Positions 1-64,000 of a stretch of 64,000 nucleotides of DNA are shown in pieces. Origin of the DNA: Trichoplax sp. H2 (Eukaryota); NCBI GenBank assembly GCA_003344405.1, contig NOWV01000118.1, positions 1 to 64,000 of the forward strand. The letters run 5' to 3'. The notes below the pieces were generated by a model. The model was not told the origin of the DNA. It made no database searches and saw nothing but the letters and a program-made list of their open reading frames with translations. Within the stretch, counting starts at the first letter, position 1; every line of letters begins with the position of its first letter. Made by a program: the position numbers and the translations under genes.

Positions 1-300
1 TACAAGAAGAATCGTTATTAATACCATTAGAATTATTTTCAATTTTAACAGCTATTTCTATATTCATATTATCGATAGTTTCGGAGTTCTACTCATTTAA
101 ATTAGATACTGATATCGCTACTATAGGTGAAAGGAGTGCCTATCTCATATGGTAGGAGGGAAATGCTGCTTGAAATGACCGGCATTATAAATATTATAAA
201 CTTTACTTTCAATCAAATGTAATACGGCATTGTAATATCTAGAGTAGCATGTTACTATCATATTTACGGCAAGTTCGAGAATAAGGCTTATTTAACATGT

Positions 301-850
301 TGTAATGTACAGTATATCTGTAAAGTAACTTATTATTGTGAAAGTAGACTATTAGCTATGTTTAGTATGATGTACGGTAGTGTTTTTTCTACATTTATCT
401 TATGATATAATTAGTAGCCCATAATTATAGACTGTAAAGATAGACTCCATGCTAGAGTACAGAGGACGATATACAGTAAGATGTTGAGCTAATAATAAGG
501 TTACAGGTAGAAATAGAATTGTAAATCATGTATTTGAGTAGTAGGAATAATAATGTCTGCAAAAATACTGTAATCATTTTTACATTGGATTAATGATGGT
601 TCGCAGTAAAATATTGTGACTAATAATAAGGTGAATATGTTTAAAATATGGTAGAATACTGCTATACAGATTGTAGCTGCTAAGGCTATGGAGAAAATAA
701 AAGCAAGACATTAGATTATCTGATTATTCTTTCTAGAAGTAATTCAGTAGATGTATTCGGCTAGAGTAGAGCGGTGTGTAGCTAGTCTTTGTATTAGATC
801 TAATAAAGTTCTAACTTTCTACAACTTTGAAATTTTCGTGATCGGATTTT
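301..850. mobile_element. Diverged copy of solo-LTR-like family A
   Basis: Begins tgtaatgta; collinear similarity to 5791-6342 and 11242-11793 (gctagagtacag, ggattaatgatgg, gtattcggctagagtagagc). Confidence 0.75.
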
Positions 851-1036
851 ACCCAATATTGTAAATAACTCTTGCTGATTTTGCTTATAATATTTTCACC
901 GTAAAGGGTTGTAAAACTCAAGCACTGCAAGACTGCTCAATTTAAGTAAGATTTCAGAGTTGCCGATAAACTAACGATACTATTAGAATAGTTCCCGAAT
1001 TTATGCAATGCCTTCCCAAAAGTCATTTTAACTCAC

Positions 1037-3967
1037 CTAGACTCAATATTCCAGTAGACACATTTAATAGTATAACTGTAATCCATCTGCGCAAAATTCA
1101 AAATCAATCGATTACTTTAATCTTAGTAATTCTTCTATTAACTTTAGAGGCAAGACTGATAAAGTGCTTTTCTTTACCCTACCGAGTTAGTTTTATCCTT
1201 AGTAGTAAGATTGGATGTTGAAAAAGTAAAAAATTCGCTGATGCCAATGGGTGGTAAAGGATTAACTTTGCAAATGACAATATCTGACATAAGGGATTTT
1301 CTAGCAGTTTAGAACAATAGAGAGGCTGAGTTTTTAAGCATTATTTTATAGCAGTAATATCTAATAGTAAATTCCATGCTACACGCTTATCGATAATCTA
1401 ATTCTGTGTTAATCATTCCATTTAAAGCTACCCTGAAAAAGAAACCTACTGTAGATTGGAGTTATCATTAAGTAGTTTATTTAGAAAGGCGTACTTTCCA
1501 GATACTATTTCAACTCGGCCGCCTAAAAAAAGAATAGCTCCTAAAATATCATTTTATTTAAAGGATATTGTGTACCGTAGCACGGTAAGAGAGAATTAAA
1601 TTGTAATAAACATGCTATAATGTTGATATTTCTAAGCTCTGAAATCTTAGGAAGAATAGAAATAAGTTTCATTATATATGTACGAGTAAAGAAATAGTAG
1701 AGTCTACCTGAATTAAAAGCACCATTAGAAAGCTGAATTGCAACTTTTTCTGTTCTAGATGAATTGTAAACTACTCGGTATCCTGTCATTCGAAATTCTG
1801 TTCCATTCTGAACTTGAATAGTAAGATTAGAACCTAGCAACATTAAGTACTAAATTATCTTATTTATTTACAATCATTAACAATAAATAGTATTAGTAAA
1901 ATGACTCTACATCGATAGTCTAAGGTATTCTACTAAAGCAATAAATTAACTCTTTAGCATACTTACAAGCCTCCTTGCAGTAAGATACACTAAAAGAAGC
2001 ACCTACTGGTAATGTAAGTGCAATTCTATTCCCGATTTCATTTATAATATTCATCTGAGTTGTAGCCTTCAAAGCATTCTAGAATATGAATACAATTATT
2101 ATTATCTTCTAGCTTTCAATAAGATATAAATTAATTCATATTAATGTACATATTTGAGAACTATATGATTCGCTTATGACTAGGAACTTTAAATTTTAAA
2201 TGTACGTTAGTCGAGCAAGTTTTTAATTGATATCGAGAATAGGTTGTAATAAACGCTAGCTCTTATTTTATTACGGATTGATTTTCTGATCGTGAACGTA
2301 GTTATTTATAATATACCTTAGAAGCATCAGTACCGGTAAACTTGGCGTTTAATGTGTCCATAAAATAAATAATAGTCTAGGAAAATATAACTGCTTCATT
2401 AATGACTAAAACTCCTATCTTTTAAGCTATAATCGATTCTAGGTCATACTAACCTCCAAAATATTTCGTTTTATATCTATAGTGGTATCATTTAAGATCA
2501 ATTTGTTGCTCATTATGGACAATCCGTCTATGTACGATTCAGCTTTATTTCCACTAAGTTCAGTGCTTAGATGGCGAACAGCATTAACAATGTAATTACA
2601 GTGAGCGCTATCGATCTTCTCTGCATTATAAATCTAGATCAATCGATAAAAATTATGCCAAAGTTTAATCTATAAGCAATATTAGCCTGCATGGATATTA
2701 AAATAAAACAATTGAAGTAAAATACTGATTCTAATGTCTACAATACAGAATAATATAAAAATTACAATCTAATAGCATGTCATACAAAGAAAAATCGGGC
2801 TCTTAACCGTAGGTAATAAATTTTAAGTTGTTATATTTTCCAAGCAACTTACATAATCCAAAATATTATCAATCTGAATCCCTTGCGATGCAGTTGTAGC
2901 AGAAATAGGATGAATGGAAGGTAATACAATACTTGATGTTAATAAGTTAGCACTTTCGATGCTCTGCAACATTAATTTTGAAGCATTGATATGGTGCTCA
3001 AGTGAAGATTTAATCCAACTTGGATTGTTCTTGGACGTTGATATGGAAGTTGATAATGCGGAGCTTCCTAGTACAGAATTAGGCTTGAAAAATTCAATCC
3101 AGTTATTTTTACTATAAGGCAACGTTGCTGAGACAGAAGTGATGGAGATTAAAGACGCGTTAATTGCATCATCTTCAATCATAAACGCAGGATACTCATT
3201 TTCAATTGATGAATCATCATATGCACTACTGGAGACGGCGTACTGTTTAGAACTATAAAGAGGCTCCAGTCCTATTTGTGTTTGCTGAGGAATTCCTAAA
3301 TTAAATTTCTGGACGGTGCTACTTTGCATATTATCAGATGTTGTATCCCATTTAAAATAATCAGACGAGTAAAAATTTAGTTGACCAATGGAACTAGGGT
3401 TGAACCATTCTCCAGAAGTAATGAAATTGCTTTTGCAAGAAGAACTTTCGATAAATAAGAAATGCGCGGATTTTGTAGAGCTACTTTTCGAGATCTGAAA
3501 CGATATATCATTCGATGATTCGTGTAAATTCAGTAAAATACTGTTTGATATATTTTGCCTTACATTAGTAGAGCTTGATAAAGAAGGAATGTAACTTTCA
3601 GAGGGAATCACACTTAGAGATACAAAGCTGTTTAAATTCTCTATCGACCTAGATATAGCGCCATCACTGCTAATGCTCGCAATCAAACTAGCACTACCAA
3701 CGTTATAACTATCTCCTAATGTGGAACTAACGGAATCAGTGTAAGAAATAGATGCTAACGAATCAGATGGTAGCCAAGACGTCAATGAATTATCGGTGCT
3801 CGCTGGTATGCTGCTACCTGTCATATAAAATATGGACGGAGTATCAACGACATTTGAGCTATGCTCATGCCATGTATGCAGAGCACTACGAGATTCAGCC
3901 ACTGAAGTATTTCCAATATCAGACAAGAATTCCAACACAGCCATACTGCTACTGCTAATGCGAATAT
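1037..3967 (-). CDS. Adhesion-GPCR-like (GAIN/GPS) protein, partial: Ser/Thr-rich stalk, GAIN domain and start of GPS motif; 7TM part presumably beyond the left edge of the window
   Basis: Phase-compatible GT-AG exons at ~2853-3967 (Ser-rich ORF), 2453-2633 (IYNAEKIDSAHCNYIVNAVRHLS...), 2317-2376, 1967-2078, 1708-1833 (SNLTIQVQNGTEFRM...), 1495-1522, 1183-1300 (KSLMSDIVICKVNPLPPIGISEFFTF...) and 1037-1086 (MDYSYTIKCVYWNIES). CVYWN matches the C-x-[FY]-W start of the GPS motif. Confidence 0.75.
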
Positions 3968-4389
3968 CTATAACATGAAATAATTAAAAACGGAACGAAC
4001 TAAATGTGAGCTTCGTTGATAAATCCAACTTATCAAAAACTCTAAAAATATTTACACCTATTTTCTTGTAAAACCAGCTGTATGGTTTGTATTACATCAG
4101 ATTACAATTATAATTATCACACAATCTGTCGTTAAATGTTTCTACGTTGAGTTTAATTTAAAATTTGAGAATTATAAAGATAATATATATGATACTAATA
4201 GCTAGATGCTTTAGTAATTTCTAGAGTAATACAAGCTATATTAGAACCCAAGCTCTATTCCATATAAATTACCGTAGGCTTTCTAGTGTCTAGCCTTTGA
4301 ATACCGGTAATGCATCTTAAGCGTTCACAATATAGTAGACCTGAATGCTAAATTTTCTGAAAGAATATTATACTATAGCTGTCTCTCTG

Positions 4390-5342
4390 TCACAAACCAG
4401 CTTCGTAACAAGGATAACGTAAAATAAATCTCTAAATCTGCGGATTCAGTATCCCTACTCACAAGAATTTAGACGCCTTTGATTCTACGTTAAACTCAAC
4501 TAGACAATTGAGAACTACTTTAATTCAACTATCTGACTGGTTTATATACCCTTCTACAGCAGCTAACATTCATGAGTCATCTTATAAAAATACTTAGGTC
4601 AGAACATCTACTGAGAACAGCAGGTGAGAATATCTACTAACTAATTTTTTCACTGTCAGACTACAATATGTCCATTCACAGAATCATTTCAGTGTATCTT
4701 ACAGCACAGCATTAAATTTATTGTAACACATTCATAATTAGAGTAATTCCTATTGTAAGTAACTAGTTGTTACAGTGTTAAATACTGTATTACAGTAGAA
4801 ATAACTATGTTAGGATAATTCTGTTAGACTATCCTTATTTAGTTAACTTCTAATTTGGATATACTGTATTTTAATATAGCACTGATTTTTTATGACAGTG
4901 ACACTTATACACATACTGAAATTAATAGTTATAATAGGGAATGCAAATCATCTGCTTACAGTTCGAATCATTGTGATTGTAATTTACTTATAGTAGACTG
5001 TAAATTATCATGGAAATGTTCCGTGATAGGACATATCGTAATCTGACTATTCTGTATTAGTCATTATATGTCTATGTTCATAAATACTGTTGTCTGCATT
5101 AAGGGAGCAGTAGCTAAAATTAATATCTAATTCAGTAAATGATTCTAATGTTAATTGTATTAACTATGACTCATGAACTATTGAGGAATAGTATATAAAT
5201 GCAGTATATCGTGAAATAAAGAAGAATTGTCCAACTTAGTGTTTAACGTAAAATACGAGGCGTTTAAGTCTTTGTGTAGTCTGCTAGTAGAGCAAAAGTG
5301 TTTGTGATAGTGCAGATATCGTTCCTTGATACGTGGTTCAAG
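4390..5342. mobile_element. Foldback/MITE-like dispersed repeat (family B) with long imperfect inverted arms
   Basis: 4400-4590 is an imperfect reverse complement of 5160-5340 (aagaatttagacgcctttgattctacgttaaac vs gtttaacgtaaaatacgaggcgtttaagtcttt; ttcatgagtcat vs atgactcatgaa). Related inverted copies at ~15230-15600 and ~20015-20225. Confidence 0.6.
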
Positions 5343-5362
5343 NNNNNNNNNNNNNNNNNNNN
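5343..5362. other. Assembly gap (20 N)
   Basis: Run of n; the following 5363-5580 nearly duplicates 4553-4770. Confidence 0.99.
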
Positions 5363-5790
5363 TCTACAGCAGCTAACATTCATGAGTCATCTTATAAAAA
5401 TACTTAGGTGAGAACATCTACTGAGAACAGCAGGTGAGAACATCTACAAACTGATTTTTTCACTGTCAGACTACAATATGTCCATTCACAGAATCATTTC
5501 AGTGTACATTACAGCATCGCATTAAATTTACTGTAACACATTCATAATTAGAGTAATTCCTATTGTAAGTAACTAGTTGTAATATATTATCGCTATATAA
5601 TATTTACCAAATTTAGATAGCTATTTCTTCACGGTAGTTCGTACCGTGACGCTCTCATTTATCCATAAATAACTTTATTAATTTATATACTGCTTAGCTT
5701 GTATTCTACTTAATCCTAATAAAAATCATTAAGCCTTTTCGTTTAAATTATAATTTAGAAGATGTTTTCAATTTCTAGTCTATCCCCAAT

Positions 5791-6342
5791 TGTAATGTGA
5801 CTTAGTAGTGTGATTGTAGACTGTTAGCCATGTGTAGTATAATGTACGGTAGATATTTATCCTAAGAGATATTTGGTAGCTGTAACTATAGACTGTAGTG
5901 GTAGAGACTCTATGCTAGAGTACAGATGACTATATACAGTAAGCTGTTGAGTTACTAATAAGGCTATAGGTAAAAATAGAACTGTAAATCATATATATTA
6001 GGATATGGTTAATTCATTGTACTTTGGCTGGTGTGAATAATGTCTACGTAAGTACTGTAGTCGTATCCATATTGGATTAATGATGGTCCGCAGTAGAATA
6101 GTCTTACTAAGAATAAGTTAACTATGTGTAAAATAAGGTAAAAAATTGCTATGCGGATTGTAGCTGCGAATGCTACGGAAAGTATAAAAGCATACAACTT
6201 TAGATCATTCTGTTAGTTCGTTCAAGAAGTCTTTAGAAGTAGTATTCGGCTAGAGTAGAGCTGTGTAGTTAATCTTTGTATAAGATTCAGTAAAGCCCTT
6301 ATTTTTCTAAAATTTGGAATTTCGTGATTGGTATATATCACA
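5791..6342. mobile_element. Solo-LTR-like element, family A
   Basis: tgtaatgtga...tatatatcaca; near-identical to 11242-11793. Flanks ccaat/gatat do not form a TSD. Confidence 0.85.
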
Positions 6343-6684
6343 GATATATTGAATATATATTAAAGAGAAACATAAACTTCTACGCATAAAATTTTATCGA
6401 AATTGGAAGTCAACATCTAAGCTATAGTTTTAAGTATATACAAGTTATTAAGTAATTCATATTAGGTCCCTTTTACCCTAGTTTTGTTGTTGTAGATGAA
6501 AACATTTTAATTATGATTAAATAATTAAGTTGTCCGAATAGATATCATTAGCAAATATATCATCTAAAAATTAATCATCCAGTTCCAATTGACAGTTTAC
6601 ACCTGCACACATGTGCTCAATTTTATCGATTCTTAAATTTATTTTTCTAATCCCAATTTCCGTTATTAATAATACTGTACGTAC

Positions 6685-7462
6685 CACTGAAAAGCCCTCT
6701 TTCTTGAATAGGTTTATTTCCTTTGAATAGCTGCGGTACCATTTACTGGTCGTAAGAGCATCATTAGATAGTTTCTAGGAATGGAATACGAATGCCAGTG
6801 ATCTATTGCTGCATTTTCTTTTATAAATTACGAACAGTAGTTGTGGATGATGAGAATGTTCTTACATTAAACTCAAATACTATCGAAATACTTATTACAA
6901 ATCGTACAGCGGCATAGTTAATATCATTCCATGATAAGTGATTTAGTATAGCATACATCGATTTAAAGGATAATGGCTAAAAATTAGTTGCCTAATTCCA
7001 TTCTTCACGAAATGTGTAGGCATACGTTTATTTATCGAAAAGATTTGTTTTATACTCCCCCTAAAACGACTATTTATACTATCGATTAATCTACTAATTT
7101 ATTTAATAATGGTAATAGCCATTACATTCTGTTTTACTAGAGTTTGATTAGTAATGTTGTTTCTTGTGCTAGGAGGTTATACTGATAAAAATCTGATCTT
7201 CTCCTATACGTATATAATGATTTTTAATATTCTAATATTTCGACTATTGATAACACTATCTATTTATCGCTTATTTCATTTAATAAAATTCAGTTCATGA
7301 CATCGGTTCTCTCTATAAAGAATTGCAAGCCTTCTTTTCTCTTTCGAGTGATTAATGTAATAGAAAATATCAATTTGATAAGACTGTACCCTACTTCCAT
7401 TAGTGCTCCTCAATTCAAGATAAGCATTTTACTTACTAAACGTTATAATTAGCAAAAGTAAC
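6685..7462 (-). CDS. Probable upstream exons of the adhesion-GPCR-like gene
   Basis: Open AG..GT-bounded exons at ~6866-6976 (PLSFKSMYAILNHLSWNDINYAAVRFVISISIVFEFN) and ~6685-6774 (KLSNDALTTSKWYRSYSKEINLFKKEGFSV), plus a hydrophobic micro-exon at ~7437-7462 (LLLLIITF). Connection to the 3967 exon is not resolved. Confidence 0.35.
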
Positions 7463-7954
7463 CTGAAAGAGTAAATATTAGATATATTTGACATTTGAAG
7501 AGGCTATAAGTATACGAGTATAGATAGAATCTATGGAGTCGATGTAAAGCTAGATCAGTAAAATTCTATATTCAGATATCATAAGATAAGTAGTTACAGC
7601 TAATGTTGAATGCAGTAAACTTTTGTGATATAATCGATCGAAATAATTCTAAATTTGTAAAAAATTAGAACGTAATTCGATTTTTATAGTGTTTATGCTA
7701 TGTCTATATTGATTATTAGTAACAGCACTTTACAGCGGAATACTACAATATAATCTAATTGATAACAGCGACAGTATTGACGTCGACATTATTCCTCCAA
7801 CCAAAATAAGATGAACTAACCATATCCTAAAAATTTGTGTTACATATATACTTTTAACTCTAGCATCAATAGCGACTCAATACTTATTATACTGTTGTAT
7901 TCAATAAGAAATGATAAATTTTAATTTATTATTATTAGACAATTTATCTTGTTA

Positions 7955-8241
7955 TTTAGTACTTCCCAAGATAGTCTAATAGATTATTTTCTGTTTCCGA
8001 AAATGAAGTAAAGCTTAAAAGGAAAGATATTTGAAGAAATTTAAGCTTAGGCAACAAAAGAAGTTAAATCTGTTGGTAAGGATGAATATTACAAAGCACA
8101 CGAAAACTGGCCAGCAAGATGGCAGTCCTGTTTAAAGGCCTATGGAGACTACTTTGAAAGAAACAAGCTTTAAATTTGTTAGTAGTTGTTTGTTTTCGTA
8201 TAATTGAACGTTTATCGAAATTTATTGAATGTAAAGGTATA
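7955..8241 (+). pseudogene. Tc1/mariner transposase C-terminal relic with probable 3' TIR
   Basis: 7982-8173 translates DYFLFPKMK*SLKGKIFEEI*A*ATKEVKSVGKDEYYKAHENWPARWQSCLKAYGDYFERNKL*, the mariner C-terminal pattern D[FY]FLFPKMK..LKG..F...W..RW..C....GDYFE, with 3 internal stops. Confidence 0.88.
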
Positions 8242-8324
8242 TGATCATCTGTACTCTAACATACTGTAGAATCTTTCATTACAGTCTATGGCTATTTTCG
8301 TTGTACCCTAAGTCTAAATATTGG

Positions 8325-8895
8325 TGTTAAGGAGCCATGCTCCGAAATATTAATTGCTATGTTAATTAAAATATCTCATTTAAATTATTGTTTGCTCCAG
8401 TAGCTTATTAGATATTAATGTTTATTAATAAGTACTTGTTATTGCCAAGGTATCAGAAAGTTCAATATTGTTGACGTGTCGGAGCTAAAACGCTTAGTCA
8501 GTAAACGTTAATTGATAACACCTTAAGTGTATACTAGGATATGTATACTGCACAGTGTAAGTCGCTATGTCAAGAATATTCACAAATGCACCATCGGCGT
8601 TGGCCAAGACTATAAAAAACCGAGCACTAGCCTAGCTGCTCAGTTCCATTTAGTCACTTGCAGGATCTTTTGACTATTTTTGCTAAGAATATTCTTACGT
8701 TTTTCTTTAGTACATTTTACGACTAAGATCAACGTAAATAAAGTGAAGTATTTAAACCTATTACTCATTAGTAGCTTATTTGTGTAGCTGAGAGTTAGTT
8801 CAACTACGATAGGTCCCTAAGTTAGTTGGGAACACGAGTACTAGTGAAGATAGTGTTTAAGACCCGGTTTCTAGTTAAAAAGGAGATTTGTAACA
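8325..8895 (+). mobile_element. Solo-LTR-like element, family C (571 bp)
   Basis: TGTTA...TAACA termini, perfect 5-bp TSD attgg (8320-8324 / 8896-8900), internal ctataaaaaa (~8610) and downstream aataaa (~8737). Confidence 0.8.
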
Positions 8896-8919
8896 ATTGG
8901 CTGAACATTCTACCGCATA

Positions 8920-9210
8920 TGTTCATCTGTACTCGAACACACTATAGAGTATTTAATTACAGATTATGGCTATGAGCTATTAAATATGCTTATGATAAAA
9001 TCCAATCACTAAAATTCCAAAGTTGTAGAAAATTAGAACTGTATTAAATATAACAAAAGACTAGCTACGCCCAACTCTACTCTAGCCGAATACAACTACT
9101 GAAAGACTTCTAGAAAGAACAATCAGATAATTTAATGCCTCCCGCTTTTATACTCTCCGTAGCATTCGCAGCTACAATCAGCATAGCAGCATTCTACCAT
9201 ATTTCATTAG
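8920..9210. repeat. Degraded, inverted fragments of family A
   Basis: catctgtactc..., ctctactctagccgaatac and gtagcattcgcagctacaatc match the reverse complement of family A; a further fragment lies at ~8243-8295. Confidence 0.7.
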
Positions 9211-11241
9211 CTACTTTATTCTATCTAGTGCTAGCGCTTTTCACTACTATAATTTATTAATCTTAAATTTTCCAATGAATAGCAAAATTCTCAATTTGCA
9301 TGCTCTATTTTATCTAGAATTGTTTTAAAATTTTTGTCCTTATTTTTTGTCCAGTATAAGCAATGTTGCAATCATTTCGTCTCTAATCTCTGAATATTTG
9401 ATCATAGTATAATTTCAATATACTTCTTCTGAGAATATTTTAATTTGCTCTGCTAATCTAGCCATCAATTATCAAGATTATTGCCTCCGAAATTCTAATT
9501 TGGCGCAACTGTTTTTGAAAATTTTTAAGTTACCTTTTCAGTTAGCCTATATTTAACCGCATCTTGACAGATCTATAAATAATAACGGTTTTAAACCATT
9601 ACAGATCAGTTACCCTGCTACGCTTCCTTAGTAATATTTTATCATATCTGTTGCAATACAACTTAAAATTCATTCTACACATTATATTTATCGAAAATTC
9701 CTTTATGATTACTCACACGACAGCATCATCTAATATTTTCTGTTCCTGTAATTAATATTTTACAAATGTAACTTTAACATACGATAATGGTTCTACGTGA
9801 ATAGATATTAACGATAGCCCTACTGTTTTTAATTTATTTCGATATTCCCTTCTGAATTTTCTTATCGTTTGGCATATTTGCATCTAAATGTTGTTATTCT
9901 TAAGCTTGTTGTCAATATACACAAAATCACTTGATAGAAAACTATGTTAGATCACTGGGATAACTAGATTTATTGCATTGGTTGTTTTACAGTAGACATA
10001 GCTTGTCATCAAGGTTAAATACCAGCTTATACACTCGATTGTATATAAATAAAAAAATAAGCCGTTCAGATTACACTAGACATAATTTTAATTTTTGCGT
10101 TAAACTTTCATTAAGTTATATGACTGATAAATAATTTTAGAAATTGATTAATACCAATTTTACTGATATTAGAGCGCATGCTTATGATATAACATATGTA
10201 TTTATTAGCTCTATGGAGTAACAGTTGAAATTTAAATTTAAATAAAGTAATATATTATCGGCCTCGGATGATTCGACTGTTACTTCATGGTTTGCGCAAA
10301 TAATCTTGCGGAAGAACATCGAAATAGTATTTAAGCTTAATATACGAAGTAATAAAATGAGTTCGATAATTTATCATTTAGGCCAAGGAGACAGTCTATA
10401 CTTGTTTCTGCCCTAAAACTTGAGTAAGAAGTTAATAGTTATTTTGGAATACTGATCTCGATAAGTTTATCAAGATAAAGAAGACCACAGAAATTTCTCC
10501 GATTAATTTTTGTGACGAGAATATATGGAAATTGGTGACAATACATGTTAATGAAGATGCATTTAACTTGTGTAAATTATTTAATTAATTCGGCAAGCAA
10601 ATTTTCATTTTTACCTTATCTCAATGCAAATAGAGAGTCAGTATAGTCTAGATCCTTAATTTGAAACATAGGCTACGATTCGTTTCCATTTCGATATAAT
10701 GCCAAGAGTTAAGGGCTAAGATATCGCATTATGATATTCGTATCGATTTATTTTAATTATGAGTAAGAATACGGATTATTGCCGAAATCGATAACTTCAA
10801 TTTTGAATGCGTAGATGATTGATGAAGTTAGGGTAACGAAATGTATAGATTGTAAATAATAATTCTAATAAAGTGTACAACCATTTGTCATCCAGTCTGA
10901 CAATATGCAAATTTAATAAAAATGTATTAAGATTATCAATCAATTGTTTCTGTTAGTCAACTGTAATGAACCTAATATACGGTGAGAGAGTAATGCCACT
11001 GTTTAATAGTTTCATTAATTATATCATGTATTAACATAAATATAGAGTATGACTTAGAGTTTGGAATGACATTATTTTCGCTACTTAATGTCAAATATTT
11101 GAAATAAGCGAAGTACATTGCAATTTTGCAATTTCCTATATCGTATTTCCAACAATACTATTTCCTCCCTAAATTTTAAGTGCGACTGTTGAATTCAGTT
11201 AGGATGCATTGTTTATATCAAATATTTGAAATAAGCGAAGT

Positions 11242-11793
11242 TGTAATGTAACTTAGCATTGTGATTGTAGACAGTTAGCCATGTTTAGTATAATGTACGG
11301 TAGATATTTATCCTAAGAGATATCTGGTAGCTATAACTATAGACTGTAGTGGTATGGACTCTATGCTAGAGTACAGATGACTATATACAGTAAGCTGTTG
11401 AGTTACTAATAAGGCTATAGGTAAAAATAGAACTGTAAATCATATATTAGGATATGGTTAATTCATTGTACTTTGGCTGGTGTGAATAATGTCTACGTAA
11501 GTACCGTAATCGTATCCATATTGGATTAATGATGGTCCGCAGTAGAATAGTCTTACTAAGAATAAGTTAACTATGTGTAAAATAAGGTAAAAGGTTGCTA
11601 TGCGGATTGCAGCTGCGAATGCTACGGAAAGTATAAAAGCATACAACTTTAGATTATTCTGTTAGTTCGTTCAAGAAGTCTTTAGAAGTAGTATTCGGCT
11701 AGAGTAGAGCTATGTGTAGTTAATCTTTGTATAAGATTGAATAAAGCCCTTATTTTTCTAAAATCTGGAATCTCGTGATTGGTATATATCACA
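11242..11793. mobile_element. Solo-LTR-like element, family A (552 bp) with 5-bp TSD
   Basis: tgtaatgta...tatatcaca termini; TSD gaagt (11237-11241 / 11794-11798). An uninterrupted copy of the target site is preserved at 11091-11148. Confidence 0.9.
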
Positions 11794-12976
11794 GAAGTAC
11801 ATTACAATTTTACAATTTCCTATATCGTATTTTCAGTAATACAATTACTATAAATTTGATTAAAAGATTGTAGTAATCAAAACGAATTATTACCGGCAAA
11901 ATATCAGCATACAAATACTATTATTTACGAGTAAGCAATTTTTTAAGTAATAATTTGTTTACATATATCTTATGTATAACGTGTCTCTAAGTACCGCTTG
12001 TAATCTTAAATATAATTGTTGGAAGACGATGCATAATTGAATAATAAAATTTTCCTTTAATATCTATAATATATTCATACTGTGTAAACGGTTTCTTACA
12101 CGGATAATTTCCTTGAAAGCAATATAGATGACAAGGTCAATAATTGAGAATACTCGTAGAATTAAATTAAAACTCCTGTTTATCGAATACCAACACATGT
12201 CTATGAGGAACAAGTTAGAAAGAGAAAAGAGATTAAATATAATAAATAATTTTTCATGCAGTTCAATTATCATGCATAGTTTCACGACATAGTATTGTAG
12301 ATAGATTGAATAAATGCACAATTGGTGCCAATTTATTGAATATCCAAATGGTAATAAAGTCCAGACTTTGAATATAATGATGGTCAGCCACCGTATATGG
12401 AATATTATGTAAGCTATTATTTGATTTTTTCAATGAGAATTGTAATTATGATTGTTGATGTCATCGTTGTTATGTCATATAGTCTTGATAATGGTCATCA
12501 ATACAACAATAGCAATTTATAGTAGATTAATGCTTTAACTATAAGAAATTTCCATTATTTAGCTATGACGCGGTTAATCTACAATAGAATATATTACTGT
12601 TGCTACTATGTCTTACTAACGTATTCATACAGTATAGAAATTAGCAAATAGACAGTTGAAATTTCATAAATTATATAAATCTATAATGATATGCTAACTG
12701 AACGATATTAATCGTATTGATTGCTCAAAATTGAATTGCATCTCATTATTGAAAAAAATCCCTTACAATTTATTTGACAGAAGGTTAACGAAGTTCGACG
12801 TGTTAGTAATAAACAAATTTCAAAAGAGTCTTTTTTCAAGCTAGCACATTTGTCTTTCCCTCTCAAGAAATATCATTTCAAGTATTTTTTAGTTTAAATA
12901 GACAGAAAGTAATATTTCGATCCATTGGCTTCATTACCTTCTGTGTTATTCAATTTTGAAGACTATAACGGATTTA

Positions 12977-14020
12977 ATGGATTCAATCAATAATTCCGAA
13001 TCGAATGATAATAATTCTCAAGGTAGTATTAACGAGCTCAGTATTGGCAGTTATGTTATATCTTCCATTTTTGCCGTTATAGCTATCTTCTCAGTTATCA
13101 GCAATCTCATGTTTTGTATCATTATATATATGAAGAAATCATCAACCACTAAAGCAGCAGAATATCTATTCTTAAATTTGGCTATTGCCGACATGATGGC
13201 AGGTCTATTGATGATCATTTTACCTGGTTTTGTGATACCCAAGCCTATTTTTCCATATCCTCATTTTGGACTTGAGTTATTCTGTCGTTTGGTCTCCTCC
13301 AATAGCTTTTTCTTTATGTTAGGTTTTGTCTCTGTATGGACACTACTAGCTATATGTATCGATCGTTGGTATGCTATTGCTAGACCGTTTTATTATAAAG
13401 AGTTTTGTACTAAAAAGCGAGCATTGATGGTTATTTTAATCATATGGTTTGCTAATATTGGCTTAGCAACGGATAATGCCTTAAATTTAACTGCTAGTCC
13501 CAATGGTTCTTATTGCGTAAGAACTTACTTTTTTAAAGGAAAGGATAAGAAAATTTTAGTCACTGTACTGGAAGTGATTCGTATCTTTATACCTAGTTTA
13601 ATAATTGTTGCTATTTATGCTAATATAGGGTGGCGATTACTTTACTCAAGTCATCGTGAAAGAAATAACAGTAGTAGTGGCAATCACGTTCATTATTGCA
13701 AACGTGATATTACTATTCGCAAGCAAGTAACAATCATGAGTTGTATAGCCGCAATAACTTTCTTAGTTTGTTGGTTACCTAATGAAATTTTTTATACCGT
13801 AACATTATATGAGCCACAATGGCAGACCAATCATACTGCACGGCGTATTACTAAAATACTCATGGCACTTAATTCAATGCTTAATCCATTAATCTATGCC
13901 GTCTCTAATAAATACTATCGTCAAGGATTTCTGGAATTATTCCGCTGTCAAGCTCTTAAGAAGAAAAGAACTTCATCATCCTTTACGAATAACACTTATG
14001 TGGTTAAACTATTTGAATGA
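12977..14020 (+). CDS. Intronless rhodopsin-class (family A) GPCR, orphan
   Basis: Seven hydrophobic segments; SN in TM1, NLAIAD in TM2, Cys at start of TM3, DRW, CWLP, NPLIY; first ATG at 12977. Confidence 0.95.
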   Translation: MDSINNSESNDNNSQGSINELSIGSYVISSIFAVIAIFSVISNLMFCIIIYMKKSSTTKAAEYLFLNLAIADMMAGLLMIILPGFVIPKPIFPYPHFGLELFCRLVSSNSFFFMLGFVSVWTLLAICIDRWYAIARPFYYKEFCTKKRALMVILIIWFANIGLATDNALNLTASPNGSYCVRTYFFKGKDKKILVTVLEVIRIFIPSLIIVAIYANIGWRLLYSSHRERNNSSSGNHVHYCKRDITIRKQVTIMSCIAAITFLVCWLPNEIFYTVTLYEPQWQTNHTARRITKILMALNSMLNPLIYAVSNKYYRQGFLELFRCQALKKKRTSSSFTNNTYVVKLFE

Positions 14021-15229
14021 AGGAGCAATTCCTTAAGGAAATGGTATAGGTATATAGAATAGGATTATCCGGCTACAAGTACTTGAACAATAAATAAGTC
14101 TGATAATAAAATAGATTTTTTGGTTGACTCTATTATATCGTTGACGTTCTTTACTATAGAAAATAGATCCTATAGCCACTATGCATGACTAAAAAGATCA
14201 TGCTGGTTAGTTATTATTCAGTTATTGATGAATATATTAATCGATTTGATTTCACCTACCTCATATCCTTTGCATCAATAAGAGGAAAAGATATGAATCG
14301 AGAAAGACTCATAAGTTTCCGTCATGGTTTGAACCCGTGGTAAAGAGTGGGTTAACTATAATCTTCATTATTTTTTAATGAGATTCTTCAATTCGGTCAT
14401 ATATCTATCCTAATATCGGATGGAATTAAAAATTTTTATTCGACCCTTAAAAATAAGCCGCACAGACTTATAAAGGCAAAATTAATTTACGTTTACGATG
14501 GCTCAGTTAATTTAAAGACTTCCATGTGCATAAACAACTTAAAAATGATTTTATTGTTAATCTATTATTATTATTATTACGATTATGAATAGTGTAACAG
14601 TACAATTATAGCGGAGACTAATTTAATTTTCTTCACTAATCTTTAATGGACTTCTAAAGATTGGTACGTGTTCTAGCGGATATTGATTTAATCATTTTGT
14701 CAATTTAACTCTGATTTACTTAATCATATTTCCCAAGTTGATCACACTCGATGTATTAAATTCTCTCTCGTTCTCTCTCTCTATATATATGAATCAACTT
14801 TAAAATGCATAGTATAGGTACATATTATCAAGAAAGATAAAGATTAATTGCAATTATATTATTACAACTTATCTATTTATGGAATATTTTTTACTCTAGA
14901 TTTCAATAGAAATATTCCATTCGACTTGATACTGTAATAAATAGTTCCTTTCAGTAAATGATCCTCACGCCATATTTCTCATCGCATAATATGGCATTCT
15001 CTATTTAAGTGTGTTTTGACCTATAGGAAAAGAATTGATAATTAAACTGGTTGATTTGCTAACATACAAATAATAAAGAATTCATTTCAACGTTGTAATA
15101 GAAATAAATATATGTATATGGTATCGATCAAAATTTTACGAAGGCAACTGATAGGTAGCATCAATTAAATCGTTATTACAAAATAGCTTTGGAACAAGAT
15201 AACGTAATTTACGATCAATAAGTCGATTC

Positions 15230-15600
15230 CCTGAACCACATATCAGGGAGTAATACCTACCCTATCAGGAACACTTTTCCTATACTAGCAGACAACACAA
15301 AGACTTGGACCCCTCGTATTTTACGTTAAACACTAATCTTAAGAACTCTCTTTATTATACGATATACTGCATTTATATACTCTTTTTGCAATAGTTAGAC
15401 ATCCTAGTTAGTAATATTAAAGTTGAAATCTTCTAATGAATCAAAAGCTAATTTTATGTACTGGTGCCTAATGGAGATAGCAGTATTTACGAACATAGAA
15501 ATCTAATGACTAACGCAAAATAGTCAGGTTACAATATGTTCCATTATGGAACATTTTCATGATAATCTACAATATACCATAAGTAAGTTACAATTACATA
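15230..15600. repeat. Family B partial copy (inverted right half)
   Basis: cctgaaccacatatcaggga...tactagcagacaacacaaagacttggacccctcgtattttacgttaaacac matches the reverse complement of ~4980-5342. Confidence 0.75.
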
Positions 15601-18600
15601 AGGGTAAACCAATAAAATTATCTTAACGTAGATACTTCTGCTCTAATCTCGATATTACAGTGTGTAACACTATAACAATCGGATTCTATGCAGTGTCAGT
15701 ACTCAGGAAATCAATAACCTGTATATTATATATTATAATCCTCAACTCTTACGGCTAGTTTACTTAATAGCTTATTCAAAATGTATTATAGGTACCAGTT
15801 TCTTGATTTAAACAAGAATTTTTATTAGCGATTGATAATTTTTTAAATCAAGAATGGATTGATAACGTAAATAAGAATTCACCCGTATACTATTTGCTAA
15901 TTCGTAATAAACTTATATACCTTCGATCCCCAACATGAAGTGATAAAAGGTTTAGACACTTACTCTATTTCATCTATAGCACCAGCTAAAATCTATAATA
16001 GTATCCTGATAATTATTCTTAATAGTGAGTATGATATTAAATAAAATTGTAGAAAATTTTTCTGCCTAACATCACATCAATGTCGTACACTCTGGTTTGA
16101 TAATATCCTTCCTTTCATTCTATTCGTATATTTGAAGAAATTTTCAACACGTATTAAATAGCTATTTAATGGTATCTGTTGTTAAGTTTAAGTACCATAA
16201 CTTGATTTTTATTTGCCATAGAATTTTTAGTAATATATCCTACGATTTTCATTACGTCCGTAGCTAATTTTAGAAATTTGACATTTCTTGTTGATTGTCA
16301 CATCATGCTTACCAAAATCATTTCCTCATCGATGTAGTCGATTATTCAATATTGAATAATACAGTTTCTGGTCAGAGATTTTGCTATCTCCATTTATCTA
16401 AAAGTCTTTCTCGAAGAATGATTTTTTTCCATTCTTTTCATCACATTACCTTACAGGTTCAGTCATTCCAATCAATATTTAATTTAATTTGGGAAGTCTT
16501 TTCAATTCGTTTGTAGTTAGATCATCGCTTGTTTTATTTATGAGTGAATTTTATTACCATTTTCTTGATTATTACTCACGATGTCTGTATCTACACTTAT
16601 AGTTATTATTATTAATTTTGCTTATTCAATTGCCTCAACTTGGTTATCTGATTACTGAGATATAGTTAATTAGGAAAAGCATTTTTAGTTAGTTTTATAA
16701 ATAACCTACAATGGCCAGGAATTATTTCTATAGCCATCTTTGTGATTAACGTCGTCACTTGGTAAAGTTGAGTACTATCATTTGGGAATGGTGTTTATTT
16801 TCTTATTTTCTATTGGAAATAGACAATTTCATCGATACTTAATGTCTTTATTTGATTTTATTAATCAATCAGAAAGCCGTTTGAAATTTTTTAAGTTATA
16901 ATTCAATCTGTAGTAAAGATAAATCAAAGCTATATATAAAGCCAACTTTTAATGCCAATTTCTTGGATTTTATCTCCTGATCGAACTAGCATTGGTCATA
17001 TATGTAACTGGAAATTTATCTCTCAATTAATATTTGTCACAAACGTATTATTAGAATTCTCCTCTTTATAATAGAATTAGCTACATAGAAGTCTCTTCAT
17101 GACATAATATACTCGTAAATCTAATGATAAAAATTAAAGCGTAAATCGTAGGTTAGTGCATAATATGCTTTAGCTATTCTAATAATTGACTGTTAACGCA
17201 AGGAAATGTCAAATTTACCTTTCTTCGATCTCAGTACAGTAAATACAGACATCAAAAGGTTGATATTCACCAATATAGAATTATTTTTATAATTAGTTGA
17301 AAATTAAGGATAAAATCTGTAATATTAGCAGCTAAAAGCCTCATAATATTAAATCTATTATAAAGGTAAGGATTGTAATGCTAGTTAGGCAGTAAATCTA
17401 CATCTCTAGCCAAAAACTCATTAAGCTTAATAGTTGGCGACTGAAATCCACGGAATTGATTATAAGCAGATCACACTGTATGATCATGCTTGTTAAAGAG
17501 TAATAAAATATTTGTGTAGTTATAGTTAACTAAAACAGTAGATTTTGGAAAAATCGATGAAAAGGGCTCATAACTATTTTTAAATATAATGGATTGTTAA
17601 TTTTCCGGCATTCAGTGCTTCGCCTAACTGGAGTCATCTTAGCCAAGATATTATAACCTGTAATGAAAGCCAATTAATAAACAGAGCATCAAATCATACC
17701 AAAATGAGCTAACAGTCTAAAGTAGTTCAACAATTTTATACTTCAAAGTCTGTGAAGGTAGCAAAGTTACCAATTATGAATTTCGTTCCTTTAATATATT
17801 GGCATTGGTAACCGAAAATTATACTGTAACATTGCGAATATAATCCTTTAAAGAATTAGTGTTACAAATAAACCAGACACTTTCGTTGCTTAAGCTTCGA
17901 TTAACCAGCTTAACATGAATCAATGCCCAGCGTTGAGACCAATAATACGGGTATCAATATTTCCTTTATAAGATGATTTTCTAAGCCATATTTTTTATTA
18001 CTTTAAGGCAAATAATATAAATAATCATTCAGCCTCTAAAGACAGCATATTTAATCATGCTATGATTGTAATATTACCATGCTTATTCTTAATTTTTAAT
18101 CTACCGTTGCCAATCTACTGTAGCTGCATTTGATGTATTATCTCTTAATTCTATTTATGTATTTAATGTTAAATGATTTAAGCTGCTTTTCAATTTACTT
18201 GCATTTTAGCCTGATCTGATGTTATCTTGACTTGTTTTGTCTACTAATATAAATTTTAATTCACTCACAGAGTAATAGACTTGGTACTTATTCCTTATGG
18301 ACATATTTCGCCATGAGCTCTCGTATTACAATGTGAAATTTTATTTTGTTAAGTTGTGAGTATTAGGCATGATTCCTTTTCATCATAAAGCGCTGCGATA
18401 TTTTCTATTCGATCAATTAATATTTCACTAGACTTATTGCTATCAAGGGATAATTCTATGCGTATAAGTATAAAAGGCATCCTGCTATTTTCAATTTTGG
18501 TATATTACACCGTATTTACTAACATTCTGTAATTCTTATTTCGTTCTGCTATCTAAAATTTATAGTTTCAGAAGTTACCATCAAAGCGAAGAATCGATTG

Positions 18601-20014
18601 AACTAATTATTATTGGTCAGTGAGTATAGATTGATGAAGATATGCTTAATTTCAGTTGATTATAATACGTACAGTACATGAGTCAAAAATACAGAGTGCA
18701 CATTTCTAATACGAACATACAAGTCGACCAGTATAATATAAACTACATGGTTAAAACATCTGTAATATTCTTCTTCCACTTCAATATAGTGCAACGGTTG
18801 AGGACTAGACTAATAGACGGTGATGCGTTAGAATCTAATTTGTGGAGATTACAGTCTATTAAAGGTTTTTAACGAAATATAATTTTATTAATTTTTTTAA
18901 TTATCAAAATTAAAAAATGCTATTAAATTTTGTGATCATTAATTAAGATATCGCAGCGATACATCTGGCTTATATAATTTATGATCTATGAATACATTAT
19001 AGATTTTTATTCTAATAAGCTATATCTTTAGGCAAACAACTTAATGAAGCGTAATCTAATAAATATAAGTTATGGGTCTTAAATCAAGCATTTTTGGTCT
19101 ATTGTGGTGACAGTTGATATCGGTTACAGAGCACGCTGCAAGAGTTAGGCTTGCATTGAAAAAATGAAAGGCTCCGACTGTAGGCAGTTATTCTTTTCGC
19201 GTCATCTTATCTGTCGTTTAACTCGTAATTAATCACAATCTCCTATTCCTAGAAAGCCAAAGCTCATTATTTCTCTGTTTCAACTATAAGACCCATAGCT
19301 TTTTAAGAACGAGCTAAACTTTACTTTCGCTTTGTAAAATTAATTTGTTGTAATTGAATAATATAACAGAATATCCTATTATCCATATTAATTTGCATAA
19401 AAAATAGATAGGTGTCAGCTCATTGCAAGCAGAGTTATTTAATGATAATTATGCTGCAGTTATCAGATAAATTTTATTCCATCGTAGAGCAATAATTAAA
19501 TACCGTAAAGTAATATAAAGTTAGTACTTACCCTAATAATATCGCTTCTGCATATACTGTATCTACTTTACTAATTTTTAAAAACAAAGCTTCAAATTTA
19601 AAACGGTATTCAATTTGCTCTTTAGAATGAAATATTTAAAATTACAAGTTTTAATTCAATTTTTGCAGCCGTGAGCTACCGTAAAGAGTTAAATAACTAA
19701 ATTTAGTGAATTAACATTTATATATGGTGATAACTATTATTTACAGTAAGAATCACGGTTGTTATTATTTTATTATAGTAAATTATGCAGTACTGTAGTA
19801 AGGGTCCTTATATATTATCTGATGCTAAATTAATGAAAGTGCTATGTCTTGTAACGCTTGAGATTAATATTCTGAAGATATTCACATATAGATGATACCA
19901 TAATTAATTCTGTGAATGGACATACTGTAGCTTAATTATATAGAATCATTCTGTACATGTCTACGATTATGAATATTTTCTGCATTAATTTAGGTATTCA
20001 ATATGAACTAAACT

Positions 20015-20225
20015 TCATAGCCTTACGATGACTCATTTATGATAGCTGCTGCTGAAGAATAATTAAGCTCGGCAAATAGCTGAATAAAATAGGAATTCTC
20101 TAGTCATTTAACGTAGAAGTAAAGGTGTCTAAATTCTTGCCTGATAGTTAAAGGATACTGAATCCAGGAGACTTAAGTAATTTAGAGATTTGTTTTACGT
20201 TATCCTTTTCACGAAGCTGTTTTAG
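20015..20225. repeat. Family B partial copy (inverted left arm)
   Basis: gatgactcatt...tttaacgtagaagtaaaggtgtctaaattcttg...ggatactgaatcc...atttagagatttgttttacgttatcctt matches the reverse complement of 4398-4585. Confidence 0.75.
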
Positions 20226-21896
20226 GATAAGCTGACATACATAATTTTGGTAAAATTTTAAAGTTCGATCATTAAATGGTATACGTATATTTTCTAGCTG
20301 TATGCATTTACTACTTGATATCTTGGTATCTAGTTGGTAGATTTACTTTAATGGAAAAGTTAGCTTCGATCTATTCTCAACTCTGTTGTTTATCAACTTA
20401 TTAGCTAATTCTTATACACCATAGTAATGGATGCGATGGACAGATTATTGTTGATTTCTGTTATTTCTAAGCTTTCGAATAATATACACTTTGTATGATT
20501 TAACAACTTCAAATGTTGCTGTTATATTAGCAGGAACAAAACGGTTAATAAAATTTCTAGCTTAGTATAGTTTTATTAAACGACAATTATCCTCGTAAAG
20601 TAAATATTCTGCAACTATCATAAAATATTTAATTGAATTGGTCCAATAAAACATTTTTTGCATCATAATAATACTTTGAATCATAATAAAATATTCAATT
20701 ATGTATTAAGCAATTTCGACTTATCTTTTATTTATATACTAAGTAACCCAAAATTATATGTTCGAACTATAGATATTAATATTACCATTGAATAATAATG
20801 CAACATACATTTTAAAAAATCCTTTTAACGTTTATGATAATTTAACCTATCAATACACAGTTTATTCAATCTTTAATTTTTTTTCAAAAATGCACAAAGA
20901 AGATATATAAAATAACTAATGTTAAATACAAATCTAAAACTATTTTTAAATATCAATGAATCTGTAAGTGGGAGGAAGCTAAAAAGAAAAAGGATGTCAG
21001 AAAAAATAATATTTCTACGAAATACTTTTATGATGGATGGTTAATTGACATACACGTTTACGATTGATCGATTGCTACTACGAACGAACAAATAGTTTAG
21101 ATGCGTTATTTCATCATCATGTCAGCTACTATTTATTAATACTTTATTTTAAATATTTATTACGACTGTAGATAGGTAAATTAAGGCACAATTAATTCTT
21201 AATTCTTAGCGAACTACTTGTTAATAAAAATATCTTTGTAACTTAAAAAACTAACGATAGTCTACCTTATGACACATCATGAAGGTTTTCGTTGAAAATT
21301 ATTAGTAAAAATTATATTTACGCTTACTAATTATATTATTAATAATAATAATCATATAGCGGCAATAATATAAGAGCGATCAGTATAAAATTGTACTTTT
21401 AGTTTTAATATTTTAATATCAGAAACATGTATAATTTATTTATATCTGACGTAGTCGATATTTAATTGATCATATTAATACAATATTTTATTAATATATT
21501 TATATGATTAGGCAATCGGGAAATAAAGAAGTGAATAGATGATAATTCACGTAAATATAATTAGATATCTGAACTTACATCCATATTAATTTCTTATCGA
21601 TTATGCAGGATTATGTAGGATCGCTTTTCTAGAGACAGTTCATTGACGACTGATCTTTGTCTAGGTAAAAAGTTAATAAAATTAAGGTTATCAGAAATAA
21701 AACTATCAAAGAAAAGGTAATTTCCATGCTTGCAACTTTATTGCTTATCGATAAAAATAGGATAATAAGTATTGGCAGAATAATTTTTTCTCATTTCAAA
21801 TGCGCAATGGCTGTTTGATTTGATCCATCAGATAAATTGCCTTCCATGATATTTTTGAAATCTTCCTAGTTTTAATTGAAGACATAGCAGATAATA

Positions 21897-22997
21897 ATGA
21901 GTTTATACTCGTACAACAACTCTACTGAATTAGGTAATGGTACTCAAAGTGAAAATAACGTATCAAATGCTGGCCAATATATTATTTCTTCAGCTTATGT
22001 ACTTATAGCTGTCGTCTCAGTTGTATCCAATTCAATGTTTTGCATCATCCTTTACAAGAAGAAATCACCAACTGCAAAAGCTACTGAATATCTGTTTCTG
22101 AATTTAGCTGCTACTGATATGCTGAGCGGTATATTACTGATTGTTGTACCGGGTTTTGTTATACCAATACCCGATTATCCAATCCCTCATGTTGGCCTTG
22201 AATTATTTTGTCGCTTGATTTGGTCAAATGCACTATTTTTTATGCTAGGTTTTATCTCAGTATGGACATTATTAGCTATCTGTGTCGATCGATGGTTTGC
22301 CATTGCTATGCCGTTTTCTTATAAGGAAATTTGTACGAAGAGAAAAGCGTTAATCACTATCATAATAATATGGATCGCTAATATTGGGCTTGCCATGGAT
22401 AATTTCCTAGATAGAACTGCTGGTCCTAATGGTACGAAATGTGTATTTTTTATATGGGTAAACCCCGCCGATAAAGCAGCCGTTGTAACAGCGCTCCAAG
22501 TCGTTCGTATATTTATACCAAGTCTCCTTATTGCGGTTGTTTATCTAGATATTGGACGTCGAATACTTCATTCTAGCTATCGAAAAAAGGTACGAGTTGA
22601 ACCCCCCAAAAATACTATTATTCGCAGTTCTCAACGTGATGCGCTTATTCGCAAACAAGTAACAGTCATGAGTTTTATAGCTGCCGTTGTTTTCTTAATT
22701 TGTTGGTTACCGAATGAAATTTATTACACCATGGCAATACACGATCCAAGATTGTTTAAAAATATTACAATTCGTCGTATTACTAAATTATTGACAGGAC
22801 TTAATTCAACTCTAAATCCATTAATCTATGCAATCTCCAACAAATATTATCGTGAGGGATTTATAGAATTACTCCGTTGTCGAATAACTGTTACTTTAAA
22901 TCGAGTTTCGATACTACCGTCATCATTTGCTAATAATTCACACATTAATACTGTCGTAAAGGCATGGGAAAAAGAAAGTGACTTTACGTTATCATAA
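21897..22997 (+). CDS. Intronless rhodopsin-class GPCR, paralogue of 12977-14020
   Basis: Same motifs (NLAATD, GLELFCRL, DRW, RIFIPSL, CWLPNEI, NPLIYA) and obviously collinear with the first receptor. Confidence 0.95.
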   Translation: MSLYSYNNSTELGNGTQSENNVSNAGQYIISSAYVLIAVVSVVSNSMFCIILYKKKSPTAKATEYLFLNLAATDMLSGILLIVVPGFVIPIPDYPIPHVGLELFCRLIWSNALFFMLGFISVWTLLAICVDRWFAIAMPFSYKEICTKRKALITIIIIWIANIGLAMDNFLDRTAGPNGTKCVFFIWVNPADKAAVVTALQVVRIFIPSLLIAVVYLDIGRRILHSSYRKKVRVEPPKNTIIRSSQRDALIRKQVTVMSFIAAVVFLICWLPNEIYYTMAIHDPRLFKNITIRRITKLLTGLNSTLNPLIYAISNKYYREGFIELLRCRITVTLNRVSILPSSFANNSHINTVVKAWEKESDFTLS

Positions 22998-25847
22998 TAT
23001 TCATAATGCAAGATCATCTCCTTATAAGTAAAAATTATTAATAGTGACTCATTATTAATTAGTGGAATTATGGAATGCACTATGAGTACACAATTGCCAT
23101 CTTTAGCTATTAAGACTATATTCTTTAAGCTCTAAGAGTGATGGAGAAGATTTGCCGAAACTTTATTAAGGTGTTGACGTCATGAAAATAATACAACGCA
23201 ATGGTTTTTCCTTTCTCATCCTTACATTCTAAGTGGCAATGACATAAAAATGAAAATCAACTCAATTTAGTAAAACGTTCAGTTTTATTACGCTATTGAG
23301 GTATAATATTAAATATGCGAATTTCAACGATTATTACTTTCGCCAGAGATTACTCTGTTTAATTTATTTTATTCTGCTTGTGATATATCTTTATAACTTT
23401 GTTTCTCCCTCCCTTTCTTGCACATATCCGCTTATCCTCTATATCAATACATAATTCTAATTAGAGTTCAACAGTGATATTGAACCCTTAATAATATGCA
23501 TTGTAAGACTTAGAAAAGTAAGCGGGTTATGTTTTCTATATCCATTTAATTGTTGACTGTTATAAGAATGAATTACTTAAAAGCTATTTATTGTTATCAT
23601 GCGATTGATTATTATAGTTAATTTTAACAATATCATGCTAGTAATCTAATCATATCGTTCTTGCTAAGCTATTTTCACTTTCTTTTATAATCTTTAACCT
23701 ATTCTTACAGATTGATGGGTGTTCAAATAGATGCTGATTTACCATTAATAACTTTAATAGTTTTAGTCAAGTATACGTATGCTCATAGATTAAAAGTTCA
23801 TTATTATCTACCTACTAACGTACTTTTTCTCTCTTTGTCTCTTCCCGGAGCCTAGCCGGTATGCCGTATAAATTATTTTAAGGCTGTTTCGATGTTTCAT
23901 CCTTAACTGTAATGGCATAGTAATATAAGGAAGCGTATACTTTACAATTAATAAAACATGGATAAATTATCATCTTACCACTCATTACTTATTTAAAGAA
24001 TATAAAACTGTCAATAATAAATGTTCTATTGAATATATCATTCTATAGTTTACAAGTTACTGTTATATATTGTATCTACAGCTATATGCCTTATTTTATC
24101 ATCTATAAGCTGTAAATATAACTTCTATATTATTGTTTTGGTGGATTTATAGTACTAACTAAAGTCTTTACTAGTGTTCCTATAAATAATTAATAATTAA
24201 TATTAGCATGGTGTTATGGTCTGTCGTATTATTCTGATAACTAATTGTTAATAATATAACTAACGTAATATTCTATTCCATGAAATTTTTCTTATACATT
24301 ATCAATAATAAGTTTGTTATGATTAGAAATAGTTTTGCCTGTCCTTTATTATACCATGTAAACAGTCATATAAATATCTTGAAATCTGACAAATCAAGTC
24401 ATTTCGATGCATTATTTGATGAAGCATCCGCTACAAAACAGAAAAGTCGAACGGATACTGAAAATATGCACGTCGGAAATAGGTTTTTACTTGGTTTAGC
24501 GTACCGGTATCCAAGTAATATATCATATAACTGATTTTCTACGCAGATAATTTAAAAAAATCAGATATTCCTAACGGGTTATAATTTCACATTTGCCCGT
24601 ATTAAATAATTTCTTGTTCTCAAATTATTGATTGGTTATCCAGAATTGAATAAATTGATTATTTATGCCAGATTCTGCTGTTTTCGCAATTATTGTACAC
24701 TCTACAGCAGCATAAGTTATCTATTGCCAAGCTCATTCTATTTCTAGTTTTTTTCCATCCTATTATATTTAGGTATGGTTTTCAATTTTGAATTTAATTT
24801 ACAAAATTCTTTTAATTCACAATTACTAAGCATACTCGTATTCATTTTCTAATACAAAGCCATTCTACTGTATTTTACCATGACACTAATTTACAGAAGC
24901 GTTTATGTGACTCATACAATGCATAGATATATATTATTTTCTCTTCAACTTCCTTCGCTACTACTTGAATCATCAATGTCGTCACGCTTATTAATTGCTA
25001 GTATCATCTCCAATTAGATTATCATGATATTTATGTTATTTTCTTTACAAGTCCCTTCACGACTACTTAAATCGTCAGTATCGTCAAGCTTAAAATAATC
25101 CCTACTATCATTTCCGACTAGGTTATCATACTAAATATATTATTTTCTCCACAACTTCCTTCGCTATTACTTAAATCATCAATATCATCACGCTTATTAG
25201 TCGCTAGTATCATTCCCAATTAGGCTATCATGCTGTATATATTATTTTACCCACGGCTTCCTTCGCTATTACTTGAATTCGTAAATATCGATACACCGTA
25301 TAGTGTCTAATTACGTTATCATACTGTATATATTATTTTCTCCACAACCTCCTTCGCCATTACTTGAATCATCAATATCGTCACAGTTATTAATTACTAG
25401 TATCATATCTTATTAGGCTATTGTACTATATATGCTATTTCTGCTCAATTTCCTTCACTATTACTTAAATCATCAATATCGTCACGCAGTATCATCTCCG
25501 ATTAAGTTAACATACCGGTACTATATAGATAACTTTCTCTACAAATTCTTTCGATATTACTTGAATCATCAATATCGCCACGCTTATTTTATTCGTTAGT
25601 ATCATCTCCAGTTAGGCTATCATACTATATAAATTATTTTTTCCATAAATTCCTTCTCTTTAACCATAAATATATTACTTTCTTCACAACTTTCTTCGCT
25701 ATTACTTATGACATTAATATTGCCACGTAGTATCATCTTCGATTAAGTTTTTATATTGAATATACTAATTTCTCCTTAATTTCCTTCGCGATTTCTTAAA
25801 TCATTCATATTATCACGCAGTATCACCTCCAATTAGTTTATCATACT

Positions 25848-26299
25848 TGTAGTGTATTTAGAGTATACTGTAACTATATTCTACTCTTAAATATAGACAT
25901 GTTGCATTGCTCTTATATTTAAACATCTTCAGTCCGCTTACTTCACATTCATATATAGGCTACTGTATTTAGTTATCACGGTACTCGCCGTTTGCTATAA
26001 TCATCAGCTATGTTGTAACCTGTTATGGTATATGTAGTATCTAATTCTACAATCCTATTCTCTGCATATGCTCTATCTTTAAACTATAAATACCGCCGTT
26101 TTCCACCTCAGAAATCGTTAGTTTCCTGGTTAATTTTCACACGTTACGCACGACAGCTTGCACGCAGGTCTACCGTAACCACCTCACTATGCTTACTTTA
26201 CTACTTAAAATAAAGTATAACTTTTATACAACTTTTGGTGTACTAATTGTAAATGGCAACTATATCTCAATCCTCCGAGATATCGAAGCCTCCATCACA
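25848..26299. mobile_element. Solo-LTR-like element, family D (452 bp), inserted in the tandem array
   Basis: tgtagtgt...ccatcaca termini; TSD atact (25843-25847 / 26300-26304); the array resumes afterwards. Confidence 0.8.
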
Positions 26300-26630
26300 A
26301 TACTATACCTGTATATATTGTTTTCTTCACAACTTTCTTCACTATTACTTAGACAACAATATAGCCATACAGTATCATCTCCGATTAGGTTATCAAACTA
26401 TATATATTATTTTTTCCACAACTTCCTTCGCTACTACTTAGATTATCAATATCGCCATGTAGTATCATCTAAGATAAGGTTATCGTACTATATATTATTT
26501 CCTCCACAATTTTCTTCGTAATTACTTAAATTATTAATATCGTCACGCTTATTAATCGCTAGTATTATCTCTGATTAAGTTATCATACTAAATACATTAT
26601 TTTCTCCACAACTTTCTTCGCTATTACTTA

Positions 26631-27179
26631 GATATATACCAATTACGAGATTCCAAATTTTAGAAAAATAAGGGCTTTATTGAATCTTATACAAAGATTA
26701 ACTACACATAGCTCTACTCTAGCCGAATACTACTACTAAAGACTTCTACAACGAACTAACAGAATAATCTAAAGTTGCATGCTTTTATACTTTTCGTAGC
26801 ATTCGCAGCTGCAATCCGCATAGCAACCTTTTACCTTATATTACACATAGTTAAATTATTCTTAGTAAGACTATTCTACTGCGGACCATCATTAATCCAA
26901 TATGGATACGACTACAGTACTTACGTAGACATCATTCACACTAGCCAAAGTACAATGAATTAACCATATCCTAATATATGATTTACAGTTCTATTTTTAC
27001 CTATAGCCTTATTAGTAACTCAACAGCTTACTGTACATAGTCATCTGTACTCTAACATAGAGTCTCTACCACTACAGTCTATAGTTATAGCTACCAAATA
27101 TCTCTTAGGATAAATATCTACCATACATTATACTAAACATGGCTAACTGTCTACAATCACTATACTAAGTTACATTACA
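26631..27179. mobile_element. Family A copy in opposite orientation, inserted in the tandem array
   Basis: Reverse complement of 11242-11793; ttaga on both sides, with the terminal tgt lost at the left junction. Confidence 0.88.
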
Positions 27180-28399
27180 TTAGATCATCAATATCTTTTC
27201 GCTTATTAATCGCTAGTACTATGTCCGATTAGGTTATCATTCTATATTCGTATAAATGATTCTCTCTATAACTTACTTCATTACTTAAATTATAAATATT
27301 GTCACGCTTATTAATCAATAGTATTTATCTCTGATTAGGTTATCATACTAAATGCATTATTTTCTCCACAACTTCTTTCGCTATTACTTAAATCATCAAT
27401 ATCGCTACGCTAATTAATCGCTAGTATTATCTCCGATTAGGTTATCATTTTATATATATTATTTTCTTCATAATTTCCTTCATTACTTTTATTATAATTA
27501 ATATTATCATGCTTATAAATCACTAGTACAGCATCATCTCTGATAAGGTTATCATACTAAATATATTATTTTCTCCACAACTTCCTTCGTTATTAAATCG
27601 TCAAATATCGTCGCGTTTTATTAATCGTTAGTATCTCCGATTAGCTTATCACACTATCTATATATAACATATGTTATATACTATTTTCCCCACAAATTCC
27701 TTAGTTATTACTTAAATCGTCAGTATCATCATGCCTATTAATCGCTAGTATCTTCTCTAGTTAAGTTATCGCCTTTATTTGCTTATCAGAATTTGAAATT
27801 TTTTTAAGAGAAAAAGAGCTTTCTTTTATTTCAACTCGTAACCCAAGCAAAGCCATGCACTGCTTCTGCTACCTTTTTTACAACTAGACTTTCGGCTTAT
27901 GGAAGTTGATACTAAGACAGTGCGACAAATTCTGATCCTTTCTTATTAAGTTTTTTAGATAACAAATCTCATCCTTACAAGATATTATAAAAAAGATTGA
28001 TTAATTTTTATAGTCTACCTCTTGCATTTTAATCATCAATCAATCTAACTTATTAAACCTACAGTTTGGAATTCACTTCTTACTGCTTAGTTTACGATCA
28101 TAACATTCATCTTCATGATAGAATCAGTTCCAAGGATATTTAACTTTATTTACTTTACTCCATTGAAAATTAGTCATATTCACTCTAAATTCGCTCTCAA
28201 ATACAGTAGACCTATATCAATCATTTCTATCTACTAAGAAATTAGAATGATCCAAATTGCTATTATTAATGTAATGACAGTTATTTGTAATCGTATTCAC
28301 AGCAGACAAACACAAATGAATAACTTTGACCTTCCTGTATTAATAGTTAATTACATATGATTATTATTATCGTCACGTAAAAGGATGAGTTCTTGATCC

Positions 28400-31250
28400 A
28401 GCATTACGCCATGATAATCAATATTGATATGGCTTTTTTGAGATGCTGTTAGGATAATTTTACTTATAAACTTTTCTGATAGATTAGCGTTGATTAGTCA
28501 CCTTATTCAAATGCAAAAAGCTTAAAGTACACATTAATCTTGGTGAAGATAGTTTTAAAAATGCGCACCAGACTTGCTTACTGCCTTTAACGATGTAAAA
28601 TGATTTTGAGTAAGACCTATAATTTAAGGTTGAATGCTACGATCTTGCTCTAATACAAAGCTATTTTAAATTCTATCCAATATAGTGCCTTTTCAATACT
28701 TTAACCGTAGTTAATCAGCCATTAAAACCTACAGTCAAATCAATACTAATATGGCTCTTTGAGAAGCTGATAGGATGACTTTGCCAGTGTGATTATTTAC
28801 CTTAATAAAATGTAAGAAGCTTAAAGTTCACATTAATCTTGGTGGAAGTAGCTTTACAAATGCACCCCAGATTTTCTTCTTGTCTTGAATGTTGAAAAAA
28901 TGGTTAAGAACAAGGGCTAAATTCTTAAGTTGAACACGATCTTGCTCTTATACGAGGCTATAATATATATATTCTATCCAATGCAGTGCTTTTTAATACG
29001 GTAGTTTACCCGTGGTTAATCAGCTATCACGATATTCAGCAGAGTCTATAATAATTATAGTGAATAATGGCCTTTGAGAAGGAGCTTTGTAAATACTTAC
29101 TTGATGTTCTTTCATTGGGTCAAGATCGGCTAGGAAGCAATAGTTCTGGTGAAACTAAAATCGATATTCCTCTTTGAAGAGACGATTGGATCAATATTCT
29201 AATTGATTTCTTAGCATTTCGTATTGTAATAGCGACAAGATCTAAAACAAAATAGATAATGGTGTTTGATCATTTTAGAAAGATATTCAGTACACCTTCA
29301 TTGCCTCATTAACATAAGTTAAATGGTGGCTAGTGTTAATGAAACGAATAATTACGTGAATAAAGTCTTTTTAGTCTTATTTTATGCGTATTACCTCAAC
29401 ATCGATTTATTATAATGTCGATCCTTTAAGCTAAAACGGAATTTGCCCTTTAAAAAGATCATTTTTTATATATGCACTCTCACTCTATCTTCTTTCATTG
29501 CCTCGCTAACATGGAATTGTTGTCTTATTACTATATCTGTACACTAAATTAATACTGATGCCTCATTTTTTAATACACGATATAATGAAATGGTGGGGAC
29601 TTTTTTATTGCCCCTAGAATATCGACTATTCGTCTTAGTGCAAATTCTGTACTCCAACCTAGAATCGATGCTGTTCTTTGACAAAATTCTTTTATTAATA
29701 TACTCAAAACTCTTTCATTACCACTTTAACATCTGTTAGTCACCTGTAGCGTATGCATTTTTCAAACCTAGGTTCGCAATTCGGCAACTCCAAATTCTGA
29801 GCTGTTAAATTAATTCTTGTTTTATTAAGACATACTATTCTACACAGCATACCGTCACTGTATTCCCTAGCACATAACTACTGTAATTAGCTGAAATTAT
29901 TACATTACCTTCTGATAATATGAATACTCTAATAAGTTGTAATGAATGCTACTCTTTGGGTAGGTAATTTCATAAATAAATAGAAGGTACACCACTACTC
30001 AGCGCTCTTTATTACCTTAACATCCATTCATTATAATGTTGATATCTAACCCTGAAATCGATACGATTCTTTGAGAAGACGATTAATAAGCATAAGCACT
30101 ATTACTCAATACTGTTTTATTGACTCAACATCGAGCAATTGTAATGCTCTTTGAGAAGAAGATTTAGAATTAAAGGCACCCTAACTCAATATTCTTTTAT
30201 TACCTCAACACCGAGTAATTGCAATGTCTTTAGCCTACACCAAAACCGCCAATACTCTTTGAGTAGACAGTTTAATCAACCCATTTGGTATTTTTTTATA
30301 CCCTTAATTGATATTAATTCATTATAATGCTTAGAGTGAAAGCAAATCGTTCACCTTATTCTATTCGTTGTCATTTAAACTACAACCGATATTACTCTTT
30401 AAATAGACGATTTTATAAATAGACCGTACTCATTACTTTTTTATTGCCTCAATAAAAGGTTACATACGTGTTTAGATATTCAATAAAAATTAAAAATTAA
30501 CATTGCTTTGTTACAAGTCAAATTAACCTTACTTTCAATGAGTTACTTTCCGTTTCATTTTCATTACTTTACTTTTCGTTACATTATAATTATCTACGTC
30601 GATTTCAAGAATCCTTTCCTCTAGAGAAGGAGATTTACTCAATATGTTAACTTCTTTTTGTATACTTTCATCGATTTTCAATCACTTATTATAATTGTGC
30701 TCTTCAAACTCCAGCCTTTACTATCCTTTGAGCTTTGGTAATATAATAAATATATGCATAATTTTTTAATTATGGTACCGCCAGTTAATCGCTATATGAT
30801 ACTATCTACAGTCTTAATTTAATATTGCTCCTTAAGACAACGATTCAATGAATGCTTACAATACATTTTCTATTGCTTTAATGTCGGTTAATCACGATGC
30901 AAAAATGTCTAGAGGCTCAATTCGATATTGTTTACTTAGAAGGAAATAGAAATAAAAGCGTGCAATACTTTTCTTTATTCCTTTTTAAAGTTAGCTAATC
31001 GCAAATTATCTTGTAATATTGTTAAAAGTTTAAACTAAAGCCGATATTACCCTTGTATAGGGTGATTTAATGGATATATTTATATATCCATTTCATTACT
31101 TTAATCTTGGTTGATCACTTTCCTTAATATCAAACGTTCGAATCGAAAAGGACTGCCTTCCGTTTATTAAGAAAGTGATTGAGCGCGTTTGTTCTATAAA
31201 TTTTCAGTATTTAAATGTTGGTTAAACTTACAGTCATGTCTACTATACCT
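28400..31250. repeat. Old degenerate tandem repeat (~120-130 bp modules) including a ~320-bp direct duplication
   Basis: Recurring aaaaycgatattnctctttgagaagacgattt and ttattrcctcaacatcga motifs; 28420-28740 resembles 28740-29030. Confidence 0.65.
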
Positions 31251-34200
31251 AGATAAAGATTAATCTATATCAAGACGGTTTAACCCTGTAACCAATATAT
31301 GTATCCTTGTATCAAAGATACCCCAGAAATATATGTGGGTCTCCTTATATCTCAAACTACCTTACTTATCAAGATCAATTCTCCGTAATAACTAGAAGCC
31401 TCTTCCTAAGTTTCACAGTAGAAAAAAGATAGCCTTTCTTCTTTTGCGTAAGCAATAAAAATAACAAAATTTCTTTAATGTGAAAAGTACCGTAGCTCGC
31501 TTTTATATCTACTATCTATATTCGTGAACAGCTTCAGCGTATGTACTGTACATGGAAATTAATACTAATAAATGATATTGCTATCGTCTATTCTAAGACC
31601 TTAATTTACATATCTTTATGCTATATTGTATAATACGTAAGAGCACGCATAGAACACGTTTTGACCTTTGAGCTTTCTTGTAAATTAGATATCTCACTAA
31701 CTCACTTGGTCTTACTGGAAAATCAATTAGTTTTATAATCGATAACCATAACGACAAGCTATCAACTGTATAACAATCAATACGGCATATTTATACGTAA
31801 CGGTGGTCTTCAATACTGTGATAAACTCATACATGTAAAACTTTTCGTCCCATTTTAATATCGGTTAGATATTATTAAAACTATCTGTCAGTTGGGCTAG
31901 ACATAAATAAGAAGCCTAACTTTAGAACTCACGATAACTTTCTGAAAAGTGGTGCCTCAATCTATTCACGAGAGTAATAGAATAGGCATATTTTTAGATA
32001 AGTTCTTAAAATTAAATTATCCATACCAGAACAATACGTTTATTTTGCATATCTGTCCTTAATTTATGGTTTCATAGTTATAGCTAGTATTTTTCTCTCT
32101 GGCTTTCTATTGTATATTTTCGTAATTAAAGTTTAAAGAAGTTGTGAGCTCTAGTTTGTTTTAATATTTGTCATTCTTTCCTTTTAAGGTAAAGCATCGA
32201 TAAATATACTTATTTATCGAACAATACCATTAAAAGGTTGATCAAGTCGAAGTGATTGACAAATATTTAATAAATTCTCCATCATTCTCGCCTTTTAGCT
32301 ACACCGGATCAACACGTCTAGAAAAATGATTCCTCATTATTCTACTGCAAGTACAGAGTTTTCTAGATATTGCAAGTTATATTGGAGAAATTAAATTTGT
32401 AACAATGTGATGCATTTTCCGTTTAAATTCCCATTTTGTATTATATAATTTACTCTCAGATGATACAAATCATATGTAGAGAATCGTATCGCTAGGTGGT
32501 GCTTTGTTTTATGGATAACTAAGACTACTACGTGATTATAAAGGTAACTCTATGGGCGTAACTTTCATTCGCTATTTATTCATCAAATATTGTCAGGTAA
32601 ATGATGCACAAACATAACATAATACTTCACTTGAATCGATAGAAAATCTAATTACAACATGAAAGAAGAGCGATTTACGTATTTTTTCTTATACGAGTAT
32701 TGTTGAAATGAGAAGATTGAGGGAGATAGGATTTCAAGATATACAGGTACATATGCAAGAGGGATCCGCTATTTCATTGGAAAATTGTTTTAAAAAAATC
32801 CATCAGAAGCAGTTACCTTGGTGTAACAATTTGGGAAATCTTAAATCAATATCGATTATATTACCAATATCGTAGCTGATTGATTTTGTTTGACTAGAAG
32901 ACGATGAAAGAAAGTCCTTAACCCACACATTTTATTTGCAATCATATATTTTAAGTAATTCGAAAGTAATCAATCTCTCAAGCTACTTTCAATAATTATA
33001 ACTAGCCAAATTTAATAAATGCAATAGTTGACTTTAGTTGCATTATATCTACCTCCTGATGTCGAAAAACTTTTTAATCTCTAAATAATTTAATTATTGC
33101 AATACTTGCAAGGTATTTTTATGGAGATTTTACCACAGGAAGTGATACTGTCAATAATTTTGTAGACGTAATGATAGCAACATCTGTTCAATCCTTGGCT
33201 AAGAATAATATTTCAGCAATAATAGGAGTCACGACTATTTTACCAAGAAGTTAAGCAAGTAAAGGTTGAAATATAATTTGTTAAAAGACAACAGCAATTT
33301 CCCTTCCTGTTGTTGTGAACACATTTGTATACCATTCTTGACGTTATGATTGAGAGTTTCACCCTTGATGAACGCTGATTACAATTGTCAATACTGGTAA
33401 GTTCTTTAAAAATAAATCTGTTCATTAATATGTTACAGGTAGGCTATTCATTTACCCCGTTCACAAATACACTAAAGACGAAATTTCTTGATGACTACCT
33501 TCCGTTCTGTCTGCTTAAATTGATTAGTAATTACGTACCTGATTTAATTTTTCTGTTACAATACATGAATAGTAGTTACCACTAGCGTTAAATACCATTA
33601 TATGATACTAATGTTAGACGATGATGAGGTAATTGTCATTTAGTATACTCTAAACAAATGACTATTATTAGTAGGTGTCATAATTTAAACTCTGCGACGA
33701 GGAAACGTAAAGTAAATGTCTATAGGTAACTACTGTCTTAAATGCTATTTTACTAGACGTTAAACACTGGCAGCAAAGTACCGTAACGATAGAACTTCTA
33801 TTAGCTTAGACACATCTACAATTTTTCATAACTTAATTTAACTTAAAATATTCCCATTTATATAGGAACCGTCTATGACTTGTAAACAGTAAGGGTATTA
33901 TTATTATCAGACATTAATAGTAAATTCCTCGCTTATTATACTTCGCGTACTACAGTATAAGTAGAATAAAACTATACAGTACTGGCTAAGCCGCTGCTAC
34001 TTTTATAATATGATGACGACTAGAAGAGTCATCTCAAACTGAGATATTCATTACATAGCTTTTCTATCAGTAAATACTTAATCTTAATCTAAGCATGTAT
34101 GCTACCTAGTTCGACTATCATTAGCTAGAACTTGAATCACCTTACTACTATTAGCATATAATAACAATTAATATCAAATATGTTGTGAACTATAGCAAAT

Positions 34201-37051
34201 AATATCCACATTAAAGCATTACTTATCTTAACTAGCACTACAAATAGGAATATTTTGCACATGAGCTACTGCTGTACTATTAAACTGTCCTAACGTTAAG
34301 GTAACACAGTAACAGTAGGATGGTAAAATGATAGAAACAACGTTTAAATTTATTTTATTCACTAATGACATGACACGGGATATAAAGATATACTAGTAAC
34401 GTCAAGACTATCAATTCTCATCTTTACAAAATTAATCGCCACATCGGAAAGTTTACGTCTTTTTGAATAGGATAATTTATTCGTACTATACTATAAAATT
34501 AGACTGTATTAAAGAACAATAAATTTTTTTAGCTTAAATCTAACTCATATTCTTGTGTCAAGGAATAAAATTCTTGCCTCTATTTTTCTAAATTTGGTTC
34601 AAAAGATGTTGGAATATAAAGATTATCGAAATCAGAATCATCATGGCCTTTAAACTCTAATTAAAGGCAAATACTTAAATCTTATGTGATCATTTGCTAA
34701 TACAGTCAGTAGATAAATTATCCGCCTTTAAAATTATTTTGTAGCATATTTTGATGTTTCCAGTTGAATATCAGGTTGAATGGTGAAAAGAATCTACAGA
34801 GTAAATTATATCCGTAAAAGTAAGCACACATTACTATGATATTGCTTTGATCACTTATAGTATAGAAATTATAATTGATAAAATATAGGTTTTAAGTTAT
34901 ATACTAATAATGTATTCAGTATTTGTATGTTACTAAGATTAAAGAAGCCGTATATAATATAATTTTAGAACATCCTTTCTATAGCAAAAATTATTCACTT
35001 TAATTAATTATTGGTTTGAATGTAGTCGCGTTAATAAAATCATCTTAAATAGCTGTTTACTTTTATTTAAAATCATAGCTATTATCTACAAGATCAAAAT
35101 AGATTCGAAAAATAAAACGAGTACAAATTTTATCAAATATGATTAAGTCAATACTAGGTTTCTTTGAATAGATTAAATACCAATTTTAATATTATTTACG
35201 TCACAAAAAAGGTTTATGAACGGTCATTGTCAATTTTTTATTCTATCTTAGCCTTGACGTCATTAATGTGCCTGTTCAAATTGTATTACTATTCAATTAA
35301 TTAATTGTTAGATAGACTTTATTATGATTTTAAAAGGCTAAGATTTTAACGAAAGGAAACATGAGTTAAGAAGTCTAGACTAACATGTCGTAGTTGTTTT
35401 TACATGATATAATACACCATTTTATTTCGATTCTATTATATCAAGGGAATCCACTAATTCATGCCATACAATAAATGGAAAAAATTTCAATCAAACTAAA
35501 CATTAAAGTGTCGAGAATGCTATTTATGGTCACTAATAAAAGTAGTGATGTTGTAATTTAGTATTTCCAAAATGGTGAAAAATATCAAACCATTATTTTT
35601 CCGGTAAATTAATTTGAATATTATGTGACAGCAAAAGTTAAATTATTCGTCTGAATATCATATTAGCTCTTCTTTACATTATTTATAGATCAGTATTTAT
35701 TGCTTCTGAAGTTAGCCGTACTAAAGTATAGAAATATAGATAGTGTGTTTTGAATTAAATTAGTTTGTTGATAGGAATTACTCTGCTTTTTATTTTAATT
35801 GTCAGTAAAATCAAAATTTCCATCTTGTTTGAAGATATAAAGGCTAAAATTTATAAAAAATAAAGAATTGCAGTATGTATATATATTAATAGAACACTCG
35901 TATTCATCACAATTTAGAAGGGTTTACAAGTACGGGCTTCCTTTGATTGAAGCTGTTAGTGACGAAATAAAATTGAAGGCCCTTTCGTTATAAGAACACT
36001 CTAAATTAGTTGTTTTAATATGATAATACGCGTAGAATTATTAGCTTTACGGGTATGATTGCCATCTTTCAATAAATTAGCGAAATGGCTGCATTGACGG
36101 TAGCTATTGTAGTCGTACAATTGTAATGTAATGCACTAGCAAAACAGAAGACCAACAACTACTTTAGGAAGAATAAGAAAGAACTACTAATGAGTCCAGA
36201 TAATGAAGCTAAATGCGCATAAGTTCAATTGCAATTAATCGTAAATATCAAATTAAATTATTTATCTCAACATTACTTTTGTCATATACTGTGCTTCAAA
36301 AGTGTAGTATCAATGAGAACTACAGAGAACTACATTCGGATTTATTAACTTATCAAATGCGTAATTTCAGTCAATTTTCAAATCGCAAGATGATCTATTA
36401 CTACTATATTATGTGTCATCACTAGCTAGTGAAAATGTTAACTGAACATTATTACGTCAACTTTGATAGCAGAACAGTGCATGTGGTATTAACGTTTCGA
36501 GATTTAGCAAGAATGCTTGTAAGCAACTGTTTCACGTATAGTGAAATTTTCTAATTCTATGTTGCTACCAGGATTGGTGATAAAATTTTCGCGAGATCCT
36601 CGTCAGTTATCACCCATTTTGGTTTCATATCAAAATAACGAATATGCTTTATAAGGTTGACTAACTTAAAACTTCTATTAACGCAGAAAATGAAATTGAA
36701 GTTAAGAATGGTGTTGAGGGTAGCTTTTAAAATGGATTCAATCTAACATGGAAATTTAAGACTATTTTATTTTTCATTTAGCATAAGAACAAGTAAATAT
36801 ACATATATCCCGGTATATAGCTGGTGCAACTAGCAATTAATCGGAATATAAATCAATTAAAATGAAATGGTTGTATCTATGATCAAGACTGCAGATATTA
36901 TCAAAGACTATTATAAGCCGTTTTCTAAATTTGTATCTCATAAAAGTACTATCGTGCTATGTGCTTATGCTACATAAAAATCTAAAGGGTTTCAATCTAA
37001 ACGTAGAGTATATTCATTTTACGTACAAATTCAATGAACGTTGTTCATGAT

Positions 37052-40000
37052 TTAACTGCTAATCCATTTCTTTATCAATTTAGCTTCCATTTTCCTTGCT
37101 TTAATAACAGATGCAGGGTCATTTTTATTTTTACCTCTAATAGTATTCAATAAAAATATAAAAGTAAGTAAGTGAAAATTTTTACTACTTACACGAACAT
37201 CCTCATAATAGCTGTATAATATCTTTACCTGAGATCCAGATGATGAGCTCCGTGGGGAATCTGGATAGCGACTAGGCTAGATGATGGGGACTTTAAGATC
37301 TATGATCATACAAACGTACAAAAGAATCGACGGTTTACAACATTATCCCAAATATCTAGACAGGACTATTTTCAAGCTACTGGCCATACAAGATTATTCT
37401 GATAAAATTGAAGCATAACACGATTTGCATTTAATGGTATCAGTAAGAGTAAATATCAAAATTATGAGTCTCTAAAGTAATTGAAGATGTTGCGAATAAT
37501 ATACTTAATTATTGTTTATATAGTATAATACTTACGCCGCCATTCTTCCATGGATCCAGATTTCCATTCGAGAAGATAATATTGCTCGCTCCTTTTAGTC
37601 CTGAATTCAGAGAGTATTCATTATCAAATTTCAAATAGATTTGTTTATGAACTCGAGCAAATTACTAAATGCTATTTGGAATACTAAAGAAGAAAGTAAG
37701 CTCAATCCAAAGATCTTACGGTTTGCCCAAAATTGAGTTGCAACCCAGTTAGGCCTTGGCGTGACGCCATACTTTTTAAGGCAATACTGCTTTCTTATTT
37801 TGGATGTAAAGGGTATCGGTGGAAACATGTCAGTTTTATTATTTGTACTACCAGGAAGAAGGATTTCAGTGCAAGCCTAGATAGAGTGAACATCAAATTG
37901 CAAAATCATTAAGAATTTGTCTTATTTACTAAACTGAAATGTAGCATAGCATATTTCGAAGCAAGTCTAACATTACCTGATAATCCCAAGGTATAGCAGA
38001 GGCACCTGTTCCGCATCCTGTTGGGTCTGCACAGTGCACGTACTGTTTGTAGATATCATGACATTTTTTGCTTCCATAAAAAAGCTCTTATGTGATAAAT
38101 AAACCATTACAAGAGATTTGTAAGTTGATCGAAAGTCATGGTCTATTTCTACAAGCTAGTAAAGTTAAGAATTGTACAGGACTTTGCAAATTTACTTACT
38201 CATAGCTTTAGCCATTCCTTGTATAGGGTGGCTAGCATTTACTATATATTTGCAGGAAGCCTACATTGAATAAAACAAACTACGATGTTATCCTAATAGT
38301 TGGATTGATTCTTTCATTATTGAGTTGAATACTGCTTAGAAGGCAGCTATGCTATAGGTTTCATACATTAACAGGAAATGCAGGAAGTGGACCAAAAAAG
38401 GATGCTGGATAAGGGTAATCTCCCATAGCCATGGAAACAAAACCGTTTCGAATCCATCCAATTAATTGTTTAACCTAACGCATTTGAATCGATTCGATAT
38501 TATGAAAGTTTGTATAATTCAAGCATTTTAGTCAAGTATGATTTGCAAGATACTGTTACTATAGGAATGACTAACATCAGCAGAGGTCTTCAGCTTGTTG
38601 CAGACATTGAAAATTTTAGCGACTTTTTGCTTACCTAGTAATATTCGTTTACCAAATCAGTAATGCATTCGTAGACAATCACTATATCCAATATCAATTA
38701 CTACTCTTACCACTTTTGGACTTTGCCATTTCTAGCACAGCGCTAAATGCTTTTCGGATATTAGGAACACATTTAGGATTCGCATCTTGGTAATCCTATA
38801 GAAAAATTACTGTAATTTTAGTCAAATCTGCGTATAGTTATTAAATTTAGCAACAATCCTTTTTTACGATAATAAATCGCTGCACAGTCGCCATAAAATG
38901 CAAATGATTAGCGTCTAAACGGGGTAAATAAGAATAAACACGGACAAATTGCCTAACTATTTTTTATGTGGAGAGACACTATACACGCTATGATTTCTTA
39001 TTGTGGTAACAAGTAATCTATCGTAGAGGTTTAAGATCGTTACTGTTTCTAGTAATGGAAATATTTATTTCGAAGTTTTGCATACACGTTAACCTTATAA
39101 TAATGGCGATCTAGATAATCGGAATCAACTTGATATCGCAATTTATTCTACAGAGATAAAATGTGAAAACTATTTTGCTGTATAGTATTTATCGAGAAGA
39201 TAAAGTTCAGGGTAGTACTACTGCGCTGTATCAGTATGGTCAAATTATTTACTATTCAATATACTGAATAATATATGAAGTTTTTACTTGGACCGACAAC
39301 TTTTTAAAAGCATTATACTATACATAGTTTACATTTATCGGATTATTAATCATTGGCCAATACGATACATTAGTTCTATTTCTTGCTAAAGATACCTTGG
39401 TTACTGCTGGAAAGAAGAAGTTTGGGGAAACAACTCCACCTGCCATGTAAAGTGGAGCGCTCGCGGCTAGTCCAGCATCAATAATGTTAGGGTATTTCAG
39501 TCTCATCCAAGCAGTTAACATTCCACCATAACTGCCTCCGAAAGCGACAACTTTGCATTTATTAGCATTTAATGATTTCTTTAGGCTAGTCAAGAGGACA
39601 GCGTAGTCAGCTAAGGCTTGCTCTGATGTTAACAATCCTAGATTCTTTGGTTTGAAGGAATCCTTTCCAAATGGCAGAGATTTCCCGTAATAGCGCTTGA
39701 GAAAAGTGTATAATGCTTATTACATAAGTCAATAATATAGTACGAATGTACAAAGGAATAACACAAAGTTATGATGTACATAAGCTACATTAAATTATTT
39801 TACTCAATAGTACGTATATGACCTAAATTTTCTCCAATTTTAATGATCATTATGGTTTTTAAAGTATCATTTAGAGCTACTTAGGTCTGGCTTTAGATGC
39901 TAAGGAGCTATCTCTACTGTTATAACAGTATAGGTTTGATTGAATAACTAAAGCGTGACATACTGCTTCGCAACTGGAAGTACAAGCAACTTTAAAAAGC

Positions 40001-41513
40001 CGTAATGGAATTTCTCAGTAGTAGTCCAGAGCTAACTGCAGCCTTAATAGCCGAACTACAGAAGCATCATTACTAGGACTGGGTATTAATTTTATACTAA
40101 ATCAGATGTTATCGTTACGGAAGCTACAGTACTTTCAACAAACTGCCTAGTACTTACGTGCTCGCCAAATACAATCAAAGCACGAAATTGCGGTGCTAAA
40201 TCAAACAATAATCCGCTGTTTTGCCAGAACCCGACAATGCCACCTTCATTACCAGTATAAAAAAAGATTGGTCCAGTACCTTTATCCCAATGATCATCTA
40301 TATATATAATATATAGGAAGCAAAATTGAAAAAGTTAGTACCATCATCTGGTACAGTATGGACTATGCGCGTGATACAATCCTGTAGGATTCGAATAACG
40401 GTATACGAAATAAGATGATGAAAGCGATCGAGTTCAATTTCACAATTTCAATAACAGCATTAAGTCTCTATCGTACTATAGTATATGGTTCTTAATATAT
40501 ATGTTATATATACTATATATACATATAGTACTTTACAACTTCAGATGTATGTGGTACAATACTTCTCTCATATACTTTAATTCATGATTGGATGTACCGT
40601 GTATACTCGTAGTAAGTTAATTAGATTAGTTTAAGGTTTGGACCTGAAGAATTAGTATTAACGTTTACCATCAAGCCTAACACGTACCTTAACTATACAC
40701 TAACGAATGAAATTTTAATGATGAATACTCTCCGAGCCTCGTTGCTAACGTAGAGCAATATATTGTCTATGTCTCTACAACTGCCGTTAGGTAGTATACA
40801 GTATAGGTAGACTTTAAGAGTCTCCTACACACTTACACAGTAGTGCAACTGATGTTTCTTCATCATTTTCGTACTATGATACACACATGATTGTGTCAAA
40901 TGATGGCTCATCAATCTTATCATATTCCAGTCAATCAAAGCTGTAGATTAGATTAGCATAAGTACAGTATATTGTCTTAATTAAGGTGGATCGCATTCTA
41001 TCGAAGATCAGCTTAATAACAGAATGAAGTATGATTATCATCTAATAACTTGTTTGCAAAGATGGACACTCAGTGGAAACAATAGCAACATGTTTCACGC
41101 AGATTGTGTTTAGATTAGGGCTCATCGGTGGAGATGGATTGTACGAATATCTATGGAACAGTATCAACTGATGCCATGTACACTTGTACAGAGCTTGCAA
41201 CCATGCGATATGCCTATAACATCAGTACATGATGATGATGCCGTCGAAGTATCTCGGCAGCACACTAGGCCAGTATAAAAATTAGTCGAGAACAAGTTTT
41301 GCAAAGTGCCAAGCCAATCACAAGCTATTCCTTACCGTTCATTAAGTATCTCTGTCGGTACGTTGCATTGCTTTTCCAATCAAAGTGGTCAATAATTTGA
41401 TCGAAGTATTTAGTTTTATATTTTACAGCGGCTTGAGTACCCTGTGCTAGCAGAGTGATGATGACGAGACTTAGAACAAGTCCGCGAATGCACTTTAACG
41501 CAGCCATGGCCAT
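37052..41513 (-). CDS. DPP7: Dipeptidyl peptidase 2 (peptidase S28), 12 exons
   Basis: Exons 41336-41513, 40158-40297, 39396-39695, 38711-38795, 38576-38634, 38367-38474, 38200-38260, 37977-38086, 37720-37876, 37536-37600, 37229-37299, 37052-37136. Signal peptide, YFDQIIDHF, FYTGNEG, EHRYYG, GGSYGG (catalytic Ser), CADPTGCGTG...WDYQACTE (DPP7-type), SNIIFSNGNLDPW (Asp), GAHHLDLR (His). Confidence 0.92.
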
Positions 41514-41717
41514 GACTTGCTAACTTGAGAATGGCTTTAGTCAAGCTTGACAGGTTACTTTAAGCTACGGCTGTACCCAGTACACGGAAGTGAACAGTAG
41601 ACCAGTACAAGTACTATATGCCAAGGTACGACACAGCACTGTCCATACTGAACGATACTACCATGGGTACTACTATCTTTTTCAATTGCTATGTCTATAT
41701 GTTATATATATATACAG

Positions 41718-41793
41718 TATGTCGTTTACCTTGTAGAAAATTAGAATCGATCATTTTGCAAAATGATCGACTATCAATACGGTAAACGACATA
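41718..41793. repeat. Nested inverted repeat (hairpin/cruciform)
   Basis: Outer arms tatgtcgtttacc / ggtaaacgacata around the perfect 24-bp palindrome tcgatcattttgcaaaatgatcga (41747-41770). Confidence 0.9.
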
Positions 41794-42947
41794 TAGGTTA
41801 TATTAATTAATCCCGCAGCATGAGTCCTATATTGCTAGAGCGTAGAGCTTTCATTCTCTAGAGGTTCGGGATTGTGGAGGTCCATGACGATGCCTAGATT
41901 TTGTCTTCCACGAGAATGTCATGTGATCATGCTTGGTACTAAAGAACCATAATGGAAATAGTTGGAAGACGAAGAGTGGCTATGGATGTTTTGAGAGGCC
42001 ATTTTAGAAAGTGATTGAGTACGCTATTTGCCTGCTTGAATAGAAACGAAATTGTTGCAACTGTATGAGCAGACGACTTGATAAAGTGAATCTACTTAGT
42101 ATTTATTTTACTTGTACTACCTCAACATCGATTGATTTATTGTCATGTTAGTAGTTTACAGCAAAACCGCCTTTACCCTCTGAGAAAACCATTTACAGTA
42201 TACAGTACACAGAATGAGTAATCGAGTATGCAATAGGTAGACTCTGTGCTCTAGCATCTTTCACTGCCTCCTCCATCAATATCGAGTTGTTACCTTACGT
42301 ATATCGACTGTTTACCTTAATACAAATTTTCGACACTGATCTATACTAATAATTATAATTATCGATGCTACTCTTCGTTATGTTCTCTATCGCGACCCTA
42401 GGTCAATCATGCAATACTCGGTTAGACACTGCAAAGTAGCTTAATGCGTGGAGTCCACTTCTTTATTCTGGGTTGCCTTTCCCACAAGTGATATAAATAT
42501 ATATTACATACATATTAGTAAATTACTAGTGAACGTATCAATACAGCTACGGTATTAGTATTAAACGATTATCTTCTCAGTTAGGCAGCTATGCAATATG
42601 TCTGCCCTAATTCCTAGACATTACCAGTCTATCTATCATACATAACACGCTTATGCAAAGCTGTTTTATAAATATTGCACTGCAAATTCTTTCATTCCTG
42701 TACCAGTTTTCACCGAACCAAAACCCTCTGCAAGCTTCTGAGTTGACTGCCAGACCGACTTCCTGACATACTGTACAGTATAGTGCTGCAGAGGACAATC
42801 CTAGATTCTAACATATTCTAGTCGAGATACAGTACTATACGTAGGGCCGTCATGGACCACAAGTACTTACTTGATATGGACATGATGCCATGCATCGGTA
42901 GGTATCCTTAATACTGTGCTCGACGGTAGTCTGCATCATCATCATCA

Positions 42948-45345
42948 ATGCAACCAAGTTTCAACATGTCGCTAGAAATGCAAGCTAATAAAGTCCTCCA
43001 AGAGTTGCCAGCTTCTGACGATAAGTTAGTTGTTCTTCATCGACTAAATGTTATTGTAAAACAAATGAATGAAAATGAAGTCACAGATCTGGTGCACCAT
43101 CATCGATTAGATAACCTCATTCAATGCCTATCAATCAACGATAGTATTATTGTTGGAGAATGTGTGCAAATATTACAAACGCTTTTCAATCAATCTCCGA
43201 TCGATTTCACTTTTCATCAATATAAACAGCCATTAATGCTTGGCATTCTGCATGAAATGAGCTGTGTACGTGAATTATCCCTATCTTGCCATATTGCTAC
43301 AATAAAAGTAGGCTATAGTGATCCAGTGAAGGATTTTGTTAAACTCGTTATCAATCAAGGGATATCAAATGATCTTGTCAATGTGGCATCATTTTCTATC
43401 AAGTCCTTACTTGCCATAGCGCGTTGTGAGAGTGACGGACTTGAATTAATCTTTAATGAAGAAGTTATATCCGATATTCAAAGATTAGATTGGGATAACG
43501 ATACTTTAAGATTTCGAATTTATGAATTATTCATTAATATCTTATCTATATCACATCGAGCGATGACACTGTCAATGAATACTGGTATCTTAAATAAATT
43601 GATGCATGAATTAGAAAGTGATGATCCGCTCTTAAGGATGAATTGCATTGAATTCTTGATTCAGTTACAGCAAACAACTTTTGGCTGGCATTATCTTCAA
43701 AGTTTCAATATTTTATACACTCTAAATAAACTACTTGTCGACTCAGCGAACGACCCACTATCATCATTTATAGTACCAAGTGAGTATGTAATCGTATCAT
43801 CGTATCGTATTAATCATAATATTGCTACAATGATAAAATACGTTTGTTGTTTGAATATTTCCATTGCTTAAATACAGGATGAATAATTGAACAATATGCT
43901 TGTATACTTCCAGTATCTTAATTGTAAATCTGCAGTTATTTTATTTTACTACAGACCATATCACTGTGATAATTGTATTTTAAAATGTACATGTTATTTG
44001 TAGGATGATAATAGATTTGTACGGTTATAATTATTATAGCTTAAAAAGTAAGTTTAGACAATCAAATTCGTTTAAAGTTGTTGACCATTATTCATCAATC
44101 ACATAGCATACACTTGGGATACTATGACTAGTGCAGGATCTTAAGTGTACATGTTTGTGTACTAAAATAAATGCATCACATGCCTCAAGGATTAAATTCA
44201 TCTATGATATGGGAATTATTGAACATTTTACTACTTTTTCATTTGACTTTTAAAACAGGAATATTGGTATTCTATGGTCACTTAACTCACTCCTCAAGTA
44301 CCGTAAATTTTATCGAAGTGAATGAAAAATATCCAACTTTCATGGAAGTCACAGTGTCTTCCATCTTATCTAGAGATCAAAGTATATTAAATATCGCTCT
44401 CGATACTTTCGGAGCCATTGCTTCGTGCAATCAAGGGCGTCAGTCCTTATTAAGTATATGCAAAGAACAACAAATCCATAAGGTCATGAGCAGAATAGGC
44501 GAAATAGTTACTACCGAAAACACTTCCACCCGTTTACGAGCTCTGGATGCCTTATCTGAAATTTATCGTAATTTTCCAGATGAAGTACGCCACTGTGCCT
44601 GTAAGTATAATGGGTCTTTTGTAAAAACTGGTTTTAATAGATTATTTTAATTTAGTTTTATAATATATCTGGAGCTAGCGATACTAATGATGATGACACG
44701 AAATAAACTAAGTACTGTAAGAGACATAGTATGAAATGTAATTGTAAGATGTTTGTTCCGTAACTGAAATATTTATATCATTCACAAATGTGGTACTCTT
44801 ACAGTAAATTGAGTAGAAAAATGATCAGTTTGACACCTGTATCTTTACCTATAGCTTAATCCTTTACTGAAAGCGATTACAGCCTGTAGCGCAGTCATTT
44901 ACCACGATCTTAGTCCTGCTGTTGTAAGACTTAAACAAGATTTTGTTTTACGCGATATAAAGTAGAGTTGACTTTTTTAGGTCTTCAAGACTGGTACGAT
45001 GCATTAAATCCTTCCGTTGCTTCAATGCTACAAAAGTTAAGCAATCAACCATTTCCAGATATTCGATGTGCCGCTCTAAAATTATTAGCAAATTTAGCAC
45101 AATTTGAGTGGACACAAAGAGATATTAGTCGTCAGCCGGGCATGATTGAATTCATATTAGATCGCAAAGTTGAGCAAGACAAATCCTGCTTAGAGGCCAA
45201 ATTTGACATTGTTGTTGTATTAACTGAATCTAAATATGCGATTGAGGTCTTTGGTGGCTCTATGTATGTAGAATTGCAGCAACATGTAAAAGAGGGTCCT
45301 TTCTTTGTTCTTGGAGAAGCAAACGTAGCCATGGAAGCAGAATAA
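42948..45345 (+). CDS. PSMD5: 26S proteasome assembly chaperone S5b / non-ATPase regulatory subunit 5
   Basis: ARM/HEAT-like protein with DTLRFRIYEL, ELESDDPLLRMNCIE, ALDTFGAIASCNQG, QPFPDIRCAALK, PGMIEFILDR, VKEGPFFV...VAMEAE*. Exons 42948-43779, 44259-44584, a probable micro-exon at 44817-44838, and 44981-45345. Confidence 0.88.
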
Positions 45346-46149
45346 TTACTGTATACGGAAAATGTGTTAGTTAATCTTACTAAAAAATAACAAGCGCTAA
45401 ATAAAAACCTCAGATAGAATACCGTTGCGGTACTGAAATTGATCGCATTATTTAAAATCTTACAAGTACCGCAGTAACTAGCTTCTAATGTATTATCGTA
45501 TTATTACTAGAAACTGGTTTCACGAAGTTATACCGTTACTTTATCGTCGAATAAAAGTATATCATTCTATGCTTTATTTTATTTGTTTACCAGCCGAATT
45601 GTCATATTCAAGGAAACTTCGACTAAAAAGAAGCTTCGTTATTGTTCTTCACGTGTAATAAAAATTTTTATTGATCATATCGTACGTATATCTTTATTAG
45701 GCAACAAATTTTTTAAGTTCGCGTTACATTAAGTCGTAAATATACAGTACAGTGTGATAAAACTAGGATTGAAGATTCATACGTTTGTAACCCTTTTATT
45801 TTAAACTCTTTTATTGCCTGTGTGATGTCTTCAAGTAATCACAAACTACTACTAGAAAACTACCTGTTCCGCTGAATAGTTAAGCCAGCATGATAGTTTA
45901 AATTTAGTACTTTAAATTCCTAACAGGCGAAGGAGGAAAGATACGACTACTTCAAAATAATCGTCTTGGTCGTCATAATTAACGTTATAGGATAGATTTT
46001 CAATAGGATGTGTTACCATGTGGGCAGAACTTAATTCTCTTACGATGAAGCCGTACAATTTCTTATTTTGCGAATTTTGATCAATAAAGGTATTGCTCAC
46101 GTTTTTGGGTGCAGTATAGGAGAAATCTTATTTATTTTTACGCAGACTT

Positions 46150-46300
46150 TTAAATTCCCGGAATCCGGCACTAGCTGTGCTTAAGTATAATACGATTCGA
46201 TCATATTTTAGATAGAGGAAAAGTTCTTATTTATTATGCGAACTCTAAATTCCCGGAATCCGGCACACTGCTGTGTTTAAGTACAATGATTCAATCATTG
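46150..46300. repeat. Two-copy direct repeat (~95-bp spacing)
   Basis: taaattcccggaatccggcac...ctgtg.ttaagta.aat occurs at ~46151 and ~46246. Confidence 0.85.
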
Positions 46301-48116
46301 TAGGATGATAAAGAATGTTGATTATCAATTGGTATGTAATTTGACTGTTTAATTGCGAGACCATTATTATAAATGAAATTCGTAGCTGTTGTAACCATAA
46401 ATCTTTATATTAGGCGCAAATAGTAGTACAACCAATTTAGCATGCGTATATGGTTTCTGGTCAATATTCAACCGTAGATGCGATTTTAAAGCAAGACGCA
46501 TGTCAACGTCTGTGTAATACTCGTACGCTAGACTTATATTGTGCTGCATAATACAACTGCGAAGAAAACAGTCTTTAAAATAAAGATGTAGTGTAAATTA
46601 CAGAATTTTTCTTTCTATAGGTTATAACCGAAATTGCCCGTTCAATTGACGTCTCAGCACCAAAAGATAACATACGAATGCAAGATATAATTCGTCAAAT
46701 CATGTCTATGCACGTAGTCAGTGTGTACTTCAAACATTGCGTACACTTTGTAATTTATCTCTGGCTTAGGTGTGTTAATATGACTTTGTACAAAAGGCAT
46801 GTATCAATAATCGCGATTTCTGATGTGCGATACGTGAAATTCGGTATCAATTTCACTGCTAACTTTTCAGGACAACAAAATTCATCTTTATAACTTATTA
46901 CAACCACAAAGATGGCGTCGACCTATGCAATTCGATATACGTATGTTTTCCTTTATTAGTAGTGAACAATCTTAACATTTAAGCATATCAATACCTTCAA
47001 AGTATAATACATACGGAATGAATATACATTATACAAGATAATAAATAAGCTACAGTACCACGCAACGTTCTTAGATACGAACTAACTAATGTTATAGATA
47101 AATAACACAGTATTGAATTTTTTAATTGCAGCACTGTACCGTTCCAATCAGTGAATAATCTCTTATTAGAGTAAGACAGTATGAGATACTGTATTTACTT
47201 ATAGTTCTTATCAACGAAAAATGCTATAATGCCCACGTATTTGTTGTACAGTACCATACCGTACTGACTAGAGTAGTAATATGAACTAATTTCACGTTTT
47301 AAATATATTGCTACCGCATTTGGATTAGCATAAACTGACTCGACATCCTTATCCATACGCGTTTTACATGGCTTAAAACGACGTAAAGTCAAGTGATACC
47401 GGGTCAAAATTGTAAATATATCGTGATTATAATTATTCTAAATCGCAAAAATTTCAAATGCAATATTAGGTAAATTTACAATTGAACAGTCGTAAAAGGT
47501 GGCCCATTTTCTATGCCAGTTGATGCTAACTATGTAATCATTAACATATAGGTTGCAAGGTAAATTAGTTCTGAATGCAGTTACCAATGTTTACAAATCT
47601 ATAGAATGTAAACATTGTGCTAATGAGATTAATTAATAACTACAGTCACTGTAGTCTACAATACGAATTTTCGTGTCTATTGACGATAATCAGAATTTAG
47701 TATATAATATTAGCATATCGAGTTAAACAGCTTTTAAAATTGCCTGGCTGTACAGTAATGGCTTATAAAGTGGTAGTTATCATTACAGTATTCCTAAATA
47801 ATTAACATAAACTTGCCACTTTATTAGCATATTAAAGTTATACGCTATAATACCTGTTACCATATCCAAAACTGGTCAAATGAAGAACTTTACAATGTGT
47901 CATTAATCAATCTGACTGACGCTTTATACCGGGATTGGTAAATATCGATATCTGTAGACATGTATGATTAATGCGGTATTACAATACCAGCAATGGTATA
48001 TAAGTAATGCTTCACTTCTTAATATGAATTTCTTTTTCAGTTACTTTAACCACAATACCCAGTAACGATACTTTACCGGCTGATACTTGTATAGTAGACT
48101 TCATTAATACATCGCA

Positions 48117-51100
48117 TTAATTAACTTGTGGACTAATAGCCACAGCTGATCCTACAGCACGATTAATTCCATCTTTAAGAGGTGTAGACGGAACAGGAGA
48201 GATGATTAGGTCATCAGTACCATCTACGCTTTCATCACTCGACAAATCAGCAGCATTGTCGAGTGTGTTAAAAGATATTGGATCATCAAGTTTCAAAGTG
48301 ATAATATCCGGTGGATTTACAACAACACTACAAAGTAAGGTTAAAATAAAAATTACTAAAAAGTTAGACTTTTATGTATTGTACGGGAATACAGTATATC
48401 TTACTCAGTGGGAGCATTTTCTTGCCGTTGATCTTTAGCTTTACCGAAATGCTTTATATGGGGAAAATAGTAAAAATATAATTACATTGATAATAAAGTT
48501 TATAATAAATAAAGCCATTATTCTGTCATGTTGTAGAGCGTAATAGTACCACGTTGCATAAGCCGTTATGTATACGGTATATCTATACCTGCTTCACATA
48601 TTCCAATTGTAAAGCAGAATAAAAATTTACCCTACTACTGTATACAGTAAATCATGCACGATGAGCCATGGCTATTAAATAAGTAGAATTTAACTCACCT
48701 CAGAGTATTCTAGAAGCGCATATAGTATCTCTACGGCAACTTCTAACATCTCTTTGACCTTTGCTAGGTCATATTCGTCATCTGCATAGAGAAGAAAATA
48801 CAATAACCCATTAAAATTAGGAAAAATACTCATTTGTTATATTTGTTCGTATGACTGATCGTGACAATATCATACAGTACAGTATGAATGTTGTTATAGT
48901 GCGATATCGACATGCTGTAGTTTACTTTACTTTATGTATCAATATCGTAGATTGCATACCGGGATTTAGCATTTCTATTCTGCAAAATTGTGGTATTAAT
49001 TTTCTTAAAGCTTGAAACGGTTTACCGACTTCCTCATTCAGGGTGCAGGAAATATGCTTAAGCCGGCTATTTAACAGGCAAGCTGGTCGCAACTAAAGCA
49101 ATCATCAAAGTTCATGTTCTCAATATAAATTAAAAGTTTACTAATTGTAAGTATAATGTTATTACCACTTTTTATAGATTTCAACAATGCATTCAATTTT
49201 ATAAAACTTGATCGAAACGTTACCTTGTCTATCATGGAATTCAAATATTGGCTTTTATCCGTTGATCCATAAAGAATTAATGACCATTTCTCCACTTTCA
49301 GGTGCACATCGTATTCAAAAGCCACTTTAATGACGGCAGCATCTAGCTTTTGTCGAAACTGCTCATAGTTTCGAATCTAAAATTAAGCATAAATATTTAG
49401 ATTAATAAAATGTATTTTTTAACGTATGGAAAAAAATAAAAATGACTGAATTGATCGATTGCGGCAGCACCAAACTGTTATTACTATAATAGTCTACGAT
49501 TACCCTGCAGGGCAATTGAAAAAGAGTCTCTGCCAGTACTGTAATGATTACCGTCGGCCTACGTACTATTTTGTCTAACGAATTCAGAGCTTTAATAAAT
49601 TTGATCTCCAGGTCTAGTAGAGTACCGTAGACTTTGATCAGGCCTTCAAGAGTTGAAGACTAGTTAAAAACTGCGATTCCAGTCATTCATGGTTTGTAGT
49701 CAGTATACTGGTACTAATCTGTACTGTACACTGTACAGTACAGTGGGCTACTGATACAGGTACCGAGTACAGTAAACCAAAAAGTGCACAAGTGCCCCCG
49801 AGTACTTGGTATGCTCGGTTGAAAAGTACGGAAGTGAAAGTCCGAAACCAAGCGAAAAGACATCACTTTGAATTCCAAAATGAATGTCTCATTTCAATGT
49901 AATAAATTGATTTATACGCGTATAAAATGAGATCTCTGTCCACTCTGTTAAGAGCTAAAGTTGAGCAATTGGTATATTCGACTTTTTTGGAATTAAATAG
50001 TCAAGTAGTCCAATACTCCAGTACGTAGTGTATTGCACTGTACACTGTGTACAGTATAGCTAGTCATGTTATAAAACAGTAACAAAACAAAAAATCTAAA
50101 AATAAATTATTTATTTTTGCAAACTGAGCTTCTTATAAGAACAGTCGTAACAAAATCCGTGCTTACTGTATCTTTACCGCAAAGTACTGAATGCATTTTA
50201 CTGTACTGTTGTCAACAAAACAGTAAAAATTCTAATTTAAATCCCCCTTCCATAGAGTATTTTCTTACAGTCTGCTCTATTTTATTTCCAAGCGTATAAC
50301 TTACGATTTAATTCAAATAAATATTAAAGAATGAATTGAGTCAATTGTGGCCTATTCTGGAGCGACAAAGTATCAGCCAATATCCTCAAGCTACAGTGCT
50401 GTAATCTAAATTAGAATGATTGCGTATCATGTTGTTGATGTCGTACTGATGTTGAACAGTTAAAGAGCATTCAAAAATAAAAATAAAAAAAAATAATAAT
50501 GAATAGTTTCAACGTACGGCATTCTGCTGTACCGTACTGTAGTGTAGATATATACTGTAGGGTAGAGTAGTGACAGTATTGTACAGTATACAGAATTACT
50601 GTAACGCCTGGCTATCGTCAGTACTAAGTACTGTACTGTTGTTCTGAAAAATTTTTTTCTTCCAATCTCGACTAGCGATCCATCTACTCCTTTAGAATCA
50701 TCCACTAGACAACATGGGTAAGAAATTCGAAACTATTCCATCCAGGCAGATCACTAGTAAACCGTACACCTATCAACTACTGTACTCTAGTCATACTACT
50801 ACCAAAAAAGGAATTGGCACTGCACTGTATTTACCTCGTCTTTTAACTTTAATAGCGATCCTCCTTTGTCTCTAGGAATGACCTAAAAATACAAATATAA
50901 ATAAAAATTGATCAATAAAGATATCGAAGTTGAAAAAATTCCATGAACTATGAAAAGTTAGCAGTGTTAACTATAATCATTTCACCAAAACATGTTACAT
51001 AGGCTTTATCGATGTCATAACGGTAAAAGTAGCAAGACACATATCGATTTGAATCGTTGGATTTCGTAGGAGAAAACCTCGATTCATCCATTAACTATGA

Positions 51101-52751
51101 AAAGTTAGCAGTGTTAACTATAATCATTTCACCAAAACATGTTACATAGGCTTTATCGATGTCATAACCGTAAAAGTAGCAAGACACATATCGGTTTGAA
51201 TCGTTGGATTTCGTAGGAGAAAACCTCGATTCATCCATGAACTATAAAAGGTAGCAGTGTTAACTATAATCATTTCACCAAAACATGTTACATAGGCTTT
51301 ATCGATGTCATAACGGTAAAAGTAGCAAGACACATATCGATTTGAATCGTTGGATCTAGTAGGAGAAAACCTCGATTTCATCTATTCCTGGAGAAAACCT
51401 CGATTCATCCATTAACTATGAAAAGTTAGCAGTGTTAACTATAATCATTTCACCAAAACATGTTACATAGGCTTTATCGATGTCATAACCGTAAAAGTAG
51501 CAAGACACATATCGGTTTGAATCGTTGGATCTAGTAGGAGAAAACCTCGATTTCATCTATTTTTTCCTTCCCCCCCCCCCCAAAAAAAAAGCACGAGATG
51601 CCGGTCACACTACGCACCAGTGCACGTCCACTCGTAGTGTCTACAGTACGGGTAATGTACCCGGAACCGTGCTAGAGAGCAGTACAAATGACTTTTTCTA
51701 TACATGCAGTACAGTACTGCTGTGAAGAGGGGCACACCAAGACGATGATGAACGTGACCCATACCAATGATATTGTGTACAAAACATCATGGTGATTTGG
51801 ATAGTGTAGTGTATAGTACATATCAACATTTGCTAGCGACACTATGACGTTGGAAGTTGTTTACTGATATTGTACAGAATAACATATTCCATGTCCGACA
51901 GAAAAATGTCATGGAGGTGCTCTTCTCCTTCAAGATGAATTTCTAGTTAGAAAACTTACCTCAAAGCAACTGCCACGCACAAGTAACTGAATAGCACGAC
52001 CAATGGATGTATTGGAAATATTTTTCGATTCTTCTTTAAAACGTCCATCTAACTGATGGATGAGGTAGGCGGTCAAAGTTTTTCTGGATATTCTTTCCCC
52101 TTCATTCATGATATTGTATAATAAACGCATAATCATTTCTTGCAATTTGGGTCCAAAAAGTTGACACTTGAGAGAACGCAAAGCAGCAAATAACTCATTG
52201 ACTTGTTGTTGTCTACTCTTCATTAGTAAAATGAGTTCTAACAAAATTCTTTCGCCTAGTTTTCGAATATACTTGATAATATCTTTCCTACCCAATTCTT
52301 CAAGTAGCTGACAACTTGCCAAAGAAATTAATTTACGCTCTAAAGATTTCGCCAAGTTGATCGGTTTGACTTGGTTATTAATTTTCTTGAAAGCATTGGG
52401 ATTTAGCACACAAACTAATTTTTCCATCAAAATCATGGATTGATAATATTCAATGCCATGATTTGAAATCATCGTTTCGTATGCGTTAGCCGGTACAGCC
52501 ACTTCAATCAAGTATAATATACATGTGTTGGGAGGCAGCGTTCTGACCGATATCGCCGACTTATAATTGTCAACAGGACAGCAGTCATCTTCGATTGAAG
52601 CCAAACAGTTGGAACAAATTGTATGCCCACAGCCAAACGTGTACGGTGCTGAACTGTTCCAGTCGCCAAATTTTTTACGGCAAAAACTACAACGAATAAG
52701 AAAATTTCTGATCAAGGTATGAGTGGTTCCTTTACTTCCTTTCTCTTCCAT
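48117..52751 (-). CDS. Roquin-like RING + ROQ/HEPN protein (RC3H family), apparently without CCCH finger
   Basis: RING CSFC...CGHTICSNC...CPVD (Asp at the last ligand, as in Roquin). ROQ motifs SCQLLEELGR, RKLGERILLEL, LFAALRSLKCQLFGP, SRKTL, TSIGRAIQLLVRGSCFEV. Exons 51960-~52751, 50835-50882 (VIPRDKGGSLLKLKDE), 49224-49376 (...WSLILYG...SMIDK), 48960-49092, 48699-48781, ~48406-48452, 48117-48327. An alternative last exon at ~47907-47951 is possible. Confidence 0.88.
50938..51556. repeat. Young tandem repeat, 147-bp unit, 4 copies, in the Roquin-like first coding intron
   Basis: Units start at 50941, 51088, 51235 and 51409; near-identical; followed by C and A homopolymer tracts. Confidence 0.97.
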
Positions 52752-52899
52752 GTTTCTCCTTGGTAATTTGGTCAAGTATGACGAAGGAGGCGGACTGCTC
52801 CCCAAAAATGAGCACGATTTGAATTCCTGATCCAAGTAAAATAGGAGAACAAGTTTTGATCAGCAGTTTGGATCAAGATTACCGCCTAAGACCTAGAAG

Positions 52900-54490
52900 A
52901 GTTTGAATACAACTTGTGTTTCCTTTGCGGTTACTCGTAACTTCCAAAGTCGATCGATGACATTAGGAAAGATCAGCCAAATAGGATTCCCCCCGCTGGA
53001 AAAACAATTTGTCCCACAATTGTACGTCAATGGTACTTGTCTACCGCAGACTAGGACAACTTGCGTATACTGTATTAACAACTGATTTGGACACAGGACT
53101 AGAATAACACGGCCAAATGCCACTATGCTTCCCTTCTACGGTAGAATATTGCTCCAAATCGCGGCAGCAAACTTTTATAACGTTGTTTGTTTCTTGCTTG
53201 TAGCCTGACTAGGGCTGAGCCAGCACTCTCTTCTGATAGTACAATACACTGCCAGTGTCTACTGTACATTGAGTGTACAATGAGTGTGTGGCATGTTGGT
53301 GTAACTGGCATATGTGTGTACTATACTGTATGGCGTTACACTGGTACAGTACAAGATTTGGGGTTGGACTGTACACTGTACACTGTACAGGACTGCGTTT
53401 CTCCAAGTCCATGCACACTTACACAGTGTAAAGTACTGTACTCTACAGTGTAGTGAAACCGAGCAAGTCATTTACTGCGCTTGCCCATTGCATGTCTTGC
53501 TCTGCTGATTGACGTACTGTACAATACAGTGGAATGTTTTGTGTCCAATACGTCAGCCTTTACACACACAAATAATACAGAGAAAGAAAGTTGATTTACA
53601 TTGTATAAAGAGAAAGGAGAATGATTGGAAATGCTATCAGAAGAAACACAGAGAATCACAGAGTAGCACGACATCGCTAACTAACTTATATTATGAGAAT
53701 AGCGCTTTTTATAGCCTTTCAAATGTCAAAGAGGGAACATTTCTTATTTAAAAACAAGGAAGTAATGGATGATGTCAAAGGTAGCGGTAGAATTTTAGCC
53801 AATTGTGACGGACGGATACATCCAGTACATCGTCATGTGACATGCTGTACTGTACAGTACTTTACACTAGTGTACAGTGTACAGTACTGTAATAAAATAG
53901 GAAATATTACCATTTATTTGTTAATAATTAACTAAACGGTACTGGAAACTCCGTCCAATGGGCGATTCGCATTTACTGTAGGCCTTGCAGAAGCAGTACT
54001 GCACTGTTCCAAACACTTGTACTGATTATTGCATCAGTATGATAATGTTCGATTCCGAATGGAATGATTTGTCTAAATCCTTTATACTTGAATCCTATCA
54101 ACTTCAACGTTTACTTTACCCAAAAAGTACTGCTCGACAGCAGTTCTATAAACGTCTCTAGTGTTTTTGAATTAGTACAATAGAAGTGATTAAGAAACCA
54201 CTACTCCACGGTGCCACATTTTCGGCCTCGTCTGGGTCAAGAAAAGTCCGTCCATCCGAAGAATCGCCAATGTTTAGCTACAGTGTCGATACGTACAGTA
54301 CATGTACTGTACTATACAGTACATTGCAACATCGCTATATTGAACTATCAAACGTACAAGTACAGTACTGTACAGAACAGCAGGCTCAAACAATTTTGCT
54401 TTACCAAGGAAACAAGCAAAAAATTGATCGCTAAATACACAAATAGTTTCATCGATTGCTTGTCCTGCTGATGATAAAATTGATCATTAT
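52900..54490. promoter_or_regulatory. Divergent promoter/5'-leader region rich in TACAGTA/TACTGTA/TGTACA motifs
   Basis: Lies between the head-to-head Roquin-like and raw-like start codons; dense motif clusters at 53230-53530, 53840-53890 and 54280-54375. Confidence 0.5.
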
Positions 54491-54493
54491 CCA

Positions 54494-57400
54494 ATGGATA
54501 ACCTACTCCATCAAGATACAGAAGAGGTCGAGACTGTGCTCACCAACAGAAATGAGCATGGTGATCTATTAGTTTTTGGTAGCGTCACTAGGTATAGTCA
54601 TCTTGAACGGAATATTGATGATGCAATTCATGCTGCATTCTTATGTTATTATCCTTGATTACTGACGACACCGTGTCGTAAGATGGATATCTTGTAAACA
54701 ACTATGGGTTAGATTGAATATCTTGCTCAATTAGGTATCATTTTAAATCCAATGACTTTATTGTCGTATACGGTATAGGCGCTGTACGATCAAATTGATC
54801 ACCGGTAATACAGCAGTTCATTTTAACCCAATGGATAGCGTTAAAACACGCTATGGTAAATTTATTTATGGCGGTAAAACAATATTGCAACGGCAAAAAA
54901 AGAGCCTTAAATTACCACTGGACAATACATTGCTTAATATCCAGTAGTCTTGAATAACCAGTCATTCCTATCTCCAGCTACTTTAGTGATAGCTCAATAC
55001 TTTCCTAATCGATTGACTCATTTTGTCTCTGCTTATACTACGATAAATTGAAATCGCCATTTTAAAATAAATCTACAATACAACAGCCAAGAGAATTGTT
55101 CAATTTACTGTCATCTTCGATGCATACAACCTGAGGATATTGAATATTTTGCTACAGATTAATCATTTTTTCTTACAATTCATAGGGATTTGTTAATACT
55201 CTTTGACGATTTCAGCCATGGAAGTCAACAAATTTATAGAGATGACATTAAAAAAGCCTTCAATTCTATCCAGTTATATCCTTCTACAGCTCAAGGTGCA
55301 GTTTTACCTTTTTCAATGTGCATGAATTGATATTGTTCGCGATAACTTATTTTTTGCTAGTCAATACTGCAATTAAATTACATCAAATATGGCATATGTT
55401 GGCGTTGACTCATTTTACCATCGCTATGGCAGGCAGTAATATTATAATCATACTGTACGCGTGTATCAATGTAGCTTTAACAGCTGCATACTCTGCAACC
55501 AGATTGATAACTATTCGTGTAATTGTTTCAAATCGAAAGCAAATTCTCGAGAAAGATGATCAAAACGCGCTCAGATATCAAAATTACAGTAGTATAATCG
55601 CCTTTCATGAAATTCCTGGAATAGTGTAGCTATCAATGCTATGAAATACTCTAATTTTTAAATTATGAATTCATAATAACTACCTAAAGATAACTCATGT
55701 TTTTTCTACCGCAAAGTACAAATATCGGTTACAAAAAATCTTACGATACGACAGTTTTACCTACTGTTTCTTTGGTATTATGAAGATTCCACACTAAATG
55801 ACTTCAAGTTACATCGATATTCTACCATTACTAAAAAAATGAAACTATAATTGATTGCTTTGTACAATGTGACGAGAATGCGGTAGCATTTAATAATGGA
55901 AACATAAATGATGTAGCAAATTTTATGTACTCCCCTTACTTTAACCTACAATGTTATGATGCAGAAATTATAGTCAGTGATATTGCTTTAGAACAAAATT
56001 TTACCGTTAAATAGTAATCTTAGAATTACTTTTAATTTCTTACTAACGGACTTTGTTCATTAAATTGCGTAGTTGAAGAGATGTTATTGTCTGCTCATGA
56101 ATGTTGCCAGAATACCGATCTTAATAGTTTAACATTTGGTCAGTTTGCATTTTTTGCATCCTTACTGAAGAAAGAATATCAGGAAAGAAAGTTAGTCAAT
56201 TTGTACACTCACTTATTAATATAAATTCTCTTATATTTTCATATCTGTATACTTTAGTAATTTATCTATTTCTAATTGATAGTTCCCATTTATTTTACAG
56301 CACTATAATTTAAACTTTTGATTAAATATATCGGAACTATCTGAATTGGTAATTAATACTGTATCAATTTGGATAGTTCCGATATTATTTATTTTCCGGT
56401 ATTAGCCATAAGATGCTATAGTGTATATATATATATAGAATAAACATTATATCGTAATTGCATTCGAATATACTCCTATATTACAATATTCGTCGAAACT
56501 GCACTAGATAAAATCACAGGATATTCGGTTTATATATAAACTTTAGCTTTTCTGCTCGTTATTGTAGTATAACATTTGCTAATAAAGAAGGAAGCTTAAT
56601 TGTAAATCGAAAGCATAGCCCAAGAACAAGTAAGACTGCATTACCTGTGATCGTCAATCGTAGTATACTCGAGTCTAGGATACAAATCTTGCCATCAGCA
56701 CTTTTTGCTTTAGTAATTATTTTTAATGATGTTATTTCACTTTTAGATCACCCGAATGTTCAAGGTACCATAATGATGCTAATTTATCAAGACTGCATAC
56801 TGTACTAATTATTATCCATTTAATACTATAATGTAACAATGCACAACCTTATGTTGTATCCTTTATGGATATTATTGGAGTAGTGTTTCTTGGGGGAGCA
56901 TGCAACCCAACGACATGGAGGAAAGAAATTGCTATACCAATACTTAAAGATCATTGTATTACTTACTTTAACCCGGTAGGTCTTTCATTTTTATAATATC
57001 TTGCAATGTATGTTGTGCTATTGTAAAAGTTTATAAGCCATCGAGTTTTATTTTAAAATAATTACTCTTTCCTCTATTCCTTTGCCATGATACCGAGTAG
57101 CAAGTTGAAGAATGGTTTCCGGCATTGATAGAAGTAGAAGAACAAGCAAAACAGGTTCTTACTCACAGTCAATAACTAATTGAGGCAATTTTAATAACTC
57201 TTACTACTAGCAATTATCAATACACTTTATTCTGTAGATGATTAATACTTCAAGGATCTATTTTACATATTAATCTATATCTTGATTACATTTTTGGTAT
57301 AGACTGCAGAATTACTTCTCTTTGTAATTGAGGAATCGACAAGAGGGTTGTCTTCAATGGTGGAAGCAGCTTATGTAGCCGGTAAAATTGTATTTGCTTG

Positions 57401-59483
57401 CTTTATGTCGTCTCAGTGTAATTTTATTAAAATCAGTATTGCTAGCCTGATAAATTTATATTGTATTTTTATGTTTGTCATTTCCAGGCAGTGGTGGGCC
57501 GCTCATATTAGTTCTTAGAGAATTGCCTGAAACCGAAACAGCCATAGCTGGCGAGACACTTTCAGCTAGGTGATTATTTTTAGGACTTTTATTAACTTTA
57601 GAGTGATGCTATTTACTTATACGGGACACACACTTCAATAGTGAGAAGGAAGACCTTAATCGTGGTCGAAAATTTTTGAGAGATACGGTTGAAAGAGTGG
57701 ATATTCCAGTATTTACTGATATAGAAACTGCAATTCACTGTTGTGCTAAGGTTATGAATAAAAATTAATTATCAAAACTTACTATATATAATTATATATA
57801 AAGATGTAAGGCTAATTGGAATAGATACTTTGTTAACATATATGTCAAAGTTATTTCCAATTTGGTAACTAAACAGCGACGCTTCTTATTCAGGTTATTA
57901 AAGTTGGAACCAAGATTACCAACTTAACGACCGATGATGGCGCTCAGCCAGTTAGACTCGCGGATATATCTGTAGATGATAGTTTTATGTAAGTCACCTT
58001 ATATAACTCTTGAGTTACGAAGTATGATTGTTATGATTAGTGAGCCCCCAAATTTATCATTAAAAGTGATGGGTTGGATTTGTTATACTTTACTTTACTT
58101 TTTCATTAGAGCTGCCAAGGAAAAATATGATGACTACAATTCTGGTGGTTCGGGAAAGTTAACACTTAATGAGGTCGGTATTACGCTGATGAACTGAAAC
58201 CGTGAAATACCTCTTCCTAATTTAAAATATTTAAATTTTAGGTTGCTCTAGCCTACAAAGCTTTTAGTGGAAAGGCGTTATCGCAGGATAATGTAGAAAT
58301 GTTGTCGGGCTTGTATGAAAGCGATCCTTCTAAGATTAGAATGTCGTTCGAAGAATTTTGCTGCTTACTAACAGAAATGCTTTCAGACGTAATAATATAT
58401 ATTTTATTTAGATGTAAAAATTTTTAATCTAAGTCGCTAACTTTGAATTGTGTCTATGTCTAACTCGGGACATTTTGGATTATACAGCAACCGCAGTTAA
58501 ATTATCTGAATTCTCTATTTAATATTGTTAGCGGCACAACTACAAATTTTATAAGTAAGATCGATATTTGTACAACATGTGCTCTGTAGAGCATTTGCTT
58601 TAACTTTGTCGTATTGTCTTTCAAATGACTTACAAAGAGGATGATCTGTTTAGATTGGTTGTTTAATGGTGGTCCAGACATTTTACATGAAAAGGATGAA
58701 TCGGTTTTCGAACGCGATATATTTCTTGGTGGCAGCTGTGGTCGATCAACATGGAGAGAAGATGTAGCTATTCCGTTGCTAAAGTAAATCTACCGTGAAT
58801 TTTGTAATTTGTAGGCATGTATCTTATTGTTTTGATAGTCGATTATGAGAATTTTTATCGTCTTTTATGAATTTTTTACAGGAAACAGGCAATTTCCTAT
58901 TTTAATCCGCAATTACCTGACTGGTCGATGAAATTTCTTGGTATTGAGGCTGAAGCAAAAAAACATTCGAGACTTTTGCTATACTTTATCGGGAATGAGA
59001 GTCGATGTGTTGCGTCGATGGTTGAGGTAGCCGAAAAGTTTGAAATTTTAACAAGCCTTATGTTTGTGCAGTATGAGAGTAACGTGTTGTGACAATTATT
59101 GTATTGTTTTATTAGATCGCTTACTATATCGGCTTGGGTAGGAATGTTGTTCTCTGTATTCAAAATTTTACCGACGGAAACCTTCTAGATGGAGTTACAG
59201 TGCGTAAAATAATGTATTGAATATCTAGTAACAGAACAAAAATTTTTGAATGCAACAAGTATTTTCTTATGTAGTACGAGTACACATTTAGGTGCTAGGT
59301 AAATGATATATCTGACTTAATTTCTAGGTTACTGGTAGAAGTTTACTTGACTACAACCGAGCAAGGAGTTATTTATCAGATATTGCAAATCGTGCATCGA
59401 TCCCTGTGTTCGATGATATTACTGAGGCTATTATGAGTGCAATTCAAGAAATCAAATTATCAAGCCGAGAAAGCGAGACCTAA
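54494..59483 (+). CDS. raw: Raw/OLRN-1 family protein: 2 x (EF-hand-like pair + nucleoside 2-deoxyribosyltransferase-like domain), ~20 exons
   Basis: Repeat 1: VFLGGACNPTTWRKEIAIPILKDHCITYFNP|QVEEW...LLFVIEESTRGLSSMVEAAY...DLNRGRKFLRD...IPVFTDI (56884-57750). Repeat 2: DIFLGGSCGRSTWREDVAIPLLKKQAISYFNPQLPDW...ESRCVASMVEIAYYIGLGRNVVLC...DYNRARSYLSD...IPVFDDI (58715-59430). EF-hand-like segments at 55186-56190 and 58110-58388. Stop at 59481-59483. Confidence 0.88.
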
Positions 59484-61241
59484 TTTATAAAAAGTTTTTT
59501 AGACGGTACTAAAAGTAAAATGAAAATTCTTTTAATAACAGGACGAAATGATAATAATTTGAGCATATTAATTTTATCCCTATATAACTTACGATGTACA
59601 ACTTGCAATTAACTGGTATGTTTCCGCAGTGTCTTCTGATTGTCTGTTGTCGTTGGTAGGAAAGACCAATCAAAATTTTCGTGTTGATTGAATATAATCG
59701 GTGTTAATAGAAATAATATTATAGTCTATTTCAGCACGTATAGTACATACTTGCTTATACTACTAATATATCGTGTACAGTAATATACGCATTAACAAGG
59801 TAAGATTTGAAGCCCTCTTTAAGCTGTTAACGTGTTGAGTTCAGTAAAAATCAACTCCAATACTACTATATTAACAATGATTATGATTATAAGGACTGTA
59901 CTACTATTTTTATGACACATTTTTATAACTTTAGTTAATTCCTTATTATCTGACTATAAGTATCGTTCAATCAGTATCAAGTATTATTCATGGAATTGGC
60001 TGTAATTTCAAAATTGCTTCTATAAGTATATAATATAGTTATCTGCAATGTACTTATTAATGTGTTTAAGGAATGTACATTACACCGACTTAAACTTGCC
60101 TTTTGTACGCGTAGCGGAAATACTAGCTTTCATAAGTTGTATCCCAAAGAATCTAGCCAAGTATCGAATGTTTAGTAATTGCAGTCTACTCAATAAGGAT
60201 GCTTGTCACTATAGTATATTCAATCATTAATCATTCACTCTCATAAAACTGATAGATTTAAAGTAAATGAAGTTAACCTTATGTTGAATATTCATTGTGG
60301 TGCAATTTTAATTCATAGTAAATTACTATCATTCCGTCTGTTGCACGCAAAATGATAGGCTCGTATCATGAATTTAATGTGGCCTGCCTCACTTTTGCAA
60401 TAGCCTGGTGCTAAATTAGGATGACGTTTCTTGATGCAAACAATTAGCGCTCAATAAGTACTGTACATAATCTAACGTGATTTATTTTATTTGTGATACA
60501 ATTATTTTTTATAGGTCATCCAGACCTATCTTTCCAATTGTAATTATTAAGAAAGCATACCACTTTGATTTTTTACGAAAGTTAATTTTTAACCTGTGAA
60601 ATTACCTAGTTACGGTGTATAGTAAAATAACAGGATTATCACAGCTTGTCGAGTGTAAGTGTGCGAATAAATTTAAATTTACAGGAGTCACCAATTGGAT
60701 AATATAGTAAACGAAATACTACAGTAGTAACAACACTGTTGCATAATAAGATGCTTCGAGCATAGCAGTAACAGATAAATACTTTACATCTAAATGATAC
60801 TATTAATAAAGTATTATAATTTAATTACATGATAAAGGGAAATTGTACAACAGCTAGTACATACCAGAATCTAGAGTAACAACAGCTTTAAAAAAATGCT
60901 GCAGCTACATGTACTGTATATTCTTTAGTGCAGCATCGTATCCATTCATTACCACCGATTGATTGATTGAATCAAAAAAACTCTATTGACTAATGCATTA
61001 AAAGTTACTGTATATGCACATATGGATTTTTTCGGTCGTTAAAACATTTACTGCATTGCTTTACCCTTACAATTGGTAAATTACAAAATTTTTTTTAAAA
61101 ATATCAAGTACTGCTAAAACAAGAATAACTAATTAAAGACTTTAGCACAATAGAGAGACCGTAGAACTTTATGAGACACAGAATCTCCATGTTCCATATA
61201 ATATCAATTGACTTGAGTCGTAAAGTTAAAGCCTTTCAAAG

Positions 61242-62778
61242 CTATTGATTAAGGTTAGAAGTATTTTCTTCATTGCAGTTGTTGTTTAATTCATTCTGGA
61301 TTACCGAAGATTGGTAAGTGGGTGGTTCTTGAGGTATGCGAGGTGGAAGTACACGTTGACTTGGTCGAACAGAATTCATGTCAGTGTGATTGTGTGCGGT
61401 AATAAATCTCACCGCTAAAGCACTGGAGTCAGTTGTGATACTAGGCTCACTTGTACCATCGCTATCATTGTTGTTGGGCTCTGCTTCATTGGATGTATCA
61501 TTAGAAACGCCAGGTGATGTTGCAGTCAAGTTATCAACATTGCCATCATCAGGCACTACTATTCCAACTTCATCAGCTATTGGATCATAAAAGAGAAGAT
61601 AACTACAGTTCAAGGATTACGATGTTATAACAAAATATATCATTAACACCCAAATTATTTCAAGATTAATATTGTTTACTTTTAAATTATACATGCGAAA
61701 AAAGAGGCTTTATTGCTAAGCCTTTTAGTACCAAGAGATGATCTATCCTACTCGGTTTCAGCCATGTGTACTGCATAAAACTACGCACCTTAGGTATGCT
61801 TTAAAAATTTAGTTACCTTCAATCAAATTTTGAGTACTAGCAGAGCGATTTCTATTTGAAATGTTTCCCTCTGAGCCCTTCGAGTCCATACAGCACTTCT
61901 TACGGACGTAGACTAATACACCAACGATGATTGACATAGAAATGGCTGCGCATATTATTACAATAGCAGTTACACTGGAATCGCCTTTGAATAAAGATAG
62001 AAGAAAAGTGTTTTAGCATCCATTAGAATATTGACACACAAATGCGCAGATACTGATTCTATTATGTTATAAATTAATTTATAAACGTGGTTATCACATT
62101 GCAAGTAAACTATTTCAACTGGAATTATTGTCGGATCTTTTAGACTTTTGATTTTTGCATGACACGGTAAAAATACTTTTTTTTTCAAGACTACATTCTC
62201 CTATGATTTGTGTACCGTATGCAGTTACTACAGAATGGAACATCGATACGGTAATTTCTTATATTAGAGCAGTTGCTTACCAAGATCATCACCATCGCGT
62301 CGAGCTATGGTCAAAAATAAAATATGTATTAGTATTTTCTTGTATGATGAGAATCATAGTATCTCATTCATGATGAATAGATATCGCTATTTCCTCTTCG
62401 GCAATGCATTGACTCAACGTACTATAGTACAGTATTGGCAAAGGTCTTTTGTAAATTTGTTGACGGAATACTTTAACAATGTTTAGGATGAAAAGTAACG
62501 GATAGCTTTTGTATCTACTGTACTGTACAGTACAGCTACAGTGAATAATATCATTACAGGAGCAAATATAGCTTCATCAGAAAGACACGCTAAATTACAG
62601 TAATAGATGAATCATTAATTATTACAGCGATTAATATTCAATTAGAAACATATTATTGAATGCTGTACTTACAGCGAGGAAGAGCTTTATATTTGGCCAT
62701 AGCACAAGGCAATAAGGAGGCAAGGCAAGCTGCGTATATTGATAAGAAGTAAGAATTATACATATTGCCTATGTCCAT
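61242..62778 (-). CDS. Single-pass membrane protein with cytoplasmic PPxY motif; 5' exons uncertain
   Basis: TM exon 61817-61984 (DSSVTAIVIICAAISMSIIVGVLVYVRKKCCMD...) splices in phase to the last exon 61242-61576 (...PQEPPTYQSS...). Micro-exon at ~62281-62304 (RRDGDDL). Candidate signal-peptide exon at 62673-62778. Confidence 0.6.
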
Positions 62779-64000
62779 TTGATGCAAAGAAGCCTACAAA
62801 GTGGCGGAATCCAAATGGAAACTACAACTCTACAATGTGCTCGATGACGTTGAATTATGAATGGATGATACTACCCAAGATTGATTCATGTCTGAAATTA
62901 AATATACTTGTACTTGTACTCGTAGGCATGTTGTCTGCTAACGACTTGAGCTCTCCATTGATCATGATCATTTGAGCGAGCGTCAGCAATCGCTATTGGC
63001 TAGCTAGTGCAAGGATTGCTTTCAAGGAGAATACAGACAGTATGCACTATCTTGGCTGATGTTTTACCTTTCCATTGGAGATGGTTCATCTTAGGATAGA
63101 GTCGTAACAATATTTGCTAGTATTAAAAGGACAAACCCATCCGCTGCAAGATCGACTGTTGTTGAAGTGCTTTTCCCTTAATCGTTGGCAAAACCAACTC
63201 ATTCCCATCACTACTATACGGTGTCCAGAACAGTCCGACCTGGCACTATCCTGTACTGCGCTGCAAGTGGAGAGAGTGCGCAAAATCGGTACGACTTACC
63301 GACTGGTACCGGCGCTAGTCTACTGCGATACTGTTCATTGGTCAAGCGTCCCATTGACTCGTCCACTACCAATGTTAACCTACTGTATGATGCGCGATAG
63401 TAGCCGTTGATAGGCAATCTTGGCCGCTTTGTTTTCATGTCTAAATATTTTTTTTTTTTTTGCATGACAGGCTGATCACTGAAGATTTTCTATTTACTTA
63501 TCACAATATCTTCCGTTAGGAAGATGGCAAGCAAGTTCAATATGTACTCCATTGATATTTACAGGTAGGGTTGTGCTGTCGTTGGAGTAGGCCAAGTAGT
63601 GCGTGTCTCTTGTTTCTTTCTACAAGTGCTACAGTATCCATATCCATTCAAGGTTACAAGGATGGCCGAATAGGCGTTTTTCTTGTAAATTGATCAATTG
63701 TCTGCATACTTGATCAAATTGCCGTAAAAAAGAAATACCGTGTGCTGTTGTAACCATGATAATCATGTGCAATGCAGTCTGTATCATTACTGAATTGGCT
63801 TTTGCTACGTGATTCTTGTAACAATAGTTTAATCAAGGCGTAGACTGGATTATCATTCTCATTCTTCTTCTTTTTTCTATTTCTGTACTCGTACTGGATA
63901 TCGTTTCTGCCGTTCAATCAATGCAATCGGTTTAAATCATCGGTTTAATGATGTTATGATGATTGGATGAAAATCATTTAAACTGCTCCTCTTGTGCACT

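What the first reader, a model, noticed from the sequence alone, without database searches (positions are those of the whole stretch)
54494..59483. Raw-family protein as a candidate Ca2+-linked nucleotide glycosidase: 2x(EF-hand-like + NDT-like) with the putative catalytic Glu in both halves
Seen: an internally duplicated protein spread over ~20 small exons and invisible to the ORF track. Each half has a degenerate EF-hand-like pair (e.g. YNSGGSGKLTLNE...MSFEEFC) followed by FLGG.C...W...FNPQ...S.VE.AY. Known: Drosophila Raw and C. elegans OLRN-1 are signalling regulators (JNK/p38, axon degeneration) with, to my knowledge, no defined biochemistry. NDT-superfamily enzymes use a Glu nucleophile and share a flavodoxin-like fold with TIR NADases. 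Inference: SSMVE and ASMVE hold that Glu, so this may be a calcium-modulated N-glycosidase signalling enzyme present in an early-branching, probably neuron-less animal.
Basis: partly seen in the sequence, partly recalled or inferred. Interest (0 to 1): 0.75.

Follow-up and report, generated by a model that had tools for sequence, protein, structure and literature searches.

The report
Placozoan Raw-family cADPR hydrolase gene
This is the Trichoplax copy of the Raw/OLRN-1 gene, an enzyme family shown in 2026 to destroy the messenger cyclic ADP-ribose, and it unusually keeps a full second set of catalytic residues.

Summary
Window 54494-59483 (+) encodes Trichoplax sp. H2 protein TrispH2_009332, which has two EF-hand-like pairs and two NDT-like domains (Pfam PF15891, 134 bits). 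RNA contigs support 18 GT..AG exons and a 569-aa product. The deposited 608-aa model keeps one 117-nt intron.

The core inference, a nucleotide N-glycosidase with a catalytic Glu, is right but no longer new. Chen et al. (June 2026, PMC13455253) showed that Drosophila Raw and C. elegans OLRN-1 are cADPR-specific hydrolases. They do not hydrolyse NAD. Catalysis needs two Glu in domain 1 and an Arg and Tyr in domain 2. All eight published pocket residues are present here with identical spacing, and the signature is intact in 108 of 120 homologs.

Two points go beyond that paper's main text. First, Trichoplax also keeps the complete reciprocal set: domain-2 F/C/E/E plus domain-1 D/R/F/D. Only 20 of 120 homologs do, including 0 of 34 arthropods and 0 of 18 molluscs. 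Second, the paper's "dimerization domains" are EF-hand pairs.

The calcium link is weak in Trichoplax. Three loops lack ligands and the fourth has Asn at position 1 and Gly at position 3.

Verdict: a new member of a known kind, of moderate interest.

The parts
54494..59483 (+). Coding span of the Trichoplax sp. H2 Raw ortholog (TrispH2_009332), ATG to TAA
   Evidence: P0003 maps exactly. The RNA-supported model has 18 exons and 569 aa.
54494..54591 (+). exon 1 (start codon)
   Evidence: Joint 54591>55186 GT..AG in 3 of 4 runs. Contigs begin at 54418.
55186..55295 (+). exon 2 (first EF-hand-like motif of DD1)
   Evidence: Joints seen in 4 of 4 runs; model checked.
56073..56190 (+). exon 3 (second EF-hand-like motif of DD1)
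   Evidence: 4 of 4 runs
56568..56629 (+). exon 4 (linker). The deposited P0003 model reads on through the next intron.
   Evidence: The joint leaving 56629 is seen in 4 of 4 runs.
56630..56746 (+). 117-nt in-frame intron retained in the deposited model. It accounts for most of P0003 residues 130-169, which the RNA-supported model replaces with a single Asn.
   Evidence: RNA contigs skip it in 4 of 4 runs. It has no counterpart in the 19 orthologs displayed. pLDDT is 42-54.
56747..56764 (+). 18-nt micro-exon
   Evidence: 16 letters lie between the two sides of joint 56629>56882 in 4 of 4 runs (table 5c). The GT..AG frame was checked.
56884..56975 (+). exon 6: FLGGAC...YFNP; F176 (56886-56888), C181 (56901-56903)
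57101..57154 (+). exon 7: holds E218 (57137-57139), the counterpart of Raw E396. The T. adhaerens model P0004 skips this exon.
   Evidence: Both flanking joints are seen in 3 of 4 runs. E218 is E in 119 of 120 homologs.
57303..57381 (+). exon 8: SSMVE; E244 (57363-57365), the counterpart of Raw E422
   Evidence: E in 120 of 120 homologs
57488..57569 (+). exon 9
57642..57750 (+). exon 10: domain-1 helix with D281, R284, F288 and D291 (57652-57684), the half of the reciprocal site contributed by domain 1
57894..57988 (+). exon 11 (end of NDT-like domain 1, start of DD2)
58110..58173 (+). exon 12: first EF loop of DD2, N355-E366 (58138-58173)
58242..58388 (+). exon 13: second EF-hand of DD2 (...MSFEEFC)
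58488..58554 (+). exon 14 (linker helix)
58654..58783 (+). exon 15: FLGGSC; F461 (58722-58724), C466 (58737-58739)
58882..59026 (+). exon 16: E503 (58946-58948) and ASMVE E529 (59024-59026)
59116..59199 (+). exon 17
59328..59483 (+). exon 18: D565, R568, Y572 and D575 (59349-59381), the counterparts of Raw D946, R949, Y953 and D956; stop codon
   Evidence: PMC13455253 sections 5 and 7

Best explanation
The gene is the placozoan ortholog of Drosophila Raw and C. elegans OLRN-1. It most likely encodes a cytosolic cyclic-ADP-ribose (cADPR) hydrolase. The protein is a tandem duplication of one module: an EF-hand-like helical pair (the 'DD' domains of the 2026 paper) followed by an NDT/TIR-like Rossmann-type domain. 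By analogy with Raw, the two NDT-like domains pack against each other. They form a composite pocket in which E218 and E244 of domain 1 act on the ribose-adenine N-glycosidic bond, while R568 and Y572 on a domain-2 helix hold the pyrophosphate and the substrate. The product is ADP-ribose. Shown here: orthology, architecture, transcription and splicing, conservation of all eight pocket residues, and the fold. Inferred from orthologs: the substrate and the catalytic roles. Inferred from conservation only: a second, reciprocal pocket may also be functional, built from E503 and E529 of domain 2 with R284 and F288 of domain 1.
For: Orthology: 162 homologs at E<=1e-3, 120 listed. Many are named 'raw' or 'NDT-like domain-containing protein raw'.

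Architecture: PF15891 occurs twice. The internal repeat gives hhalign E 1.1e-58 for the NDT-like halves and 6.5e-11 for the EF-hand-like halves. The AF2 model has mean pLDDT 84.5 and pTM 0.83, with four ordered domains.

Published biochemistry (PMC13455253; abstract and sections 5, 6, 7, 11, 12 read): Raw hydrolyses cADPR to ADPR with Km about 20 nM and does not hydrolyse NAD. Substitution of E396 or E422, and the mutations R949C and Y953N, abolish activity. OLRN-1 is also active. The conserved residues are F354, C359, E396, E422 and D946, R949, Y953, D956.

Mapping: Trichoplax F176, C181, E218, E244 and D565, R568, Y572, D575 have the same residue types and the same spacings (5, 37, 26 and 3, 4, 3). 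The eight-residue signature is intact in 108 of 120 homologs, and most of the other 12 have gaps at those columns. In a second set, 70 of the 71 sequences that aligned at all 16 positions keep both Glu plus D, R and Y.

Fold: the best PDB matches are NDT-like proteins (4mcj Z 13.2, rmsd 2.5, 124 aligned; YtoQ Z 12.1). Next come NDTs, MilB and RCL (Z 9.2-10.6) and TIR domains (Z 8.3-10.0).

Expression: spliced contigs appear in 4 runs from 3 studies.
Against: No activity was measured for the Trichoplax protein. Substrate specificity may differ at about 36% identity to insect Raw.

Drosophila Raw itself was not retrieved, so the residue mapping rests on the paper's residue numbers, on spacing and on insect 'raw' orthologs.

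pTM 0.83 is only indirect support.

Whether Trichoplax has a cADPR-producing SARM1 or ADP-ribosyl cyclase could not be checked, because no genome is held.

At sequence level no Pfam TIR family is matched (0 of 80 members at E<=1e-3), so the paper's 'TIR' label rests on fold rather than on profiles.
Confidence: 0.8

Rival explanations
1. One reading: a calcium-modulated glycosidase, in which Ca2+ binding to the EF-hand-like pairs switches the catalytic domains.
For: DD2 is homologous to EF-hand pairs. The family profile hits calcineurin B, CaBP1 and calmodulin, with a best single-stretch i-Evalue of 8.3e-6. 29 of 80 homologs match EF-hand_7, 27 match EF-hand_6 and 10 match EF-hand_1 at E<=1e-3. 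In the first DD2 loop the family has Asp at position 1 in 79 of 120, Gly at position 6 in 93 of 120, and Asp or Glu at position 12 in 100 of 120. The paper states that Raw's regulation is unknown.
Against: In Trichoplax the only candidate loop reads N1, G3, S5, E12. The other three loops have F, S or Q at position 1, as read. Only 16 of the 100 twelve-residue loops fit a strict canonical pattern. Pfam EF-hand_7 scores 23.6 bits in P0003, below the cut-off of 30. Raw behaved as constitutively active in vitro.
Confidence: 0.15
2. Same fold and same catalytic Glu pair, but a different physiological substrate in Trichoplax. Candidates are NAD+, 2'- or 3'-cADPR isomers, or a nucleoside monophosphate as for DNPH1 and MilB. 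The two pockets could also have different substrates.
For: The nearest structures are nucleoside/nucleotide N-glycosidases and transferases. The second pocket has F288 where the first has Y572. Identity to the assayed orthologs' lineage is only about 36%.
Against: All eight residues of the assayed pocket are identical in type. Fly Raw and nematode OLRN-1, which are very distant from each other, share cADPR specificity.
Confidence: 0.12
3. A non-enzymatic scaffold or regulator of JNK/p38 signalling, which was the view of Raw/OLRN-1 before 2026.
For: The historical genetics of Raw and OLRN-1 (PMC2213652; title and abstract seen in the listing).
Against: E218 is E in 119 of 120 homologs and E244 in 120 of 120, and the Arg/Tyr pair is likewise near-invariant. 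Such conservation across animals is hard to explain without catalysis. Enzyme activity has been shown for two orthologs.
Confidence: 0.03

Closest known systems
Drosophila Raw / C. elegans OLRN-1 (Raw-type 'TIR-fold' cADPR hydrolase; Chen et al., Cell Commun Signal 2026, PMC13455253)
   Same: Four-domain order DD1-cat1-DD2-cat2. All eight conserved pocket residues are present with identical spacing. High similarity to arthropod 'raw' orthologs.
   Different: The Trichoplax protein is much shorter (569 aa), without the long disordered loops described for Raw. It keeps the complete reciprocal residue set (FCEE + DRFD), which is degenerate in all 34 arthropod and 18 mollusc sequences examined. 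It comes from an animal without neurons. It has not been assayed.
Pfam PF15891 Nuc_deoxyri_tr2 proteins with solved structures (4mcj BDI_0649 of Parabacteroides distasonis; YtoQ 8of6)
   Same: Best fold matches: Z 13.2 and 12.1, about 124 residues aligned. The Pfam family is matched at 134 bits.
   Different: Those proteins are single-domain bacterial proteins with no function that I could find (YtoQ literature). Here the domain is duplicated in tandem and fused to EF-hand-like pairs. phmmer of domain 1 against PDB sequences finds none of them.
Classical nucleoside 2'-deoxyribosyltransferases, DNPH1/RCL and MilB (PF05014 clan)
   Same: Same fold: 6evs Z 10.6, 6qai 10.2, 7o62 9.9, MilB 9.8, 1s2d 9.4, RCL 9.2. 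7 of 80 homologs also match PF05014. As I recall, a Glu following the central strand is the nucleophile in NDTs.
   Different: P0003 itself does not match PF05014 at E<=1. The substrate of the Raw family is a cyclic dinucleotide-like messenger, not a deoxynucleoside. Equivalence of E244 with the NDT nucleophile could not be checked at residue level.
SARM1 and other enzymatic TIR domains
   Same: Related flavodoxin-like fold: IL-1RAcPb TIR Z 10.0, TIR-1 Z 8.5, SARM1 TIR Z 8.3. Catalysis depends on Glu and acts on NAD-derived nucleotides.
   Different: No Pfam TIR match in 0 of 80 members. TIR matches rank below NDT-like ones. Raw does not cleave NAD.
EF-hand pair proteins (calcineurin B, CaBP1, calmodulin)
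   Same: DD2 matches them at profile level. In the model both DD1 and DD2 have helix-loop-helix x2 topology with short bridging strands.
   Different: The Ca2+-ligand positions are largely lost in Trichoplax. The published role of these domains is positioning or dimerisation of the catalytic domains.

Membership tests
Raw/OLRN-1 cADPR hydrolase family | Four-domain order: helical domain, catalytic domain 1, helical domain, catalytic domain 2 | tested here: met
   PF15891 in 2 stretches. hhalign of the halves gives E 1.1e-58 and 6.5e-11. The AF2 model has four ordered blocks.
Raw/OLRN-1 cADPR hydrolase family | Conserved domain-1 residues Phe, Cys, Glu, Glu (Raw F354, C359, E396, E422) | tested here: met
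   F176, C181, E218 and E244 have the same spacing (5, 37, 26). They are conserved in 118, 118, 119 and 120 of 120 homologs.
Raw/OLRN-1 cADPR hydrolase family | Conserved domain-2 residues Asp, Arg, Tyr, Asp (Raw D946, R949, Y953, D956) | tested here: met
   D565, R568, Y572 and D575 have the same spacing (3, 4, 3). They are conserved in 116, 116, 116 and 112 of 120 homologs.
Raw/OLRN-1 cADPR hydrolase family | Full-length similarity to proteins named raw | tested here: met
   Periplaneta 'raw' matches at 36% identity over 97% of the query, E 9.7e-109. Several other 'raw' and 'NDT-like domain-containing protein raw' hits follow.
Raw/OLRN-1 cADPR hydrolase family | cADPR-specific hydrolase activity without NAD hydrolysis | not testable with these tools
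   This needs a biochemical assay. It has been shown only for Raw and OLRN-1.
Raw/OLRN-1 cADPR hydrolase family | Co-occurrence with a SARM1 ortholog in the same genome | not tested
   No genome is held for the window. The literature searches found nothing on placozoan SARM1.
Pfam PF15891 Nuc_deoxyri_tr2 | Score above the curated gathering cut-off | tested here: met
   134.1 bits against a cut-off of 30. 80 of 80 family members match.
Classical NDT / DNPH1 (PF05014) | Profile match to PF05014 | tested here: not met
   PF05014 is not listed for P0003 at E<=1. Only 7 of 80 homologs match at E<=1e-3.
Classical NDT / DNPH1 (PF05014) | Catalytic Glu superposes on the NDT nucleophile | not testable with these tools
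   Fold matches give aligned ranges only and no coordinates are returned. phmmer finds no NDT structure.
TIR domain (Pfam TIR families) | Profile match to a TIR family | tested here: not met
   No TIR family appears among the 7 families matched by any of the 80 members at E<=1e-3.
TIR domain (Pfam TIR families) | TIR-like fold | tested here: inconclusive
   Z is 8.3-10.0 to TIR structures, below the NDT-like matches and within the range of generic flavodoxin-like folds.
Ca2+-binding EF-hand | Paired helix-loop-helix fold homologous to EF-hands | tested here: met
   The profile hits calcineurin B, CaBP1 and calmodulin at DD2. DD1 and DD2 align at 97.1% probability. The topology is seen in the model. 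EF-hand_7 in P0003 alone scores 23.6 bits, below the cut-off of 30.
Ca2+-binding EF-hand | Canonical 12-residue loop with ligands at positions 1, 3, 5 and 12 and Gly at position 6 | tested here: not met
   The best Trichoplax loop has N1, G3, S5, G6, E12. The other three loops lack ligands.

The most novel reading that the evidence does not exclude
The ancestral Raw enzyme had two sites, and Trichoplax still does. The tandem NDT-like domains would form a pseudo-symmetric pair with two complete composite pockets. One is the published pocket. The other is its mirror image: F461, C466, E503 and E529 of domain 2 with D281, R284, F288 and D291 of domain 1. The fly and nematode-type enzymes studied so far would then be half-degenerate derivatives. 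The second pocket could be a second catalytic site, or a regulatory nucleotide-binding site, which might explain how this otherwise 'constitutive' enzyme is controlled. A further possibility concerns lineages whose DD2 loop is canonical: there Ca2+ could act on the enzyme through the EF-hand pair, closing a feedback loop on a Ca2+-mobilising messenger.
Probability: 0.35. Interest if true: 0.55.

Novelty: new member of a known kind. Interest (0 to 1): 0.35.

Why it matters
Raw/OLRN-1 is known from neurons, through its roles in axon degeneration and olfactory neuron fate. A fully intact, transcribed ortholog in a neuron-less placozoan, with relatives in sponges, indicates that enzymatic removal of cADPR is an old, general signalling function that neurons later adopted. 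The compact Trichoplax protein lacks the long disordered loops described for fly Raw. That makes it an attractive target for a first experimental structure. It is also a natural test case for whether the second, mirror-image pocket works, which fly Raw cannot answer because its second pocket is degenerate. The report also corrects both deposited gene models.

Tried and rejected
1. Whole-genome search for SARM1 or other TIR genes: no genome is held for this window. Co-occurrence with a cADPR producer therefore remains untested.

2. Literature on Trichoplax or placozoan SARM: there is no statement about a placozoan SARM1. One paper reports SARM1 in the sponge Amphimedon (passages in PMC3517549) and another reports it in choanoflagellates (passages in PMC6040629).

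3. Foldseek with the whole 608-residue model: no match at E<=0.001. The top rows were spurious long alignments to RIG-I and MDA5 with TM about 0.1. Only domain-sized TIR and NDT hits had probability of 0.98 or more. VIA-align was more informative.

4. phmmer of NDT-like domain 1 against PDB sequences: only a chance hit, quinone oxidoreductase at E 1.5. The Glu could therefore not be aligned to an NDT nucleophile at residue level.

5. Scan of prokaryote genomes for relatives: 43 pattern matches, none confirmed. This says nothing about the bacterial homologs that the paper reports.

6. The representative-library search gave family size only: 1607, 705 and 181 hits at E<=1e-3, 1e-10 and 1e-30. 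It carries no names, and the short hits may be fragments.

7. The hydrophobic stretch in P0003 residues 130-169 was considered as a membrane segment. It was rejected because it is a retained intron.

8. My first exon-boundary script gave a broken frame. It was corrected using the RNA joints.

9. Earlier findings of this scan: none for this genome.

10. YtoQ literature: nothing on its function.

11. Low-depth RNA contigs inside intron 2 (55222-56100) were not interpreted.


Full report
**What is there**

The window is AT-rich eukaryotic DNA with 26-39% GC.

A 52-residue exon translation retrieved two database proteins:
- P0003: hypothetical protein TrispH2_009332 of Trichoplax sp. H2, 608 aa.
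- P0004: TRIADDRAFT_53313 of T. adhaerens, 534 aa, called 'EF-hand domain-containing' by UniRef.

P0003 maps letter for letter onto the window in 17 blocks. 605 of 608 residues are matched, and the other three are split codons. The window is therefore Trichoplax sp. H2, a placozoan.

**Gene model**

Public RNA-type runs hold the exonic third of the locus. I laid contigs of four runs from three studies. They show 15 listed joints, all GT..AG apart from the one that spans the micro-exon, and one more that the tool did not display. Three points follow.

- First, the contigs leave exon 4 at 56629. They carry 16 further letters and re-enter at 56882 in 4 of 4 runs. This resolves into a 117-nt intron (56630-56746), an 18-nt micro-exon (56747-56764) and a 119-nt intron.
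  - P0003 residues 130-169 are thus a retained in-frame intron, replaced by a single Asn.
  - That stretch has no counterpart in the 19 orthologs displayed and has pLDDT 42-54.
  - Its hydrophobic run is therefore not a membrane segment.
- Second, the 54-nt exon 57101-57154 is supported in 3 of 4 runs. The T. adhaerens model P0004 skips it and so loses a catalytic Glu.
- Third, the resulting model has 18 exons of 18-156 nt, all introns GT..AG, a 1710-nt CDS and 569 aa. It is identical to P0003 outside residues 130-169.

Residue numbers below follow P0003.

**Architecture**

Pfam finds PF15891 (Nuc_deoxyri_tr2, 'nucleoside 2-deoxyribosyltransferase like') at 134.1 bits against a cut-off of 30, in two stretches. 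It finds EF-hand_7 at 23.6 bits, below its cut-off of 30.

Profile-profile comparison of the two halves, sliced from a 120-sequence alignment, confirms the duplication:

| Halves compared | Probability | E-value | Identity |
|---|---|---|---|
| NDT-like domains | 100% | 1.1e-58 | 38% |
| Helical domains | 97.1% | 6.5e-11 | 9% |

An AlphaFold2 model built on 80 homologs has mean pLDDT 84.5 and pTM 0.83. It shows four ordered blocks:
- two helix-loop-helix pairs, each with short bridging strands (about residues 30-107 and 341-414);
- two alpha/beta domains (about residues 172-317 and 455-607).

**Fold**

Foldseek with the whole model gave no match at E<=0.001. Only domain-sized hits had probability of 0.98 or more: plant TIR domains and the NDT-like 4mcj.

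The exhaustive VIA-align search was clearer:

| PDB entry | Protein | Z |
|---|---|---|
| 4mcj | putative nucleoside deoxyribosyltransferase BDI_0649 | 13.2 (rmsd 2.5, 124 aligned) |
| 8of6 | YtoQ | 12.1 |
| 7m5h | conserved protein, Enterococcus faecalis | 11.0 |
| 6evs | NDT | 10.6 (on domain 1) |
| 6qai | NDT | 10.2 |
| 7fcc | IL-1RAcPb TIR | 10.0 |
| 7o62 | NDT | 9.9 |
| 4ohr | MilB | 9.8 |
| 9fqm, 5uzb | TIRAP, MAL TIR | 9.8 |
| 7beq | MyD88 TIR | 9.6 |
| 1s2d | NDT, ribosylated intermediate | 9.4 |
| 2khz | RCL | 9.2 |
| 8p2m | C. elegans TIR-1 | 8.5 |
| 9hq0 | SARM1 TIR | 8.3 |

The repeated domain is thus closest to NDT-like proteins, and TIR domains are somewhat more distant relatives. 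At profile level, 80 of 80 homologs match PF15891, 7 of 80 also match classical PF05014, and none matches a TIR family.

**What is known**

A full-text search for OLRN-1 or 'Raw repeat' surfaced Chen et al., Cell Commun Signal, 4 June 2026 (PMC13455253). I read its abstract and sections 5, 6, 7, 11 and 12, and ran term searches in it. Its supplements were not visible. The paper reports the following.

- Raw is built as DD1-TIR1-DD2-TIR2.
- Recombinant Raw hydrolyses cADPR to ADPR (Km about 20 nM). It does not hydrolyse NAD, cGDPR or cIDPR.
- Both catalytic domains are required.
- The conserved residues are F354, C359, E396, E422 (domain 1) and D946, R949, Y953, D956 (domain 2). Together they form one pocket at the domain interface.
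- Substitution of E396 or E422, and the mutations R949C and Y953N, abolish activity.
- C. elegans OLRN-1 has the same activity.
- Raw co-occurs with SARM1 and is absent from vertebrates.

It has been in print since June 2026, with cADPR rather than NAD+ as substrate. A search for other papers on cADPR, dSarm and Raw found only this one with that content. No paper links OLRN-1 with 'deoxyribosyltransferase'. NCBI already names some insect orthologs 'NDT-like domain-containing protein raw'.

**Membership**

The search for homologous proteins returned 162 relatives at E<=1e-3, of which 120 were listed. They come from arthropods (many named 'raw'), molluscs ('RAW'), annelids, a nemertean, echinoderms, a hemichordate, amphioxus and two sponges. 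The best matches are at 35-41% identity over more than 90% of the query.

In a MAFFT alignment of the 120:
- Trichoplax F176, C181, E218 and E244 are conserved in 118, 118, 119 and 120 of 120.
- D565, R568, Y572 and D575 are conserved in 116, 116, 116 and 112 of 120.

Their residue types and spacings (5, 37, 26 and 3, 4, 3) equal those of the published Raw residues. The eight-letter signature FCEEDRYD is intact in 108 of 120, and most of the other 12 have gaps at those columns.

A second, independent set came from the 50%-identity representative library, which holds 1607, 705 and 181 hits at E<=1e-3, 1e-10 and 1e-30. Of its 137 new proteins, 71 aligned at all 16 positions, and 70 of those 71 keep both Glu plus D, R and Y.

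I did not retrieve Drosophila Raw itself. The mapping rests on the paper's numbering and on insect orthologs.

**The Glu in both halves**

By the internal alignment, the mirror image of the published pocket would be F461, C466, E503, E529 (domain 2) with D281, R284, F288, D291 (domain 1). Trichoplax has all eight (FCEEDRFD). Only the Tyr differs, being Phe.

The full signature [FY]CEEDR[YF]D is present in 20 of 120 homologs:

| Group | Full mirror signature | Typical degenerate form |
|---|---|---|
| Placozoa | 2 of 2 | - |
| Annelida | 4 of 4 | - |
| Hemichordata | 1 of 1 | - |
| Echinodermata | 3 of 8 | - |
| Unnamed sequences | 10 of 47 | - |
| Arthropoda | 0 of 34 | second Glu becomes L, M, V, I, T or Q; Arg mostly lost; Lepidoptera YFKLERTE |
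| Mollusca | 0 of 18 | typically YCQEDR[VI]D |

All 21 named sequences from placozoans, sponges, annelids, a nemertean, echinoderms, a hemichordate and amphioxus keep Cys and both Glu in domain 2.

E529 is Glu in 71 of 120. In the second set the full mirror signature occurs in 4 of 71, and both Glu occur in 17 of 71.

The published pocket is therefore universal. The mirror set is ancestral-looking, has been lost repeatedly, and is retained in Trichoplax. The paper's main text has no occurrence of 'second pocket', 'symmetr', 'pseudo' or 'duplicat'. It lists only D, R, Y, D as conserved in domain 2.

Whether the mirror residues actually form a pocket could not be checked, because no coordinates are returned. 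This remains an inference from conservation and from the expectation that two homologous domains pack isologously.

**Calcium**

The helical 'dimerization domains' of the paper are EF-hand pairs.
- The family profile hits calcineurin B, CaBP1, calmodulin and centrin over DD2. The best whole-sequence E is 1.2e-13, for a calmodulin-calcineurin fusion chain (4il1), and the best single-stretch i-Evalue is 8.3e-6. The 60 chains shown, of 379 matched, are dominated by EF-hand proteins.
- DD1 aligns to DD2.
- 29, 27 and 10 of 80 homologs match EF-hand_7, EF-hand_6 and EF-hand_1.
- The paper's main text never uses the word 'EF-hand'.

The model places the first DD2 loop at N355-E366, with L362 as the bridging position 8. 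Across the family this loop is often near-canonical:
- Asp at position 1 in 79 of 120;
- Gly at position 6 in 93 of 120;
- Asp or Glu at position 12 in 100 of 120;
- but a strict canonical pattern in only 16 of the 100 twelve-residue loops.

In Trichoplax the loop reads N-S-G-G-S-G-K-L-T-L-N-E. Position 1 is Asn and position 3 is Gly. The other three loops have Phe, Gln or Ser at position 1 and no ligand set, as read.

Calcium binding by the Trichoplax protein is therefore unlikely, about 15-20%. Calcium regulation in lineages with canonical loops remains an open idea, and the paper itself says that Raw's regulation is unknown.

**Mechanism proposed**

Shown here:
- an expressed, correctly spliced Raw ortholog;
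- the full published catalytic signature;
- an NDT-like fold.

Inferred from the assayed orthologs: the two catalytic domains pack together. E218 and E244 engage the ribose and cleave the N1-glycosidic bond of cADPR. R568 and Y572, from the domain-2 helix, bind the pyrophosphate and substrate. The product is ADPR. The EF-hand-like pairs act as rigid spacers that orient the catalytic domains.

Inferred from conservation only: a second, mirror pocket may be active or regulatory.

**Surroundings**

The neighbours look unrelated:
- two intronless rhodopsin-type GPCR ORFs;
- a peptidase S28 exon;
- a PSMD5-like gene;
- a Roquin-like RING-ROQ gene;
- arrays of a roughly 100-bp satellite.

**Verdict**

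- This is a new member of a known kind.
- The residual novelty is the retained mirror-image catalytic set, the EF-hand identity of the 'DD' domains, and the two corrected gene models.

Noticed in passing
window 56630-56746 and 57101-57154: Both deposited gene models are wrong in one place each. The Trichoplax sp. H2 model (P0003) retains a 117-nt in-frame intron, which adds a spurious hydrophobic stretch. The T. adhaerens model (P0004) skips the 54-nt exon that carries the catalytic Glu E218.
   Followed up: yes
window 55222-56100 (inside intron 2): Low-depth contigs from all four runs, laid on either strand, cover much of this 777-nt intron. A 125-aa hydrophobic stop-free frame lies at 55252-55629. 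This could be unspliced RNA, DNA carry-over or a separate transcript.
   Followed up: no
window 12902-14020 (+) and 21888-22997 (+): Two similar intronless ORFs (372 and 369 aa) match the rhodopsin-family 7TM receptor model PF00001 (E 3.4e-37 and 3.2e-33). They look like a tandem GPCR pair.
   Followed up: partly
window 24927-27663: Arrays of an 88-102-bp tandem repeat (3.5-7.3 copies, 70-75% matches; one of these arrays also scores as a 209-bp unit at 81%) coincide with the strongly negative GC skew at 24-28 kb.
   Followed up: partly
window 39318-39716 (-), 42930-45345 (+), 51930-52859 (-): Exons of a serine carboxypeptidase S28-like gene (PF05577, E 1.8e-25), a proteasome PSMD5-like gene (PF10508, E 9e-29; tested only on the ORF at 42930-43868, the two downstream ORFs being assigned by position) and a Roquin-like RING + ROQ gene (PF21206, E 7.1e-36).
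   Followed up: partly
window 2823-3983 (-): A 386-aa Ser-rich stop-free frame with no Pfam match.
   Followed up: partly
window 5343-5362: An assembly gap of 20 N.
   Followed up: no
homologs P0033, P0035, P0067, P0014, P0022: Several arthropod and annelid Raw orthologs carry a near-canonical EF-hand loop in DD2 (D-x-[DNST]-x-[ST]-G-x-[IL]-x-x-x-[DE]), unlike Trichoplax. The main text of the 2026 Raw paper does not mention EF-hands.
   Followed up: partly
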